This document shows positions 1-64,000 of a stretch of 64,000 nucleotides of DNA, in pieces (position 1 is the stretch's first letter; the number at the start of each line of letters is the position of its first letter). The stretch lies in the IMG/VR virus record IMGVR_UViG_2602042090_000006, positions 1 through 64,000 of that record; one strand, given 5' to 3'. The position numbers and the translations under genes were made by a program. This DNA comes from a virus. Its lineage: Duplodnaviria; Caudoviricetes. Below the pieces are notes generated by a model. The model saw nothing but the letters and a program-made list of their open reading frames with translations, was not told the DNA's origin and made no database searches.

Positions 1-369
1 CTACGGCTTCATTACCCGATCACACTCGTAGGCGAAGGACGCAAGCTCCCTTCGTGATGATGGGTCCGTCACAGCCTCGATCATCCGTCGGCCATTGGTC
101 TGGATAGTGACAATCACCCCCTGGAACTGCGTCTCGCAATAGACACCCTTGGCGATAGTCCTGCATGGCAGAGACTGGCGCGGTGAGCGTTTGCCGTTCA
201 GCGTCCCGGATACTGTCATGGATTTCGGCTTTAATTCGACGTGGCGCGTTGCTTTCACGAGTTGCCCATTCAGATGTCCGCCGATCGAGCGGCACTCGGC
301 CGCTGCGGCTCCTGAAGCAACAGCGCAAAATACGACGAGCCCAATACCCATTCCCATGATGCCGTTCAT
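1..369 (-). CDS. Small exported protein (terminal accessory gene)
   Basis: Hydrophobic N-terminus ending in AAA-E, four Cys in the mature part; ATGA overlap with the methylase stop. Confidence 0.7.
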   Translation of the reverse strand: MNGIMGMGIGLVVFCAVASGAAAAECRSIGGHLNGQLVKATRHVELKPKSMTVSGTLNGKRSPRQSLPCRTIAKGVYCETQFQGVIVTIQTNGRRMIEAVTDPSSRRELASFAYECDRVMKP

Positions 370-1181
370 CTGCCGCTCCGTCTGTGAACAATCAACTCGC
401 GAGCAGCTGTACCTTTGCCGCCGGCAACCGAGTAGAGCAGATCCACATCCACGAGGTCAAATGCAGCAAATAGTTCGCGCGTCTGCGGAACGTCGTTAAT
501 CGATAGGACGAAATTCCCCTTCAGCCTACCCAGCCGTTCGGCCATCACCTCAAACTGATCACGACCGAACAGAGCGGCGCCATAGTCACCCTCGCTGCCG
601 AAGTATGGCGGGTCGAGATAAAAGAGCGCGCCCGGCAGATCATACCGATCGATGAAGGCCAGCCAGTCGAGGTTCTCGATCACCACACGGGCAAGCCGCT
701 CGTGCACGTCCTCGAGGACAGGTGCAAGGCGCGTGAGATTGAACCGAGAGCCGCCCTCGTGCACCACCCCGAACGTCTGACCGGATACCTTGCCGCCGAA
801 GGCAAGCTTCTGGAGATAGATGAAGCGCGCTGCGCGTTCGAGGTCCGTCAGCGTGGAGGGGTCACACGCCTTCAAGCGCTCGAACTCGCGACGGCTGGTG
901 ATCTGGAATTTGAGGCAATCCATGAACTGCGGATAGTGCCGTTGAAGGATGCGAAACAGGTTCACGACGTCCCCGTTTCTGTCGTTGATGACCTCGTGGC
1001 GAGGCGCCGATCGGCGACGGAAGAAAACGCCGCCCATACCGACAAAGGGCTCGGCGTAGGTCATGTGCGGGATGTTGGCGATCATCTTGACCAAGCGCGG
1101 CGCCAAGGTCCGTTTCCCACCGATCCACGCGGCCGGCGGCTGGGTATTAACTACGTCTCTAAAGCCGTCTTCAAAGGGCAT
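366..1181 (-). CDS. D12-class N6-adenine DNA methyltransferase (mom position)
   Basis: WIGGK N-terminal motif, motif I EPFVGMGG, catalytic DPPY. Confidence 0.93.
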   Translation of the reverse strand: MPFEDGFRDVVNTQPPAAWIGGKRTLAPRLVKMIANIPHMTYAEPFVGMGGVFFRRRSAPRHEVINDRNGDVVNLFRILQRHYPQFMDCLKFQITSRREFERLKACDPSTLTDLERAARFIYLQKLAFGGKVSGQTFGVVHEGGSRFNLTRLAPVLEDVHERLARVVIENLDWLAFIDRYDLPGALFYLDPPYFGSEGDYGAALFGRDQFEVMAERLGRLKGNFVLSINDVPQTRELFAAFDLVDVDLLYSVAGGKGTAARELIVHRRSGR

Positions 1182-1201
1182 TTAAAAGGTTCTCAGAATC
1201 A

Positions 1202-1357
1202 TGTCACAGAGGGCTGCCTCGAAAGAGGTCTGGGTGTGACAGTTATCCGTAATCGCTGTCGGAAGGGTCTCGCGTCGAAACTAGGCCCGTCCTCGGAGGC
1301 TTGCCTCCGGCACCTGGTGCTTGGCTCGCGGAGATCCATCTGAGATCTCCGCAAGCC
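1202..1357. ncRNA. Candidate structured RNA/leader upstream of the methyltransferase
   Basis: Five adjacent hairpins, retained in the second copy (45841..45996). Confidence 0.5.
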
Positions 1358-1371
1358 GTGTCGCTGAGGTA

Positions 1372-1656
1372 TCAGTTGATCGTCTGTTCCGCTGTCTCTT
1401 GCACAACCGGCTCGGCCGCGACCGCCGCTTCCGGCCGGTTCGGGTTGAGCTTGCGATCGACATATTCAGGCTCGTACTTCTGGAGCAGGGCATAGGCCTC
1501 CGTCAGCTGGGCCGAAATCGTGTCGAAGCCCTGGGCGAGCATATCGCACTCGTTCTGGAGAGCTTCGTTACGGCGCTTCATCGAGTTGATCATCATGTGC
1601 ATGCTAAGTTTCCTTGTGAGGTTGTTCTGGATGGAAAGTCGGGATCGGCGTGTCAT
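1372..1656 (-). CDS. Hypothetical phage protein (coiled-coil)
   Basis: ATGA-coupled start at 1656; nearly identical in copy 2. Confidence 0.75.
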   Translation of the reverse strand: MTRRSRLSIQNNLTRKLSMHMMINSMKRRNEALQNECDMLAQGFDTISAQLTEAYALLQKYEPEYVDRKLNPNRPEAAVAAEPVVQETAEQTIN

Positions 1657-2339
1657 TCGGCCGACCAGTTGACCTCGGCGGCTGCGGTGATGGCCTGTGC
1701 GGTTTCTGCCGCCGCAATCGCCTTTTTCGCGGCCATACGCTTGGCCTCGACGCCTGCCGAGATGTGCTGCCATCCCGTGAAGGTATCGACGATCTGCTGT
1801 GCCTTCTCAGCCTTGGTCATCCCGTCGGCTTCGGCTTCAGCCACGATGTGAGGGATATCCGCGTCCGGGACGCCGGCGAAAGCGACCTTTGCGCGAGCCT
1901 CATCGAGCTTCTGCTGATAGGCCATGATCTGACCAAAGCCCGGCGTGATGAACTGCATCCGGTATGCCTCGGCCGCGCGGTCGATCTTCACCACGGCCTC
2001 GACGCGCAGCGCCTCGATATCGACCTCAGCAGCTGGCGGGCTCCATTGGTCGATGTAGGTTTTCAGGCTGTCCGGGATTGACGGCCAAGCGTCGGCAAAG
2101 CCGTCAAAGAGGGCGTCCTCGGCCTTGGTCAACTGACCCCGCAGAGCCTCGCCGTCCGGGCCCGCCAGCTCGATCAGCATCTTGTTTGCGGTCTGATACC
2201 AGAACTCGGATGCGCTGAGGATCTGCTGTCGGCCGAGCCAGATGGCAGCGGCAACGGCCCAACGCGAGGGCTTCTTCTGTTTCAGGCTCTCAACGACGCC
2301 GTCGGCCATAGATTCATACATGCTGTCGATGCTGTACAT
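1653..2339 (-). CDS. Phage protein downstream of the tail fibre (possible fibre assembly factor)
   Basis: 228-aa ORF conserved in both copies; function inferred from position only. Confidence 0.7.
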   Translation of the reverse strand: MYSIDSMYESMADGVVESLKQKKPSRWAVAAAIWLGRQQILSASEFWYQTANKMLIELAGPDGEALRGQLTKAEDALFDGFADAWPSIPDSLKTYIDQWSPPAAEVDIEALRVEAVVKIDRAAEAYRMQFITPGFGQIMAYQQKLDEARAKVAFAGVPDADIPHIVAEAEADGMTKAEKAQQIVDTFTGWQHISAGVEAKRMAAKKAIAAAETAQAITAAAEVNWSAE

Positions 2340-2399
2340 CGGGTGCTCCGTGCTTGTTTTGGTGGGTGTGACTGGTGAAGAAATATGAGCCGGCCCTCC

Positions 2400-5300
2400 T
2401 CAAACCGACTTGTTGAGGAGCGCGCCTGCGGCGGTGCTTCTGCCAACGAGGATCGAAACGCCGGCGTCCACCGGGCGGATGCGCAGCCGGTAGCCAAAGT
2501 TGCCGGCGTTTCGGCGCATGTAGTAGAGGAACGTCGTCTTGCTGGCGTTCAGCTTGTTGAACGTAACAGTCGTCTGCGCGACCTCCTGTGCAGCTCCGCC
2601 GGCAACGACTTCATAGAGCGTCATCTCGACGTCAGTAGACGACAGTCCGCCCATGACAGTGCAGCGAAGCCTGCAATCGGCGAAGATCAGCAGACTGTCC
2701 TGGTCGGTGATGGATACGCCGACGAGGCTGTTGATCTGAACCTCGTTCGTGCCCGTGATCGTGTTGCCGTTGGTCTGCGCATCGATGTACGCCATCGACG
2801 ATGCACGGGAGGCGAGCTTGTCATATGTTACGCCACCGACCGTCAGCTTGTCCGTGCTGATCGATCCGGTCTGAAGCATCGCCGTCGTGATAGAGTTCGC
2901 TGCGATCTTGTCGGCCGTGATCCCGCCGTCAACGATCAAATCGCCACCATTGCGCTCGAAGCAGCCGACGCCGCCGAAGTAGACATTCCCACCCGTCGTG
3001 TCCCGCTGGACGAACAACTCGATAATGGCGGATGCCGCTTGTCCAGGGGAGACAAGGTTTGCAACGAGCGGCCCCGTACCGCCCGAACCCCTGTTGCCGG
3101 TATTGAGGTAGTCGACGAAGCTGGCGATGCCGCCATTGGCATCCAGCCAAAGGACGCGGATCATGGCGTTGAAGTTGTTGTTCGAGTAGACGGCCCCGGT
3201 GAACCGATAGGCCGTGCCTCCCTTGACCGGGAATGACCGGCTCTGGCAGTTCGTGTAGCCGCCAGACCCCCAAGGCCCGGCGGTAAAGGCCATGCCGTTG
3301 TAAGACTGAAAGAGGCCGTGATCGCCCCAGACGATCCACCCCGGAATGGTGCCGACCCACGCATCCGTCGTCGTCATCTGGTTGTCCGGGACCAGATTGT
3401 TAAAGTCGGTGATGACAAGCTGCTTGGCGGTGATCGATCCCGCCGCGATCTCGCGCGCGCCGAGGGTGTTTGCCTGCAGCTTATCGCCGGTGATGACACC
3501 GCCCTGGATGTTCGCCGCCACGATTGCATTCGCAGCGATCGTGCCGGCTGTCACAGCGCCAGCGCCGATCTTGCCGGCAGTGATGGCATTGGCCGCGATC
3601 TTGTCGGCGGTGATCGCGTTGGAGGCGATCTCTGTGGCGCTGATCGTGCCGACCGCGATATGGCCGGCGCCGATCGTGCGCGCATTGATCTCGTAGCCGG
3701 TGATCGTGGACGCAAGGAAGCTGTCGGCCGAGATGGTCCGGACAGCGATCTTGTCGCCCGTGATCGTGCCGCCAGCGATCTTCGCCGCCGTGATAGCATT
3801 CGCCGCCAGCTGGTTGGTGGACACCGCGCCGGCAGCGATCGTCGCTGCGGTCACGGCATTGGCCGCAATCGTGCCGGCTGTCACCGCATTGGCCGCAATC
3901 GTGCCTGCGGTGATCGCATTTGCGGCGACCTTGCCAGCGACAACCGCATTCGCAGCGATCTTGTTGGCCGTGATCGCATTGGTGACGATGTTGCCTTCCT
4001 GGATGAGGGTAACACCCGCGATAGACCAATCCGACGGCTGCGTCTGGTTTGCCCCAGCTTCAGCGAAGAAGAGGCGAGCAATCCATGTGTACGAGCCAGA
4101 CCCCGAAGCCGGTGTGTTGCCGATGACCCTGCAGAACGGTCTTGCGAAGACAGCGTCAGCTGGGGACGTGGCGATCACGAACGCGCGCGTCATGCGTTCG
4201 AGATGCTTTTCAGGGTTGGATCCAGTGTTGTTATTCCAAGCCGTAACTGCCTGGCCAACCACGGCTCCGGCAACATTGTAGAACAGGATGAACATCTGAA
4301 AGCCACCGCCACGGTGACCATTCATGTAGCAAGAGAACTCGTAGCGCTGGTTGGACTCGACGGGGTATTTTTTATCCAGATTGGTGGCTTCGGGATTTAC
4401 GGAAACCACATCCACGTACTGGTTGTTGTCGTTCCCTGTGTTGATGAGTTCAAGACCGCCGTCGATCGGAACCCACGTTGTATCGACGCGATTGATCGCC
4501 CACGTCCCGCCCATTGGGTTGGCGCGCCAACCGGTGAGGCCAGCACGGAAATCCGAGTTCTCCAAGAGGTTGGTGCCTTTGCCGACCGCGAGTTTGTCAG
4601 CGGAGATGGCGCCAGCTGCAATCTTATCAGCAACCACGGCGCCGGCGGCAATCTGCCCGGCCGTGATAGCACCGGCCGCGATCGTGCCTGTCGTGACGGC
4701 GTTCGCAGCAATGGTTCCAGCCGTGACCGCATTCGCCGCCACCGTCCCAGCAGTAACCGCGTTCGCTGCAATGTTGCCGGCAACGACGGCGCCAGCAGCA
4801 AGCTTTCCCGCCTCAACCGAACCGCCCGAGATTTTTACGGCAGTTATCGCGTTCGCTGCGATCTGGTTTGCAGTGACCGCGTTTGCCGCAATTTGGTTCG
4901 CCGTGACGGAGTTTGCCGCCAGATGGACTGTGGAAATCGATCCATCGACGACCAGCTCGGCACCCTCCGCCTTCCGCAGAGAAATGCGATCGATGATCAG
5001 GTAGCGCGTCGTTGACGGGCTGTGGTGGTAGATCTGCACCTTGCAATAGGTGGCAGAGCCAGGGACCTGCGTCTTGCCGGAGCGCTTGTCCCAAGCGGCG
5101 GGAATGGACGCGTTCCCCTGGACGTCGGTGTACTGCGGCGACGAGAGCGCTGTCTTGTTACGATCGAACCACAGGATGCGGTAATAGAAACCGAAACCTG
5201 AAGATCCGTCAGTCGTGCGAACGGACACATCCCACGCCAGCCAGTCACCGGACGTCACCGGGATGAAGTCCTTCGTGACCATGTTCATTGAGATGGAGCC

Positions 5301-8300
5301 ACCGGACCCGCCGTTGACGCCGTTTTCCAGAACAAGCGACCACCGACCCGTTTGTGCGTCACCGACCCAGAGCCAGATATTTGCGCCGCCCGCACCGGAC
5401 CCATTGTACATCGGATAGTTGGCGTCCCAGACCGATGTGAGCGCGCCTTGCTCAAACTGACCGTCGGGAATGAAGTTCTCGAAATCCGCCAGGATTAGCT
5501 GCTTGGCCGAGATCGCGTTCGCGGCGATGTTATTGGCCACGATTGCGTCAGCGGCGATTTTTCCCGCAACCACGGCGTTTGCCGCAAGCTCATTCGCAGT
5601 GACGGCGCTGGCCGCCAGCTTTGCAGTCGTGATGGCACCGGAAGCGATTTCGGTCGCGGAGATCACGCCCGCCGCGATCTTTCCGGCGACAACCGAGTTC
5701 ACAGCCAGCTTGTCAGACGTCACCGCAAGGGCATCGAGCTTTACCGTTGTGATGGCGCCCGAAGCGATCGTTCCGGCAGTGACGGCGCCAGCAGCGAGCT
5801 TGGCCGTCTCGATCGCACCGGAGGCGATCTTCGCGGCCGTGATGGCATTGGCCGCGATCTCATTGGCCGTGACAGCATTGGCGGCGATCTTGCCAGCTAC
5901 GATGGCGCCAGCGGCGATCTTGTTCGCTGTGATCGCATTGGTGACGATATTGCCCTCAGAAATCAGGGTAAGCCCGCCCTCGCTCCAGGGCGACGGCTCC
6001 GTCTGATACTGCGTCGCCTCACCAAAAAAGAACTTGGAGAACCACGTGTAGGAGTCCGTCCCATAGGTGACGCTGTGTCCCATGCAGCGCAGGAAGATGC
6101 GGACATGCGTCGTGCCGGCCGGAGCCTGACCGACCACGAATATGCGCTCGTAGTTTGAAAGCTGGCTGCCGGGATCTGCATTCTGGTGCGTTGGCTTGTC
6201 GGCGAACGTGTAGCCGATCGTGTTGCCGCCATTGTTGAGATACTCGATGTGCAGGCGTGCGTAGTCGGATCGATGGCCGAAGACATAAACCGAAGCTTCC
6301 AGCCATGTCCCTTGAGCGACCGCCCACCGCATCGACATGGCGGTGTTGGCCGGATCGAGCGGGAAGACGTCCAGGAACTGCCCGTTGTTTTGTGCTCCGG
6401 TTTGAACCGCGCGGAACGAGCCGCCGATCGGCGAGTACTTGTCACCGCCCTTGTCGAAGACCCATGTTCCACCGGAAGCATACGTGCCCCAATTGGTGAG
6501 GTCCGCCTGGGCGTTCGAGTTGTTGATCCAGTTCGTGCCCTTGCCGACAGCGAGCTTGTCGGCCGTGATGATACCGGCCGCGAGGTTACCGGCAGAGACC
6601 GCGCTGGCTGCAATGGTGCCAGCCGTGATGGCATTCGCAGCCACGGTACCGGCAGTGACGGCGCCGGCCGCGATTGTGCCGGCCGTCACCGCGTTGGCGG
6701 CGATCTTGCCAGCAATGACGGCGTTCGCGCCGATCGTCCCGGCCGTCACGGCGCCAGCGGCAAGCTTGGCCGTCTCGATGGCGCCGGCGGCAATCTTCAC
6801 TGCGGTAATTGCGTTCGCAGCGATCGCGTCGGCCGTGACGGCATTTGCTGCAATAGCGTCGGCCGTGATGGCGTCGGCCGAAACATGACGCGCAATAATC
6901 GCGCCATCGACAATCAGGGATGCTTCCGCCATCTCGACAAGCTGGATGTCGGAAATCAACCAGTAGCCTGCGGCATCCGTTCCGGTATCCATGTAAGGAA
7001 CAGGTGTTGCCGTCTGTGTCCTGGAGCTGTCCGTCTTGAAGCGCCACTCGATCGTTTTGCCGGCAGCTGCCTGATACCCGGTGTCCGTTGCAGAAGCGAT
7101 CACGCTCCCGTTCGACGCGGAAATCGACATATCGTTGATGACAAGGGCATTGAAGTTCTTGTTGCAGCCGACGTTCTTCACGATGGCCGATGCGCGGTAC
7201 CAAGTGTCCGGCGTCAGGGGAAAACCGCGCGCGATCCAGCCGTGGATGCGCGGCCCGGCGTTCGCCGCCGCCAGAGCAGCATTGAACTTCATGGCGCCGG
7301 AAACGCGCATCGCTGCGACCTGGGCATCCGCACTGGAGACGAATGTCACGTAGGGAGCGTTCGGAGCCCAGTAACCCGGATCTCCGTAGAACCGGTCAAG
7401 AATAAGGCTTGCGCCGACTGCGTTCGCGGCGATCGACATCTTGGAAGCCGTGATCGCGTTGACGGCAATCTTATCGGCAATAATCGAATTCGCCTGCAGC
7501 TTCGGCGTCGAGATCGCGTCATCTGCGATCTTCGTGTTGGTGACGGCATTGGCAGCCAGCTTGGCAGCATCAACCGCGAGCGCCGCAAGCTTGGCATTCG
7601 AAATCGCGAGATCGGCGATCTGCGTTCCAACGAGCTGCCCTGTGACCTTGGCCGCCGCAAGCGCCGCGATCTGCGTATCGGTCAACTGGCCCGTGACCTT
7701 GCCGGCCGCGATGGCTGCGATCTGTGTGTCCGCGATCGTGCCGCTGATGTCTGGAGCCGCGACACTCGAAGTCCACGCGGACCCATCAAACCGGTAGATC
7801 TTGCTATCGGTGCTCAGAAACACGACACGGCCTGCCGTATTGCCAGACGTCGGAAGCGAGGCGACCGTTTCCACGGGCTTCAGGCCTGTGCCGAACTTCG
7901 CGGCCGTGATGGCGGCATCGGCGATTTGACTTGAGACCAGCGTGCCCGTGACCTTGGCTGCTCCGACGGCCCCGATCTGTGCATCCGTCATCTGGCCGGT
8001 CACTTTGCCGGCCGCCACTGCGGCGATCTGTGCGTCGAGGAGCGTGCCGCTAATGTCGCCGGCAGCAAGTGTAGAAACGAACGCCGTGCCATTGAACCGG
8101 TAGAGCTTGTCGTCAGTCGTGAGGAAGACGATGCGGCCTTCCGTGTTGCCGGTGGTCGGCAGAGTGCTGACAACCTCGATCGGGCGCAGGCCGGCGGCGA
8201 ACTTTGCCGTTGTGACGGCGCCGTCGCCTAGCTTTGCGGCAATGACCGATCCGTCTGCAAGTTTTGCAGCGTCTACGGCGAGAGCCGCAAGTTTGGTATT

Positions 8301-11084
8301 CGTGATCGCCAGATCCGCAATCTGCGAACCCGCCAGCTGGCCGGCCACCTTGGCGGCGGCAACCTGAGCGATCTGCGTATCCGTTAGCTGGCCGGTGATC
8401 TTGGATGCGGCCAAGCTTGCGATGTTCGCTTCGGCGATTGTGCCATTGATGTCCGTCGCGTCTACCGTCGAAATCCAAGCCGTGCCGCTGTAGCGATAGA
8501 GCTTGCCATCCGTTGTGAGGTAGGCCGTGCGGCCAGCGGTATTGCCAGTCGTCGGCAGCGCCGAGACCACTTCAACAGGACGCAAGCCGGAAGCAAATTT
8601 AGCAGCCGTCACTGCGGCATCCGCGAGCTTCGCGGCCGTGATCGCTGCATCACTGATCTGCGTTCCGACGATGGTGCCCGTCAGGTCAACCGTCGGTACC
8701 GATGCCGTGTAGGCCGAGCCATTCCAGCGATAGAGCTTGCCGTTGACCGTGATGACGTCCTGCGTCTTCGTGGTTGGAACGACAGTGCCCGAAATGACAC
8801 CGACCGGCGCGATGCCGCTGGCGAACTTCGTGGCATCGACGGCCTGCGCCGCCAGCTTGTCGCGCTCGATCGCCGCGTCAGCGATCTTCGCGGCAATGAC
8901 CGCGCCATCCATGATCTTGCTGACTGAGACCGCAGCGTCAGCCAGCTTGGCCGTGATCACAGCGCGATCGGCTAGGATCTGTGCCGTGACGGCCGCTACC
9001 TCAAGCTTCGCAGTCGAGACGGCAGCATCGGCCAGCTTCAGACCAGTGACAGCCGCATCCATGATCTTGTTGGCCGAAACCGCAGCGTTGCCGATCTTGC
9101 TGGTGATGACGGCGCCGTCGAGGACGTCGGCCGAGGAGAACCCGATGTTGGCCGTCGTCAACGGGATCCACGCCGAGTCTTCCGTCTTGCGCGAAGAGTA
9201 CGGAACGAGCTTTCCCTGCACCTCGTATTCCGTCGCCGGCCAGAGCCACATTCCGCTCAAGGTCCATGCGCTCGACGTCGGCCCGTAGGGGAACTGATCG
9301 CTTTCGAACACGAGGGCGCCGGTCGCCTTCAGGCGAACGCGGACCAGGACGCGCGCGACGTCAGAAAGATTGGCGGCGCACGACACGATGATGACCGGCC
9401 GACGGCTTTTACCGTCTGGGTCTGTGAGAACATCCGCGCGAGCTTCCCAGCCGGTCATTGGCTGCGTCGGCACATCGATGCGGCCGATCCAGCCGCTCGA
9501 TACGACCTCCTGCATGGTCCGCACCCAATCGTAGTCGGTCGGGTCGATCTCCTGCAGGGTGACGATCTGGTTCATGCCCATCTGGCCACGGCGTTCCGTG
9601 ACGAGGAAGCGCTTGTTCACATAACCATTGTGCTGCGACGTCCAGGCGACGACGTCGATGCCGGCCTCGAGCACATAGGCCATCGGCGGCATGGGCACCT
9701 GATGACGGCGGAAGCGGCGCGCCTCAGCCAAGATCGCGCGCATGAGCTGCTGGACCTGACGATTGTGCGAGGTGGCGCCGAAGGAGATGTCGGCAAGGTT
9801 ACGCTTGCCGTCGAGAACCTCGAAAGCGTCATTTCGAACAACCGGCGCATCTTTGGCAACCCACGCCTCTTCCGGGTTCGGATACTTGCCCGTCACGCCG
9901 TTGATGGTCAGATCGACCGACGGGAACGGATCGAAGCCTGACGGTTCCGTGATGAGGGTGTCGGCGTCCGAGAAACCAAACACGGCTCCACCGAAGATCC
10001 CGTTCTTGATCTTGAAGACGCCGCCCTGATCCGTCAGCCGTCCGTTCTGAGCCTTGCGAAACTCCTCGATGACAGTGAGCGGCGGCGTGTCGCCGGTGAT
10101 CTCGTAACCGCCGCGCCACTGCGGTTCTGTCGTTTTGTCCGCCCGCTCAACCAGACGGCCAGCCTCCTGGCATGCCGCAATCCAGTTCGAGGATGGCAGC
10201 CGCAGGGCGTTGACCTTCTGCCCGCCATAGAACCATTCGCCCTTGTAGCGAAGGCCTCGCAGGACGTTGTAGGTCATCACGCCGAGGTTATAGGACGGCT
10301 CGTGGGTGCTCTGATCGTCCCAACGATGAGTGCCATTCCCACCGTTCGTGCTGTCTCTGCGGATGTCGTAGAGCGGCAAAGGCGCCGGCTCGAACAGCAC
10401 CTTCGGCTGGCCCTTGAAGTAATCGCGTTCCCAGCGATAGGTCATGATGGCGTAGGGAATGCCGCGACCGATCATGGTCGCGTCCCACGGCCGCTTCTTG
10501 TCATCCTTGAACGTTTTGACGAGGAAGGGGTCAGCGACCGTCTGCGAGCCGTCGTAGAACTTCACCCAGCAGTAATCGTGAACGTTCCCTTCGCTGTCGC
10601 GATATTCCTTCAGGGGATAGCCGCGCCCGAAGACCGTGTCGGGCTCGTTCCATAGGATCGTGCACTTCTCGCCCTCGATCCAGATGCCGTCGAGACCCGA
10701 GACCGGCAGGTTGCCTAGCTCGATGACCTCGGTGAAATAGGTGTTCGGCGTGTCGCCGTCGTAGTTTCCCCACGTGCCGTAGTATTTGCGTTTGCCGCGC
10801 GTAGCGAACTGGCCGATCGTCGTGGAGACCGGCTTATCGTCGCCCACCTCTGCCTGGATTTTGGCGCCAACGGGCGGCGGCGCATCCGGCGCTGTTGCCA
10901 TCGAATAAAGTGTCGTGGCGGCCGCCAGTGCCAGACTGACGACGGCATTGACGATACCGGAGCCACTAATGACGGCGCTGAAGACGCCGGCAACCGCGCC
11001 GATCAGCGGCCCGGCCGCAGCCGGGTCAGGCTGCAGCAGGAAGAACGTCAGGGCGGTTGTGGCGAGAGCGGCTTTCTTGAACAT
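2400..11084 (-). CDS. Giant tail tip/fibre protein (2894 aa) with repeated linkers and five putative carbohydrate-binding-like modules
   Basis: N-terminal ~650 aa resembles siphophage central tail tip proteins. 10-aa (A/N)A(V/I)TAxK(I/L)A repeats separate Trp/Tyr-rich 165-195 aa modules. Confidence 0.85.
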   Translation of the reverse strand: MFKKAALATTALTFFLLQPDPAAAGPLIGAVAGVFSAVISGSGIVNAVVSLALAAATTLYSMATAPDAPPPVGAKIQAEVGDDKPVSTTIGQFATRGKRKYYGTWGNYDGDTPNTYFTEVIELGNLPVSGLDGIWIEGEKCTILWNEPDTVFGRGYPLKEYRDSEGNVHDYCWVKFYDGSQTVADPFLVKTFKDDKKRPWDATMIGRGIPYAIMTYRWERDYFKGQPKVLFEPAPLPLYDIRRDSTNGGNGTHRWDDQSTHEPSYNLGVMTYNVLRGLRYKGEWFYGGQKVNALRLPSSNWIAACQEAGRLVERADKTTEPQWRGGYEITGDTPPLTVIEEFRKAQNGRLTDQGGVFKIKNGIFGGAVFGFSDADTLITEPSGFDPFPSVDLTINGVTGKYPNPEEAWVAKDAPVVRNDAFEVLDGKRNLADISFGATSHNRQVQQLMRAILAEARRFRRHQVPMPPMAYVLEAGIDVVAWTSQHNGYVNKRFLVTERRGQMGMNQIVTLQEIDPTDYDWVRTMQEVVSSGWIGRIDVPTQPMTGWEARADVLTDPDGKSRRPVIIVSCAANLSDVARVLVRVRLKATGALVFESDQFPYGPTSSAWTLSGMWLWPATEYEVQGKLVPYSSRKTEDSAWIPLTTANIGFSSADVLDGAVITSKIGNAAVSANKIMDAAVTGLKLADAAVSTAKLEVAAVTAQILADRAVITAKLADAAVSVSKIMDGAVIAAKIADAAIERDKLAAQAVDATKFASGIAPVGVISGTVVPTTKTQDVITVNGKLYRWNGSAYTASVPTVDLTGTIVGTQISDAAITAAKLADAAVTAAKFASGLRPVEVVSALPTTGNTAGRTAYLTTDGKLYRYSGTAWISTVDATDINGTIAEANIASLAASKITGQLTDTQIAQVAAAKVAGQLAGSQIADLAITNTKLAALAVDAAKLADGSVIAAKLGDGAVTTAKFAAGLRPIEVVSTLPTTGNTEGRIVFLTTDDKLYRFNGTAFVSTLAAGDISGTLLDAQIAAVAAGKVTGQMTDAQIGAVGAAKVTGTLVSSQIADAAITAAKFGTGLKPVETVASLPTSGNTAGRVVFLSTDSKIYRFDGSAWTSSVAAPDISGTIADTQIAAIAAGKVTGQLTDTQIAALAAAKVTGQLVGTQIADLAISNAKLAALAVDAAKLAANAVTNTKIADDAISTPKLQANSIIADKIAVNAITASKMSIAANAVGASLILDRFYGDPGYWAPNAPYVTFVSSADAQVAAMRVSGAMKFNAALAAANAGPRIHGWIARGFPLTPDTWYRASAIVKNVGCNKNFNALVINDMSISASNGSVIASATDTGYQAAAGKTIEWRFKTDSSRTQTATPVPYMDTGTDAAGYWLISDIQLVEMAEASLIVDGAIIARHVSADAITADAIAANAVTADAIAANAITAVKIAAGAIETAKLAAGAVTAGTIGANAVIAGKIAANAVTAGTIAAGAVTAGTVAANAITAGTIAASAVSAGNLAAGIITADKLAVGKGTNWINNSNAQADLTNWGTYASGGTWVFDKGGDKYSPIGGSFRAVQTGAQNNGQFLDVFPLDPANTAMSMRWAVAQGTWLEASVYVFGHRSDYARLHIEYLNNGGNTIGYTFADKPTHQNADPGSQLSNYERIFVVGQAPAGTTHVRIFLRCMGHSVTYGTDSYTWFSKFFFGEATQYQTEPSPWSEGGLTLISEGNIVTNAITANKIAAGAIVAGKIAANAVTANEIAANAITAAKIASGAIETAKLAAGAVTAGTIASGAITTVKLDALAVTSDKLAVNSVVAGKIAAGVISATEIASGAITTAKLAASAVTANELAANAVVAGKIAADAIVANNIAANAISAKQLILADFENFIPDGQFEQGALTSVWDANYPMYNGSGAGGANIWLWVGDAQTGRWSLVLENGVNGGSGGSISMNMVTKDFIPVTSGDWLAWDVSVRTTDGSSGFGFYYRILWFDRNKTALSSPQYTDVQGNASIPAAWDKRSGKTQVPGSATYCKVQIYHHSPSTTRYLIIDRISLRKAEGAELVVDGSISTVHLAANSVTANQIAANAVTANQIAANAITAVKISGGSVEAGKLAAGAVVAGNIAANAVTAGTVAANAVTAGTIAANAVTTGTIAAGAITAGQIAAGAVVADKIAAGAISADKLAVGKGTNLLENSDFRAGLTGWRANPMGGTWAINRVDTTWVPIDGGLELINTGNDNNQYVDVVSVNPEATNLDKKYPVESNQRYEFSCYMNGHRGGGFQMFILFYNVAGAVVGQAVTAWNNNTGSNPEKHLERMTRAFVIATSPADAVFARPFCRVIGNTPASGSGSYTWIARLFFAEAGANQTQPSDWSIAGVTLIQEGNIVTNAITANKIAANAVVAGKVAANAITAGTIAANAVTAGTIAANAVTAATIAAGAVSTNQLAANAITAAKIAGGTITGDKIAVRTISADSFLASTITGYEINARTIGAGHIAVGTISATEIASNAITADKIAANAITAGKIGAGAVTAGTIAANAIVAANIQGGVITGDKLQANTLGAREIAAGSITAKQLVITDFNNLVPDNQMTTTDAWVGTIPGWIVWGDHGLFQSYNGMAFTAGPWGSGGYTNCQSRSFPVKGGTAYRFTGAVYSNNNFNAMIRVLWLDANGGIASFVDYLNTGNRGSGGTGPLVANLVSPGQAASAIIELFVQRDTTGGNVYFGGVGCFERNGGDLIVDGGITADKIAANSITTAMLQTGSISTDKLTVGGVTYDKLASRASSMAYIDAQTNGNTITGTNEVQINSLVGVSITDQDSLLIFADCRLRCTVMGGLSSTDVEMTLYEVVAGGAAQEVAQTTVTFNKLNASKTTFLYYMRRNAGNFGYRLRIRPVDAGVSILVGRSTAAGALLNKSV

Positions 11085-11509
11085 CAGCCCACCCGAAAGG
11101 CGCGAACCGCCTTCTCTCGATCGACCGTCGCCAAGCCCCCTTCGCCCATCACCCAGATCCGGTCGAAGTCGAAGACACCGAGCACGTGGCGGAACTGCGT
11201 ATCCGTGGGGATGGCGGCGATATCGCCCGTCTGCGCATCAACCGGATGCTCGTATTCGGGAAGCAATGACGCGGCGAAGTCGGCCAGATCATCAAAGCCG
11301 GCTGCGCGCATCAGACGATAGGCCGAGGCGGCATCGTGATAGTCCCCCTGATCCGGTACCGGCAGCTCGGCGCCCGTGATGGCCGTCACAGCCGCGATCG
11401 CCAGCTGACCGCAGTCGTTCTGCGCCCATGAGAACGGTTTGCGGCGCATGTCGTTGAAGACATCGCAGAACGGTCCGATCCAGAGTTCGCGGCGCTTAAG
11501 CTCGATCAT
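11084..11509 (-). CDS. Tail tip protein, NlpC/P60-like (DUF6950-type)
   Basis: PFSWAQNDC and GDIAAI...HVLGV motifs; lambda gpK-like position. Confidence 0.75.
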   Translation of the reverse strand: MIELKRRELWIGPFCDVFNDMRRKPFSWAQNDCGQLAIAAVTAITGAELPVPDQGDYHDAASAYRLMRAAGFDDLADFAASLLPEYEHPVDAQTGDIAAIPTDTQFRHVLGVFDFDRIWVMGEGGLATVDREKAVRAFRVG

Positions 11510-12156
11510 TCTTCGCCCCAAGGTTCGATCCAGTTGGCAACGGAGCCGGCATATTTTCCGAAGTTATCGACCTCGCCATTCGGCCCTTTGCGCTTCTTCT
11601 GTTCTTCGGCGCTGGACTTGGCGGGGTTCGGCCGGGTCAGGTTGACCACGGCGTCGTTGACGAGGCGGATCTCCAGCACTTCGCCGCCGCCGTCTTCAGC
11701 AGCCGACTGTATGCCTGCCCCGTCGATGACGCCGAGGTAGTCGTTCTCAGGCATCGACGGGATCTGCCGCGTCTTCGGATCGAGAAGCACAACCCAGATC
11801 TCAAGCGAACCGGCACGGCAGTCGAGGCCCCGCGCCATGTCTTCGACGGCCGGGTTCAGCATCGTCATCGACACTGCGCGGGTGTTGACCTCGAGCGTCG
11901 AGGTGCTGATGCTTTCGCCCACGTCGAGGTCAACCTGCCCTTGGAAGGTGCGTGCGTAGACCACGCCGTCGATCAACGAGCGGACCTCGACCGTGATCGG
12001 CCGATCGCCAGACCAGAAGTTCTTCGTCTCCAGCGTGGTGTTGCCGTTCGCGTCGGGATAGGTGCGCGCGATCACGGATACGAACCAACGCGGCACGATG
12101 CCGTCCTGGGGTGCGTTCTGGAGCAACGCGAAGAAGGCGGGATCGACTGTCTTCAT
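11506..12156 (-). CDS. Minor tail (hub-like) protein
   Basis: Position between the distal tail and NlpC/P60-like genes; conserved in copy 2. Confidence 0.7.
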   Translation of the reverse strand: MKTVDPAFFALLQNAPQDGIVPRWFVSVIARTYPDANGNTTLETKNFWSGDRPITVEVRSLIDGVVYARTFQGQVDLDVGESISTSTLEVNTRAVSMTMLNPAVEDMARGLDCRAGSLEIWVVLLDPKTRQIPSMPENDYLGVIDGAGIQSAAEDGGGEVLEIRLVNDAVVNLTRPNPAKSSAEEQKKRKGPNGEVDNFGKYAGSVANWIEPWGEE

Positions 12157-12806
12157 GGCTTTTCGATCGCAGTGAAACCGGCGCCCTCGGTCAGGTGACG
12201 GCGCGCGCGGCCGGGCATGTGGCTGTCAGGCATGATGACCATGCGGCAGGCCGGCCGGGCGAAGATCGTGTTGGCGTTTACAGCCAAACCGTCGGGCACA
12301 TTCGGGTAAATGCTGAGGACGGGCGTCACGCCGTCGCTGCCCGCAACGCCGCGCTCGGAGATCTCGAGGAAAGCGTATTGAACGGGATTGCTGCCCCACG
12401 ACACCTGAAACTTGTCCGCGATCGTGAGGACGTATCCGGCCGGAAACCCTTTAAAGCTGACCGAGCGACGATCCGTGCCGATCGTGGCGATCTGGATGAC
12501 ACGGCTGCCAAGGATGGTGCCGCGCGGATCCATCGCCGGATAGGGCGACAGCGGGTCGAACATCCAGAATGCTTCTTGGGCACCGCGAAGGGCGCGGATC
12601 AGGGCGGCATACTGTTTCATTTCCGCGCTCGAGCGGCGATCGAGTTCTACCACGGCACGCCAAAGCGGGTCCGCCATCTCTGCCTGCCAGATGCGACCAC
12701 TGGACTGTCCAGACAGGCTGTCACGCCGTTTTGCACCCCACTCGACGCTGGAGATGGGCAGACGATCGGCGAACGTTGGAAGGCTGTAAGGGAAGCTATG
12801 GGTCAT
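12153..12806 (-). CDS. Distal tail protein
   Basis: Directly follows the tape measure gene; FWMFDP...YP motif. Confidence 0.7.
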   Translation of the reverse strand: MTHSFPYSLPTFADRLPISSVEWGAKRRDSLSGQSSGRIWQAEMADPLWRAVVELDRRSSAEMKQYAALIRALRGAQEAFWMFDPLSPYPAMDPRGTILGSRVIQIATIGTDRRSVSFKGFPAGYVLTIADKFQVSWGSNPVQYAFLEISERGVAGSDGVTPVLSIYPNVPDGLAVNANTIFARPACRMVIMPDSHMPGRARRHLTEGAGFTAIEKP

Positions 12807-15800
12807 TGGCCCCTCACATACGGGCGCTTCTTGATCTGTTCGAAGCGGGCCGGCAGGTTCTTGTCGTAGGCGCGAAGGCCCTTGGCAACGCCGCGATCGA
12901 CGGCGTCCTCGATGTCGCGATCGCCGCGCGGGTTATCGACGTAGACGTTGATTTCGGACTTGCCGGAGCCTGCACGATCGTTGGCAGTCGACGCCATCCT
13001 GCTCTGGCCCTGCGAAGGATAAACCGACGCCGGCGCTCCGATCTTGGCGACAAATCCACCCTTGTCGTAGCCGCGTCCGGAGTTGAGCCCATCCAGCATG
13101 CGCCGAACGCCTGGCTGCGCGACCACGCTGGCTTTGACAACATATTCCTGACCATGGACGAAGCCGGCTATATCGCTGCGCCCGCCGTTGCCGGTGTAGC
13201 CACCGACGTCGAACAGACCCTTGCCCGGATTGTTGACGGCCCAATTTGCCTGCGCACCGTTCGGTACGAAGTTTGGAAGGAACGCCGTCAGCAACGAGCC
13301 GAAGAGACCCCCGCCGCCGCCGCCGCCAGACGGGGCCGGCGGAAACCAGTTGGCTAAGTTCTGTCCTGCCTGCCCAAGGCCTTCACCAAAGCCACCTAGA
13401 CCTTTGACGGCTGACGATGACGCACCTGCAAGACTGCCAACAGTCGTGCTGGCGTTCTGTCCGGTAGTCGCGAGCTTGTCTAAATTGCCGTTCGCGTTTC
13501 CGAGAGCCTCATTGAACTTATCAACATAGGCGTTTCCTGTGGTCCCGAGGACGTCGGCACCTCGACCGCCTTTACCAACAGAACCCGGTCCCCCGAACCA
13601 AGCCTGCGCGGCGCCCGAGGGACCGTACTTATCGACGTAGCCGCCGAAGCGGTGATTGAAAATGGCGTCCTGCGCAGACTTGTCTCCAAGGAATTGCGAC
13701 GTAGACAGCCGGCGCCCTAGTGCAGCCTCCGACCATGGACCGATGTTGTTGCCCATCATCTGATAGGCGCCATAAGCACGGTCACCACTCCGGGTGATAG
13801 GACCGAGCGCGCCGTAGTTGCCACTGCTCTCGATCGACTGGATGGCCTTGGCGTAGGACGAAATATTTCCCAGCGGTTCGCGCGTGACAGGGATCAGCGG
13901 AGCTGCGTAGGACTCGAAGCCGCTTGCTTTCGGCGTGTTCTGATTGGCCGCGACCGGCGCACCTTTCAGGAAACGGCCGAGCACATCCGACAGCTCCGGA
14001 CGATCGCCGCCCAGAAGCATGTTCTTGATCGAGTTCGTGCCCAGCTCCTGGAAGAACTTGCCGACATCGCCGAGGAGGCCATTCAAAGCACCTTTGAAGT
14101 CCCCTTTAAGAAGCGAGCTGAAGACATTGTCGATCGCGGTCTCGCCGGCTGACTGAAACATCTGCCAAGCAGCTGTCGCCTTTTCGACCTCGATCGTCTG
14201 GTTGGCGATCTCACGTGCATTGCGCCGGATCTGTTCGGCCTCGGCCGACAGAGCCGAATAGCCGCGTGCCCGGATCATCTGCTCGGCTTCGAGAACCGCC
14301 AGCGCCTTTTCGCGTTCGGCCGTGCTGGCGCCGACGAGTGTCTTCTCAAGGCGCAAGCGCTCCAGATCGTCGTCCTGCCCCCTGATGACGTCGATCGCGC
14401 CGGCGCGGCGTTGCTCAAGTTCGCTGGCAGCGGCTGCGTCCTTGGCAGCCGCCAGCGCCTCGGCCAGCTTCTTCTGTTCCTCGCCCTGGGCAGCCGCCGC
14501 AGCGGCGGCAAGCGGGCGGAGCTGGATTTCCGTGCGCAGAAGAGCCTCGGCTTGGCTCGCCGTGATATTGCCGGCCGCGACCTGATCGTTAAGGCGGCGC
14601 CGTGCTTCGACCTCCTCGACCAGCTCGGCCGACTGAAGGCGGGAGGCGGCGAGCGTCTCCTGGATGACGCGGTTGCGTGCAGCGGCAATGCGGGACGATG
14701 CCTCGGCCGTGGTGATTTCCTCACCGGCCAGCTGCAGGCGCTCACGATCAGCCATCAGGCCCGCGAGCACGATAGGGTTTCGCTCCGTCTGAATGCGGAT
14801 GTCGAGCGCGGCAAGCTGATTGGCGCGCTCCTGCGCCGGGATCAAGGTTTCCAGCGCACGCTTCTTGGCGTCGATCGTTGCCGTTATGTCGGCGCGTTGG
14901 CTGTCGAGAAGGCCCGGCGCATCCAGCCCGCTTTGCGCCTTGACGAGGCTGTCCTCAAGATCGCGGCGGGCGCGGGCTGCCGCCGTTGCCGGGCTGGCGT
15001 TGGCGGTGTCGAGTGCGCCTCGAGCAGCGGCACGGCGCTTTTCCTGTTCGCGATCGCGCGCTTCGTTGCCGCGCCGCTCCATGTCTTCCTGGCGAAGACG
15101 TTCCAGTTCGGCCCGACGTTCCTCTACTTCGCTGTCAAAGCTGCCATCGCCGAAAATGGTGCCTTTGCTCTTCTGCTGTTGCCGAAGCGCAGCGGCGTAC
15201 AACTCAGTTGCTTCGCTCAAAGCGTCAGCCGGCGATGGCCCGCTCAAAGCCCGATCGATGGATTTCCCCATCCAGTCGTAGGCATCGCTTGCGGCCTTTG
15301 ACACACTGTTCCAAGCACGACCAAGCGCCGTGGTCGCTTCGCTGGCGTTAGCCAGCCGGCCTGGAAGAGCAGCCAGCAGGACCTGCTGCGCTTCGGTGAG
15401 CCGGTTCTGTGCCGTCAGGCGGCGCGCATACTCGGCCGTCGCAGCATCGATCAGCCCATACTGGCGATAGAGGGTGTCGATCGCCTTGGACGGATCTGCG
15501 AACATCTCGGCCAGTGCCGCGCCCGCCTCATCGGCCGACACACCGATCGTCGCGCCGAAATTCTTGCTGATCGCGATCAGCTGCTCGAAGTTCTCCGAGG
15601 CGATCCGGCCGGTCCGTAGGAACTGCGCTTCCATTGTGCGGGCCGACGCGACGGAGATCCCGGCCGCCGCTGCGCCGTTCTGAGCCGCCGCTTCCATGCT
15701 CGCGGCACTGCCGGCAGTCGCGCGACCAATCCCGGACGCTGCGGTCTCGACTTCCTTGATGGAGCCGAGATAGTCGTTCCAGGCCATGGCGCCGAGGACG

Positions 15801-16966
15801 ACGGCCGCTGTCGTGCCGGCAATACCGACCCGCAGCGGCGTGATCGCGGCCATGGCTGCCTTGGCGGCATTTCCCATGCTGCCGTAGATCTGCATGGCCT
15901 GCGGACCCTGCTGTAGAATGACCTGCGAGATAGGCATGCCCAGCGCCAGCGACTGGACGGTGTCCACGCCCTGCGTGAAGAGGTTGGCCTGTTGGTCCGG
16001 ACGCAGGCCCTTGCTACCCGCGATGCCCTTGCGCGACTGGATCAGCCCGAGCGTCGCCTGACGCTCGCGGCTGATCGCAGCCGTCATTTCATCATGCGAA
16101 ATCGCACCGACCCTGTTGGCCTGACGGATGTCCTCGATCGTCTTGCGATAGGTCGTGAGAGCCGCATAGCGCGGATTGTAGGCCTGCCGCAGCCGATCGC
16201 GTTCGTCCATGAAGGCGGTGATGTCAGCGCTGCGGTCCGGCTGGATCATCTGCGACTGGACGATGGACTGTGCGGACTGTTTGCGTCGGGCAGCAAGGCG
16301 TTCGGCAGCACCTGCCTGCTCTTCCATGGCGCGGGTTTCGCGGATCCTCGCATCGATGGCGGTGGACGCCGAGATCGCGCCGACGCGCTCGGCCTCGTTA
16401 ATGTCGAGCAGAGCCTTGCGATGGCGTTCCATCAAGGCGAACATCGGATCGAACCGCGCCTGCAGGCGGTCCATCTCCTTCAGGTACGCCTCGATATCGG
16501 CGCCACGGTTCGGCGTGATCGTCCTCGCTTCAACGATCGATTGCGCCTGCTGCTTCTGGCGTGCCGCAAGCCGCTCGGCGGCACCCGCCTGTTCCTGCAT
16601 CGCGCGCGTCTCGCGGATCCGCGCCTCGATCGCGGTGGAGGCCGAGATCGCGCCGACCTTCTCGGCGTTGGCGATATCGGTCAACGCCTGCCGATGGCGC
16701 TGCATGACAGCGAACATCGGATCGAAGCGCGCCTGCAGCCGGTCCATCTCACGGCCATACGCGGCGATATCGTCCAACTTGGTCGTGTTGTTGTTGGCAG
16801 CTTCCTTGAGCTTGCCGAGTGCCGTGGTGACGGCCTGGACCTTCGGCGCGACCGCCTCGGCCTGCTTGCCGATCGCCGCAACGGCATTGCGCGCTTCCGT
16901 GCCGCCAGACTTGGCGCCGGAGGGATCGACGGTGACGCCGATCGCGATGCGATAGGCGGCCGTCAT
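12803..16966 (-). CDS. Tail tape measure protein with a C-terminal lysozyme/transglycosylase-like domain
   Basis: 1387 aa, Ala-rich helical; LQQGPQ lambda-type TMP motif; IESSGNY...YGAYQ domain; GGYTG...AGFVHGQEYVV tail motif. Confidence 0.92.
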   Translation of the reverse strand: MTAAYRIAIGVTVDPSGAKSGGTEARNAVAAIGKQAEAVAPKVQAVTTALGKLKEAANNNTTKLDDIAAYGREMDRLQARFDPMFAVMQRHRQALTDIANAEKVGAISASTAIEARIRETRAMQEQAGAAERLAARQKQQAQSIVEARTITPNRGADIEAYLKEMDRLQARFDPMFALMERHRKALLDINEAERVGAISASTAIDARIRETRAMEEQAGAAERLAARRKQSAQSIVQSQMIQPDRSADITAFMDERDRLRQAYNPRYAALTTYRKTIEDIRQANRVGAISHDEMTAAISRERQATLGLIQSRKGIAGSKGLRPDQQANLFTQGVDTVQSLALGMPISQVILQQGPQAMQIYGSMGNAAKAAMAAITPLRVGIAGTTAAVVLGAMAWNDYLGSIKEVETAASGIGRATAGSAASMEAAAQNGAAAAGISVASARTMEAQFLRTGRIASENFEQLIAISKNFGATIGVSADEAGAALAEMFADPSKAIDTLYRQYGLIDAATAEYARRLTAQNRLTEAQQVLLAALPGRLANASEATTALGRAWNSVSKAASDAYDWMGKSIDRALSGPSPADALSEATELYAAALRQQQKSKGTIFGDGSFDSEVEERRAELERLRQEDMERRGNEARDREQEKRRAAARGALDTANASPATAAARARRDLEDSLVKAQSGLDAPGLLDSQRADITATIDAKKRALETLIPAQERANQLAALDIRIQTERNPIVLAGLMADRERLQLAGEEITTAEASSRIAAARNRVIQETLAASRLQSAELVEEVEARRRLNDQVAAGNITASQAEALLRTEIQLRPLAAAAAAAQGEEQKKLAEALAAAKDAAAASELEQRRAGAIDVIRGQDDDLERLRLEKTLVGASTAEREKALAVLEAEQMIRARGYSALSAEAEQIRRNAREIANQTIEVEKATAAWQMFQSAGETAIDNVFSSLLKGDFKGALNGLLGDVGKFFQELGTNSIKNMLLGGDRPELSDVLGRFLKGAPVAANQNTPKASGFESYAAPLIPVTREPLGNISSYAKAIQSIESSGNYGALGPITRSGDRAYGAYQMMGNNIGPWSEAALGRRLSTSQFLGDKSAQDAIFNHRFGGYVDKYGPSGAAQAWFGGPGSVGKGGRGADVLGTTGNAYVDKFNEALGNANGNLDKLATTGQNASTTVGSLAGASSSAVKGLGGFGEGLGQAGQNLANWFPPAPSGGGGGGGLFGSLLTAFLPNFVPNGAQANWAVNNPGKGLFDVGGYTGNGGRSDIAGFVHGQEYVVKASVVAQPGVRRMLDGLNSGRGYDKGGFVAKIGAPASVYPSQGQSRMASTANDRAGSGKSEINVYVDNPRGDRDIEDAVDRGVAKGLRAYDKNLPARFEQIKKRPYVRGQ

Positions 16967-17256
16967 TCCTCGTCATCCTCGGCGGAGGCCGGGTCGCCGT
17001 CGTTGAAGAGCGGCAGCACGGCGTCCTCGATGACGCGAAGATCCCGGAACACGTCGGGCTCATAGCCCTCGGCATCGAGCACGATCTTGCAGGCGGCGTA
17101 GTCGAGGCCAATGAACAAGACGCCGTTCTTGTTCGACGCCGCTCTCCACTGCGTCGAGCACGCGATGAAGCCGGAAAGACTGGCGGCGTTCTGGATCACG
17201 AGGGCAATCTCATCGTCGTTGGGTTCAGCATCGTCATCGTCCATGACGAACGTCAC
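16963..17256 (-). CDS. DUF1799-like tail assembly chaperone extension (gpT analogue), probably made by -1 frameshift
   Basis: TQWR...GLDY motif; reading frame is open back to the slippery site at 17364..17370. Confidence 0.8.
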   Translation of the reverse strand: MTFVMDDDDAEPNDDEIALVIQNAASLSGFIACSTQWRAASNKNGVLFIGLDYAACKIVLDAEGYEPDVFRDLRVIEDAVLPLFNDGDPASAEDDEE

Positions 17257-17360
17257 GCCGAGCTTCTGGGACTGCTGGCGGAGATCGTCATCGATGATGG
17301 TGGCACGGGAGGGATCGACGCGACCGAGGCGGACGTATGTCCACGCGACGGCCGCGTCCG

Positions 17361-17774
17361 TCAGTTTTTTAGGCGGGCCTTGTCGAGCGTAACGGCGTCC
17401 TGGTACGCCTTCACGATCGCCACTCTGACCCGCTCATGTGCCCAGACGGCCGTAAAGGTCTCCGGGCTGAACGCCAGCGGTTCGCCGTTCTCGTCGGCAA
17501 TCTTGCGCCAGTCCCGCACCAGCCGGCGTGCTGCCGCCTCGTCGTGGTCAGCAACGCGGGCCATGATCTCGACCATCTCGGCATCTGTCGTCTCGGCGTT
17601 GATCTCCGCAAGGATGGCTGCACGCTCGCGGGCCGAGTTCCGGTTGATCTCTTCGGGCAGTAGCTCGAACTGGATCTCGAACGTATGCTCGACGGTTTTC
17701 CCCATCCGGTTCGCGTCGGGTTCCGTGACCTTGACCGGCCACCAGAAGGCGAGGTTTTCGACGAGCTTGAACAT
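17361..17774 (-). CDS. Tail assembly chaperone (gpG analogue)
   Basis: Between tail tube and TMP genes; ends in a slippery sequence. Confidence 0.85.
   Translation of the reverse strand: MFKLVENLAFWWPVKVTEPDANRMGKTVEHTFEIQFELLPEEINRNSARERAAILAEINAETTDAEMVEIMARVADHDEAAARRLVRDWRKIADENGEPLAFSPETFTAVWAHERVRVAIVKAYQDAVTLDKARLKN
17364..17370 (-). other. Programmed -1 frameshift slippery site A AAA AAC
   Basis: CTA AAA AAC TGA ends the chaperone ORF; the -1 frame continues LTDAAVAW... into the next ORF. Confidence 0.85.
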
Positions 17775-17841
17775 GCGGGCGTCTTTCTGAACGTTGCCCC
17801 GAAAGGGCTTTGAAGGGAGTTTGCAGGCGGGCTGCCGGCCG

Positions 17842-18771
17842 TCACATGACGGTCAGCAGGAACTCGTCATTGCCGGCGACCGGCGTTGCCATCAGCGGCA
17901 GGGTGTTGTTGATCCGCTTGCGCGTCTCGCCGTACTTCGGCCGGCCGATCTGGACGGCCTGCATGCCGAACTTGACGATGTTGCCACCCTGCTTCCCATG
18001 CTGGGCCGCAAGGATGCCGAGATCGCCGGCTTCGGACTTGGCAAACCAGTTGACCGCAGAAAGCGCATCGGCACGCATGATCGCCGACCCGGTCATCATG
18101 CGATCGACATGCTCGATGGCTTCCTCGTTGATCAGAAAGTCCGGCTCGATCTGGTTGCCGATGTCGAACGTGATGCCTTCGGTACCGCCGGCATAACCGT
18201 GCAGCGAAAAGGTCGTGTTCGCCTTGTTGACGGGAACCGCCTTCTTGAATGCCGTCGTTGTCAGGGTCGGCAGGGCGGCATCCGAGACCACACCCAGAAG
18301 ACCGGTCAGGACGAACCGGAAGCGGGGAATGGCGAGCGGCGCCATGTTGAGCGTCCACGTCCCGCGCGCACCGAGCAGGATGTGCTGGACGCCGTCGCCA
18401 TTCCAGCGCACCGACACGCTTTCCTGCGCCTTGGAGATCGGATTGTACTGAACATCGGTCGTGGCCGTGATGACCTCGCGCATGGCGCAGGCCCGCATCA
18501 GCACGCCCCAAGGCGGCGGGGTTCCGGGCGTGCCGGATCCTGCCACTTCCACTTCGCCGGAGAGCGTGCCGTAGGTTCCAACCAGCGTAACGCCCTGGTG
18601 GCCCATGTAGGGAAGGACGAGGTCGCGGCTGACCTCCTGACCGGCAGACGGATCGAAGTCCACATCGGTCATGACCATTGCGTTAGCCGCGCCGGTCGGA
18701 ATGCTGTCCTCGCCGTAGATAGTCTCGGACTTGACGAGGATGGCGCGGTTTCGCCAGTAGCGCTTTGCCAT
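17842..18771 (-). CDS. Major tail tube protein
   Basis: 309 aa, beta-rich; upstream of chaperones and TMP; no sheath gene present. Confidence 0.85.
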   Translation of the reverse strand: MAKRYWRNRAILVKSETIYGEDSIPTGAANAMVMTDVDFDPSAGQEVSRDLVLPYMGHQGVTLVGTYGTLSGEVEVAGSGTPGTPPPWGVLMRACAMREVITATTDVQYNPISKAQESVSVRWNGDGVQHILLGARGTWTLNMAPLAIPRFRFVLTGLLGVVSDAALPTLTTTAFKKAVPVNKANTTFSLHGYAGGTEGITFDIGNQIEPDFLINEEAIEHVDRMMTGSAIMRADALSAVNWFAKSEAGDLGILAAQHGKQGGNIVKFGMQAVQIGRPKYGETRKRINNTLPLMATPVAGNDEFLLTVM

Positions 18772-18773
18772 GG

Positions 18774-19007
18774 TCAGGAGTTCCTCTTCCGCGTGGTGGG
18801 CGCGGCTTCGTCAGATGTGACGGCCGGTGTTTCTTCGATCGCCGGCGCATCGCTCGTGGCGACGGCCGGCGCCGTCTGCTCGGGTGCAGCTGTCGCGGCG
18901 TCCGCCTCGGGCGCGGCGGGCTTCGGCTCTTCCGTGCGGCTGACGAGCTGCAACGAGCCATCGGGTTGGCGGACGTAGCTGCCGCCGCCTTCATGATCGG
19001 TCATCAT
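18774..19007 (-). CDS. Small hypothetical protein (GGSY motif, acidic Pro/Ala tail)
   Basis: Coupled start; conserved in copy 2. Confidence 0.7.
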   Translation of the reverse strand: MMTDHEGGGSYVRQPDGSLQLVSRTEEPKPAAPEADAATAAPEQTAPAVATSDAPAIEETPAVTSDEAAPTTRKRNS

Positions 19008-19429
19008 TCGGTCTCCAGGTAGCGGCTCGTCTGCCACGTCTGCACATAGACGGTGACACCGTTGCCAAGCGGCGCGGCCTGTGCCGACACCAGTTCGAAA
19101 AGGTCGCCTCGGGGATCGACCGACCAGCCAGCAAGCGCCTGCTCGATCGCGCCCTTCATCGTGTCGAAGTCGAGCGCACGTTGCGCGCCCTGGACGTCAG
19201 CATGCCGGCGCAGGACGAGCGCCACGAGGATCTGCGCGTGCACGAGCTGCTCGAAGCCACCCATCGCCAGCGTGTTAGGCTCGGCCTGCTCGCGGTAAGG
19301 GATGACGAAGACGGTCCCGTTCTTTGGAGCCGTCCCTGCGCTGATCGAGGCAAGATCCTCGACCGGCAGCACGTCGGAAACCGCCGTGCCTAGCTCGCTC
19401 TTCAAACGGGTGATGACGGCCGCGATCAA
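19004..19429 (-). CDS. Tail terminator/completion protein (Mu gp37-like)
   Basis: Size and position after the gp36-like gene. Confidence 0.7.
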   Translation of the reverse strand: MIAAVITRLKSELGTAVSDVLPVEDLASISAGTAPKNGTVFVIPYREQAEPNTLAMGGFEQLVHAQILVALVLRRHADVQGAQRALDFDTMKGAIEQALAGWSVDPRGDLFELVSAQAAPLGNGVTVYVQTWQTSRYLETE

Positions 19430-19851
19430 AGCCAGCCCTCCATCTTCTCGCGGGAGAAGACGGGTTCGGGCCCATCGACCCGGATGCCGTCCGAGGTGGA
19501 TTGCGCCGGCGCGATGCCGTCAGCGCCGGGAAGAGCGATCAGGCCGCGTGCCGCCTGCTGAAGAGCCGCCATCGCATCCTTGTAATCCCGCACCACGTAG
19601 TCGGGCGGACCGTTGCGATGCAGATGGTAGCGCGCGATCGAGACCGCCCAGGTGGACACGATGGCCGCAACGCTCGACAGCGGCAGGCGGAAGCGAACGG
19701 CCAGATAGCCGTTCACCGCGTTGTCGGCATGGGTGAGCGACGCCTCGACGACATCGGGATCCGCAGCGCCGTCCCCGTCGCGATCCGCGACCTGAAGGAT
19801 TTCATCCAGGCCGGCGCGTTCGATCAGATCTTCGAGCGAGGCGTAGTGCAT
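19426..19851 (-). CDS. Head-tail adaptor, Mu gp36/DUF1320 family
   Basis: YASLEDL...GYLAVRFRLPL...IARYHL...DYKDA pattern. Confidence 0.88.
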   Translation of the reverse strand: MHYASLEDLIERAGLDEILQVADRDGDGAADPDVVEASLTHADNAVNGYLAVRFRLPLSSVAAIVSTWAVSIARYHLHRNGPPDYVVRDYKDAMAALQQAARGLIALPGADGIAPAQSTSDGIRVDGPEPVFSREKMEGWL

Positions 19852-20717
19852 CAGACTTCGAAGCCCTCGTCCCACGTGGAGGCGATCGCCAGCGTGTCGA
19901 GCAGCTCGGCGTGCTCTCCGATAGTCAGGTCGATCGTGTCGCCGATGTCCTTCAGCACGTTGTTCTGCCGGGTGCGGCCGGTGAGAATGAACCGGCGCTT
20001 CTCGTGGGTGTAGGCGGGACGAGCGCCCTCGACATCGGCAATGCGCGCAACGCGCAGCGCACTGATCTGGGTCTGAAGCTCGGAGGCCATCTTGACCAGA
20101 TCACCGACGATCTCAGCCGGATCGTCCATCGGATGCCAGCCCTGCAGCGGACCGAGGCCGGCGTGCGTGTCGATGGCGCGCAGGAGCGAAAGGCCGACCG
20201 TGGCCTTGTCGATCAGATCGTCAATGTCCGTGCAGCCCGTCATGTCGAGCGCATATTTCAGGGCGCGCAGATCCAGCGCCTCGTTGCTGGTCGCAACCGG
20301 GTCGGCCGCACCCGCGACCAGGACAGCCGTTCCGCCGTCGGTCCCCTGCGGGATGTCCACGACGGCCCCGTCCATGGGACGCGCGGTGACGCCGCCTGCG
20401 AGCAGCGCTGGAACCGAGGCGCTCGCCACGATCCCACCGGCTTGGATTTTGGACGCCGTGATCGCGTTCGAGGCGAGCTGATCGGCGGTGACCGTCCCAT
20501 CTCCGATTTCACTGGCGGTGACGGCCTCCGCTGGGAAACCGCCTATGCTCCCGGTCTGGATGTTCGAGCCATCGATAACGGTCCCGTCCGGCCCGTTCAT
20601 GCCGGACGGGTCGGATGCTGCCACGGGAGGAGTGGCGGCATCCAGCGCCGTGCCCAGGACGTCGGTCCCGGTTTCTTCTGCGATCGGCGCGCTGGATGAT
20701 GTGATCTTCTTGGCCAT
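19851..20717 (-). CDS. Hypothetical protein containing tail-fibre-type linker repeats
   Basis: 288-aa ORF with an SD (GAAGGG); contains AVTASEIGDGTVTADQLASNAITASKIQAG. Confidence 0.7.
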   Translation of the reverse strand: MAKKITSSSAPIAEETGTDVLGTALDAATPPVAASDPSGMNGPDGTVIDGSNIQTGSIGGFPAEAVTASEIGDGTVTADQLASNAITASKIQAGGIVASASVPALLAGGVTARPMDGAVVDIPQGTDGGTAVLVAGAADPVATSNEALDLRALKYALDMTGCTDIDDLIDKATVGLSLLRAIDTHAGLGPLQGWHPMDDPAEIVGDLVKMASELQTQISALRVARIADVEGARPAYTHEKRRFILTGRTRQNNVLKDIGDTIDLTIGEHAELLDTLAIASTWDEGFEV

Positions 20718-20822
20718 GAACGGTTTCCCTTCGAGCTTTCGGAAAGGAACCGGCCATCCGGTCCCTTTCGAAAAGCTCCGGCCGATTGCGCGGCCGGAGT
20801 TCAGTCATTCCCGCCGCCCGCC

Positions 20823-21074
20823 TTAGCGAGCGGTCAGGCTGAGACCATGCGTGCGGTAGCTGTGGCGGTAGACGGGCTTCAGGGCATCGATGACGAGGAA
20901 CACGACGACGCCGAAGATCGGGGCCATCACGATGAGCGCGGCGGCCGAGGGCGTGTCCCGCAAAAACGTCATGGCAAGCTTGATGACCGGATAGGCGACG
21001 TAGACAGCTGCGCTGACGATGGCGAAAACCACGGCGCCGATGACGGAAAAGCTGGATCGGAGACAATATTTCAT
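20823..21074 (-). CDS. Small two-helix membrane protein
   Basis: Two hydrophobic segments; SD GAAGGGA before the ATG at 21074. Confidence 0.6.
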   Translation of the reverse strand: MKYCLRSSFSVIGAVVFAIVSAAVYVAYPVIKLAMTFLRDTPSAAALIVMAPIFGVVVFLVIDALKPVYRHSYRTHGLSLTAR

Positions 21075-21151
21075 GCTGGTCCCTTCGGGCGTTATCCTCC
21101 GGCCGGCTGGCCGAAGGGAGAGCGTGGCCTGACGGTCAGGCCGAGGCCAAC

Positions 21152-22087
21152 TCAGGCGGCGACATTCTGGAAGAAGTAGCCAAGCTCCGGAGCCGACACG
21201 ACTTCGGCAACGCTTTCGCCGGAGCGCACACGGCGCGATCCGCGAAGGCCGATCTTCGGCTCGTCCATCGAGCCGGCAACGCGGTTGCCGAACTGAGCCG
21301 TCCAGCCCCATGTCGGCACTTCGCCCATGCTCGACACGATCTTCTCGCGACGGATCAGGGCGCAATGCTTGCCCCAGAGGCGGTAGCGCACTGCCGGCTG
21401 GCCCGGACGAGCTGCATTGGCAAATCCGGAGCCGACGACGATGTCATCAAGTTCGAGGAGATCGGCGACAGCACGCTTGTCGGCGAGACCATCGGCAACG
21501 CCGGATGTCGTGAGTGCCCGCAGAACGTTCGGGTTCTGGCGCATCTGCGACCAAGCCAGCCGGCCCATGACAGCAACGTTCGCACGCATGACCATGCTGT
21601 CGAGCGCATCCGTGACGGCGCGGATCGGCTTGCTGTCAGCGTGGCTCCACTGAGAAGCGCCGGTCAGAACCTCGCGGTTTGCGAGCGGATAGGTCAGCGG
21701 GTTGAACGTCTTGTCGGCAACGCGCTTCTCGCGATCCAGCTCGACGATGTTGGTCAGCTGCTGGACGGCGAAAGCTTCCGGGTCGTAACCGGCCGGCGCC
21801 TGCATGATGTCGGCGATCGGAATGATGGCGTCCTGGCCGTAGTCGGCCGTGGCGGCCGTCACTTCCGTGCCGCCGAACTCCATGATGTTCGGCTCGGACT
21901 TACGGCCGACCTTGGTGTCAGGGATCGTGATCGTCTGGTCGAAGCCGAAGACCATGTACTTAAAGGTCTCAGCCGTCAGACGCGGCTCGAGGCGAGGCAT
22001 GACCTGATCGGCGATCAGTTCCCCATTCTTGAAGGCAACGGCGATGCCGGTCAGAACCGGATCGACGGGAAACGGCTGTCCAGCCAT
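21152..22087 (-). CDS. Major capsid protein
   Basis: 311 aa following the protease and cement genes; PFPVDPVLTGIA start typical of this capsid family. Confidence 0.88.
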   Translation of the reverse strand: MAGQPFPVDPVLTGIAVAFKNGELIADQVMPRLEPRLTAETFKYMVFGFDQTITIPDTKVGRKSEPNIMEFGGTEVTAATADYGQDAIIPIADIMQAPAGYDPEAFAVQQLTNIVELDREKRVADKTFNPLTYPLANREVLTGASQWSHADSKPIRAVTDALDSMVMRANVAVMGRLAWSQMRQNPNVLRALTTSGVADGLADKRAVADLLELDDIVVGSGFANAARPGQPAVRYRLWGKHCALIRREKIVSSMGEVPTWGWTAQFGNRVAGSMDEPKIGLRGSRRVRSGESVAEVVSAPELGYFFQNVAA

Positions 22088-22120
22088 ACGTAAGTGCTCC
22101 TGCGGGTGTCGATCCGGGCC

Positions 22121-22492
22121 TTAGCCCTGGATGCGATGGGGGTTGATGAAGGCCTTGGCGATGTCGCCAGCAACGCCGCTTGTAAGGACGCGACCGACGA
22201 TGAAGTGGTTGACGCCCGCGCCGGGTGCGGCGGCAACGGCCTTGCCACTAGCGTCTGCCGTGATGCCGGCGCCGGGTGCGACCGTGCCGCCGACGACGAC
22301 TTCGGCCGGGCCGAACAGCACGACATCGACGCGCTGGCCGATCTTGGCGCCGTTCGGGTAATCGACGACGCCGGCGATCACGTCGGTTGGCGCCGTCGCC
22401 AGCGCGACCTCGCCATCGTTGGCGGTGAACTTGACCTGGGCGCGATGGGCAAGATCGGTCGAGGCGATGAAGGCTTTGATGAACGGGTTCAT
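22121..22492 (-). CDS. Capsid cement/decoration protein (DUF2190-like)
   Basis: Small Gly/Ala/Val-rich protein between the protease and capsid genes. Confidence 0.75.
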   Translation of the reverse strand: MNPFIKAFIASTDLAHRAQVKFTANDGEVALATAPTDVIAGVVDYPNGAKIGQRVDVVLFGPAEVVVGGTVAPGAGITADASGKAVAAAPGAGVNHFIVGRVLTSGVAGDIAKAFINPHRIQG

Positions 22493-22502
22493 GCGGCGGT
22501 CC

Positions 22503-23618
22503 TCAGCGGCGGTTCTTCAGGCGCATCGCAGCCGTGGCGGGATCGATGTCCTCGCCGCGTTCCTTCGCAGCCTTGATTTCGGTCTGGATCGCGATGGCGA
22601 CCTGATTGCTGTCCGAAAAGTCCGGACCATTGCCGTTCGCCAGTTCCGTTGTTTCGACGGGCACGGGCAGCTTTTCGAGCAACTCGCGGAAGGCGCCGCG
22701 CGGCGATGTCGTCTTCTGAGCGCCGGCTTCCGAAAAGGTCAGCACGTCGTCGGACATTTCCGAGAACAGCGCGATCGCGGTGTCCTTCAGCCCGATCGGC
22801 AGACGGCCGGCTGCGATGACACCTTCGACGAACGCGCTGTCAGCCGCAGCCTGGGCCTTGGTGTTGGCCTCGGAGAAGGTCGTTTCGCGCGCCTTGATGG
22901 CGGCCTCACGAGCGTCGAGTTCGGCAAGCCGCTCGGCCTCCGTCTTCTGGACGTTGGTCATGGAAAGATCCTTGGTGGTTTCAGAGAAGGTCGGCCGCAC
23001 CTCTTCCTCGCGCGCTTCAGCACGCATGGAGGCGGCGTTTTCGTTGATCTGGTCGATCTCGTATTGCGGGATGATCCGATCGGCGGTCGCGATGTCGGCC
23101 GTCTCGATGAAGTAGTCGCGCATGCCCCGGAAGAGCCGGCCGATGCTGTCCATCGTCCAGGCGGTGCGCCAAGGCGTCTCGGCAAACTCCAGCACGAGAT
23201 CCGTCGCTTCCGCGAACTCGATGCCGGCCAGACCTTTGACGGCCGGTGGCTCGGCGCCGAGGAAGCCGACATGACGAAGATGGTAGGAGCCCGGCGTCGG
23301 GTTGCCGGGTGCGGCCGGATCGTAGAGCGCAGCCGACACCTTCAGGAACTTGCCGTCTCGCACCATCTCGGAAAAGGACGGGTCGAGGCGATCGGGTTCG
23401 GCGACGAGGCGTCCGTCTTTCACCGACAGCGCCTTCACCCAGCCGAAAGCCGGCGCGTTCGTCTTCGGATGACCGACAACGATCGGCGCCTGATGGTTGG
23501 CCGGATCGTAAGAGGAGGCGATCGCCGCAACATCGGCGTCGGAGAAGGTGATCGCCTTCCCCTGCGTCGAAACATGGCTGCCGGTTTTGAAGATTTCGAA
23601 CGGTTTCATGCCCGGCAT
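22503..23618 (-). CDS. Mu gpI-like prohead protease/scaffold
   Basis: APIVVGHP...AFGWV...LRHVGFLGAEPPAVKGL motifs. Confidence 0.88.
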   Translation of the reverse strand: MPGMKPFEIFKTGSHVSTQGKAITFSDADVAAIASSYDPANHQAPIVVGHPKTNAPAFGWVKALSVKDGRLVAEPDRLDPSFSEMVRDGKFLKVSAALYDPAAPGNPTPGSYHLRHVGFLGAEPPAVKGLAGIEFAEATDLVLEFAETPWRTAWTMDSIGRLFRGMRDYFIETADIATADRIIPQYEIDQINENAASMRAEAREEEVRPTFSETTKDLSMTNVQKTEAERLAELDAREAAIKARETTFSEANTKAQAAADSAFVEGVIAAGRLPIGLKDTAIALFSEMSDDVLTFSEAGAQKTTSPRGAFRELLEKLPVPVETTELANGNGPDFSDSNQVAIAIQTEIKAAKERGEDIDPATAAMRLKNRR

Positions 23619-23649
23619 CTAAGCCAAGGCGTGCCCCGCCGTCGGGACC

Positions 23650-23660
23650 GCGAAATCGCA
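23650..23660. promoter_or_regulatory. Candidate late-activator (Mor/C) binding site upstream of gpI
   Basis: GCGAAATCGCA, shared with 31764..31774 upstream of the lysin gene. Confidence 0.55.
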
Positions 23661-23835
23661 CACCGAGGAACAAAGGCTGGAAATCGGGACGGGAGGGCGG
23701 CAGCGCATGCCGGACACGATCTTCAGATCGTTTTCAAAGCCGTTTCAAAGCCCTCTGGCGCGTTTGAACAGCCTGTGCGCCATCACCGGGCCTTAAAGCG
23801 CACCATTGGCCTCCTGAGGCCGTTTTGCAAGCACG

Positions 23836-24336
23836 CTATTTCTGCTCGATCGCATCGACGAAGTGATCCTTGACGATATCGAGGATAGCCGTAATCGACG
23901 CCTCGTTGAACCCGAGGAATTGCCGCTTGGGGATTTTCACGCTCTGAACCTTGAACGTCTGTCCGCCCATCGAGAACACCAGCGCCTCGGCTGTCTTCGG
24001 TCGGATCGTTCCGCCCTCATTGTGAATCCGCGCATAGACTTCGTTCGAGCCGATCTCGACGCCGTCGCCGGCGAGCTGCCACACGATCTGGGAAAGGCTG
24101 CGCGTCTCACCCCGCAGGATGCCTGGGCCCTTCTTCGTCTTGGCATAGAGCGGATTGAGCGCGACCCACGGCGCGCCGTTCGGATCCTTCTGGTCGATGA
24201 AGCGGCGCCGAGTGACCTTGGCTTCGAACTCGCCGATGTTCTTCAGCACAGGCTTGATGTTGCCCGCCGCTGCAAGCAGCCGTGCCAGCGCATCATTGAT
24301 GGAGGCATCGTCGATCGTGATAGTCGCAGCGGTCAT
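23836..24336 (-). CDS. Mu gpG-like virion morphogenesis protein
   Basis: DPNGAPW...IGSNEVYARIHNEGG...IPKRQFLG motifs. Confidence 0.9.
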   Translation of the reverse strand: MTAATITIDDASINDALARLLAAAGNIKPVLKNIGEFEAKVTRRRFIDQKDPNGAPWVALNPLYAKTKKGPGILRGETRSLSQIVWQLAGDGVEIGSNEVYARIHNEGGTIRPKTAEALVFSMGGQTFKVQSVKIPKRQFLGFNEASITAILDIVKDHFVDAIEQK

Positions 24337-24383
24337 TGCGTCGTCCCGTTGTTCTGCTCGGCTGCCAGTGCTATATTCTGGCT

Positions 24384-24456
24384 GTTGGTTGATCGAGGCG
24401 CCGGAGCCCTCCGTAGATCATCTGACGCAAAGCGCGCCCCGGCAGGCGCGCTTTTT
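24384..24456 (+). ncRNA. Predicted ~73-nt small RNA convergent with muF
   Basis: TTGTTC-N17-TATATT promoter (24349..24377), a stem-loop, then an intrinsic terminator. Confidence 0.55.
24429..24456 (+). terminator. Intrinsic terminator
   Basis: AAAGCGCGCC-ccggca-GGCGCGCTTT followed by a T run. Confidence 0.75.
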
Positions 24457-25701
24457 CTATTCAGCCCGTCGAAACAGAAGCGCACCACGCCGGTAATTCT
24501 GAAGGTAATCGTCCTTCGTATCGAAGCCGGTCACGGCCACCCAGCCCCTGTTGGTCCATTCGAAACGCACGAACAAGGCGCGGCCATCGGGCAGGATGAT
24601 CCGCTTCAGGTAGGCACGGCGCAAGACCACGCCACTTCTCATGGTCGCCCAATCCACCCAGATCTCGTCTGGCGCGATGATGGTATCGGCCAGCAGCTTG
24701 GCGTACTGGCCTCGGCCGCGTTTGTCGCTCTTCAGGCCGACGACGGTCCCGTCCGGCATGCGCTGCTCGAACAGGGACCGGCTGATGGTGATGAGCCCTC
24801 CGGACTTGTCGCGGAACGGGCCTTCGTCCTTCTTCAGGTTGAACCGCTTCAGGAAGCCCTCGACATAGGCTTTCGGCTCAAGCCCCTCCGGCATCAGGTC
24901 GCGGCTCTTGGCGGCGGTCGGCTCCGGGAGATCCGGCAGGTTGACCGGCGCCGGCGTATCCGGCCGATACGCTGGCAGCGGCTCTCGCAGCTCGGTTGGC
25001 ACAACACCGTCGAGCCACTCCTTGCCGACGTTGTATTCCCAGCCGCGATCGATGCCGCCGATCCGCTCTTCCTTCTCCCCGGTGCGAGGATCGATACCGT
25101 CATACCTGACCAGCTCGGGCGACTCGTCCGGCGCATCCTTGCCGAGCGCTTGCATCTCGCGTCGGGACAGAGCCTCGACATCGCAACCGCATCCCCAGCC
25201 ATTCGGCGGGTAGATGCGGTCCCAGATCGGATCGGTTGCGGCCCAGACCTTGCCGTCCCAGGCAAGGTGCTGAAGACGCGGATGCAGCGCGCCGGAATGG
25301 ACGTACTGCCAGTAGGGCCGATACTTCAGGACATCGGGATCTGTGAGCTGCTTATAGCGCCCGGCCATATAGCTGGTGCGCATGTTTGTCGTGTAGATGA
25401 TCCGCGCGCGCCATGCGCGCCGCTCGCCATCCGTCGATCCACGCGCATTAAAGAGCCAGCCCGTGCGATCGACGATGGCGTCAAAGTCCTTTTGAAACTC
25501 TTTGAAGCCCGTTCCCTGGACACGCGCTTTCTCGATCGCCGCCCGGAAATCTCCCAGCATGTCATCCCGCGTGACGCCGGCGACAGAAAAGCCGCGGACA
25601 TGGGCTCCATGCTTCAGATCGTCATAGCGCCTGGTGGGCAGGTTGACCTTGCCGGCGACGAAGTCGATTGCCTCCTGAAACGGGATCTGCTCACCGGCCA
25701 T
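24457..25701 (-). CDS. MuF (gp30) head morphogenesis protein with a C-terminal PBECR2-like nuclease extension
   Basis: HLAWDG...PPNGWGCGC MuF motif; C-terminal LLADTIIAPDEIW...RRAYLK domain. Confidence 0.85.
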   Translation of the reverse strand: MAGEQIPFQEAIDFVAGKVNLPTRRYDDLKHGAHVRGFSVAGVTRDDMLGDFRAAIEKARVQGTGFKEFQKDFDAIVDRTGWLFNARGSTDGERRAWRARIIYTTNMRTSYMAGRYKQLTDPDVLKYRPYWQYVHSGALHPRLQHLAWDGKVWAATDPIWDRIYPPNGWGCGCDVEALSRREMQALGKDAPDESPELVRYDGIDPRTGEKEERIGGIDRGWEYNVGKEWLDGVVPTELREPLPAYRPDTPAPVNLPDLPEPTAAKSRDLMPEGLEPKAYVEGFLKRFNLKKDEGPFRDKSGGLITISRSLFEQRMPDGTVVGLKSDKRGRGQYAKLLADTIIAPDEIWVDWATMRSGVVLRRAYLKRIILPDGRALFVRFEWTNRGWVAVTGFDTKDDYLQNYRRGALLFRRAE

Positions 25702-27169
25702 CGACGGATGCCACGCCTTCGAGCTGGGCGAGCAGCGCGGCCTGCTCGAGGAGCTGAGCCAGATCGTCTACGCCCATCTCCGACGACAGCCGTGCCAGCC
25801 GTAGCGTCAGATCGTCATAATCGCGCGCCTCGGCGAACTCGGTGCGGATCTGTCCGATCATGCTGTCGAACACGCCGGCGCCGGCGGTCTCCAGCTGGTC
25901 GGTCAGGTTGGCCACGACACGCTCGCTGTTGGAACGTGCCGGCGGGTCTGCGAAATCCAGATTATCGAGCGCGCCCTTGGCCGCAACGCCGGGCTTGCCC
26001 GGTTTGGTCTCCGGCGCCGGCTTCTCAATCCATTCGCCGCCATAGGTGTCGTCGATGTACTGCGGGTCCTTCGGACGATAGCCCATCTTGTAGATCGTCT
26101 CGTCGCGCTTGATCTTCTCGTTGAGATCCTCGGCCTCGGCGAAATCGCGCCAGACGTCGGGGATGCCGGCGCCGGGAAAGTTCAGCTCGACGATCCACCG
26201 GGCGATGGTGTCCTTGATGGTGGCGGAGATCAGATCGGCATCCGCCTTGGCGATCGCAACGCGCACCTCGTTGTGGACTTCGCCGAGCGATCGCGCGCCG
26301 CGCTCGCCGGAGTTCGTGGTCAACGTCTCACCGAGCACCGCCTCGCTCATAAGTTCGTCGAGGTATCGGTTCAGCTTCTCAAACACGTCGCCGCCGCCGG
26401 CCTTCGCCTCCAGCAGCTCTACGATGACGTTTTCCGGTACCGCAATGCCGGTGTCGTTCGCCAGCTGCCGGATCGCGGCCAGCATCTCGTCCTGGCGTTG
26501 CTTGTCGTAGCCACCGGGATACGTGATCTTCGTCGTCGGCGTGCCGTGTTTCTCGACGGCGCGCAGCCACTGTGCCAGTGCGTTGCGCTTCATCCATGCG
26601 GGCCAGTAGAGGACTTGCCCTATGCCGACGCCATATGGATCGTCTTCATCGTCGTCGATCGAATGCCTGTGAACCACGAACTTCCGATCGGGAACCGGCA
26701 CACCCTCGATCATGGCAGCGCGCGTCAGGAGCCGGAGTTTGCCGTCCATGTCGAACCGGAACCGGCGCTGCTTCTTGACCTTAACGGCCTGTAGCGTCCA
26801 GACGCCGGCGACATTGGCCCAGAGAACCTCGGCAACGGAGAAGCCCTTCAGGACGGCGCCCAGCATGCCGCGTGTCAGCTTGTCGAAGTCGATCGCCTTC
26901 AGCTGGCGCTTGACTTCCTCGGCCGCGCGCTTGTCGAGATCGCTTTCCGATGCCTCGAAGACACTCCATTCGCGGCTGACCACTTCCAGCTTTCGCTTTT
27001 GCAGGATGGCGAAGGCATGCGGATCGCGCCGGATCTCGTCATAGAGCTGATGGCTCTTGCCAAGGCCACGCGTGCGCAGGATCTCGTCTGTCGGCTGCAT
27101 GACGCCGGCGAACTCCGGGACGAACGGGTCCGTCCGGATCGTTGCGATCTCCATGGTGGTTTCAGCCAT
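25691..27169 (-). CDS. Portal protein (Mu gp29/DUF935)
   Basis: NPYG-like DPYGVG and LGETLTT...SLGEVHNEVR motifs. Confidence 0.92.
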   Translation of the reverse strand: MAETTMEIATIRTDPFVPEFAGVMQPTDEILRTRGLGKSHQLYDEIRRDPHAFAILQKRKLEVVSREWSVFEASESDLDKRAAEEVKRQLKAIDFDKLTRGMLGAVLKGFSVAEVLWANVAGVWTLQAVKVKKQRRFRFDMDGKLRLLTRAAMIEGVPVPDRKFVVHRHSIDDDEDDPYGVGIGQVLYWPAWMKRNALAQWLRAVEKHGTPTTKITYPGGYDKQRQDEMLAAIRQLANDTGIAVPENVIVELLEAKAGGGDVFEKLNRYLDELMSEAVLGETLTTNSGERGARSLGEVHNEVRVAIAKADADLISATIKDTIARWIVELNFPGAGIPDVWRDFAEAEDLNEKIKRDETIYKMGYRPKDPQYIDDTYGGEWIEKPAPETKPGKPGVAAKGALDNLDFADPPARSNSERVVANLTDQLETAGAGVFDSMIGQIRTEFAEARDYDDLTLRLARLSSEMGVDDLAQLLEQAALLAQLEGVASVDGR

Positions 27170-27170
27170 C

Positions 27171-28796
27171 TCAGTACCCCGTAAATGCGGAAAGATCGGA
27201 TCGGGCGGCTACGGCGCCGTAAGCTCCGGTCGCGTCCGTGAACTGGCCGGCTGTCGGACGGTCATCCCCTGTCACGCCGGCGCCAACTTCGCCGCCTTCC
27301 TGCTCACTGGCATAAACTGCCAACGCTCCGGCGACGGCACTGTCGCCATGGCGCGCGAAACCGTCTGCCCCTTGCGTGCGAGCATCGTCCGGCACCTTGG
27401 CAATGCCCTTGGTCATCTTCAGCAGACGGTAATCGCCGAGCACGTCGTCATCGAGCGGCAGCTCAAACGTGCCGTCTTCGAAGCCGGCTTTCAGCTTCGG
27501 CATGTTGAGCATGTACCATTGCTGCGAGAGCTTGATCTCCGAGACGAACGACGCGCCGAACGCCTGCCGTGCCGCCTCGGCATGCGCCGCACCGTTGCCG
27601 GTAGCGTCAAAAGCCGCGTGGAAGAAGCGCGGCAAATGCTTTCGCAGGAAGAGGATGATCTGGCGCTGGCTCTCGAACGGCACGTTGCGCAGCTCGAGGA
27701 GGAACGGCGTGCGCAGGCTGGTGTCGAGACGCACCTGAAACGGATGGATCACGGACAAGTCGCCCGATCGGCCGAAGTCCTGGCCGAAGCCGGACCGCAT
27801 CGTCGGATCGAGACGCTTCAGATGCGGCAGGAGCTGCTCGGTGCAGAAGTCCGCGATCTCCGCATCTCGAAGCTCTTTCGGCCAATCGACAAAGCCTTCC
27901 GGCGACGCCCAGCGAATAACCGGAATGTCTTCCTTCATCCGCGACATGATCAGTGATCGGGTAAGGAACGCGCCCGACGACATCGATGGGATGCAGAACA
28001 GCTCCTCGTCAGCGCCGGCGCCATAGAACTTGATGATGTCCTGGCGCCAGTCGGCCTCCGCCTCGGCCGACCACGGCTTGCCGGTCACATAGGCGATCCG
28101 CTCGTAGAGCCCCTGCTGCAGCGCCGTGTCGAAATCGATGCGCAGATGCTTGTAGCTCTGCCGGCCGGCAGGGATCTCTTGGATCTGTTCGTTGAAGTGG
28201 TTGTCAAAGCCATCATGCGTGGAGCAGACGATGACCTGTCCGCCCCACATTAGGAACGCGAGCGCCGCCTTTAGCAGTTCTTCGAGGCTGTCAACGAAGG
28301 CCGCTTCGTCGATCATGACGACGCCCTGCTTACCGCGCAGGGTGCGCGGCGCCGATGACAGGCCGACGATTTCGAAGCCCGACGAGAACTTGATCCGGAA
28401 TGCCTGAATGGCGCGCTCGCCATCCTTGTCCGAGTCGTCCCAGATGAATTCCTGCATCTCCAGCGCGGCTTGGCTGAAGGCGCGGGCCCACATGGCGCAG
28501 GCGTCGATGAACTCGCGCGTCATCTCCTGGCTATAGGAGATGTACATGAAGTCCATGCCGCCGGCTTCGCGGGCACGCGCTGCGCGCAGGACGGCATAGG
28601 CTGCGCACGCCCATGTCAGGCCGATACGGCGCGACTTCTCGACGAAGAGAACGCGGCAGGCCGTTGTCTCGAGGAGGGCGAGCGTCTGCTGCTGGTACGG
28701 CAACAGCGCCTTGCGGGCGCCGATCCGGTTGATGACGGCATCGGTCGAGATGCGGCGCGCCTCGGCCCATTGCTCTTTGCTGATAGGGCCGCTCAT
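27171..28796 (-). CDS. Terminase large subunit (Mu gp28-like)
   Basis: EKSRRIGLTW Walker A, MIDEAAF Walker B, GQDFGR and HGD nuclease motifs. Confidence 0.93.
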   Translation of the reverse strand: MSGPISKEQWAEARRISTDAVINRIGARKALLPYQQQTLALLETTACRVLFVEKSRRIGLTWACAAYAVLRAARAREAGGMDFMYISYSQEMTREFIDACAMWARAFSQAALEMQEFIWDDSDKDGERAIQAFRIKFSSGFEIVGLSSAPRTLRGKQGVVMIDEAAFVDSLEELLKAALAFLMWGGQVIVCSTHDGFDNHFNEQIQEIPAGRQSYKHLRIDFDTALQQGLYERIAYVTGKPWSAEAEADWRQDIIKFYGAGADEELFCIPSMSSGAFLTRSLIMSRMKEDIPVIRWASPEGFVDWPKELRDAEIADFCTEQLLPHLKRLDPTMRSGFGQDFGRSGDLSVIHPFQVRLDTSLRTPFLLELRNVPFESQRQIILFLRKHLPRFFHAAFDATGNGAAHAEAARQAFGASFVSEIKLSQQWYMLNMPKLKAGFEDGTFELPLDDDVLGDYRLLKMTKGIAKVPDDARTQGADGFARHGDSAVAGALAVYASEQEGGEVGAGVTGDDRPTAGQFTDATGAYGAVAARSDLSAFTGY

Positions 28797-29374
28797 TTCG
28801 TCCCCACGCCAAGAATCTGATCAAGGATCTCACTGGCCGTTTCGTCAGACAGGCCCTTCGAGCGCTGGACGAGTTTGACGGCTTCCTCAGCCTTGGAGGC
28901 AAAATCGGCCTCGACCTTCTGGCGCCTGGCTGTCGAGACGCCCTGCGCTTGGCTGGCAGCGCGCAGCGCATTCGCCAGCGCCATGGCGCCCTTCGGATCG
29001 AGGCCCGCCTCGCCGGCATTGGTCAGCAGTTCGAAGATCAGCGTCTTGATCGCTTCGGCCGCAATCAGCGTCAGATCGTCGGAGGATTTCGCATCCCACT
29101 TCTCGGCAATCGTCGCAGCGATCTCGCGCGTCTGATTGAGCCGGTTGGAGAGCGTGGCAAGCTTGATCGAATAGCGATTGAAGGCCGAGAACGACGGGAT
29201 CGTGAACTCCAGCTCGCCGCGATGCTCCCGCTTCAGGGCCTCCAGCTCGGCGAAGAAGTCCTGATAGATATCGATCTGCGTCCGGTCACGGTCCTGCAGA
29301 TCGGCCGCTGCCTTTGCAACGATCGATGCGCACTCTTCCGGCAGAAGCTCGATACCGGAGAGCCGACTACGCAT
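28793..29374 (-). CDS. Terminase small subunit (Mu gp27/DUF3486-like)
   Basis: SGIELLP...SFSAFNRY pattern; position upstream of terL. Confidence 0.8.
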   Translation of the reverse strand: MRSRLSGIELLPEECASIVAKAAADLQDRDRTQIDIYQDFFAELEALKREHRGELEFTIPSFSAFNRYSIKLATLSNRLNQTREIAATIAEKWDAKSSDDLTLIAAEAIKTLIFELLTNAGEAGLDPKGAMALANALRAASQAQGVSTARRQKVEADFASKAEEAVKLVQRSKGLSDETASEILDQILGVGTK

Positions 29375-29708
29375 GCGAGCTACCGGCCGGCGGGATGACG
29401 GCACGTGACGGACGCTTCACGCCCTCGATGATCGTCTCACGAAGAAGGTGGCGCCAGCCGAGATCGGTCAGCGTCCCGATCTTGACCGAGCCGGCATCAA
29501 CGATCGTGATGGCGCCCATCATGCGGAGATAATCCATCTCGCCGTGGATCCACGACCGAGGCTGGCGGATGACGAACGTCTGCAACACAAGTTCAATCGT
29601 GCTGCTCGACAGGCTCTCATTTACCTGTTCGGAGAGGGCTCGCAATATAATGAGACGCGCATCTTCGCGCATGACTTTGTCGTAGTCGACTCCGATCGGG
29701 ATCATCAA
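29367..29708 (-). CDS. Mu gp26-like winged-helix protein
   Basis: EDARLIILRAL...GVKRPS pattern; synteny. Confidence 0.75.
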   Translation of the reverse strand: MMIPIGVDYDKVMREDARLIILRALSEQVNESLSSSTIELVLQTFVIRQPRSWIHGEMDYLRMMGAITIVDAGSVKIGTLTDLGWRHLLRETIIEGVKRPSRAVIPPAGSSHA

Positions 29709-30094
29709 CTGGCCTTCTTCATCTGATCAATCAACACGTCGTTCAGCCGCTCGCCGATCGCCTGGATCGGCTTCAGCTTTTCGTCCATCGACGAAAATCG
29801 TCCTTCCAGCACCGCATCCTGCTTATCCAGCCGGCTGACGATGGTCATCATCGTCATCTCCATGCGGTGCGTCGTTTCCTTGTCGGGAATGTGCTTCATG
29901 TCGTTCTCGATCGCCTGGATGCGTCGATCGTGCTCGATCAGTTTGGCCTCGACTTTGTCGGCCCGTTGCTCGAGCTTTTTTTCTCCGGACGAGAGCAAAT
30001 TCTTGATCAGGATGATGAAGTTGACGATCGCCATAATGACGACGATCCACGACATGAGCGGGGCAAGATCGAGAGCAACATTTGATGCGTTCAC
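29705..30094 (-). CDS. Mu gp25/DUF2730-like membrane-anchored coiled-coil protein
   Basis: N-terminal TM helix, coiled coil, ENDMKHIP motif. Confidence 0.75.
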   Translation of the reverse strand: MNASNVALDLAPLMSWIVVIMAIVNFIILIKNLLSSGEKKLEQRADKVEAKLIEHDRRIQAIENDMKHIPDKETTHRMEMTMMTIVSRLDKQDAVLEGRFSSMDEKLKPIQAIGERLNDVLIDQMKKAS

Positions 30095-30312
30095 CGGTGA
30101 TACTTCTCTGCTTCAACGAACGTCTGGCAATCAGTGCACCTGCGGGCGGCTGGATATGCAAGACGGCGTTTTTCGGGGATCGGATGATCGCATGCGATGC
30201 AGAGGATCGTTCCGGTCTGCGAGAGCGCGATGCTTGCAGCTATAACGCCGGCATCGCGCTCCTGTTCAGCTCTTGCCGCAGCAAGCTCAAACATGGCCTC
30301 GGAGTTAGTCAC
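30091..30312 (-). CDS. TraR/DksA-type C4 zinc-finger protein
   Basis: CIAC...IPEKRR..P.ARRCTDCQ; the start is uncertain. Confidence 0.85.
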   Translation of the reverse strand: MTNSEAMFELAAARAEQERDAGVIAASIALSQTGTILCIACDHPIPEKRRLAYPAARRCTDCQTFVEAEKYHR

Positions 30313-30826
30313 GCTGAAGGGGACCCGGATCGAGAACCACACCTGCCACCGGATGCGAAATCGGCGATCCAGTATAGCCACCGCGCCCCGACGTCCGACG
30401 CAACGCTTCCAGCCCCTTATGAACACCCTTTTCGACTTGCTCCATGACCGTGTCCGGCGTCACGGCACTGCTCACCACCACCTGTAGACGATCGTTCGGA
30501 GTTTCCACGGCGCCGGGCAGTGTCGGCAGGGCGAGAATATGCGGCTCAAGCAGACTGTGAATATCCGGCCGCGACAGTTTGCCGAACCGCTTCAGCGCAT
30601 CCGGGACCGAGCGCAGCACATAGTCGATGGCATCGTCTGCCGATCCGCCCGGCTGGAGCAACAGCTTTGCGCCATTCGCCAAGGCCGACTGGAGCGCGTC
30701 CCGGTGCTTGGCTTCGATCTGGATGCCAGTCCAGCGGTAGAAGACCGCCGAGATGGCGCTCAACAGGGCGATAACGATGAAGTCGAACAGCGGCGGCAGC
30801 AGCTGCGTCAGAATAAGCTCTTTCAT
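30305..30826 (-). CDS. Putative holin
   Basis: N-terminal TM segment; immediately follows the endolysin. Confidence 0.55.
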   Translation of the reverse strand: MKELILTQLLPPLFDFIVIALLSAISAVFYRWTGIQIEAKHRDALQSALANGAKLLLQPGGSADDAIDYVLRSVPDALKRFGKLSRPDIHSLLEPHILALPTLPGAVETPNDRLQVVVSSAVTPDTVMEQVEKGVHKGLEALRRTSGRGGYTGSPISHPVAGVVLDPGPLQRD

Positions 30827-31683
30827 GCGGCGATATCCTCGGCGGGTGTGTAGGGCTGGATCATGGCGAGCGTCTCCCTGCCGACGATGCCATCGACGAC
30901 AAGGCCACGGGCGCGCTGGAAGGTTTTCACGGCTGCTTCCGTGCCGGGACCAAAGTCGCCATCGACCGTGAGCAGGTAATGGCCGGCAGCCGCGAGGCCG
31001 CGCTGCAACTGATCAACGGCCGGGCCCTTGGACCCGCGCCGCAAGATCGTGACCGCATTTGGCGTGTTCTGGTTTGCCGCGATCAGCTTGACCTGCAGCT
31101 CTGTGACAACGGACTTCGCCTTGCCGAGCTTCAGGCGGCGATCGTCGAGGCCATTGCGGCCTCCGTTCACGACCTTCGTCACCGCGATCAGGTCATCGCG
31201 ATCGGCGATGTCATTGAGCTTCTTGGTTGACCAGAAGAAGAACACGGCCCACGCCGCCCATGGGAATTCGGCGACCAGCTCGGGCTGCGCCTCGAAATCG
31301 GGGCAGTTCGGCTGAATGTCGCGCATCCAGATGGTGAAGCGGCGATAGTTGTCGCGTCCGGTGAGCTGCAGCGGGCAGCGACCCTTGAAGCGCTTGCCAT
31401 CGCCGGCCTTGACGTTGCCGAGATCCTTTCGGTTTTCGTAGGCCGCACCTGACGCATACTCCTCGAGCGTGCAGAACCCGTCGCATTCATGGGCGACCTG
31501 TGCGAGCAGGTGCGCGATGCGCAGGGCGGAGGTCACCTCGAACCGGATCAGCATTTCAGGGAGGATCGCGGCGAAGCCGGCGATGATGGCCTTCTGCTTC
31601 TGCCCGATCAGACCCGTCGAACGCGGCACGATGGCGTAAAGCGACGAGGCGTCAACCGAGGAAGCGAGAGTTGGGAGAGGCAT
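30823..31683 (-). CDS. Endolysin, glycoside hydrolase family 19 with C-terminal peptidoglycan-binding domain
   Basis: LAQVAHEC, FKGR..LQLTGRDNY, VNGGRNGLDDR; DGDFGPGTEAAVKTFQ...DGIVG. Confidence 0.92.
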   Translation of the reverse strand: MPLPTLASSVDASSLYAIVPRSTGLIGQKQKAIIAGFAAILPEMLIRFEVTSALRIAHLLAQVAHECDGFCTLEEYASGAAYENRKDLGNVKAGDGKRFKGRCPLQLTGRDNYRRFTIWMRDIQPNCPDFEAQPELVAEFPWAAWAVFFFWSTKKLNDIADRDDLIAVTKVVNGGRNGLDDRRLKLGKAKSVVTELQVKLIAANQNTPNAVTILRRGSKGPAVDQLQRGLAAAGHYLLTVDGDFGPGTEAAVKTFQRARGLVVDGIVGRETLAMIQPYTPAEDIAA

Positions 31684-31762
31684 GAAAAGACGTTCCTGTC
31701 GGGGGTGCGAATGGGAGCACCGATGGAACTGTCTTGGATCATTGAAGAGAGTGGGTCATGGG

Positions 31763-31774
31763 TGCGAAATCGCA
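31763..31774. promoter_or_regulatory. Candidate late-activator binding site upstream of the lysis operon
   Basis: Dyad TGCGA-AA-TCGCA. Confidence 0.55.
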
Positions 31775-31785
31775 GCCCCACGGAA

Positions 31786-32184
31786 CTAAAGCAGCTTTAA
31801 CTGCGGGTCAGCCGGCGGTCGTCTGCGACGGTGCTCGGCGACGGTGTTCTGCGAGACGCCCAGCGTACGGACGATCTCATTCGTTGAATAGCCCTTCTCG
31901 ATAAGATCGGCAATGGCGGCGGCGCGGCGGCGTTTGTCGCCAGCAATCGCCTGCGGGATCTCGATCTTCATAGAGCCATAGGCGGCAGCAATCTTTTCCG
32001 CCGCTTCCAGACCGACAACCTGAGCAAGCCAGTGATCAGCGGTCACCTGTTCTGGAATGTAAACGCGCTCTCCTGGCCGGGCCCGCCCAAGCGCAATCGC
32101 CGCTTCCTCACCCGCAACATTAGCGATGCGGTTCAGAAGCGGCGTGAGCCAGACGCGGTCAGAGGGATGCTCGCCCGATGTCAT
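31786..32184 (-). CDS. Mor/C-like transcriptional activator
   Basis: GERVYIP motif and a C-terminal HTH; last gene before the lysis operon. Confidence 0.8.
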   Translation of the reverse strand: MTSGEHPSDRVWLTPLLNRIANVAGEEAAIALGRARPGERVYIPEQVTADHWLAQVVGLEAAEKIAAAYGSMKIEIPQAIAGDKRRRAAAIADLIEKGYSTNEIVRTLGVSQNTVAEHRRRRPPADPQLKLL

Positions 32185-32615
32185 CGTGATGAACCGGCTC
32201 CCCAAATGATAGTGACACCAGAGAACAGACCAAGCGGGTTATGCTGGCACCAGAAGATCGCCATGTTCCCGAGAGCCGTGTTGCTATCGAGATCCGCAGA
32301 GACGGCGCCGATGCGATCCGGAGAAAAGCCGTCATCGATGGCGAACGCCTCCGCATCATCGCGACCGAGCTTGCAGCCGTCGAGTTCGATCATTGTGATG
32401 CCGCGCGGCGTGGTCTCGATCAGGATTGGCAGCACCGAAACACAGATCGGATCGACGGCAAGGAGCTTGCGGCAATATCGTGTCCGCATGCCCTCAAAGA
32501 GCTGCACGGCTTCCTCCGGACGCGCATGACGCTTCCGGTCGGCGCGAACGGTCTGGTGCTTTTGACGTAGCTCGATCTGCGGTGCAAAGATCTTCTTGAA
32601 GCTGTAGGCGACCAT
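32181..32615 (-). CDS. ASCH/PUA-like domain protein
   Basis: AYSF...KHQTVR...LFEGMRT...AIDDGF pattern. Confidence 0.65.
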   Translation of the reverse strand: MVAYSFKKIFAPQIELRQKHQTVRADRKRHARPEEAVQLFEGMRTRYCRKLLAVDPICVSVLPILIETTPRGITMIELDGCKLGRDDAEAFAIDDGFSPDRIGAVSADLDSNTALGNMAIFWCQHNPLGLFSGVTIIWGAGSSR

Positions 32616-33259
32616 CAGCGTGTCCCCTTCTTTTCCCGAATGCGTCGGCCGAAGGCGTTCATGACCGTGATCCATTCGTCCGAGGTCAGCGATCGACCGG
32701 AAACCTGCTGACCGAGGATGCCTTTCACTGCATCCCAGAAGGCGCGAGGGATCTTGGCTTCCACGGCGCCGACCAGAATGACCCACTGTGCCTGGGCAAT
32801 GCGGTAGCCGTCCGCGCGCTGCCACGGCTGCAGCGCCGAGTGAACGCTCCAGTCCACGCTGGCCTCGCGGCTGAGCCACTTTTTCAGCGCCTCGATCACC
32901 TTGCGGGAGTCTTCGGCGTCCTGAAGCCATCGCACATGATCGATACCGGTCTGCGCCTTAACAAACGCGATCAGCGCCGCGTCGTCGCGATCGCGGACAA
33001 CGCCGAGATTGAAGCCAGCGATCCAAAGCGCCTGCAGCTTTCCGGCGTACCTACCGGATAGCTTCTGTCGGCCGTTCTGGCGACGCTCGATTGGCTTGAA
33101 ACCAAGCCGGCGAAACTCAGCGATGACAGCCTGACGCTCTTCCTCGGTCATGTCCTTTGCCGAGGATTTGCCGGTGATGAGTTTGAGCTTGGCTCGGTAG
33201 ACATCGTCGTCCAGGCCGAGCTGCTTCTGCGCAACCTTGATGGCGGCGATCGAACTCAT
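32615..33259 (-). CDS. gemA: GemA (Mu gp16/DUF1018) family protein
   Basis: IKVAQKQLGLDDDVYR...TGKSS...KLQALW...VIEALKKW. Confidence 0.88.
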   Translation of the reverse strand: MSSIAAIKVAQKQLGLDDDVYRAKLKLITGKSSAKDMTEEERQAVIAEFRRLGFKPIERRQNGRQKLSGRYAGKLQALWIAGFNLGVVRDRDDAALIAFVKAQTGIDHVRWLQDAEDSRKVIEALKKWLSREASVDWSVHSALQPWQRADGYRIAQAQWVILVGAVEAKIPRAFWDAVKGILGQQVSGRSLTSDEWITVMNAFGRRIREKKGTR

Positions 33260-33441
33260 GAGAACTTCTCCCACAATGCCTGGGCGATCACAGTGAGGTT
33301 GATGCTCATGAGCTTGTCATCATCGATCTTCCTCACGGCCAACGTGCCAAGAGCCGCAGCCGGAAGGATGACGAAACCCTGTTTCTGGTGCTCTTCGACG
33401 AGGCACTCGACGATCTCCTCGAGGGTGCGGAAGTGTCTCAT
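33256..33441 (-). CDS. Hypothetical protein
   Basis: Translationally coupled within the early operon. Confidence 0.6.
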   Translation of the reverse strand: MRHFRTLEEIVECLVEEHQKQGFVILPAAALGTLAVRKIDDDKLMSINLTVIAQALWEKFS

Positions 33442-34127
33442 TCTGTCCACCCCCCGATCAGGAGCTGCTCGGACCGCTCCTGGCCGACACCCCGCGACAG
33501 ATGCGCATCTGCACCGGCACGCCATCCGGCACCCTCGGCAGCGTCGAACCGCGATTTGTGCTGCTTCAGCTTGACCGATCGGCTCTCAGGGTATCGGCGG
33601 TCCCGCTCCTGTTGCGCGAGAGTGGTCGCCTGCTCTGAGATCGTTTCGCTGAACAGTTCGAACAGGCGCAGGCGCAGCCGCCGTACAAGCCCGAGCGTAA
33701 AGTCGTCCGCTGCCTGCCGCTTCGTCTTGGCCGATCGGCGCCGGCGATAGAACTCGCCTGTCCGAAACTTCTTCAGCTCGCTGTCGATCACGGTGTTGCA
33801 CACGTCGAACAGGTAGACCGCGACGTCCGGCCACGGTTCGGCACCAGTGAACGAAATCTCCCTGCCGTTCGGTGTAGTGCTGGTGATCGCGGCCGTGTTG
33901 GTTACAGACGCGATCACCGGCCAGAGCCGAGCGCGGATAGACGTGGACGCGCTCTTCGTAGGCTTGCCCTTCTCTGTCATCAGCAGCGTGTGCTGATCGA
34001 GGCCGTGCTCACGCATGAGGGCTGCAGCCTTTGACGCGGCTTCAATGGCCTCCGCCTCGGTGCAGCCGCGCGACACCGTCCTATTCAGGAGCGCCTTGAT
34101 CTTGTTGCGGATCGTATCGTTGGTCAT
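33438..34127 (-). CDS. DUF2786-domain protein
   Basis: KIKALL...GCTEAEA..A..KAAALM N-terminus. Confidence 0.8.
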   Translation of the reverse strand: MTNDTIRNKIKALLNRTVSRGCTEAEAIEAASKAAALMREHGLDQHTLLMTEKGKPTKSASTSIRARLWPVIASVTNTAAITSTTPNGREISFTGAEPWPDVAVYLFDVCNTVIDSELKKFRTGEFYRRRRSAKTKRQAADDFTLGLVRRLRLRLFELFSETISEQATTLAQQERDRRYPESRSVKLKQHKSRFDAAEGAGWRAGADAHLSRGVGQERSEQLLIGGWTE

Positions 34128-34393
34128 GCTGCCACCTCGTCATTTTCGCGCTCAATCAGGTCGGCCGACTTGAAGAAGATTGGGGTAAAGACCCGAGCGA
34201 AGACATGCTCGACAGTCCAGCCGAGGGCCTGCCGCTCTGCCCACTTCGCCGCACTGGTCGGGTCGCTGGATGGGAATGATGCCTCGATCGCAGCAGCAGC
34301 CGTGGCACGGTAGGTGTGCCCGAGAAGCGAGCCGGCCGCGTTGCACAACGCATAGCCTTGTGAATAGGAGGTTATCGGACGGGGAGCGCTCAT
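34124..34393 (-). CDS. Hypothetical protein
   Basis: ATGA-coupled on both sides. Confidence 0.65.
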   Translation of the reverse strand: MSAPRPITSYSQGYALCNAAGSLLGHTYRATAAAAIEASFPSSDPTSAAKWAERQALGWTVEHVFARVFTPIFFKSADLIERENDEVAA

Positions 34394-34617
34394 GATTGAT
34401 ACGCCTCCCGGCCCGCTTCGGTAACCTCATAGAGAGACGCCGAGAAAGCATCACGGTCGATCAGGCCGAGTGCGATGAGGCCGTGAACTGTACGGCTGTC
34501 GTGGACCTTCTTTTCTCCGCACACAAAGTTGCCGGACACCAATCGAAGTCTGGCGCCGTTAATCATCCGGCAGAGGACGCTTTCCTGGGCGACGGACAGT
34601 TTCTTTCCCTTCGTCAT
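34390..34617 (-). CDS. Hypothetical protein (small winged-helix-like)
   Basis: LS..Q..VL...LIALGLI...YEVTEAGR pattern; good SD. Confidence 0.65.
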   Translation of the reverse strand: MTKGKKLSVAQESVLCRMINGARLRLVSGNFVCGEKKVHDSRTVHGLIALGLIDRDAFSASLYEVTEAGREAYQS

Positions 34618-34764
34618 TGCCCGCCCTCTTCAGTTCCAAAGACTGCGAAACCGTAGCCTTTACGAAGCGATCCAGAACCTGCGAGAGTGTGGCTCTGCGA
34701 CCGGCGGGAACCGGTCGCAGAGCCTCTCAATCCCTCAAAGACAGCATTCGAAGGATCGAAAACA

Positions 34765-35046
34765 ATGGAAGAAGCCAAGGAAATTATCGCTCGCTTGCAG
34801 GCGCTGGAATATGTGGTCGAGTTACTCCTCTCTCGGGAAATGGTACGAAGCCCGAGCTTAAGAGACTCAGTAAGGGAGCAGGCCGACCAGATCGCTGCAG
34901 AAGACAGGACTGCGAAAGATGATGAGGATCCTGAGTTCATTGAGGCTCACCTTCACTATCTCGAGCGTCTTCTACGCGACGGCTTGAAAGCCGCTCAGGC
35001 GTGGGACGACCATAAGGTTGGCGAAGAAGCGGCCTTAAGGACGTAG
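34765..35046 (+). CDS. Antisense-oriented acidic hypothetical protein (moron-like)
   Basis: SD GAAGGA then ATG at 34765; helical protein-like composition; lower GC than neighbours. Confidence 0.6.
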   Translation: MEEAKEIIARLQALEYVVELLLSREMVRSPSLRDSVREQADQIAAEDRTAKDDEDPEFIEAHLHYLERLLRDGLKAAQAWDDHKVGEEAALRT

Positions 35047-35611
35047 GCAGCTGCCCCACATTCGGTTGGGGTGCGGAGCCGTCTTCGATGGGCAGCGGCG
35101 ACCAGTGCGTGAATGTGCCACTCGACTCATACGGCGAGTAGACATGCCGACCGTCATGACGTTTCTCATCGATGTCGTCGGTGAAGATATCAAAGGGATC
35201 GTCCGGCCAGACGAAATCGTCGAACTCTTCATGCCAGCGCACGATGACATAACGGTCCCATGTGCCGCCGGGCGCCGGTCCCCGATAGGCAAGGAACCAT
35301 GTCCCGTCTTTTGGCGCGCTCTCGATGGGGTAACGCCCAACCAGATCTGCCTGGGGTGATGGGGCGGCGATGATGCTTGTGATGTAACCGTAAAAGTTGG
35401 AACCGGCCCACATGTCAGACTGATCGTCATAATTCGATCCGTCGAACATGGCGTAGAAGGCGTCGGTGACTTCGGCACGAACCTGCGTTTCACTCATCGC
35501 CGAGATGCGCGGCATGTCTTCGTCTGACATGCCGGCATCGTTTAGCATTTCGAGGCGATCCTTCTCCGGGATATCGGAGATCTCAATCTCAAAGGATAGG
35601 GTGAGTTTCAT
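34937..35611 (-). CDS. Hypothetical protein with DUF551-like C-terminal region
   Basis: PIESAPKDGTWFL...THWSPLP motif. Confidence 0.7.
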   Translation of the reverse strand: MKLTLSFEIEISDIPEKDRLEMLNDAGMSDEDMPRISAMSETQVRAEVTDAFYAMFDGSNYDDQSDMWAGSNFYGYITSIIAAPSPQADLVGRYPIESAPKDGTWFLAYRGPAPGGTWDRYVIVRWHEEFDDFVWPDDPFDIFTDDIDEKRHDGRHVYSPYESSGTFTHWSPLPIEDGSAPQPNVGQLPTSLRPLLRQPYGRPTPERLSSRRVEDARDSEGEPQ

Positions 35612-35621
35612 GGTCTCGCCC

Positions 35622-36281
35622 TCACGCCTTGGCCAGATCGATGGTCACGGCCTTGAACTCGTCCGTGATCCGTTCGCGACGATAGAAGCGGACATACTGC
35701 TTTGAGCCCGTCACGCGCATCGCATCGCGGATGGCATCCATGGCGCGCTTCCACCGCGGATCGTCAATCTCGTGCCGCATCAGCATGAAGATCTCCGAAC
35801 GGTTGATCTTGCCCTCGCTGTCGGTGTTGAACGCGCGCGTGACGATCGACTGGATCTCCGGCCGGCTATCGCTCGACCATTCATTCAGGCATTCGTCGAT
35901 CAGGCTCTTGGCAATGTGCAGTTCCGACCCGAAGTCGATCAGCTCCTGCACCTGCACCTGAACCTTCATGAGCCCATCGAACGTCTGATACGTCCGGTTG
36001 CCCTTCGCGCCGCCGACCTTCGCTTTGTACTCCTGCGCAATCAGGGCGTCGAAGTCGCCGAGATCCGTCATGGTGTGGCCACGGAACCGGGCGATCTGCT
36101 CATTCAGCGAGACGGCAAAACCCATGATCTTGCGAACAGTCTCGTCTTCGAGCTGGTGCTGCGGCTTGACCATCGAGAGCGGGACGTAAGAGCCCTTCGC
36201 ATCCACCATGAAGTCCCGGCCGTTGATGGCGATCACGCCGTCGTTGCGTTCTTCCAGAATTACTGCGTCCATTTTCATCAT
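35622..36281 (-). CDS. DUF3164 family protein of Mu-like phages
   Basis: GGAKGN...FDG...AKSLIDECL.EW...SKQYVRFY. Confidence 0.88.
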   Translation of the reverse strand: MMKMDAVILEERNDGVIAINGRDFMVDAKGSYVPLSMVKPQHQLEDETVRKIMGFAVSLNEQIARFRGHTMTDLGDFDALIAQEYKAKVGGAKGNRTYQTFDGLMKVQVQVQELIDFGSELHIAKSLIDECLNEWSSDSRPEIQSIVTRAFNTDSEGKINRSEIFMLMRHEIDDPRWKRAMDAIRDAMRVTGSKQYVRFYRRERITDEFKAVTIDLAKA

Positions 36282-36571
36282 CCTTTTTTGAACGCGTCGT
36301 CAGCGTTCTTGAGGTCTTTGGCGGTAGCAACCACATGATCGCGGGCTGCCTTCTCGCCGGGTGTGTACTGAGCCTGTTCGAAACGGGAGATGGCCCGTTT
36401 CAGGCGTTCGATGGAGAGGCGGACCGCCCGTAGGCGGCTCCGCGTGGTGGCTTCATCGCGGTTGGCGGCTTCGATCAGCCGGACGTTCACGATGTCGTCG
36501 ATCTCCGGCTGAAGCCGTCTGAGGAGGTCCGCTTTCGGGAAGGCGAACAGAAGGTCGAGCGTGTCCTTCAT
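36278..36571 (-). CDS. Hypothetical protein
   Basis: SD GGAGG and coupled ATG at 36571. Confidence 0.65.
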   Translation of the reverse strand: MKDTLDLLFAFPKADLLRRLQPEIDDIVNVRLIEAANRDEATTRSRLRAVRLSIERLKRAISRFEQAQYTPGEKAARDHVVATAKDLKNADDAFKKG

Positions 36572-36861
36572 GCTGCATCGCCTCCTCCGTTCCATGTCGG
36601 CTTCGGAGCCTCGGGCCGACGGAACGGCACGATGTTGCCGCCGACCACGACGAGCTGCGGCCGTGGAGAGGCCAATGTCAGCTCGCGAGACAGGAAGCGG
36701 TTTTCCTCCTCCTCGCCTGTCGCCAGTTCGATCACCGTGTTCAGCTGGGTCAGGAGAGCAGCGACGTCCTCGCCGCTGAACGTGCCGCCGCCATGAACGA
36801 ACGGCTTCAGCTGGTTGCGGATGGCGGTTGCGTGGTGCGATGCCTTGGCGCTGAATTTCAT
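36568..36861 (-). CDS. Hypothetical protein
   Basis: Coupled ORF; C-terminal NIVPF motif common in rhizobial phage proteins. Confidence 0.65.
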   Translation of the reverse strand: MKFSAKASHHATAIRNQLKPFVHGGGTFSGEDVAALLTQLNTVIELATGEEEENRFLSRELTLASPRPQLVVVGGNIVPFRRPEAPKPTWNGGGDAA

Positions 36862-37142
36862 GACTTCCTCCCGAAATCTGGACGGATGATCGTGCCCGCT
36901 GACGGCAGCATGTCGGCCAAGGTGTCCGTGGCGGTCTGTTCGATGCGGGTGCGGTACTCGCGGCCGGCTTCGGTCTCGCGAAGGATGGAAAGCTCAAGCT
37001 CCATGCTCGCCGCGAGCTTTTCGAGGATGCGGAGTTTGTGATCCAACACGCCTGCGAAAACGGAACCAGCAAGCACGTCCTTGGCACCGTCACGCAGTTG
37101 GCCGAGTTCCGTGCTCAGGGTCTGGTCGAGCGCCCTCCTCAT
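36858..37142 (-). CDS. Hypothetical protein
   Basis: ATGA overlap with the MuB stop. Confidence 0.65.
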   Translation of the reverse strand: MRRALDQTLSTELGQLRDGAKDVLAGSVFAGVLDHKLRILEKLAASMELELSILRETEAGREYRTRIEQTATDTLADMLPSAGTIIRPDFGRKS

Positions 37143-38164
37143 GAGATGTCTCCCAGATCCCGGTTCTTCCAAGCCATCTGCAGGTGCTTGAGCGTGACCT
37201 CGTCGCCGTCGCCGATCGCGGCCATGGTGGCCAGCTTCATGGTGCGGTCGATCTGCCGGAGCGCGCCCGGCTTCAGAGCGATACCAAGCAGGAACCGGAT
37301 CATGTCATCGTCCTGGACGTCCCATGCCGCGATCAGCGTGCGCGCATCGTCGCCACGGCTCGGCTCACGCTTCAGGCGCTTGTCGAAGCGAGAGAGCACC
37401 TGCGCGCGGCTGGAAACCGACCGCGACCGTTCCTTCATGAAGTCGCCGGCCGTGTCCTCGTTTCCGAGAAGCGCGACACCGCACTTGTTGATATCGACGA
37501 AGTGCCGGAGCTGATTGATCGCATCCGGCAAGAGGTTCTGCGCCTCGTCGATGATCAGGATCGAACCGTCGCCGATCCGCTGCAGCTTCCGGCCGATGGC
37601 CCGCACCAGGCGCGCCGGATTGTGCTCCGAAACATCCAGTTCTGCGGCCAGCTCGACGAGCATGCCGTGCACCGTCTTCGTGTTCGGACTGATCGTGGCG
37701 AGATACGCATGCGGCCGGGTCAGGCAGAAATGACGTGCCGCCGTGGTCTTGCCGACGCCGGCATCGAGCGTGATGGCAACGAAGCCCGCCGTCACCTGAG
37801 CATAGGCGAGCGTTTCGAGGATCTCGCGCGCAACCAGCGTCTGCTGGAAAACAGGCGAGACAGGAACACGGGAGGCAAGGCCCGAGCTTTCCTCGAGCGC
37901 CGCCAGCCAGTTGCTGACCTGATTGTTCTGGTTGACGAGAACGCCGAGATACTTGCCCGACGCCCACTGCGAGAAGGTGCCGTCCGGAATGTTCGTCCGG
38001 CGGGCGATCGCCGTCTTGTTCCAGCCATTCGCCGTGGCCACGCCGATGACGCGCGAGATCAGGGTGCGCCAGATCTCGACGTCCTGCGCCGGGTGCTTGG
38101 CCAGAAACTCGGCTGTCGGCTGCGGGTGATCCCATCCGCTACTTGTGCCTGTGGTATTTTTCAT
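37139..38164 (-). CDS. MuB-like transposition AAA+ ATPase
   Basis: N-terminal HTH, DAGVGKT Walker A, IIDEAQ Walker B; follows the transposase. Confidence 0.93.
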   Translation of the reverse strand: MKNTTGTSSGWDHPQPTAEFLAKHPAQDVEIWRTLISRVIGVATANGWNKTAIARRTNIPDGTFSQWASGKYLGVLVNQNNQVSNWLAALEESSGLASRVPVSPVFQQTLVAREILETLAYAQVTAGFVAITLDAGVGKTTAARHFCLTRPHAYLATISPNTKTVHGMLVELAAELDVSEHNPARLVRAIGRKLQRIGDGSILIIDEAQNLLPDAINQLRHFVDINKCGVALLGNEDTAGDFMKERSRSVSSRAQVLSRFDKRLKREPSRGDDARTLIAAWDVQDDDMIRFLLGIALKPGALRQIDRTMKLATMAAIGDGDEVTLKHLQMAWKNRDLGDIS

Positions 38165-38192
38165 CTACTTGGTTCCTTGCATAGAGACTTCC

Positions 38193-38224
38193 GGGCGCCC
38201 CTTCGTTGTGGCGCCCATTTTTTT
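38193..38224 (+). terminator. Plus-strand intrinsic terminator between A and B
   Basis: GGGCGCC-N10-GGCGCCC-A-T7. Confidence 0.7.
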
Positions 38225-38241
38225 GGTCGGAACCGTACGCA

Positions 38242-40263
38242 TTACTTTTCGGCTCTGGTCTTACGGCCGGGCTTTACTGACCCTGCCGCTGTCTTCCCCG
38301 TGGGGAATGGGATGATCGCGCTCTCCTCGCCCATGATCCGGGCAAGTCCGCGCGAGAAACTGTTTTCAAATTCGCCTTCACCGATCGCCTCGGCCGAGAC
38401 GGCCGGAGCGAGGTTGCTGCCCGTGATGAGGCGGGTGACGACGGGGCGCGGCGCCGGTGTCTCCGGGCGCTTCTCAGCCTTCTGGGCCTTGGCATAGATG
38501 TCGGCCAGCTTGCCGGCTTCGATCGTGCGGTTGAGTTCCAGCAACGACTTCGTTGCCTTGGCGTGATCGGAGGCCTGCCGTGCCGTCTGACGAGCAGCGG
38601 CTTGGCAGTCGAAACCAGTGGGGAGCACGCACTCCGCGTCACCAATGAACCGGCCGGCGCCGTCGTAGAGCTTGACGGCACCATGCAGGTTTGCCGGATC
38701 GAACCGCATGGTCAGCTTTTTGCCGATCCACTGATTGAGTACCGGAGCCCAATAGCGGTTGCCGGCGTAGTGGACCGCACCATCCGGCTTGCGAGCGGTG
38801 ATGTTCTCGGCCGCAAGCATCCAGAGCGCGCGCTGCGCCGTGCTGGAGTAGCGCAGGATGGTCGAGGGTTCGGCGACGGACTCCGCAAACACGGCGTTGA
38901 AGCTGCGGCCATCGGCCATCTCTGTCTGACGGCCCTCGCGAGCATTGTGCTCTTCGACCATTGCCGAGACATGCTCCTGAAGCACATCGAGCTTCACGGC
39001 ACGGCGTCCATAATCCTCGGGCTTCTCGGCAACGTTCGGGCCTGTGTAGGCCCCGGCCATGGCGGGATGCCGCGAAATCTCGTCGGCCAGATCCTTCCAG
39101 GCGCGTTCGATCGGCTTTGACCGGCCAGAATACGGCTTGGTGAAGTGCGCCTCGATGTCGAGCGTCTTCAGGAGGCCGGCGACCTCGTCTTCCGTGATCT
39201 TGTACCGGTTCCGGGCCTTGGCGCCGCCAGAGATCTTCTTCGAAGCGAACGCTTTCCCGTTGTCCATGTAGATGTGGTAGGGCAGCGCGCCGTCCGCGTT
39301 CTCGATCATCGCGCCGATGCAGGAGCGCACCGCTTCCCACGTCTCGGCTTCAGACAGGATCCACGACAGCACCTTGCGGGAGTAAATGTCTTGGATCCCG
39401 ATGAGGATGACGCGCACCGGCACCTTCTTCCAGGGCACACGCACGAACAGATCGAGCTTGTGACCATCGGTGTTGACCATCTGCATGGCATGAAGATGCG
39501 CGACAGAGCGGGTCTGCGCCGGGAACAGCCGGGCGGCGGCTTCCTTGCCCTCACGGGCCAATATCTGGACAGCTTTCGGAACCTCAGCTTCGAGGCGCCG
39601 GCGCAGCGTGCGCTCGGAAGGGATCGGCGACCAGCCGTTCGCCTTGGCCGCAGTCATCATCCGGCGGAAGCAGGACGAAAACTTCGGCTTGCCCGACCGC
39701 AGGTAGTCCGACTTCAGGACCTCCCAGGCGTCAGCATGACAATCGGCAAGATCTGCGACAACACCGTTGACCGCAGGCGAGAAGGACGGTGCCAGCGCTG
39801 CGAGCCAGTCGGCCCGCGCGTGGCCTTCGACCATCTGACGCCAGTTGTAGTAGGTCCTCTCCGCGACATCGGCCATACGGGTGCAGTGCCTGACGGCAAC
39901 CGTCGTCCCGATGCCGGACTTCTCCATGTCGTCGACCGCGATTAACACGTTGAAACGCTTCCGGCAGATGTCCTTGTGCTCGTCGGTCAGGGCCTCAAAG
40001 CGGCCCCAAAGCAGCTTCGAAGCATCCTTGACGTCTGCTGCGGTCAGATCCGTATTCAGGAAGGCGAGCTTCTGCCGCGCCTCTTTCGGCAGCAGTGAGT
40101 AGTGATATTTGAGGCCACCGCCTTGCTTGGCGATAGCTGCCACTTTCCCGGCCTGATGATCCCATCCCGCGCGATCCGCATGGTCGCGGATACGCCGGAC
40201 AGACGTAGGAAGGCCCGGCAACTTTGCCTCGGCGAGTTCAGGGATGGTGAACCACTCTTTCAT
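38242..40263 (-). CDS. MuA-like DDE transposase
   Basis: Mu-type N-terminal HTH (ELAEAKLPGLP); TDGH, MDNGKAF, SKPIERAW catalytic motifs; C-terminal RFDP. Confidence 0.95.
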   Translation of the reverse strand: MKEWFTIPELAEAKLPGLPTSVRRIRDHADRAGWDHQAGKVAAIAKQGGGLKYHYSLLPKEARQKLAFLNTDLTAADVKDASKLLWGRFEALTDEHKDICRKRFNVLIAVDDMEKSGIGTTVAVRHCTRMADVAERTYYNWRQMVEGHARADWLAALAPSFSPAVNGVVADLADCHADAWEVLKSDYLRSGKPKFSSCFRRMMTAAKANGWSPIPSERTLRRRLEAEVPKAVQILAREGKEAAARLFPAQTRSVAHLHAMQMVNTDGHKLDLFVRVPWKKVPVRVILIGIQDIYSRKVLSWILSEAETWEAVRSCIGAMIENADGALPYHIYMDNGKAFASKKISGGAKARNRYKITEDEVAGLLKTLDIEAHFTKPYSGRSKPIERAWKDLADEISRHPAMAGAYTGPNVAEKPEDYGRRAVKLDVLQEHVSAMVEEHNAREGRQTEMADGRSFNAVFAESVAEPSTILRYSSTAQRALWMLAAENITARKPDGAVHYAGNRYWAPVLNQWIGKKLTMRFDPANLHGAVKLYDGAGRFIGDAECVLPTGFDCQAAARQTARQASDHAKATKSLLELNRTIEAGKLADIYAKAQKAEKRPETPAPRPVVTRLITGSNLAPAVSAEAIGEGEFENSFSRGLARIMGEESAIIPFPTGKTAAGSVKPGRKTRAEK

Positions 40264-40721
40264 CAGCGGCCCCGTCGCTTGATCGTGACGGGACGCGCCT
40301 GCAGTGTCTTCAGTTCGGCTGCCAGCTCGCGTTGCTCCTGCTGAAGGCGTGCGATCTCGGCAAGCCGGGCCTCGTCGCCTTCGAGCAGGATCAAGCCATC
40401 CTCACTGAGCACCACATCCCAAAGCCAGACGGCTCCGGTTGCCCGAACGAACGCCTTGAAGCGCACGAGGCTGATGTCGTGGGCCGTCTTGCTCTCGGCC
40501 GTGTAGGCATCGAGCGCGCCTTTCGACACGGACGACAGGCCGAGGTAGTGAGCCATGCGGGTGGCGATCGTGGGCCGATCGTACGGGCATTCGCGGATGG
40601 CGCGGGCCATCTCGCGCTTCAGCAGCGAGCGGAAACGATCGAGGTCGATCTGCTCGGCAGCCTGCCGTACGGGAAACACAGCTTCGGCGAAGAAGTCGAA
40701 CTGGTGAGGATCGCGCTTCAT
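40263..40721 (-). CDS. Conserved phage protein upstream of the transposase (putative DNA-binding)
   Basis: LDAYTAES...HDISLVRF pattern; synteny. Confidence 0.7.
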   Translation of the reverse strand: MKRDPHQFDFFAEAVFPVRQAAEQIDLDRFRSLLKREMARAIRECPYDRPTIATRMAHYLGLSSVSKGALDAYTAESKTAHDISLVRFKAFVRATGAVWLWDVVLSEDGLILLEGDEARLAEIARLQQEQRELAAELKTLQARPVTIKRRGR

Positions 40722-41545
40722 GCTGCACGCTCCAGAAACGAGAAGTCCGAGTTCGAGCCGATATGGTCGAGGAACCGGCGCTGCGTCTCCTCGTCGGCCT
40801 TGCTCCAGAGCGCTGCCATCTTTTCGAAGACGGCCTGCTGCGGATCGACCTCGGCTTTCGGAGCCTTCAGCATCTGCAAAACCGGCTTGATGTCCGGGCT
40901 TTCCCGAAGGGCGTTCGCTACCCTCAGCTGATCGTCGGCCGACAGCTTTGCCAGCTTGAGCAGCATGGACTGATCGCCTTCGGCATCTGTCCCCCGCACG
41001 GCGTGACGCAGTACCGGATGAAGGTTCTGGCCAATACGTGTTGCGCGTTTGTAGGTGTTCTCTCCGAAACCCAGTCGTTCCTGGACTGCTCTCGACAACT
41101 CTCTTCCAGAGGAAAACATCGTAGGGTCATCGTGACCCTTCGAGTTCTTCAGGTGTCGCGTCTTATCGATTTTGCCGTTTTTCTCCTCCCACAACTCGCG
41201 ATACTTCATGACGAAGATGGCGCGATCGAGCGGGTTCAGCTCGTTGCGATAGAGGTTCTCGGAGATCTCCAGCAGCTGCGCTTCTTGCGCATCTGCCTCG
41301 ACGATGATGGCGTCGATTTCGGACCAACCGAGCAGCTTGGCTGCCGTCGTGCGGTAGCCGCCGGCGACCAGCGTGAAGGGCGTAGCGCCCTTGTTCTTTG
41401 CAGGCGTCCTGCGGATCATGATCGGGCTGATCTGGCCGCGCTCGGTAAGCGAGGCCGCGAGCATTTCAACATAGGCCGGGTCGATCGGCCGGAGCCGGTC
41501 ACCGATATGAATGTCTGAGAGGGGTGCACGGATGAACTCGGCCAT
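40718..41545 (-). CDS. ParB N-terminal domain protein
   Basis: GQISPIMIR...LVAGGYR...EISENLYR.EL. Confidence 0.85.
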   Translation of the reverse strand: MAEFIRAPLSDIHIGDRLRPIDPAYVEMLAASLTERGQISPIMIRRTPAKNKGATPFTLVAGGYRTTAAKLLGWSEIDAIIVEADAQEAQLLEISENLYRNELNPLDRAIFVMKYRELWEEKNGKIDKTRHLKNSKGHDDPTMFSSGRELSRAVQERLGFGENTYKRATRIGQNLHPVLRHAVRGTDAEGDQSMLLKLAKLSADDQLRVANALRESPDIKPVLQMLKAPKAEVDPQQAVFEKMAALWSKADEETQRRFLDHIGSNSDFSFLERAA

Positions 41546-41913
41546 TACGCGGCATCCTCGACGGCTTCATGCAGGGCGGTCGTGAACAGGTCTTGCGCGC
41601 GGGCGGCGATCGCGCGGTACGTCCGCTCGAACACAGGCTCGTCGCAGCGATAATCGACCGTGCGGACGGCCTGACCGACCATCGTGCGACCGACACCGAG
41701 CAGCACCATCACGCGACGGCGCGGGATACCGAACTGGACCATGAGGACATGGATGGCGACCTGCCGAGCAAGCGCGGCGTCCAGCATATCGACCGGCGGA
41801 TTGATGATGAACCGGAGCGGCAGGTGGCTGAAATGCGACCGGCTGGCACGATAAGCGGCAGCGACCATCGCCTGCAGCCGCTCTTCAGCGGAAAACGGGT
41901 TGAGATGGCTCAC
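41545..41913 (-). CDS. Hypothetical HTH protein (DnaA domain IV-like)
   Basis: ARQVAIHVL...GRTMVGQAVRTV pattern. Confidence 0.6.
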   Translation of the reverse strand: MSHLNPFSAEERLQAMVAAAYRASRSHFSHLPLRFIINPPVDMLDAALARQVAIHVLMVQFGIPRRRVMVLLGVGRTMVGQAVRTVDYRCDEPVFERTYRAIAARAQDLFTTALHEAVEDAA

Positions 41914-42197
41914 AGGCTGGCCCTCGCAACGCTGAAGATGACCGCGAGGAGACCCATGGCAGCGACGCCAAAGATCAAGGTCGTGTCGGCAGCACGGCAG
42001 ATCGACGAGCGAGCCGGGATGAACGGGTTACTGCCAAATTCGGGCGTCACTTTCGCCATAGGCTTGAGCGCGGAAACGCGAGAGACTTCAGTTGTGGCGC
42101 GGACGGCGCCGTGACTGACGGCCGGGGACTTCGGGTCCCTGCGGCAAGTGTCGCGGTAGGCTAGAGCAGACGGTCGTTCGTTCGCGCCCACCATCAC
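41910..42197 (-). CDS. Hypothetical protein with C-terminal TM helix
   Basis: Coupled to ner and to the next gene. Confidence 0.5.
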   Translation of the reverse strand: MMVGANERPSALAYRDTCRRDPKSPAVSHGAVRATTEVSRVSALKPMAKVTPEFGSNPFIPARSSICRAADTTLIFGVAAMGLLAVIFSVARASL

Positions 42198-42460
42198 GCG
42201 GCACTCCGGCCGGCGTTGGCATACTTGGGCGAAAGGATCTTGGATGTCGTCTTGGGATAACGATCAGGAAAAAGCTGCTCGACGGGTTCGCCGAGGAAGT
42301 CGGCAATCGCCTGCTCGGATTTCGCGTTGGGGCGGTTCCAGATCGTGCGGAAACCCCCAGGACTGACATTGTTGATTTCTGCCAGTTTCGTTAAGGTCAT
42401 CCCACGGCGGCGAAGTTCGCCGAGGATGGCGTGACGGTCCCACTTTCGGGGCTTGGTCAT
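42194..42460 (-). CDS. ner: Ner/Nlp-like DNA-binding protein
   Basis: WDRHAI.GELRRRGMTL..LA...EQAIADFLG...LFPDRY; divergent from the repressor. Confidence 0.88.
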   Translation of the reverse strand: MTKPRKWDRHAILGELRRRGMTLTKLAEINNVSPGGFRTIWNRPNAKSEQAIADFLGEPVEQLFPDRYPKTTSKILSPKYANAGRSAA

Positions 42461-42558
42461 CCGGTTTCTCCTGCGAAAAGCGGATGTTGGCGCATCCGCT
42501 TTTTGTTGAATGTTGTTGAGCACAAGCAGCCCGCATTACGCGGCTGCTATTGATAGAG

Positions 42559-42594
42559 GTAAAGCGGTTTTATGGCTTTGTAAAGCGTAAAGCG
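42559..42594. promoter_or_regulatory. Immunity region, candidate operators (3x GTAAAGCG)
   Basis: Repeats at 42559, 42580 and 42587 in the AT-rich divergent intergenic region. Confidence 0.5.
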
Positions 42595-42611
42595 GCTCTA
42601 TGTTTTAAAAT

Positions 42612-43307
42612 ATGGCGCGTCCTGAATCCGCACCTAAGACCGAGCTGGCAGCACGGCTTCGAGAGTTTCGCCGACAGATGGGCGATCCTGAACGAGATGA
42701 ATTTGCGCGCGGGCTGGGCGTCGGAAAGACAACGCTTGCCTCGTACGAACGAGGCGAGACCGAGCCGACAGCCTCAGTGTTGAACGCCTATCGGGAAAAG
42801 TATGGTGCTAACTTGATTTGGTTTGTCACCGGCAAAGGCGAAGCCGTTGAGGCCAACCAGCGCGTACAACCGGCTGATCTACCGGCTGAGTTCATCCGCT
42901 TGCCGCAGTACGATGTCGCAGCCTCAGCCGGGCGGGGTGTGATTTCGTACGTAGAACACGCCGCTAACGAGGTGACGTTCGAGAAGCGGTTCCTTCGTGC
43001 TCTCGGTGCGCAGCCTGAAAGCTGTTTCCTCATGTGGGCGAAGGGGGACAGCATGTTGCCGACCTTTCCAGATGGGGCCATGCTGATCGTCGATCAAAGC
43101 CAACAGACTGTCGATGACGGCCGGATCTACGTCTTTAACGCTGAGGGCAATTTGCTCGTGAAACGCGCCAGATGGCGCTTTGACGGCAGTCTCGACCTGA
43201 TGTCGGACAACGTTGCCGGAAATTACCCGGTAGAAAGCTTCGTGACAGACCGCATCGTCGATCTGATCGTGGTCGGACGCGTTGTATGGTACGGCCGTTC
43301 CGCATAG
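42612..43307 (+). CDS. CI-type repressor (HTH plus S24 peptidase)
   Basis: N-terminal XRE HTH, ASAG cleavage site, GDSM serine and VKR lysine. Confidence 0.92.
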   Translation: MARPESAPKTELAARLREFRRQMGDPERDEFARGLGVGKTTLASYERGETEPTASVLNAYREKYGANLIWFVTGKGEAVEANQRVQPADLPAEFIRLPQYDVAASAGRGVISYVEHAANEVTFEKRFLRALGAQPESCFLMWAKGDSMLPTFPDGAMLIVDQSQQTVDDGRIYVFNAEGNLLVKRARWRFDGSLDLMSDNVAGNYPVESFVTDRIVDLIVVGRVVWYGRSA

Positions 43308-43357
43308 GTCAATTTTCCTAGCGTAAGGTAGCTTGTGAGAATCTTTTCCACAGCCGA

Positions 43358-43392
43358 TTGACTCCCGATAACTAGGGGAACAAACTAGGAAC
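43358..43392 (+). promoter_or_regulatory. SOS promoter with alphaproteobacterial LexA box
   Basis: TTGACT -35 at 43358; GAAC-N7-GAAC at 43378..43392 overlapping the -10 position. Confidence 0.8.
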
Positions 43393-43421
43393 ATCCGCAG
43401 CTTTAAAGCAAGGAGTTCCAG

Positions 43422-43676
43422 ATGGCGTTGCAGACCAAATATATCATTGTGCCCTTCAAAAGAGTGAAGGGAGGAGCGATTGTCCCAGGTGAGATGCGAG
43501 CGGCATCGAACGAAGCTTCTGCCGAACGGATCGCTGAAGCGATGTCAGAAAGGTTTGCCGGAACCGCTGCTTTCGAAGTTCTTGCTGATATGGAAACGGG
43601 CGAAATGACCAGCCCGCGACTGCTCTGCAAATTTGGCAGCATCGTTGATTTCACAGAGGACGCAGCAGCAGCATGA
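43422..43676 (+). CDS. Hypothetical protein, first gene of the SOS-box operon
   Basis: Strong SD AAGGAG; 84 aa. Confidence 0.8.
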   Translation: MALQTKYIIVPFKRVKGGAIVPGEMRAASNEASAERIAEAMSERFAGTAAFEVLADMETGEMTSPRLLCKFGSIVDFTEDAAAA

Positions 43677-43885
43677 ACGCCCCGTCCGAGATCGTCCCTA
43701 CCCCTCATGCCCCTGAGATGACAGAGCTTCAGCAGGTGCTGGCTTACCATAACGGGAACACAGTTGCGGCTGTCGAAACTTTGCTCAAGGATTGCCGCCA
43801 TCTTCGTGAGCAACTCACCTTGGCAGGTGCTGCCGCCAGCATCGGCTTCACACGCGGTTGGCGACCGGTAGCCGACAGGGACTAG
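43673..43885 (+). CDS. Hypothetical protein
   Basis: ATGA-coupled; ends in the GFTRGW motif. Confidence 0.75.
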   Translation: MNAPSEIVPTPHAPEMTELQQVLAYHNGNTVAAVETLLKDCRHLREQLTLAGAAASIGFTRGWRPVADRD

Positions 43886-43887
43886 CC

Positions 43888-44211
43888 GTGCCAGACACTA
43901 ATGGCCCGAGCAAGAAGATCCGCCGCTGGACGCTTCGAGAAGCGGCGGATGCTGGCCAGCTGGTCAAACTGATCTGCACATACTGCAAGACTATGAAGCG
44001 GTTCACTGCCAGCGACGTTCACCGCCTCTGTGGCGACCTCACTCTCTACCAGTTCCCGGAGCGGTTCCGCTGTGAGAAATGCGGGAAGAAGGATTATCTG
44101 GTGGCAGACTTTGAGGCGCACTACGGACCGAATGTTGGCAAGGTGAAGATCCGCCGCCTCGAGCGGATCAAGATCATTCACCGGCCGATCTGGAAGGACG
44201 ACATCATTTGA
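43888..44211 (+). CDS. Zinc-ribbon protein (CxxC...CxxC)
   Basis: CTYC and CEKC; GTG start after a GGGA SD. Confidence 0.75.
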   Translation: MPDTNGPSKKIRRWTLREAADAGQLVKLICTYCKTMKRFTASDVHRLCGDLTLYQFPERFRCEKCGKKDYLVADFEAHYGPNVGKVKIRRLERIKIIHRPIWKDDII

Positions 44212-44300
44212 GCACCGTCCTTCTTAAATCAGGCCGTTTTCAAGCTAAACGGCGAGAAACGTTGCGAAATTTCAAGTGAGGACGCACCGTCCTTCTTAAA
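44212..44300. repeat. 17-bp direct repeat GCACCGTCCTTCTTAAA
   Basis: Exact copies at 44212..44228 and 44284..44300. Confidence 0.9.
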
Positions 44301-44375
44301 ATTGACTTGGGGCTGCCAAATCGCCGTTCCAGGCCGAAATCCTCAGCCAACGCCGTTCGCATCCACATCGTTATA

Positions 44376-44388
44376 AATCAATGATTTG
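44376..44388 (+). promoter_or_regulatory. IHF consensus site near the left end
   Basis: AATCAATGATTTG matches WATCAANNNNTTR. Confidence 0.6.
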
Positions 44389-44726
44389 AAGAGCCGTAAA
44401 AGGCATTTCGAGGGATCTTGAAGCCCTCTTCACAGCCGCAGGCAAATTCAGCGAAAATTGCCACATCGGCCTGATTTCGCGGCCGACCCGCTGTCAAAAA
44501 CTCTTGCCGATCATCCCACGCGATCGTCGCACAAACCGTTATCATTCAACGGCTTCCCGCAAAATCCCGCAGGTTCCCAGATAATCCCGGTTATTGCAGA
44601 TAGGTGTGACAGACAACACCGGTGTAGCCGGACGCGACTTTTTGCAATTTTGACACCGGGTTTTGCAGATACTGAGTTCTGCAAATGCACTGACAAAATG
44701 TCTTCAAAGCCTGCTCAACGGCTCGG

Positions 44727-45017
44727 CTAGTTAAGCCAGCCGTCCCTAAAGAGTTGAGCTCGTGCTTTGGCGCACTGTTCCCAATCGATTTCTCTTTTTT
44801 CTTTAAGGGACTCGTCCCGCACCTCCGCCATTTGAGCGGCAGCGAGTTCACCCATCAGGGAGCGAAGCCACTCTTGGGTTTGGGGTCCGATCGTAATCTT
44901 ACATTCTTTCACCCGGATCATCACGTCCAGAATGGCGATCTTACCTGTGACCTGTGCCACTGCCGTCTCACTCACGAACGACAGCGAGGTTATGAAAAAA
45001 AGTCCAAGAGCACGCAT
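44727..45017 (-). CDS. Small exported protein (terminal accessory gene of prophage 2)
   Basis: Signal-peptide-like N-terminus ending AVA-Q, two Cys; TAATG overlap with the methylase stop. Confidence 0.7.
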   Translation of the reverse strand: MRALGLFFITSLSFVSETAVAQVTGKIAILDVMIRVKECKITIGPQTQEWLRSLMGELAAAQMAEVRDESLKEKREIDWEQCAKARAQLFRDGWLN

Positions 45018-45820
45018 TAAGACCTCACAATCAGTTCACGGGCCTGAACGCCTTTGCCGCCCGCGACAGAATAAAGCAGATCCACATCAACAACGTCAAA
45101 TGCGCCAAACAGCTGCCGCGTCTGAGGGGCATCGTTGATCGATAGGACGAAATTCCCCTTCAGCCTACCGAGGCGTTCGGCCATCACCTCGAACTGATCA
45201 CGTCCGAACAGGGCAGCACCATAGTCGCCCTCGCTGCCGAAGTATGGCGGGTCGAGATAGAAGAGCGCGCCGGGCCGATCGTAACGATCGATAAAGGCCA
45301 GCCAGTCGAGGTTCTCGATCACCACACCGGCAAGGCGCTCATGCACGTCCTCGAGCATAGGAGCAAGCCGCGTGAGATTGAACCGAGACCCGCCCTCGTG
45401 CACCACACCGAACGTCTGGCCCGATACCTTGCCGCCGAAGGCAAGCTTCTGGAGATAGATGAAGCGCGCTGCGCGTTCGAGGTCCGTCAGCGTAGAGGGG
45501 TCGCACGCCTTCAAGCGCTCGAACTCGCGACGGCTGGTGATCTGGAATTTGAGGCAATCCATGAACTGCGGATAGTGCCGCTGAAGGATGCGAAACAGGT
45601 TCACGACGTCCCCGTTTCTGTCGTTGATGACCTCATGCCGAGGCGCCGATCGGCGACGGAAGAACACGCCGCCCATGCCTACGAACGGCTCTGCATAGGT
45701 CGTGTGCGGAATGTCGGCGATCATCTTGACCAAGCGCGGGGCCAAGGTCCGTTTTCCACCGATCCATGCGGCTGGTGGCTGGGTATTAACTACGTCTCTA
45801 AAGCCGTCTTCAAAGGGCAT
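45017..45820 (-). CDS. D12-class N6-adenine DNA methyltransferase (copy 2)
   Basis: EPFVGMGG and DPPY motifs; near-identical to 366..1181. Confidence 0.93.
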   Translation of the reverse strand: MPFEDGFRDVVNTQPPAAWIGGKRTLAPRLVKMIADIPHTTYAEPFVGMGGVFFRRRSAPRHEVINDRNGDVVNLFRILQRHYPQFMDCLKFQITSRREFERLKACDPSTLTDLERAARFIYLQKLAFGGKVSGQTFGVVHEGGSRFNLTRLAPMLEDVHERLAGVVIENLDWLAFIDRYDRPGALFYLDPPYFGSEGDYGAALFGRDQFEVMAERLGRLKGNFVLSINDAPQTRQLFGAFDVVDVDLLYSVAGGKGVQARELIVRS

Positions 45821-45840
45821 TTAAAAGGTTCTCAGAATCA

Positions 45841-45996
45841 TGCCACACAGGGCTGCCTCGAAAGAGGTCTGGGTGTGACAGTTATCCTAACTGGCTGTCG
45901 GAAGGGTCTGGCGTCGAAACTTGGCCCGTCCTCGGAGGTTTGCCTCCGGCACCTGGTGCTTGGCTTGCGGAGATCCATCTGAGATCTCCGCAAGCC
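45841..45996. ncRNA. Candidate structured RNA/leader (copy 2)
   Basis: Same hairpin series, including a perfect 14-bp inverted repeat GGCTTGCGGAGATC. Confidence 0.5.
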
Positions 45997-46010
45997 GTGT
46001 CGCTGAGGTA

Positions 46011-46295
46011 TCAGTTGATCGTCTGTTCCGCTGTCTCTTGCACAACCGGCTCGGCCGCGACCGGCGCTTCCGGCCGGTTCGGGTTGAGCTTGCGATCGAC
46101 ATATTCAGGCTCGTACTTCTGGAGCAGGGCATAGGCCTCCGTCAGCTGGGCCGAAATCGTGTCGAAGCCCTGGGCGAGCATATCGCACTCGTTCTGGAGA
46201 GCTTCGTTACGGCGCTTCATCGAGTTGATCATCATGTGCATGCTGAGTTTCCTTGTGAGGTTGTTCTGGATGGAAAGTCGGGATCGGCGTGTCAT
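46011..46295 (-). CDS. Hypothetical phage protein (copy 2)
   Basis: Paralogue of 1372..1656. Confidence 0.75.
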   Translation of the reverse strand: MTRRSRLSIQNNLTRKLSMHMMINSMKRRNEALQNECDMLAQGFDTISAQLTEAYALLQKYEPEYVDRKLNPNRPEAPVAAEPVVQETAEQTIN

Positions 46296-46978
46296 TCGGC
46301 CGACCAGTTGACCTCGGCGGCTGCGGTGATGGCCTGTGCGGTTTCTGCCGCCGCAATCGCCTTTTTCGCAGCCATACGCTTGGCCTCGACGCCTGCCGAG
46401 ATGTGCTGCCATCCTGTGAAGGTATCGACGATCTGATGTGCCTTCTCAGCCTTGGTCATCCCGTCGGCTTCGGCTTCAGCCACGATGTGAGGGATATCCG
46501 CGTCCGGGACGCCGGCGAAAGCGACCTTTGCGCGAGCCTCATCGAGCTTCTGCTGATAGGCCATGATCTGACCAAAGCCCGGCGTGATGAACTGCATCCG
46601 GTATGCCTCGGCCGCGCGATCGATCTTCACCACGGCTTCGGCCCGAAGCGCATCGAGATCGACCTCCGCTGGAGCCGGGCTCCACTGGTCGATGTAGGTT
46701 TTCAGGCCGTCCGGGATCGCCGGCCAATCGTTGGTGAAGCCGTCGAAGAGTGCGTCTTCGGCCTTGGTCAGCTGGCCGCGCAACGCGTCCGCGTCCGGGC
46801 CCGACAGCTCGGCCAGCATCTTGCCCGCCGTCTGATACCAGAACTCGGATGCGCTGAGGATCTGCTGTCGGCCGAGCCAGATGGCAGCGGCAACGGCCCA
46901 GCGCGAGGGCTTCTTCTGTTTCAGGCTCTCGACGACGCCGTCGGCCATGGACTCGTACATGCTATCGATGTTGTACAT
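46292..46978 (-). CDS. Phage protein downstream of the tail fibre (copy 2)
   Basis: Paralogue of 1653..2339. Confidence 0.75.
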   Translation of the reverse strand: MYNIDSMYESMADGVVESLKQKKPSRWAVAAAIWLGRQQILSASEFWYQTAGKMLAELSGPDADALRGQLTKAEDALFDGFTNDWPAIPDGLKTYIDQWSPAPAEVDLDALRAEAVVKIDRAAEAYRMQFITPGFGQIMAYQQKLDEARAKVAFAGVPDADIPHIVAEAEADGMTKAEKAHQIVDTFTGWQHISAGVEAKRMAAKKAIAAAETAQAITAAAEVNWSAE

Positions 46979-47011
46979 TGCTTTTCCTCTTGGTGGTTTC
47001 AGGTAGGCACG

Positions 47012-47314
47012 TCATCGGGATCGCCGTGGTGATCTCCACGGCAGGGCATCCAGAATTTGCTGATCGGGGCTGACTTGAGCGACTTCCGGCTCAACCGGCA
47101 CAATCTCAAGCGTTCGCGGATCGACGCGAATGTCTGTGACGGAAAGCAGCCTTTCCGGAACACGAAGGCTGGGGTTGGCGTACCGGGCTGTCTCAGCGTC
47201 GTATTCCGCACGCCCGAAGGCATTGCCGTGGTCGGAGATGGAGCCTGTCACCGGGTCGTAAATCACGAACCACAGTTCCTGCTCTCCGGGTCCAATGCTG
47301 TCAGACTCGCTCAT
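47012..47314 (-). CDS. Small acidic protein coupled to the fibre C-terminus (only in prophage 2)
   Basis: ATGA overlap with the fibre stop; FVIYDPVTGSI motif resembles fibre-associated proteins. Confidence 0.65.
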   Translation of the reverse strand: MSESDSIGPGEQELWFVIYDPVTGSISDHGNAFGRAEYDAETARYANPSLRVPERLLSVTDIRVDPRTLEIVPVEPEVAQVSPDQQILDALPWRSPRRSR

Positions 47315-50300
47315 TTCTTCAACCTCGTGATCGTCCATGAGGTGCCGTCATTCGTCATGCCGGCGCTGCTGCCGAAATACCCCATGTCTTTATTGTTCGT
47401 TCGCATCGCGCCGCCGGACCCCATGACGAACACGAGGGTAATCGTCACGTTCTGCGCGCTGCCGCCGTTGGTGAAGCTGCCGGAGATCGACTGGCTAGAG
47501 CAGCCGTAGGTATCGATGGCCGGCCCCGTGACTTTGATGGTGTCGAGGACCGTGCTGTTGATCTTCAGCTGCACGTCGCCGGCGTAGAACACTTCGGCGT
47601 TAACCCCTGTCATGGAGCCGCGAAGGTTCCAGAAGGCGTTGATGACGAGACGCTCTTCGGGTGCCAGCGTCAGTGTGCGCGTCAGCACCGTCGTCGTCGC
47701 CGACTTCGCCACGCTGCCGCCGCTCGTGTTGTAGTAGACATTCGAGATGGCGCCGTTGACCAGCTTCTCCCCGTTCAGGGTCGCATCGGTGATGTCGATG
47801 TTCGTGACCTTGATGTTCAGCGCCGACAGGTTCGCGACACTGATTTTCTCGGCCGTAACGGCATTGGCTGCGATCTTGTCTGCCGTCACCGCGTTCGCGG
47901 CGATCATGCCGGCCGTGAGGGCGCCATCTACGATCAGATCGCCGCCGTTGCGCTCGAAGCACCCCACGGCACCGAAGTAGACATTGCCGCCCGTTGTGTC
48001 CCGCTGGACAAACAGCTCGATGACGGCGGAAGCCGCTTCGCCGGGAGAAACCAGATTGACAGCCAGCGTACCCGTGCCGCCCGACCCTCGGTTGCCGGTG
48101 TTGATGTAATCAACGTAGCTCGCAATGTTCCCGCTGGCGTTCAGCCAGAGCACGCGGATCATGGCGTTGAAATTGTTGTTCGAGTAGATGGCGCCGGTGA
48201 AGCGGTAGGCAGTGCCGCCCTTTACCGGGAATGACCGGCTCTGGCAGTTCGTGTAGCCTCCGGAACCCCAGGGCCCAGCAGTGAAGGCCATTCCATTGTA
48301 GGACTGAAAGAGGCCGTGATCGCCCCATACGACCCAGCCCGGAATGGTGCCGACCCACGCATCTGTCGTCGTCATCTGGTTGTCCGGGACCAGATTGTTG
48401 AAATCCGAGATGACGAGCTGCTTTGCGGTGATCGAGCCTGCCGCGATCTCGCGCGCACCCAGCGTGTTGGCCTGAAGCTTAGAGCCAGTGATCACGCCCG
48501 CCTGGATATTGTCGGCGGTGATCGCATTGGCGGCAATCTTCCCCGCCACGACAGCATTCGCTCCGATTTTGTCAGAGCTGATGGCAAACGCCTGGATTTT
48601 GTCGGCGGTGATCGCGTTCGATGCGATCTCGGTAGCGCTGATCGTGCCAACCGCGATGTGACCGGCGCCGATCGTGCGCGCATTGATCTCGTAGCCGGTG
48701 ATCGTCGCAGCGATGAAGCTGTCAGCCGAGATGGTCCGGACCGCAATCTTGTCACCGGTTATCGTGCCACCGGCGATCTTCGCGGCCGTGATGGCGTTCG
48801 CGGCTAGCTGGTTGGTCGAGACCGCGCCGGCAGCGATCGTCGCTGCGGTCACGGCGTTAGCAGCGATTGTCCCGGCCGTCACAGCGTTTGCAGCAATCGT
48901 GCCTGCTGTCACCGCGTTCGCTGCGATCTTCCCGGCCGTGATCGCATTTGCCGCGATCTTGTTGGCCGTAATCGCGTTGGTGACGATGTTGCCTTCGGAG
49001 ATGACGGTCGTTCCGCCCTCGCTCCAAGGCGATGCTTCCAGCTGGTTGGCCGTCGCTTCGCCCAGATAGAACTTGGACGCCCAGGTGTAGGAGTTCGTGC
49101 CCCATGCCGCACTATGCCCCATGCACCGCAGGAAGAGCTGAACGTGCGTGGTTCCGGCCGGAGCCTGTCCTTTCACCCAGATCCGCTCATAGCTGGCCAA
49201 CTGGCTGCCCGGATCGCCGTTCTGGTGCGTTGGCTTGTCCGCGAACGTATAGCCAATCGTCACGCCACCGTTGTTGACGTACTCGATGTGAAGGCGAGCA
49301 TAATCAGACCGGTGCCCGTAGACATAAACAGACGCTTCTAGCCATGAGCCCTGCGCAACCGGCCAACGCATAGGGATGTTGTTGTCTGCGGGATTTCGCG
49401 GGGACAGGTCGGCAAACTGGCCGTTGTTTTGCGCGCCCTCCTGCAGAACCTGAAATGCGCCGTCGATAGGCGTGAAGTTGTCGTTGCGCTTGAGGAACGA
49501 CCAGTTCGCGCTGGACGCATAGATCCTCCAGTTGGTGATGTCGGCCTGGGCATTTGAGTTCGGGATCCAGTTCGTCCCTTTGCCGACGGCGAGCTTGTCT
49601 GCATAGATGGAGCCCGCAGCGATCTTGTCGGCAATGACCGCTCCAGCGGCGATCTGCCCCGCCGTGACGGCGCCGGCCGCAATGGTGCCGGTCGTAACCG
49701 CATTGGCCGCAATCGTGCCGGCCGTGATCGCGTTTGCGGCAACCGTGCCGGCGGTTACTGCATTTGCCGCGATCTTGCCCGCGACAACAGCCCCGGAGGC
49801 AATGCTAGCCGCTTCCACGGCGCCGGCGCTGATTTTCCCGGCGGTGACTGCGTTCGCTGCAATCTCGCTTGCGGTAACGGCATTGGCTGCGATCTTCGCC
49901 GTGGTGATCGAGTCCGCCGCAAGGTGGATGGTCGAGATCGATCCATCCACGACCAGCTCGGCACCCTCCGCCTTCCGCAGAGAAATGCGATCGATGATCA
50001 GGTAGCGCGTCGTTGACGGGCTGTGGTGGTAGATCTGCACCTTGCAATAGGTCGCAGAACCCGGAACCTGCGTCTTGCCGGAGCGCTTGTCCCAAGCGGC
50101 TGGAATAGACGCGTTGCCCTGCACATCGGTGTACTGCGGCGACGCAAGCGCTGTCTTGTTACGATCGAACCACAGGATGCGGTAATAGAAACCGAAACCT
50201 GAAGATCCGTCAGTCGTACGAACGGACACATCCCACGCCAGCCAGTCACCGGACGTCACGGGGATGAAGTCCTTCGTGACCATATTCATGGAGATGGTGC

Positions 50301-53300
50301 CGCCGGACCCCCCGTTTGTGCCGTTCTCCAGAACAAGCGACCAACGACCGGTCTGTGCGTCACCGACCCAGAGCCAGATATTTGCGCCGCCCGCACCGGA
50401 GCCGTTGTACATCGGATAGTTGGCGTCCCAGACCGATGTGAGCGCGCCTTGCTCAAACTGCCCGTCGGGAATGAAGTTTTCAAAATCCGTTAAGATGAGC
50501 TGCTTGGCCGAGATCGCGTTCGCGGCGATATTGTTGGCCACGATTGCGTCAGCGGCGATTTTCCCCGCAACCACGGCATTGGCCGCAAGCTCATTGGCAG
50601 TGACGGCGCTGGCGGCCAGCTTTGCAGTCGTGATGGCGCCGGAAGCGATCTCGGTCGCGGAGATCACGCCCGCCGCGATCTTCCCGGCGACAACCGAGTT
50701 CACAGCCAGTTTGTCGGCGGTAACAGCCAAGGCATCGAGCTTCGCAGTCGTGATGGCGCCCGACGCAATCGTGCCGGCGGTGACGGCGCCAGCAGCGAGC
50801 TTGGCCGTCTCGATCGCGCCGGAGGCGATCTTCGCGGCCGTAATCGCATTCGCCGCGATCTCATTGGCTGTGACAGCATTGGCAGCGATCTTGCCGGCTA
50901 CGATGGCACCAGCAGCGATCTTGTTCGCAGTGATCGCATTGGTGACGATGTTGCCCTCGGTGATGAGGGTGATCGAACCTTCGCTCCACGGAGTAGGCTC
51001 GGACTGGTACTGCGTTGCTTCCCCGACATAGAAACGAGAGAACCATGTGTAGGAGTCGGTGCCATTTGCGGCACTATGACCAAAGCAGCGCAAAAAGATT
51101 TCGACATGCGTTGTGCCTGCCGGCGCCTGACCCTTTGCCCAAACCCGCTGATAGGCTGAAAGCTGGCTTCCAGGGTCCGAGTTCTGGTTTGTCGGCTTGG
51201 CATCCATGATGAAGCCGAGCGAGTTACCGCCGTTATTGAAGCATTCGATATAGAGCTGAACGCCGTTCGAACGGTGCCCGAAAACATAGACGGACGCTTC
51301 CAGCCACGACAGCTGCGCAACAGGCCAGCGCATAGCGTAGTTGTTGTCGAACGGGCTTCGCGGGTTAACGTCTACGAAGGCTCCATCGAGCCGTGCGCCG
51401 CTCTGAAGAACGTAGAAGCAGCCATCGATGGGTGAGTAGTTGTTGTTCGCCTTTCCAAAGTCCCAAGTCCCCCCCGACCGGAACTTGATGCCCCAGTTTG
51501 TCAGGTCGGCCTGAGCGTTCGAGTTCGAGACCCAGTTGACGCCCTTGCCGACGGCCAACTTCTCTGCGGTGATGATCCCTGCAGCGAGGTTCGCGGCGGA
51601 GACTGCACTCGCTGCAATGGTGCCAGCCGTGATGGCATTCGCAGCCACGGTACCGGCTGTAACGGCGCCGGCCGAAATCGTGCCGGCTGTCACGGCGTTG
51701 GTCGCGATCTTGCCAGCGATAACAGCGTTCGCCCCGATCGTTCCGGCCGTCACGGCGCCGGCGGCAAGCTTGGCCGTCTCGATGGCGCCGGCGGCGATCT
51801 TGACAGCGGTGATCGCATTCGCAGCGATCGCGTCGGCCGTCACAGCGTTTGCTGCAATGGCGTTGGCCGTGATCGCAGCAGCCGACACATGCCGCGCGAC
51901 GATCGCGCCATCGACGATCAGGGATGCTTCCGCCATCTCGACAAGCTGGATGTCGGAGATCAGCCAATAGCCTACGGCGTCCGTTCCGGTGTCCATGTAC
52001 GGAACAGGCGTCGCGGTCTGCGTCCTGGAGCTGTCCGTCTTGAAGCGCCATTCGATCGTCTTGCCGGCAGCTGCCTGATATCCGGTGTCCGTCGCTGAAG
52101 CGATGACGCCCCCATCCGAGGCGGAGATCGACATGTCGTTGATGACGAGCGCATTGAAGTTCTTGTTGCACCCGACGTTCTTCACGATAGCCGACGCGCG
52201 GTACCAGGTGTCCGGCGTCAGGGGAAAGCCGCGGGCGATCCAGCCATGGATGCGCGGGCCGGCGTTCGCCGCAGCAAGGGCGGCATTGAACTTCATGGCA
52301 CCAGAGACGCGCATCGCTGCGACCTGGGCATCCGTGCTGGAGACGAACGTCACATAGGGAGCGTTTGGGGACCAATAGCCCGGATCTCCGTAGAACCGGT
52401 CAAGAATGAGGCTCGCGCCTACAGCGTTCGCGGCGATCGACATCTTGGATGCCGTGATCGCGTTGACGGCAATCTTGTCCGCCACGATGGCGCTCGCCTG
52501 AAGCTTCGGCGTCGAGATCGCATCATCGGCGATCTTCGTGTTCGTCACCGCGTTCGAGGCAAGCTTTGCCGCATCGACCGCGAGCGCCGCAAGCTTGGCG
52601 TTTGTGATGGCGAGATCGGCGATCTGTGTTCCGACAAGCTGGCCGGAAACCTTGGCGGCGGCAACGGCGGCGATCTGCGCATCCGTTAGCTGGCCCGTGA
52701 CCTTGCCGGCCGCGATCGCTGCGATTTGTGTGTCGGCGATCGTGCCGCCGATATCCGGAGCCGCGACACTCGAAGTCCACGCGGCCCCATCAAACCGGTA
52801 GATCTTGCTATCGGTGCTCAAGAACACGACCCGGCCCGCCGCATTGCCAGACGTCGGAAGCGAGGCGACGGTTTCTACGGGCTTCAGGCCTGTGCCGAAC
52901 TTCGCGGCCGTGATGGCGGCATCGGCGATTTGACTTGAGACCAGCGTGCCTGTGACCTTGGCCGCGCCGACGGCTGCAATCTGCGTATCGGTCAACTGGC
53001 CGGTGACCTTGGACGCGGAGAGTGCGGCCAGCTGGGCGTCCAGCAACGTGCCGGTGATGTCGCCGGCAGCCAAAGTGGAGACGAAGGCCGTGCCGTTGAA
53101 ACGATAGATCTTGTCATCCGTCGTCAGGAAGACGATCCGGCCTTCGGTGTTGCCCGTGGTCGGCAGCGAGGACACGATTTCGATCGGACGAAGGCCGGCG
53201 GCAAACTTCGCGGTCGTAACGGCAGCGTCAGCGATCTTCCCAGCGATGACCGACCCATCCGCAAGCTTCGTCGCGTCAACGGCCAACGCCGCAAGCTTCG

Positions 53301-56088
53301 CATTCGATATCGCCAGATCAGCAATTTGCGTTCCAACGAGCTGGCCGGCGACCTTGGCAGCGGCGACGGCTGCGATCTGGGCATCCGTGAGCTGGCCTGT
53401 GATCTTCGAGGCCGCGAGGCTGGCGATGTTGGCCTCGGCGATAGCACCGTTGATGTCGGCCGCATCGACGGTCGAGATCCAGCTCGTGCCGGTGTAGCGG
53501 TAGACCTTGCCGTCCGTGGTGAGGAACGCCATGCGGCCTGCGGTGTTGCCCGTTGTCGGCAAAGCGGAGACGACTTCCACCGGGCGCAAGCCAGTGGCAA
53601 ATTTGGCCGCCGTCACGGCTGCATCGGCAAGCTTGCCGGCTGTGATGGCGGCGTCGCTGATTTGCGTGCCGACGATCGTGCCCGTCAGGTCCACCGTCGG
53701 CACAGATGCCGTGTAGGCAGAGCCGTTCCAACGGTAGAGCTTGCCGTTGACGGTGATGACATCCTGCGATTTCGTGGTCGGTACGACGGTGCCAGAGATG
53801 ACACCGACCGGCGCGATCCCGGAGGCAAACTTCGTTGCATCGACGGCCTGCGCCGCCAGCTTGTCGCGCTCGATCGCCGCGTCAGCGATCTTCGCGGCAA
53901 TGACCGCACCGTCCATGATCTTGCTGACAGAGACCGCAGCGTCAGCCAGCTTGGCCGTGATCACAGCGCGATCGGCCAGGATCTGTGCCGTGACGGCCGC
54001 TACCTCAAGCTTCGCAGTCGAGACGGCAGCATCTGCCAGCTTCAGACCAGTGACAGCCGCATCCATGATCTTGTTGGCCGAAACCGCAGCGTTGCCGATC
54101 TTGCTGGTGATGATGGCGCCGTCGAGGACGTCGGCCGACGAGAACCCGATATTCGCCGTCGTCAGCGAGATCCAGGCCGAGTCCTCCGTCTTGCGCGGCG
54201 AGTAAGGGACGAGCTTTCCCTGCACCTCGTATTCGGTCGCCGGCAAGAGCCACATGCCGCTCAAGGGCCATTCGCTCGATGTCGGCCCGTAGGGGAACTG
54301 GTCGCTTTCGAAGACGACGACACCCGTCGCCTTCAGGCGAACACGGACCAGGACGCGCGCAACATCGGCGAGGTTGGTGGCGCAGGACACGATGATGACC
54401 GGCCGGCGGCTCCGGCCGTCCGGGTCCGTCAGAACATCGGCGCGGGCACCCCAGCCGGTCATCGGCTGCTTTGGGACATCGATGCGGCCGATCCAGCCGC
54501 TCGACACGACCTCCTGCATGGTCCGCGCCCAATCGTAGTCGGTCGGGTCGATCTCCTGCAGGGTGACGATCTGGTTCATGCCCATCTGACCACGGCGTTC
54601 CGTGACGAGGAAGCGCTTGTTCACATAGCCATTGTGCGGTGACGTCCAGGAGACGACATCGATGCCGGCCTCGAGCACATAGGCCATTGGAGGCAGAGGG
54701 AGCTGGTGACGGCGGAAACGGCGCGCCTCGGCCAAGATGGCGCGCATCAGCTGCTGGACCTGCCGATCGTGCGACGTCGCTCCGAAAGAGATGTCGGCGA
54801 GATTGCGCTTGCCGTCCAGAGCTTCAAACGCGTCGTTGCGAACGACCGGCGCATCCTTGGCGACCCAAGCCTCTTCCGGGTTCGGATACTTGGCCGTCAC
54901 CCCGTTGATGGTGAGATCGACGGAGGGGAACGGATCGAAGCCGGCCGGCTCGGTGATCAGGGTGTCGGCGTCCGAGAACCCAAAGACAGCTCCGCCGAAG
55001 ATGCCGTTCTTCATCTTGAAGACGCCGCCCTGGTCGGTCAGCCGTCCGTTTTGCGCCTTGCGAAGCTCCTCGACGACAGTGAGCGGCACCATGTCGCCGG
55101 AGATCTCGTAACCGCCGCGCCACTGCGGCTCCGTCGTTTTGTCCGCCCGCTCGACCAAACGGCCGGCCTCCTGGCATGCAGCAATCCAGTTGGACGACGG
55201 CAGCCGGCGTGCGTTGACCTTTTGGCCGCCGTAGAACCATTCGCCCTTGTAGCGAAGGCCCCGCAGGACGTTGTAGGTCATCACGCCGAGGTTATAGGAG
55301 GGCTCGTGGGTGCTCGGATCATCCCATCGATGGGTGCCGTTGCCGCCGTTCGTGCTGTCCTTGCGTATGTCGTAGAGCGGGAGAGGCGTCGGCTCAAACA
55401 GAACCTTCGGCTGTCCTTTGAAATAGTCGCGCTCCCAGCGATAGGTCATAATGGCATAGGGGATGCCACGCCCGACCATGGTTGCATCCCAAGGCCGATC
55501 CTCGTCTTCGCCGAATGTCTCTACAAGGAAAGGGTCAGCGACCGTCTGCAAGCCGCTATAGAACTTCACCCAGCAGTAATCGTGAACGGTCCCTTCGGTG
55601 TCGCGGAATTCTTTGAGCGGATAGCCTCGCCCGAACACCGCGTCAGGCTCATTCCAAAGGATCGTGCACTTCTCGCCCTCGATCCAGATGCCATCGAGGC
55701 CGGGGAGCGGGAGGTTGCCCAGCTCAATGACTTCCGTGAAATACGTGTTTGGTGTGTCACCGTCGTAATTACCCCACGTGCCGTAGTACTTGCGCTTCCC
55801 GCGCGTGGCGAACTGACCGATCGTCGTCGAGACCGGCTTGTCATCGCCAACATCCGCCTGGATCTTGGCGCCCACTGGTGGCGGCGCATCCGGTGCGGTG
55901 GCCATCTGCCAAAGCGTCGTGGCGGCAGCCAGCGCCAGACTGACCACGGCATTGACGATACCGGAGCCACTGATGACGGCGCTGAAGACGCCGGCAATGG
56001 CACCGATCAGCGGACCAGCGGCTGCGGGGTCGGGCTGAAGCAGGAAAAACGTCAGGGCGGTTGTGGCGAGAGCGGCTTTCTTGAACAT
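47311..56088 (-). CDS. Giant tail tip/fibre protein (2925 aa, copy 2)
   Basis: Same architecture as 2400..11084 with different modules 2 and 4 and a different C-terminus. Confidence 0.87.
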   Translation of the reverse strand: MFKKAALATTALTFFLLQPDPAAAGPLIGAIAGVFSAVISGSGIVNAVVSLALAAATTLWQMATAPDAPPPVGAKIQADVGDDKPVSTTIGQFATRGKRKYYGTWGNYDGDTPNTYFTEVIELGNLPLPGLDGIWIEGEKCTILWNEPDAVFGRGYPLKEFRDTEGTVHDYCWVKFYSGLQTVADPFLVETFGEDEDRPWDATMVGRGIPYAIMTYRWERDYFKGQPKVLFEPTPLPLYDIRKDSTNGGNGTHRWDDPSTHEPSYNLGVMTYNVLRGLRYKGEWFYGGQKVNARRLPSSNWIAACQEAGRLVERADKTTEPQWRGGYEISGDMVPLTVVEELRKAQNGRLTDQGGVFKMKNGIFGGAVFGFSDADTLITEPAGFDPFPSVDLTINGVTAKYPNPEEAWVAKDAPVVRNDAFEALDGKRNLADISFGATSHDRQVQQLMRAILAEARRFRRHQLPLPPMAYVLEAGIDVVSWTSPHNGYVNKRFLVTERRGQMGMNQIVTLQEIDPTDYDWARTMQEVVSSGWIGRIDVPKQPMTGWGARADVLTDPDGRSRRPVIIVSCATNLADVARVLVRVRLKATGVVVFESDQFPYGPTSSEWPLSGMWLLPATEYEVQGKLVPYSPRKTEDSAWISLTTANIGFSSADVLDGAIITSKIGNAAVSANKIMDAAVTGLKLADAAVSTAKLEVAAVTAQILADRAVITAKLADAAVSVSKIMDGAVIAAKIADAAIERDKLAAQAVDATKFASGIAPVGVISGTVVPTTKSQDVITVNGKLYRWNGSAYTASVPTVDLTGTIVGTQISDAAITAGKLADAAVTAAKFATGLRPVEVVSALPTTGNTAGRMAFLTTDGKVYRYTGTSWISTVDAADINGAIAEANIASLAASKITGQLTDAQIAAVAAAKVAGQLVGTQIADLAISNAKLAALAVDATKLADGSVIAGKIADAAVTTAKFAAGLRPIEIVSSLPTTGNTEGRIVFLTTDDKIYRFNGTAFVSTLAAGDITGTLLDAQLAALSASKVTGQLTDTQIAAVGAAKVTGTLVSSQIADAAITAAKFGTGLKPVETVASLPTSGNAAGRVVFLSTDSKIYRFDGAAWTSSVAAPDIGGTIADTQIAAIAAGKVTGQLTDAQIAAVAAAKVSGQLVGTQIADLAITNAKLAALAVDAAKLASNAVTNTKIADDAISTPKLQASAIVADKIAVNAITASKMSIAANAVGASLILDRFYGDPGYWSPNAPYVTFVSSTDAQVAAMRVSGAMKFNAALAAANAGPRIHGWIARGFPLTPDTWYRASAIVKNVGCNKNFNALVINDMSISASDGGVIASATDTGYQAAAGKTIEWRFKTDSSRTQTATPVPYMDTGTDAVGYWLISDIQLVEMAEASLIVDGAIVARHVSAAAITANAIAANAVTADAIAANAITAVKIAAGAIETAKLAAGAVTAGTIGANAVIAGKIATNAVTAGTISAGAVTAGTVAANAITAGTIAASAVSAANLAAGIITAEKLAVGKGVNWVSNSNAQADLTNWGIKFRSGGTWDFGKANNNYSPIDGCFYVLQSGARLDGAFVDVNPRSPFDNNYAMRWPVAQLSWLEASVYVFGHRSNGVQLYIECFNNGGNSLGFIMDAKPTNQNSDPGSQLSAYQRVWAKGQAPAGTTHVEIFLRCFGHSAANGTDSYTWFSRFYVGEATQYQSEPTPWSEGSITLITEGNIVTNAITANKIAAGAIVAGKIAANAVTANEIAANAITAAKIASGAIETAKLAAGAVTAGTIASGAITTAKLDALAVTADKLAVNSVVAGKIAAGVISATEIASGAITTAKLAASAVTANELAANAVVAGKIAADAIVANNIAANAISAKQLILTDFENFIPDGQFEQGALTSVWDANYPMYNGSGAGGANIWLWVGDAQTGRWSLVLENGTNGGSGGTISMNMVTKDFIPVTSGDWLAWDVSVRTTDGSSGFGFYYRILWFDRNKTALASPQYTDVQGNASIPAAWDKRSGKTQVPGSATYCKVQIYHHSPSTTRYLIIDRISLRKAEGAELVVDGSISTIHLAADSITTAKIAANAVTASEIAANAVTAGKISAGAVEAASIASGAVVAGKIAANAVTAGTVAANAITAGTIAANAVTTGTIAAGAVTAGQIAAGAVIADKIAAGSIYADKLAVGKGTNWIPNSNAQADITNWRIYASSANWSFLKRNDNFTPIDGAFQVLQEGAQNNGQFADLSPRNPADNNIPMRWPVAQGSWLEASVYVYGHRSDYARLHIEYVNNGGVTIGYTFADKPTHQNGDPGSQLASYERIWVKGQAPAGTTHVQLFLRCMGHSAAWGTNSYTWASKFYLGEATANQLEASPWSEGGTTVISEGNIVTNAITANKIAANAITAGKIAANAVTAGTIAANAVTAGTIAANAVTAATIAAGAVSTNQLAANAITAAKIAGGTITGDKIAVRTISADSFIAATITGYEINARTIGAGHIAVGTISATEIASNAITADKIQAFAISSDKIGANAVVAGKIAANAITADNIQAGVITGSKLQANTLGAREIAAGSITAKQLVISDFNNLVPDNQMTTTDAWVGTIPGWVVWGDHGLFQSYNGMAFTAGPWGSGGYTNCQSRSFPVKGGTAYRFTGAIYSNNNFNAMIRVLWLNASGNIASYVDYINTGNRGSGGTGTLAVNLVSPGEAASAVIELFVQRDTTGGNVYFGAVGCFERNGGDLIVDGALTAGMIAANAVTADKIAANAVTAEKISVANLSALNIKVTNIDITDATLNGEKLVNGAISNVYYNTSGGSVAKSATTTVLTRTLTLAPEERLVINAFWNLRGSMTGVNAEVFYAGDVQLKINSTVLDTIKVTGPAIDTYGCSSQSISGSFTNGGSAQNVTITLVFVMGSGGAMRTNNKDMGYFGSSAGMTNDGTSWTITRLKK

Positions 56089-56513
56089 CAGCCCACCCTG
56101 AAGGCGCGAACCGCCTTCTCGCGATCGACGCTAGCAAGGCCCGCCTCGCCCATCACCCAGATCCGATCGAAGTCGAACACGCCGAGCACGTGGCGGAACT
56201 GCGTATCCGTCGGAATAGCGGCGATATCGCCTGTCTGCGCATCAACCGGATGGTCATGTTCGGGAAGCAACGACGCGGCGAAGTCGGCCAGATCCTCAAA
56301 GCCGGCCGCGCGCATCAGACGATAGGCCGACACGGCATCGTTATAGTCGCCCTGATCGGGCACGGGCAGCTCGGCGCCGGTGATGGCGATCACGGATGCA
56401 ATGGCAAGCTGTCCGCAATCGTTCTGCGCCCAGGCGAACGGCTTCCGGCGGATGTCGTCGAAGACATCGCAGAAGGGTCCGATCCAGAGTTCGCGGCGCT
56501 TCAGCTCAATCAT
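56088..56513 (-). CDS. Tail tip protein, NlpC/P60-like (copy 2)
   Basis: Paralogue of 11084..11509. Confidence 0.75.
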   Translation of the reverse strand: MIELKRRELWIGPFCDVFDDIRRKPFAWAQNDCGQLAIASVIAITGAELPVPDQGDYNDAVSAYRLMRAAGFEDLADFAASLLPEHDHPVDAQTGDIAAIPTDTQFRHVLGVFDFDRIWVMGEAGLASVDREKAVRAFRVG

Positions 56514-57160
56514 TCTTCGCCCCAGGGTTCGATCCAGTTGGCAACGGAGCCGGCATATTTTCCGAAGTTATCGACCTCGCCGTTCGGGCCCTTCCGCTTC
56601 TTCTGCTCTTCGGCGCTGGACTTGGCTGGGTTCGGCCGGGTCAGGTTGACCATGGCGTCGTTGACGAGGCGGATCTCCAGCACTTCGCCGCCGCCGTCTT
56701 CAGCGGCCGTCTGCACGCTCGCGCCGTCAATGACGCCGAGGTAATCGTTCTCGGGCATCGAGGAGAGCTGGCGCGTCGTCGGATCGAGAAGGCCAATCCA
56801 GATTTCGAGCGAGCCCGCGCGGCAATCAAGGCCACGCGACATGTCCTCGACGGCCGGGTTGAGCATCGTCATGGAGACCGTGCGGGTGTTGACCTCAAGC
56901 GTCGAGGTGCTGACGCTCTCGCCCGTGTCGAGGTCAACCTGCCCTTGGAAGGTACGGGCATAGACCTCACCGTCGATCAGCGATCGAACCTCAACTGTCA
57001 CCGGCCGATCACCGGACCAAAAGGACTTCGTCTCCAGCGAGGTATTGCCGTTCGCGTCGGGGTAGGTGCGCGCGATCACGGATACGAACCAGCGCGGCAC
57101 GATGCCGTCCTGGGGCGCGTTTTGCAGCAAAGCAAAGAAGGCGGGATCGACTGTCTTCAT
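56510..57160 (-). CDS. Minor tail (hub-like) protein (copy 2)
   Basis: Paralogue of 11506..12156. Confidence 0.72.
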   Translation of the reverse strand: MKTVDPAFFALLQNAPQDGIVPRWFVSVIARTYPDANGNTSLETKSFWSGDRPVTVEVRSLIDGEVYARTFQGQVDLDTGESVSTSTLEVNTRTVSMTMLNPAVEDMSRGLDCRAGSLEIWIGLLDPTTRQLSSMPENDYLGVIDGASVQTAAEDGGGEVLEIRLVNDAMVNLTRPNPAKSSAEEQKKRKGPNGEVDNFGKYAGSVANWIEPWGEE

Positions 57161-57810
57161 GGCTTTTCGATCGCTGTGAAACCGGCGCCCTCTGTCAGGT
57201 GACGGCGCGCGCGGCCCGGCATGTGGCTGTCCGGCATGATGACCATGCGGCAGGCCGGCCGGGCGAAGATCGTGGTGGCGTTGACAGCCAGGCCGTCCGG
57301 CACATTCGGGAAGATGCTCAGTGCCGGCGTCACCCCGTTGCTGCCTGCAACACCGCGCTCAGATATCTCGAGGAAGGCGTATTGAACGGGATTGCTGCCC
57401 CACGACACCTGAAACTTGTCGGCGATCGTAAGGACGTAGCCGGCCGGAAAACCCTTGAAGCTCATCGAGCGGCGGTCCGTCCCGATCGTGTTGATCTGAA
57501 TAAGGCGGCTGCCGAGGATCGTCCCGCGCGGGTCCGTGGCCGGATAAGGCGACAGCGGGTCGAACAGCCAGAAGGCCTCCTGGGCACCGCGAAGGGCGCG
57601 GATCAGGGCGGCGTACTGTTTCATCTCGGCACTCGAGCGGCGATCGAGTTCCACCACGGCGCGCCAAAGCGGGTCGGCCATCTCGGTCTGCCAGATGCGA
57701 CCGCTGCCCTGTCCGGACAGGCTGTCACGACGCTTGATGCCCCACTCGACGCTGGAGATAGGAAGCCGATCGGCGAATGTCGGAAGGCTGTAGGGGAAGC
57801 TGAGGGTCAT
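57157..57810 (-). CDS. Distal tail protein (copy 2)
   Basis: Paralogue of 12153..12806. Confidence 0.72.
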   Translation of the reverse strand: MTLSFPYSLPTFADRLPISSVEWGIKRRDSLSGQGSGRIWQTEMADPLWRAVVELDRRSSAEMKQYAALIRALRGAQEAFWLFDPLSPYPATDPRGTILGSRLIQINTIGTDRRSMSFKGFPAGYVLTIADKFQVSWGSNPVQYAFLEISERGVAGSNGVTPALSIFPNVPDGLAVNATTIFARPACRMVIMPDSHMPGRARRHLTEGAGFTAIEKP

Positions 57811-60800
57811 TGGCCCCTCACATACGGGCGCTTCTTGATCTGATCGAAGCGGGCCGGCAGGTTCTTGTCGTAGGCGCGAAGGCCCTTGGCGACACCCCGA
57901 TCAACGGCGTCCTCGATGTCGCGATCGCCGCGCGGGTTATCGACGTAGACGTTGATTTCAGACTTGCCGGCACGCACCGGGTCGTTGGCAGCCGACGCCA
58001 TCCTGCTCTGGCCCTGTGAGGGGTAAACAGAAGCCGGCGCGCCGATCTTGGCGACAAAGCCTCCCTTGTCATAGCCGCGTCCGGAGTTCAGACCTTCGAG
58101 CATACGGCGAACGCCGGGCTGTGCGACGACGCTGGCCTTGACGACGTATTCTTGCCCATGGACGAAACCGGCAATATCGCCCCGTCCGCCGTTCCCGGTG
58201 TAGCCGCCGACGTCGTACAGACCCTTGCCCGGATTGTTGACGGCGAACGTGGACTGCGCGCCGTTCGGCACGAAGGTCGGGAGAAAGGCTGTCAGCAGCG
58301 AGCCGAGAATTCCGCCGCCGCCAGACGATGGTGCGGCCGGGAAGAAATTGGCCATGTTCTGACCGACCTGTCCGAGACCGCTCCCGAACGTGCCGAGCCC
58401 TTCCGTAGCAACCGATGCCGTGCTCGAAAGATTTCCGACCGTCTTGCTTGCGGACTGGCCCGTCGTCGCCAGCTTTTCCAGCGCCTTGGACGCCGTATCG
58501 GCGCCTTCATTATTCTTCCCGATGCCGTCCCAATTGCCGATACCGACGCGCTTCGCGCCATACCAAGCGCCCCAGCCGTTCTGTGATGCCTGCTGGAGAG
58601 CAAACTTGGTTGCCTCGGGGCCGTTTGCCGCCAGCGCCGGGTCCAGACCGGTCTGCTTCTGGAAGACATTCCCCAGACCGCCGCCCTTGTAGAGCTGAAA
58701 CGGTCCGTAGGATTGTTCACGGATACCGTTCTTCACGTAGCCAGACTGCAGGTTCCAACTGCTCAAGCCGCCTTCGGATTGAGCAACCCTCACCGCAGTG
58801 TCGGCATTGATGTTGTATTTCGGTGCCCAGGTGCGGATGAAGGATTCGACATCCGTTACGGCGCCCAGCGGTTCGCGTGTGACAGGGATCAGCGGAGCGG
58901 CGTAGGACTGAAAGCCGCTTGCTGTCGGTGTGTTCTGGTTGGCCGCGACCGGCGCACCTTTCAGGAAACGGCCGAGCACATCCGACAGCTCCGGACGATC
59001 GCCGCCCAGAAGCATGTTTTTGATCGAGTTCGAGCCCAGCTCCTGGAAGAACTTGCCGACATCACCGAGAAGGCCGTTCAACGCACCTTTGAAGTCGCCT
59101 TTAAGAAGCGAGCCGAGGACGTTGTCGATCGCGGTTTCGCCGGCGGACTGGAACATCTGCCATGCCGCCGTGGCCTTCTCGACCTCCGCTGTCTGGTTGG
59201 CGATCTCCCGCGCGTTGCGCCGGATCTGCTCGGCCTCGGCCGACAGAGCCGAATAGCCGCGCGCCCGGATCATCTGCTCGGCTTCGAGAACCGCCAAAGC
59301 CTTTTCGCGTTCGGCCGTGCTGGCGCCGACCAGCGTCTTCTCAAGGCGCAAGCGCTCCAGATCGTCATCCTGCCCCTTGATGACGTCGATCGCGCCGGCG
59401 CGGCGTTGCTCAAGCTCGCTGGCAGCTGCCGCATCCTTCGCAGCCGCCAGCGCCTCGGCCAGCTTCCTCTGTTCCTCGCCCTGGGCAGCGGCCGCAGCGG
59501 CGGCAAGCGGGCGGAGTTGGATTTCCGTGCGCAGAAGAGCCTCGGCTTGGCTCGCCGTGATATTGCCGGCCGCGACCTGATCGTTAAGGCGGCGCCGTGC
59601 TTCGACCTCCTCGACCAGCTCGGCCGACTGAAGGCGGGAGGCGGCGAGCGTCTCTTGGATGACGCGGTTGCGTGCAGCGGCAATGCGGGACGATGCCTCG
59701 GCCGTGGTGATTTCCTCACCGGCCAGCTGCAGGCGCTCCCGATCAGCCATCAAGCCTGCGAGCACCACAGGGTTTCGTTCCGTCTGGATGCGGATGTCGA
59801 GTGCCGCGAGTTGGTTGGCGCGCTCCTGCGCCGGGATCAGGGTTTCGAGCGCGCGCTTCTTGGCGTCGATCGTGGCCGTTATGTCAGCGCGTTGGCTGTC
59901 GAGAAGACCAGGTGCGTCAAGGCCGCTTTGGGCCTTGATGAGGCTGTCCTCAAGATCGCGGCGGGCACGCGCTGCCGCCGTTGCCGGGCTGGCGTTGGCG
60001 GTGTCGAGTGCGCCTCGAGCCGCGGCACGGCGCTTTTCCTGTTCGCGATCGCGCGCCTCGTTGCCGCGCCGCTCCATGTCTTCCTGCCGGAGACGTTCGA
60101 GTTCGGTACGCGCCGTTTCTACGTCGCTGTCGAAAAAGCCGTCGCCGAGTATGCTGCCCTTACTCTTGGCCTGAGATCGCCTCGCCGCATCATATCTTTC
60201 GGTCGCTTCAGCCAGAGCGTCGGCCGGAGACGGGCCGTTGAAAGACCGATCGATGGATTTCCCCATCCAGTCGTAAGCATCACTCGCAGCCTTGGCGACA
60301 CTGTTCCAAGCACGACCAAGCGCCGTGGTCGCTTCGCTGGCGTTGGCCAGCCGGCCCGGAAGAGCAGCCAGCAAGACCTGCTGCGCTTCAGTGAGCCGGT
60401 TCTGTGCCGTCAGGCGGCGCGCATACTCGGCGGTCGCCGCATCGACCAGCCCATATTGGCGGTAGAGGGTGTCGATCGCCTTGGACGGATCGGCGAACAT
60501 CTCGGCCAGTGCCGCGCCCGCCTCGTCGGCCGACACGCCGATCGTCGCGCCGAAATTCTTGCTGATGGCGATCAGCTGCTCGAAGTTCTCCGAGGCGATC
60601 CGGCCGGTCCGCAGGAACTGCGCTTCCATCGTACGGGCCGACGCGACGGAGATCCCGGCCGCCGCTGCGCCGTTCTGAGCCGCCGCCTCCATGCTCGCGG
60701 CACTGCCGGCAGTCGCGCGACCAATCCCGGACGCTGCGGTCTCGACTTCCTTGATGGAGCCGAGATAGTCGTTCCAGGCCATGGCGCCGAGGACGACGGC

Positions 60801-61961
60801 CGCTGTCGTGCCGGCAATACCGACCCGCAGCGGCGTGATCGCGGCCATGGCTGCCTTGGCGGCATTTCCCATGCTGCCGTAGATCTGCATGGCCTGCGGA
60901 CCCTGCTGCAGAATGACCTGGGTGATGGGCATGCCCAGCGCCAGCGACTGGACGGTGTCCACGCCTTGCGTGAAGAGGTTTGCCTGTTGGTCCGGACGCA
61001 GGCCCTTGCTACCCGTGATGCCCTTGCGCGACTGGATCAGCCCGAGCGTCGCCTGACGCTCACGGCTGATCGCCGCCGTCATCTCGTCGTGCGAGATCGC
61101 GCCGACCCTGTTGGCCTGACGGATGTCCTCGATTGTCTTGCGATAGGCCGTGAGAGCCGCATAGCGCGGATTGTAGGCCTGCCGCAGCCGATCGCGTTCG
61201 TCCATGAAGGCGGTGATGTCAGCGCTGCGGTCCGGCTGGATCATCTGCGACTGGACGATGGACTGTGCAGACTGCTTACGCCGGGCAGCGAGGCGCTCGG
61301 CCGCACCGGCCTGCTCTTCCATAGCCCGTGTTTCGCGGATCCTCGCATCAATGGCGGTGGACGCCGAGATCGCACCGACGCGCTCGGCCTCGTTGATATC
61401 GAGGAGCGCCTTGCGATGGCGTTCCATCAAGGCGAACATCGGATCGAACCGCGCCTGCAGGCGGTCCATCTCCTTCAGGTACGCCTCGATATCGGCGCCA
61501 CGGTTCGGCGTGATCGTCCTCGCTTCAACGATCGATTGCGCCTGCTGCTTCTGGCGTGCCGCAAGCCGCTCGGCGGCACCCGCCTGTTCCTGCATCGCGC
61601 GCGTCTCGCGGATCCGCGCCTCGATCGCGGTTGAGGCCGAGATTGCGCCGACCTTCTCGGCATTGGCGATATCGGTCAACGCCTGCCGATGGCGCTGCAT
61701 GACCGCGAACATCGGATCGAAGCGCGCCTGCAGGCGGTCCATCTCGCGGCCATAGGCGGAGAGATCGTCCAAGCGGGTCGTGTTGTTGTTGGCAGCTTCC
61801 TTGAGCTTGCCGAGCGCCGTCGTGACAGCCTGGACCTTCGGCGCGACCGCCTCCGCCTGCTTACCGATGGCCGCGACGGCATTGCGCGCCTCCGTGCCGC
61901 CGGTCTTGGCGCCGGACGGATCGACGGTGACGCCGATCGCGATGCGATAGGCGGCCGTCAT
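57807..61961 (-). CDS. Tail tape measure protein (copy 2) with a different transglycosylase-like domain
   Basis: Paralogue of 12803..16966; VAQSEGG...SYGPFQL...GWGAW domain. Confidence 0.92.
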   Translation of the reverse strand: MTAAYRIAIGVTVDPSGAKTGGTEARNAVAAIGKQAEAVAPKVQAVTTALGKLKEAANNNTTRLDDLSAYGREMDRLQARFDPMFAVMQRHRQALTDIANAEKVGAISASTAIEARIRETRAMQEQAGAAERLAARQKQQAQSIVEARTITPNRGADIEAYLKEMDRLQARFDPMFALMERHRKALLDINEAERVGAISASTAIDARIRETRAMEEQAGAAERLAARRKQSAQSIVQSQMIQPDRSADITAFMDERDRLRQAYNPRYAALTAYRKTIEDIRQANRVGAISHDEMTAAISRERQATLGLIQSRKGITGSKGLRPDQQANLFTQGVDTVQSLALGMPITQVILQQGPQAMQIYGSMGNAAKAAMAAITPLRVGIAGTTAAVVLGAMAWNDYLGSIKEVETAASGIGRATAGSAASMEAAAQNGAAAAGISVASARTMEAQFLRTGRIASENFEQLIAISKNFGATIGVSADEAGAALAEMFADPSKAIDTLYRQYGLVDAATAEYARRLTAQNRLTEAQQVLLAALPGRLANASEATTALGRAWNSVAKAASDAYDWMGKSIDRSFNGPSPADALAEATERYDAARRSQAKSKGSILGDGFFDSDVETARTELERLRQEDMERRGNEARDREQEKRRAAARGALDTANASPATAAARARRDLEDSLIKAQSGLDAPGLLDSQRADITATIDAKKRALETLIPAQERANQLAALDIRIQTERNPVVLAGLMADRERLQLAGEEITTAEASSRIAAARNRVIQETLAASRLQSAELVEEVEARRRLNDQVAAGNITASQAEALLRTEIQLRPLAAAAAAAQGEEQRKLAEALAAAKDAAAASELEQRRAGAIDVIKGQDDDLERLRLEKTLVGASTAEREKALAVLEAEQMIRARGYSALSAEAEQIRRNAREIANQTAEVEKATAAWQMFQSAGETAIDNVLGSLLKGDFKGALNGLLGDVGKFFQELGSNSIKNMLLGGDRPELSDVLGRFLKGAPVAANQNTPTASGFQSYAAPLIPVTREPLGAVTDVESFIRTWAPKYNINADTAVRVAQSEGGLSSWNLQSGYVKNGIREQSYGPFQLYKGGGLGNVFQKQTGLDPALAANGPEATKFALQQASQNGWGAWYGAKRVGIGNWDGIGKNNEGADTASKALEKLATTGQSASKTVGNLSSTASVATEGLGTFGSGLGQVGQNMANFFPAAPSSGGGGILGSLLTAFLPTFVPNGAQSTFAVNNPGKGLYDVGGYTGNGGRGDIAGFVHGQEYVVKASVVAQPGVRRMLEGLNSGRGYDKGGFVAKIGAPASVYPSQGQSRMASAANDPVRAGKSEINVYVDNPRGDRDIEDAVDRGVAKGLRAYDKNLPARFDQIKKRPYVRGQ

Positions 61962-62251
61962 TCCTCGTCCTCCTCGGCGGAGGCCGGGTCGCCGTCGTTG
62001 AAGAGCGGCAGGACGGCGTCCTCGATGACGCGAAGATCCCGGAACACGTCGGGCTCATAGCCCTCGGCATCGAGCACGATCTTGCAGGCGGCATAGTCGA
62101 GGCCAATGAACAAGACGCCGTTCTTGTTCGACGCCGCTCTCCACTGCGTCGAGCACGCGATGAAACCGGAAAGACTGGCGGCGTTCTGGATCACGAGGGC
62201 AATCTCATCGTCGTCGGGTTCAGCATCGTCATCGTCCATGACGAACGTCAC
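61958..62251 (-). CDS. DUF1799-like chaperone extension (copy 2)
   Basis: Paralogue; slippery site at 62359..62365. Confidence 0.8.
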   Translation of the reverse strand: MTFVMDDDDAEPDDDEIALVIQNAASLSGFIACSTQWRAASNKNGVLFIGLDYAACKIVLDAEGYEPDVFRDLRVIEDAVLPLFNDGDPASAEEDEE

Positions 62252-62355
62252 GCCGAGCTTCTGGGACTGCTGGCGGAGATCGTCATCGATGATGGTGGCA
62301 CGGGAGGGATCGACGCGACCGAGGCGGACGTATGTCCACGCGACGGCCGCGTCCG

Positions 62356-62769
62356 TCAGTTTTTTAGGCGGGCCTTGTCGAGCGTGACGGCGTCCTGGTA
62401 GGCCTTCACGATCGCCACCCTGACCCGCTCATGTGCCCAGACGGCCGTAAAGGTCTCGGCGGAGAAATTCAGCGGGTTTCCCATCTCGTCAGCGATCTTG
62501 CGCCAGTCGCGGACCAGCCGGCGTGCTGCCGCTTCGTCGTGTTCAGCAACACGGGCCATGATCTCGACCATCTCGGCGTCTGTGGTTTCGGAGTTGATCT
62601 CCGAAAGGATCGCTGCACGTTCCCGGGCCGAGTCCCGGTTGATCTCTTCGGGCAGTAGCTCGAACTGGATCTCGAACGTGTGCTCGACCGTTTTCCCCAT
62701 CCGGTTCGGGTCGGGTTCCGTGACCTTCACCGGCCACCAGAAGGCGAGGTTTTCGACGAGCTTGAACAT
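62356..62769 (-). CDS. Tail assembly chaperone (copy 2)
   Basis: Paralogue of 17361..17774. Confidence 0.85.
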   Translation of the reverse strand: MFKLVENLAFWWPVKVTEPDPNRMGKTVEHTFEIQFELLPEEINRDSARERAAILSEINSETTDAEMVEIMARVAEHDEAAARRLVRDWRKIADEMGNPLNFSAETFTAVWAHERVRVAIVKAYQDAVTLDKARLKN

Positions 62770-62836
62770 GCGGGCGTCTTTCTGAACGTTGCCCCGAAAG
62801 GGCTTTGAAACAAGTTTGAAGGCGGGCTGCTGGCCG

Positions 62837-63766
62837 TCACATGACGGTCAGCAGGAACTCGTCATTGCCGGCGACCGGCGTTGCCATCAGCGGAAGGGTG
62901 TTGTTGATCCGCTTGCGCGTCTCGCCATACTTCGGCCGGCCGATCTGGACGGCCTGCATGCCGAACTTGACGATGTTGCCACCCTGCTTCCCATGCTGGG
63001 CTGCAAGGATGCCGAGATCGCCGGCTTCGGACTTGGCAAACCAATTGACGGACGAAAGTGCATCGGCACGCATGATCGCCGACCCGGTCATCATGCGATC
63101 GACATGCTCGATGGCTTCCTCGTTGATCAGGAAGTCCGGCTCGATCTGGTTGCCGATATCGAACGTGATGCCTTCGGTACCGCCGGCATAACCGTGCAGC
63201 GAGAAGGTCGTGTTCGCCTTGTTGACGGGAACCGCCTTCTTGAACGCCGCTGTCGTCAGGGTCGGCAGGGCGGCATCCGAGACCACACCCAAGAGGCCGG
63301 TCAGGACGAACCGGAAACGGGGAATGGCAAGCGGCGCCATGTTCAGCGTCCACGTCCCGCGTGCGCCAAGAAGGATGTGCTGAACGCCGTCGCCATTCCA
63401 GCGCACCGACACGCTTTCCTGCGCCTTGGAGATCGGATTGTACTGAACATCGGTCGCGGCCGTGATGACCTCGCGCATGGCGCAGGCCCGCATCAGCACG
63501 CCCCAAGCGGGCGCTGTGCCCGGTGTGCCGGACCCAGCCACTTCCACTTCGCCGGAGAGCGTGCCGTAGGTTCCAACCAGCGTAACGCCCTGATGTCCCA
63601 TATACGGAAGGACGAGGTCGCGGCTGACCTCCTGACCGGCAGACGGATCGAAGTCCACGTCGGTCATGACCATCGCGTTTGCCGCGCCGGTCGGAATGCT
63701 GTCCTCGCCGTAGATCGTCTCGGACTTGACGAGGATGGCGCGGTTTCGCCAGTAGCGCTTTGCCAT
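62837..63766 (-). CDS. Major tail tube protein (copy 2)
   Basis: Paralogue of 17842..18771. Confidence 0.85.
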   Translation of the reverse strand: MAKRYWRNRAILVKSETIYGEDSIPTGAANAMVMTDVDFDPSAGQEVSRDLVLPYMGHQGVTLVGTYGTLSGEVEVAGSGTPGTAPAWGVLMRACAMREVITAATDVQYNPISKAQESVSVRWNGDGVQHILLGARGTWTLNMAPLAIPRFRFVLTGLLGVVSDAALPTLTTAAFKKAVPVNKANTTFSLHGYAGGTEGITFDIGNQIEPDFLINEEAIEHVDRMMTGSAIMRADALSSVNWFAKSEAGDLGILAAQHGKQGGNIVKFGMQAVQIGRPKYGETRKRINNTLPLMATPVAGNDEFLLTVM

Positions 63767-63768
63767 GA

Positions 63769-63999
63769 TCAGGGGTTCCTTTTCCGCGTGGTGGGCACGG
63801 GTTCGTCAGATGTGACGGCCGATGTCTCTTCGGTCACCGGCGCATCGCTCGCGACGACGGCCGGCGCCGTCTGCCCAGGTGCAGCTGTCGCGGCGTCCGG
63901 CTCTGGCACGGCGGGTTTCGGCTCTTCCGTGCGGCTGACGAGCTGCAACGAGCCATCGGGTTGGCGGACGTAGCTGCCGCCGCCTTCATGATCGGTCAT
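63769..63999 (-). CDS. Small hypothetical protein (copy 2)
   Basis: Paralogue of 18774..19007. Confidence 0.7.
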   Translation of the reverse strand: MTDHEGGGSYVRQPDGSLQLVSRTEEPKPAVPEPDAATAAPGQTAPAVVASDAPVTEETSAVTSDEPVPTTRKRNP

Positions 64000-64000
64000 C

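Follow-up and report, generated by a model that had tools for sequence, protein, structure and literature searches.

Two different Mu-like prophages, P1 and P2, lie head to tail with 4 bp between their ends, and this junction is best explained as a by-product of repeated, tRNA-targeted transposition of the Mu type. The explanation as a whole, including a history in which P2 was inserted first and P1 afterwards, is given a probability of about 0.8. The evidence consists of phage ends with 5 bp target duplications, of right ends located 3′ of tRNA genes in a single orientation, and of short stubs of older right ends directly before full ones. The window, i.e. the whole 64,000 nt stretch that was analysed, corresponds to C1 3595396–3659395 of a seven-contig genome (G000); the coordinates of its features are collected in Table 1.

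The P1–P2 junction and the array around it

As the earlier note had read it, position 44618 is the last base of the P1 left end (GACAGACAACA), CCGG follows at 44619–44622 and the P2 right end (TGTAGCCGGACGCG) starts at 44623. The palindrome ACACCGGTGT at 44616–44625 exists because ...ACA, CCGG and TGT... happen to adjoin. The claim that no host DNA lies between the phages also stands, the CCGG being the visible rest of a P1 target duplication, CCGGT. Beyond the window edge, at -125 to -121, the outer flank of P1 carries the same five bases as are found at 44619–44623. P1 is flanked by CCGGT on both sides, in keeping with the proposal that a 5 bp target overlapping the resident terminal base would leave a 4 bp spacer; the spacer is 4 bp long because the fifth base (T) of the right copy is at the same time the first base of P2. 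That P1 and P2 are distinct phages, likewise proposed at the outset, is evident from aligned blocks that are only 83–96 % identical and from segments that cannot be aligned.

Sequence comparison shows that two true phage ends meet at the junction. In the record of an isolated relative, Sinorhizobium phage Aussie, the first bases are TGTTGTC..., and reading in from the other terminus gives TGTAGC...TTTTCCGGAATTTTGACAC; these record ends match the P1 left end and the P2 right end. A P1 relative is represented by a metagenome contig (run X2) that diverges exactly past 44618. P1 has its own right end 120 bp ahead of the window start; the sequence there, TGTAGCCGGACGCG..., shares 85 % identity with 44619–44711. 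Additionally, the start of the P1 left end is identical in the Aussie left end and in the left ends of seven other elements with duplications, and the P2 right-end motif recurs in 54 right ends elsewhere.

Table 1. Features of P1, P2 and their junction (window coordinates unless a contig is named)
Feature	Position	Strand	Basis or remark
Prophage P1, Mu-like, siphovirus-type	1..44618 plus 120 bp before the window (right terminus C1 3595275)	-	Pfam, ends, 5 bp repeat
Homologue of the P2 methyltransferase gene, near P1 right end	366..1181	-	DNA similarity to the P2 gene, same place
P1 MuB-type AAA+ target-capture protein, 341 aa	37139..38164	-	AAA_22 (PF13401) and Phage-MuB_C (PF09077); phrog_296
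P1 MuA-type transposase, 673 aa	38242..40263	-	DDE_2, HTH_Tnp_Mu_1, HTH_Tnp_Mu_2, Mu-transpos_C
152 aa protein, predicted helix-turn-helix and long C-terminal helix	40263..40721	-	phrog_2345; stop overlaps MuA start
ParB_N-like protein, 275 aa	40718..41545	-	Domain and phrog matches
Ner-like gene of P1	42194..42523		
P1 repressor, HTH and S24 peptidase	42612..43307	+	Pfam
P1 left (repressor-side) terminal region	44540..44618	-	Minus strand starts TGTTGTCTGTCAC
Right copy of the P1 5 bp target duplication CCGGT	44619..44623	.	Left copy at window -125..-121
P2 right terminal region	44623..44711	+	TGTAGCCGGACGCG, then TTTTGCA[AG] and TTTGACA repeats
Prophage P2, in-window part	44623..64000	-	Extends over the contig ends to C1 6811
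D12-class adenine methyltransferase, adjoining P2 right end	45017..45820	-	Pfam

P1 is 44,739 bp long and appears complete. Its Pfam matches comprise MuA, MuB, Portal_Mu, Mu_F, Gp27 and Mor; the portal, F and Gp27 genes of a Mu-type head are present, as is a late activator of the Mor type. A DDE transposase of the MuA type that carries the end-binding domains of Mu (PF02914, PF09039, PF02316, PF09299) is encoded both in P1, at 38242–40263, and in a third prophage, P3. P2 measures ~30.2 kb in all, is cut by an IS21-like element and is without its lysis/early region and left end. The gene order at its start is the gene order at the window start, within P1, and the DNA block 412–2339 is 93.6 % identical to 45051–46978.

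The whole array spans ~120 kb in the order tRNA-Met, 62 bp, a 9 nt right-end stub, P1, P2, the IS21-like element and P3, with P1, P2 and P3 in the same orientation and their right ends towards the tRNA. The tRNA-Met gene lies at C1 3595126–3595202; the 62 bp spacer is followed by an extra TGTAGCCGG, identical to bases 1–9 of a right end. The IS21-like element (2,506 bp, C1 6812–9317) occurs in ~38 almost identical copies (>=99.9 %) across the genome, and the array copy is without a duplication around it. Beyond it, P3 begins ~29 nt inside its own right end, and its left end is at C1 51846. Most likely, a deletion between two IS21-like copies removed the early region and left end of P2 together with the right terminus of P3. 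The suggestion in the earlier note that the composite may transpose through its outer ends is not sustained, given that the left part of P2 and the right terminus of P3 are missing and that the array measures ~120 kb. P1 and P3 are 29 % identical in their repressors, 89 % in MuA and 99 % in MuB; with repressors only 29 % identical, superinfection of a P3 lysogen is plausible.

In same-genus relatives, similarity to G000 ends at the 3′ end of the tRNA-Met gene. The flank of this tRNA holds other islands in four genomes (G001, G002, G003 and G005), and Mu-like right ends are found 60–80 bp past the same tRNA-Met in G006 and G007. G004 provides a near-empty site, in which the gene located beyond P3 in G000 is within ~170 bp of the tRNA. 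Compared with it, the G000 insert spans from 62 bp after the tRNA-Met to C1 51846, and ~66–78 bp of the G004 site are missing in G000. A further contig, X5, consists of a P1-like left end, CCGG and then a G004-like flank; the same locus is therefore occupied elsewhere without P2.

Perfect 5 bp direct repeats flank 10 elements, and the sequence is different in each: CCGGT for P1, CTTTG in G007, CTGAG in G320, TCCAG in G047, CCCGC on contig C26 and AGGTA on contig C7 of G119, CTTGT in G131, CTTTA in G165, GCCGG in G186 and GTCGA in G117. P1 and the nine further elements combine these target duplications with 5′-TG...CA-3′ termini. No tyrosine or serine recombinase (PF00589, PF00239) was detected in C1 3595265–3669122 or C1 1–51846. 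Likewise, TniQ (PF06527) has no match in the array, the G000 matches being located only on C2 and C6, and a Pfam scan of 30 P1 and P2 proteins gave no match to it. This is Mu-type transposition and not site-specific recombination, because the 5 bp repeats are variable, recombinases are absent and the insertions lie beyond the tRNA at varying distances.

Right ends beside tRNA genes

Scanning one genome per species with the pattern TGTAGCCGGWCGCG-N12-TTTGACA identified 54 right ends in 52 loci, hosted by Rhizobium, Pararhizobium, Mycoplana, Ciceribacter, Mesorhizobium, Nitratireductor and MAGs. A full tRNA gene on the same strand lies 12–252 bp upstream of the right end in 44 of the 54 cases; 40 of these are tRNA-Met(CAT), from several different genes, two are tRNA-His and two tRNA-Ser. 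Rfam adds a tRNA at L083, and L058 adds one cut by the contig start, which brings the tRNA-adjacent right ends to 46 of 53 assessable (L064, situated at a contig start, was excluded). By chance, 0.13 % would be expected within 250 bp 3′ of a tRNA, given orientation and with 56 tRNAs in 5.43 Mb; related genomes are not independent in this count, and two loci (L076 and L095) share an identical spacer. Short tRNA 3′ fragments only are present at L054 and L085, and neither a tRNA nor another Rfam RNA was found near five of the 53 (L059, L067, L072, L090 and L094). Targeting is incomplete, with about one in ten insertions located away from any tRNA.

The distance between right end and tRNA varies from 12 to 252 bp, with a median of ~45 bp, and a single attachment point is absent. 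In one genome the same right-end sequence is located beside both a tRNA-Met and a tRNA-His gene (L056 and L062), with contigs breaking at the ends. A MuA match at E<=1e-30 was absent from five of 10 genomes behind pattern-set loci, and many of the right ends in this set are therefore remnants and not full prophages. The earlier proposal that the family uses a fixed site and builds arrays can be retained in a refined form, the site being the 3′ flank of tRNA genes. As for other searches, a 14-mer pattern scanned in 301 family genomes gave matches no commoner than in a reversed control and was discarded, and a left-end pattern, too narrow a motif, returned zero matches in five genomes.

Loci were also chosen by MuA homology alone, irrespective of their end sequences. 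At E<=1e-60 there were 13 matches in 10 of 150 other family genomes, nine of them assessable and four excluded as their contigs end. A TGTAGC... right end is located 20–102 bp 3′ of a tRNA-Met or tRNA-Ser gene in eight of the nine; two of these eight repeat pattern-set loci, and six carry right-end variants outside the reach of the pattern. The ninth, in G047, is a clear prophage with the duplication TCCAG, and its nearest tRNA is 15 kb off. Two different tRNA-Ser genes are occupied by prophages in G119. G321, in which prophages run off contigs, was left out. On the other side of the elements, a tRNA search in 10 left-end windows (70.8 kb in total) yielded none.

At the level of the class, MuA matches of 38–43 % identity were present in 9 of 350 genomes. 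Confident mapping was possible only for G521 (ATGGG) and G394 (GAAGT), neither of which is beside a tRNA. The ends in G370, G501, G354 and G483 were not mapped with confidence, and this sample gives no firm count; a tRNA is absent from the 20 kb right-side window in G501 and G354, and in G483 one is ~7 kb away on the opposite strand. The trait thus seems restricted to a clade whose hosts are centred on Rhizobium-like bacteria, although the class sample is too small to be relied on.

A stub, i.e. the start of a right end, is located directly before a full right end in 12 of the 54 cases, compared with 109 of 9862 random positions. Stubs are always upstream. They measure 9 nt (TGTAGCCGG, four loci: L060, L066, L104 and L105, each with a full right end following), 10 nt (three loci), 23, 44 and 47 nt, among others. 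The last five bases of a stub, which are the duplication of the newcomer, are mostly GCCGG, CCGGA or TCCGG, and these fit the preference of Mu, for which the target consensus CYSRG has been given (PMC7350765). Within the right end, CCGG occurs at bases 6–9 and again near base 20. Taller stacks are also apparent. Three successive right-end units are found in G007, and CTTTG is the duplication that the outermost of these shares with the left end. In G131 there are five, and past the left end come CTTGT and older right-end stubs. The G131 locus thus holds a second head-to-tail junction of left end, 5 bp and right end.

Near-random target choice with cis-immunity is not the pattern found, as the insertions cluster at tRNAs and occur 0–100 bp from resident right ends. 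Neither is target immunity at one site, with three prophages in G000 and stubs or stacks elsewhere. This distribution implies that cis-immunity would be weak or absent.

Proposed course of insertion and a candidate target selector

The following course is proposed. A MuA/MuB clade in Rhizobium-like bacteria would integrate with a 5 bp staggered cut, as Mu does, into a zone ~10–120 bp 3′ of particular tRNA genes, always in the orientation that turns its right end to the tRNA. The targeted tRNAs would be mostly those with the anticodon CAU (called tRNA-Met), together with Ser and His, and within the target region Mu-like 5-mers would be preferred, most strongly where CCGG is part of them. A resident right end, which begins TGTAGCCGGA, would itself be inside the target region, and a newcomer would tend to enter it within its first 10 bases or immediately before them; newcomers would reach resident right ends because such ends occupy the tRNA-proximal region and carry CCGG. 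In G000, an older right end would first have been established 62 bp past the tRNA-Met. P2 would then have entered GCCGG, bases 5–9 of this older end, and left the 9 nt stub TGTAGCCGG. P1 would have followed into CCGG|T, a target made up of stub bases and the P2 first base, to give the series of P1 left end, CCGG and P2 right end. Finally, recombination of IS21-like copies would have removed the P2 early region and left end and the first ~29 nt of the P3 right end. Recombination between related phages would later collapse such arrays, leaving stubs.

The bases at the junction fit either order of arrival, the flank of the P2 left end being deleted. Insertion of P1 after P2 is favoured because P1 is intact and because the intermediate with a 9 nt stub is seen in L060, L066, L104 and L105. 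The outermost stub flank, GCCGC, differs from the P3 left-end flank, TCGGC; this mismatch and the missing ~66–78 bp suggest that the earliest history involved more than one site or a further deletion.

With the same targeting, the order may have been reversed: P1 would have inserted first at CCGGT, bases 6–10 of an older TGTAGCCGGTCGCG-variant end, and P2 then at A|CCGG, overlapping the last base of P1. Every base of the junction is reproduced in this way too, the T-variant right end is known in four places (G007 unit 2, L084, L092 and L063), and X5 has a P1-like phage at the same locus with P2 absent behind it. However, P2 would need to have inserted 44.8 kb from the tRNA, and the newest insertions elsewhere are tRNA-proximal, as seen in G131 and in the upstream position of stubs. 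Moreover, P1 is intact, P2 and P3 are decayed, and the precursor expected with P2 first is observed in four loci. The reverse order is accordingly regarded as rather unlikely.

End-directed insertion of IS30 and IS21 produces head-to-tail dimers, in which two copies of one element abut at a spacing of a few bp. If the phages behaved similarly, the primary target would be a resident phage end and the place beside a tRNA would be accidental. The junction itself, the stubs at 12 of 54 right ends and the stacked units in G007 and G131 would all be expected from such behaviour, yet 42 of the 54 right ends are without a stub and most of these are still beside tRNAs. The tRNAs involved are of three or more types and the spacers vary widely, G119 is occupied at two tRNA-Ser genes, the left-end side is without stubs or tRNAs, and first insertions require a target without a resident end. 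A primary preference for phage ends is thus improbable.

Still less probable is random insertion as by Mu, with the tRNA link arising from selection for harmless sites, from vertical inheritance or from homologous replacement. Related genomes do share loci, the spacers of L076 and L095 are identical, and homologous recombination clearly remodels arrays, as indicated in G007, where one duplication is shared by the left end and the outermost of the right-end units. Harmless intergenic sites far outnumber tRNA flanks, yet 46 of 53 and eight of nine right ends have a tRNA no more than 252 bp away, always in one orientation. Duplications and distances differ by locus, which argues for independent events, and recombinational replacement makes neither new duplications nor stubs.

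The junction is confirmed as real at the level of the genome assembly. None of the public sequencing runs searched contains it (best share of words 0.20); four match it only in parts, and their lack of cover over 44630–44800 therefore carries no weight. That the assembly is at fault here, or that a single prophage was duplicated in tandem, might be suspected from the lack of reads that contain the junction and from the state of C1, a circular contig with an untrimmed terminal overlap of 5.75 kb at 99.7 % identity in an assembly unpolished in places, but it is highly improbable given that P1 and P2 differ by 4–17 % over aligned blocks and are unalignable in parts, that the P1 left-end region is unique in the genome, that the junction coincides to the base with two true phage termini and supplies the second copy of a perfect 5 bp duplication, and that a similar junction exists in G131.

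Under repeated, tRNA-targeted transposition, we infer that a target selector is encoded by the phage. Three proteins are common to all 13 related elements upstream of MuA: a 122 aa protein, the ParB_N-like protein and the 152 aa protein. The last is 44–99 % identical in 13 of 13 elements and is more conserved than MuA (nine elements with both values) and MuB (10 elements). Among 50,697 phage records it is found only in Aussie, StopSmel and POA1180. Its fold model (pLDDT 79) has a helical domain and a long C-terminal helix; a fold search with this model gave zero matches at E<=0.001 and weak rows of XRE-type helix-turn-helix proteins only. Protein atlas clusters that include it have been automatically named ‘DNA transposition protein family’. 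Distant homologues are present in G521, in a prophage away from tRNA. The 152 aa protein is thus a candidate accessory or targeting factor and no more, its link to targeting being confounded with phylogeny.

Translationally coupled to MuA, the 152 aa protein would act as a selector through MuB, the N-terminus of which resembles a helix-turn-helix. The combination of variable distance and strict orientation would be consistent with a selector on which a MuB filament nucleates in one direction; TnsC forms a directional filament in Tn7-like systems (PMC10293859). A more detailed version can be put forward tentatively, in which a selector unrelated to TniQ (the 152 aa protein or the MuB N-terminal helix-turn-helix) would mark tRNA genes and load MuB directionally, as a Tn7-like safe-site pathway for lysogeny beside ordinary Mu-like replication, with cis-immunity absent. 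Stubs would then be chronological, and stacks of right-end stubs could be read as a record of successive infections.

Comparison with known systems

In a literature search with partial journal coverage, tRNA-directed insertion by a Mu-like phage was not found described. Prophages of the integrase type that use tRNA sites share the genomic address, i.e. the tRNA flank. They differ from the elements described here, in which a recombinase and an att core overlapping the tRNA 3′ end are absent and the repeats are variable and 5 bp long. The junction resembles IS30 and IS21 dimers in its abutted ends, here 4 bp apart, but P1 and P2 are different phages and the transposase is of the MuA type. Ty3, Ty1 and the Dictyostelium TRE elements also insert in a window beside tRNA genes, a safe haven. 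However, these elements are reverse-transcribing and read RNA polymerase III factors, which are absent from bacteria, and they are unrelated in chemistry and in partners.

Sinorhizobium phages Aussie and StopSmel and Ochrobactrum phage POA1180 encode MuA proteins that are 48–52 % identical (Aussie 52 %) and share the 152 aa protein at 69–70 % identity. Aussie also shares the gene order ParB-like/152 aa/A/B and the termini TGTTGTC... and TGTAGC.... The integration site of Aussie and StopSmel is tabulated as ‘transposase/-’ (PMC12429752), and the available text of the Ochrobactrum phage paper contains no discussion of an integration site (PMC5492332). In the POA1180 record, right ends abut fragments of different protein-coding genes, not tRNAs; judging from this record, copies made in the lytic phase may land elsewhere than at tRNAs. 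The record is also the single hint of replicative transposition during lytic growth, which would leave variable host DNA on the virion ends.

Tn7-like and CRISPR-associated transposons have in common with the present phages a transposase and an AAA+ protein related to MuA and MuB. Also shared is entry at a defined position behind a conserved gene, in one orientation and with the gene left intact, although here the position is a zone and not a point. One tRNA-homing system inserts 30–33 nt past a tRNA-Leu gene, and the available text of the same source places Mu outside the transposons with known target selectors (PMC10293859). In contrast to Tn7-like elements, the array is without TniQ/TnsD, the tRNA distance is variable, there is no sign of target immunity and the element is a complete phage.

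With Mu, the phages share a MuA-type transposase, MuB, Ner- and Mor-like regulators, portal/F/Gp27, TG...CA ends and 5 bp duplications, although the MuA proteins of Mu and P1 are only 33 % identical. Mu samples the whole chromosome and avoids ~1.5–5 kb around resident ends through cis-immunity (PMC7350765). Walker and Harshey (2020) state that Mu makes no hops <1.5 kb from its own ends, and describe targeting partners of the Tn7 type as ‘discarded’ by Mu (PMC7350765). The rhizobial clade differs in that it inserts 12–252 bp 3′ of tRNAs in one orientation and repeatedly 0–100 bp from resident right ends.

Mu is the textbook near-random inserter that guards its own ends, and a clade homing to tRNA flanks in one orientation, to which resident ends are acceptable or even attractive, would stand in contrast to it. 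If this is true, a MuA/MuB machine can be aimed without the TniQ/TnsD of Tn7. Such homing would explain lysogeny without host mutation, as well as the arrays and end ‘fossils’ beside particular rhizobial tRNA genes. The isolated relatives would provide a tractable system for a new kind of selector, with site-directed insertion of large DNA as a possible use.

The tRNA-Met site and stacked right ends

Four relatives carry other, unrelated DNA after this tRNA-Met (L006 in genome G002, L007 in G003, L008 in G001 and L010 in G005); islands of other kinds likewise have a hot spot here. Right-end units, i.e. copies of the phage terminus that faces the tRNA gene, are stacked head to tail within a single prophage in two further genomes, with three units in G007 (locus L012) and five in G131 (L115 9361-9620), each 23-92 nt in length. 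In both stacks it is the outermost right-end unit to which the left end is matched via the 5-bp target duplication.

Short sequences between tRNA genes and right ends

The sequence TGTCCGACCCGGAGACATAGGTAACA... recurs 10-11 bp 3′ of tRNA-Met or tRNA-Ser in L086, L074, L097 and L054 (also L058 and L096), where it lies upstream of TGTAGCC-type right ends and directly past tRNA genes that differ between loci. A further family of ends with the tRNA-flank address in common may have left it there as a stub. Repeated GGTTAGCC[AT] motifs are present in the spacers from tRNA-Met to the right end of three unrelated loci (L063, L065 and L078). Additionally, the most-used tRNA(CAT) gene and tRNA-His (e.g. 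L055 and L062) both have TGTAGCTC at bases 6-13, a stretch that resembles how the phage's right end opens (TGTAGC...). Since the other target tRNAs have no TGTAGCTC-like stretch, this likeness may be due to chance.

Prophage genes, contig ends and an IS21-like element

The region of the giant tail-region protein is the most divergent part common to prophages P1 and P2, at 73-86% identity.

Features of P1 and P2 (window positions)
Feature	Position	Strand	Remarks
Mu F-like head protein	24457-25701	-	C-terminal PBECR2 (Barnase/EndoU/colicin-like) nuclease domain
Giant tail-region protein of P1, ~2,900 aa	2400-11084	-	internal DNA repeats
Giant tail-region protein of P2, ~2,900 aa	47311-56088	-	internal DNA repeats

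Contig C1 has 5.75 kb of overlapping sequence, 99.7% identical, at its two ends (3663383-3669122 versus 1-5756), and this overlap is located within P2; the chromosome is circular, with the end overlap left untrimmed. Between P2 and P3 lies an IS21-like element (IstA/IstB) of 2,506 bp, at C1 6812-9317 (L001 6812-9317), and no flanking duplication was found around this copy. Genome-wide there are ~38 near-identical copies (≥99.9%), distributed over C1, C2, C3, C5 and C6; this copy number across the contigs of G000 is a recent IS burst.

Comparison with phage POA1180

In the record of POA1180 (L130, NC_070931.1, region 27200-28500), an isolated Ochrobactrum phage related to P1, two copies of the right end in inverted orientation surround a chromate-transporter gene fragment, and an ATPase gene fragment precedes the left end. 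This record's 'chromate resistance' genes look like host DNA joined to Mu-type ends.
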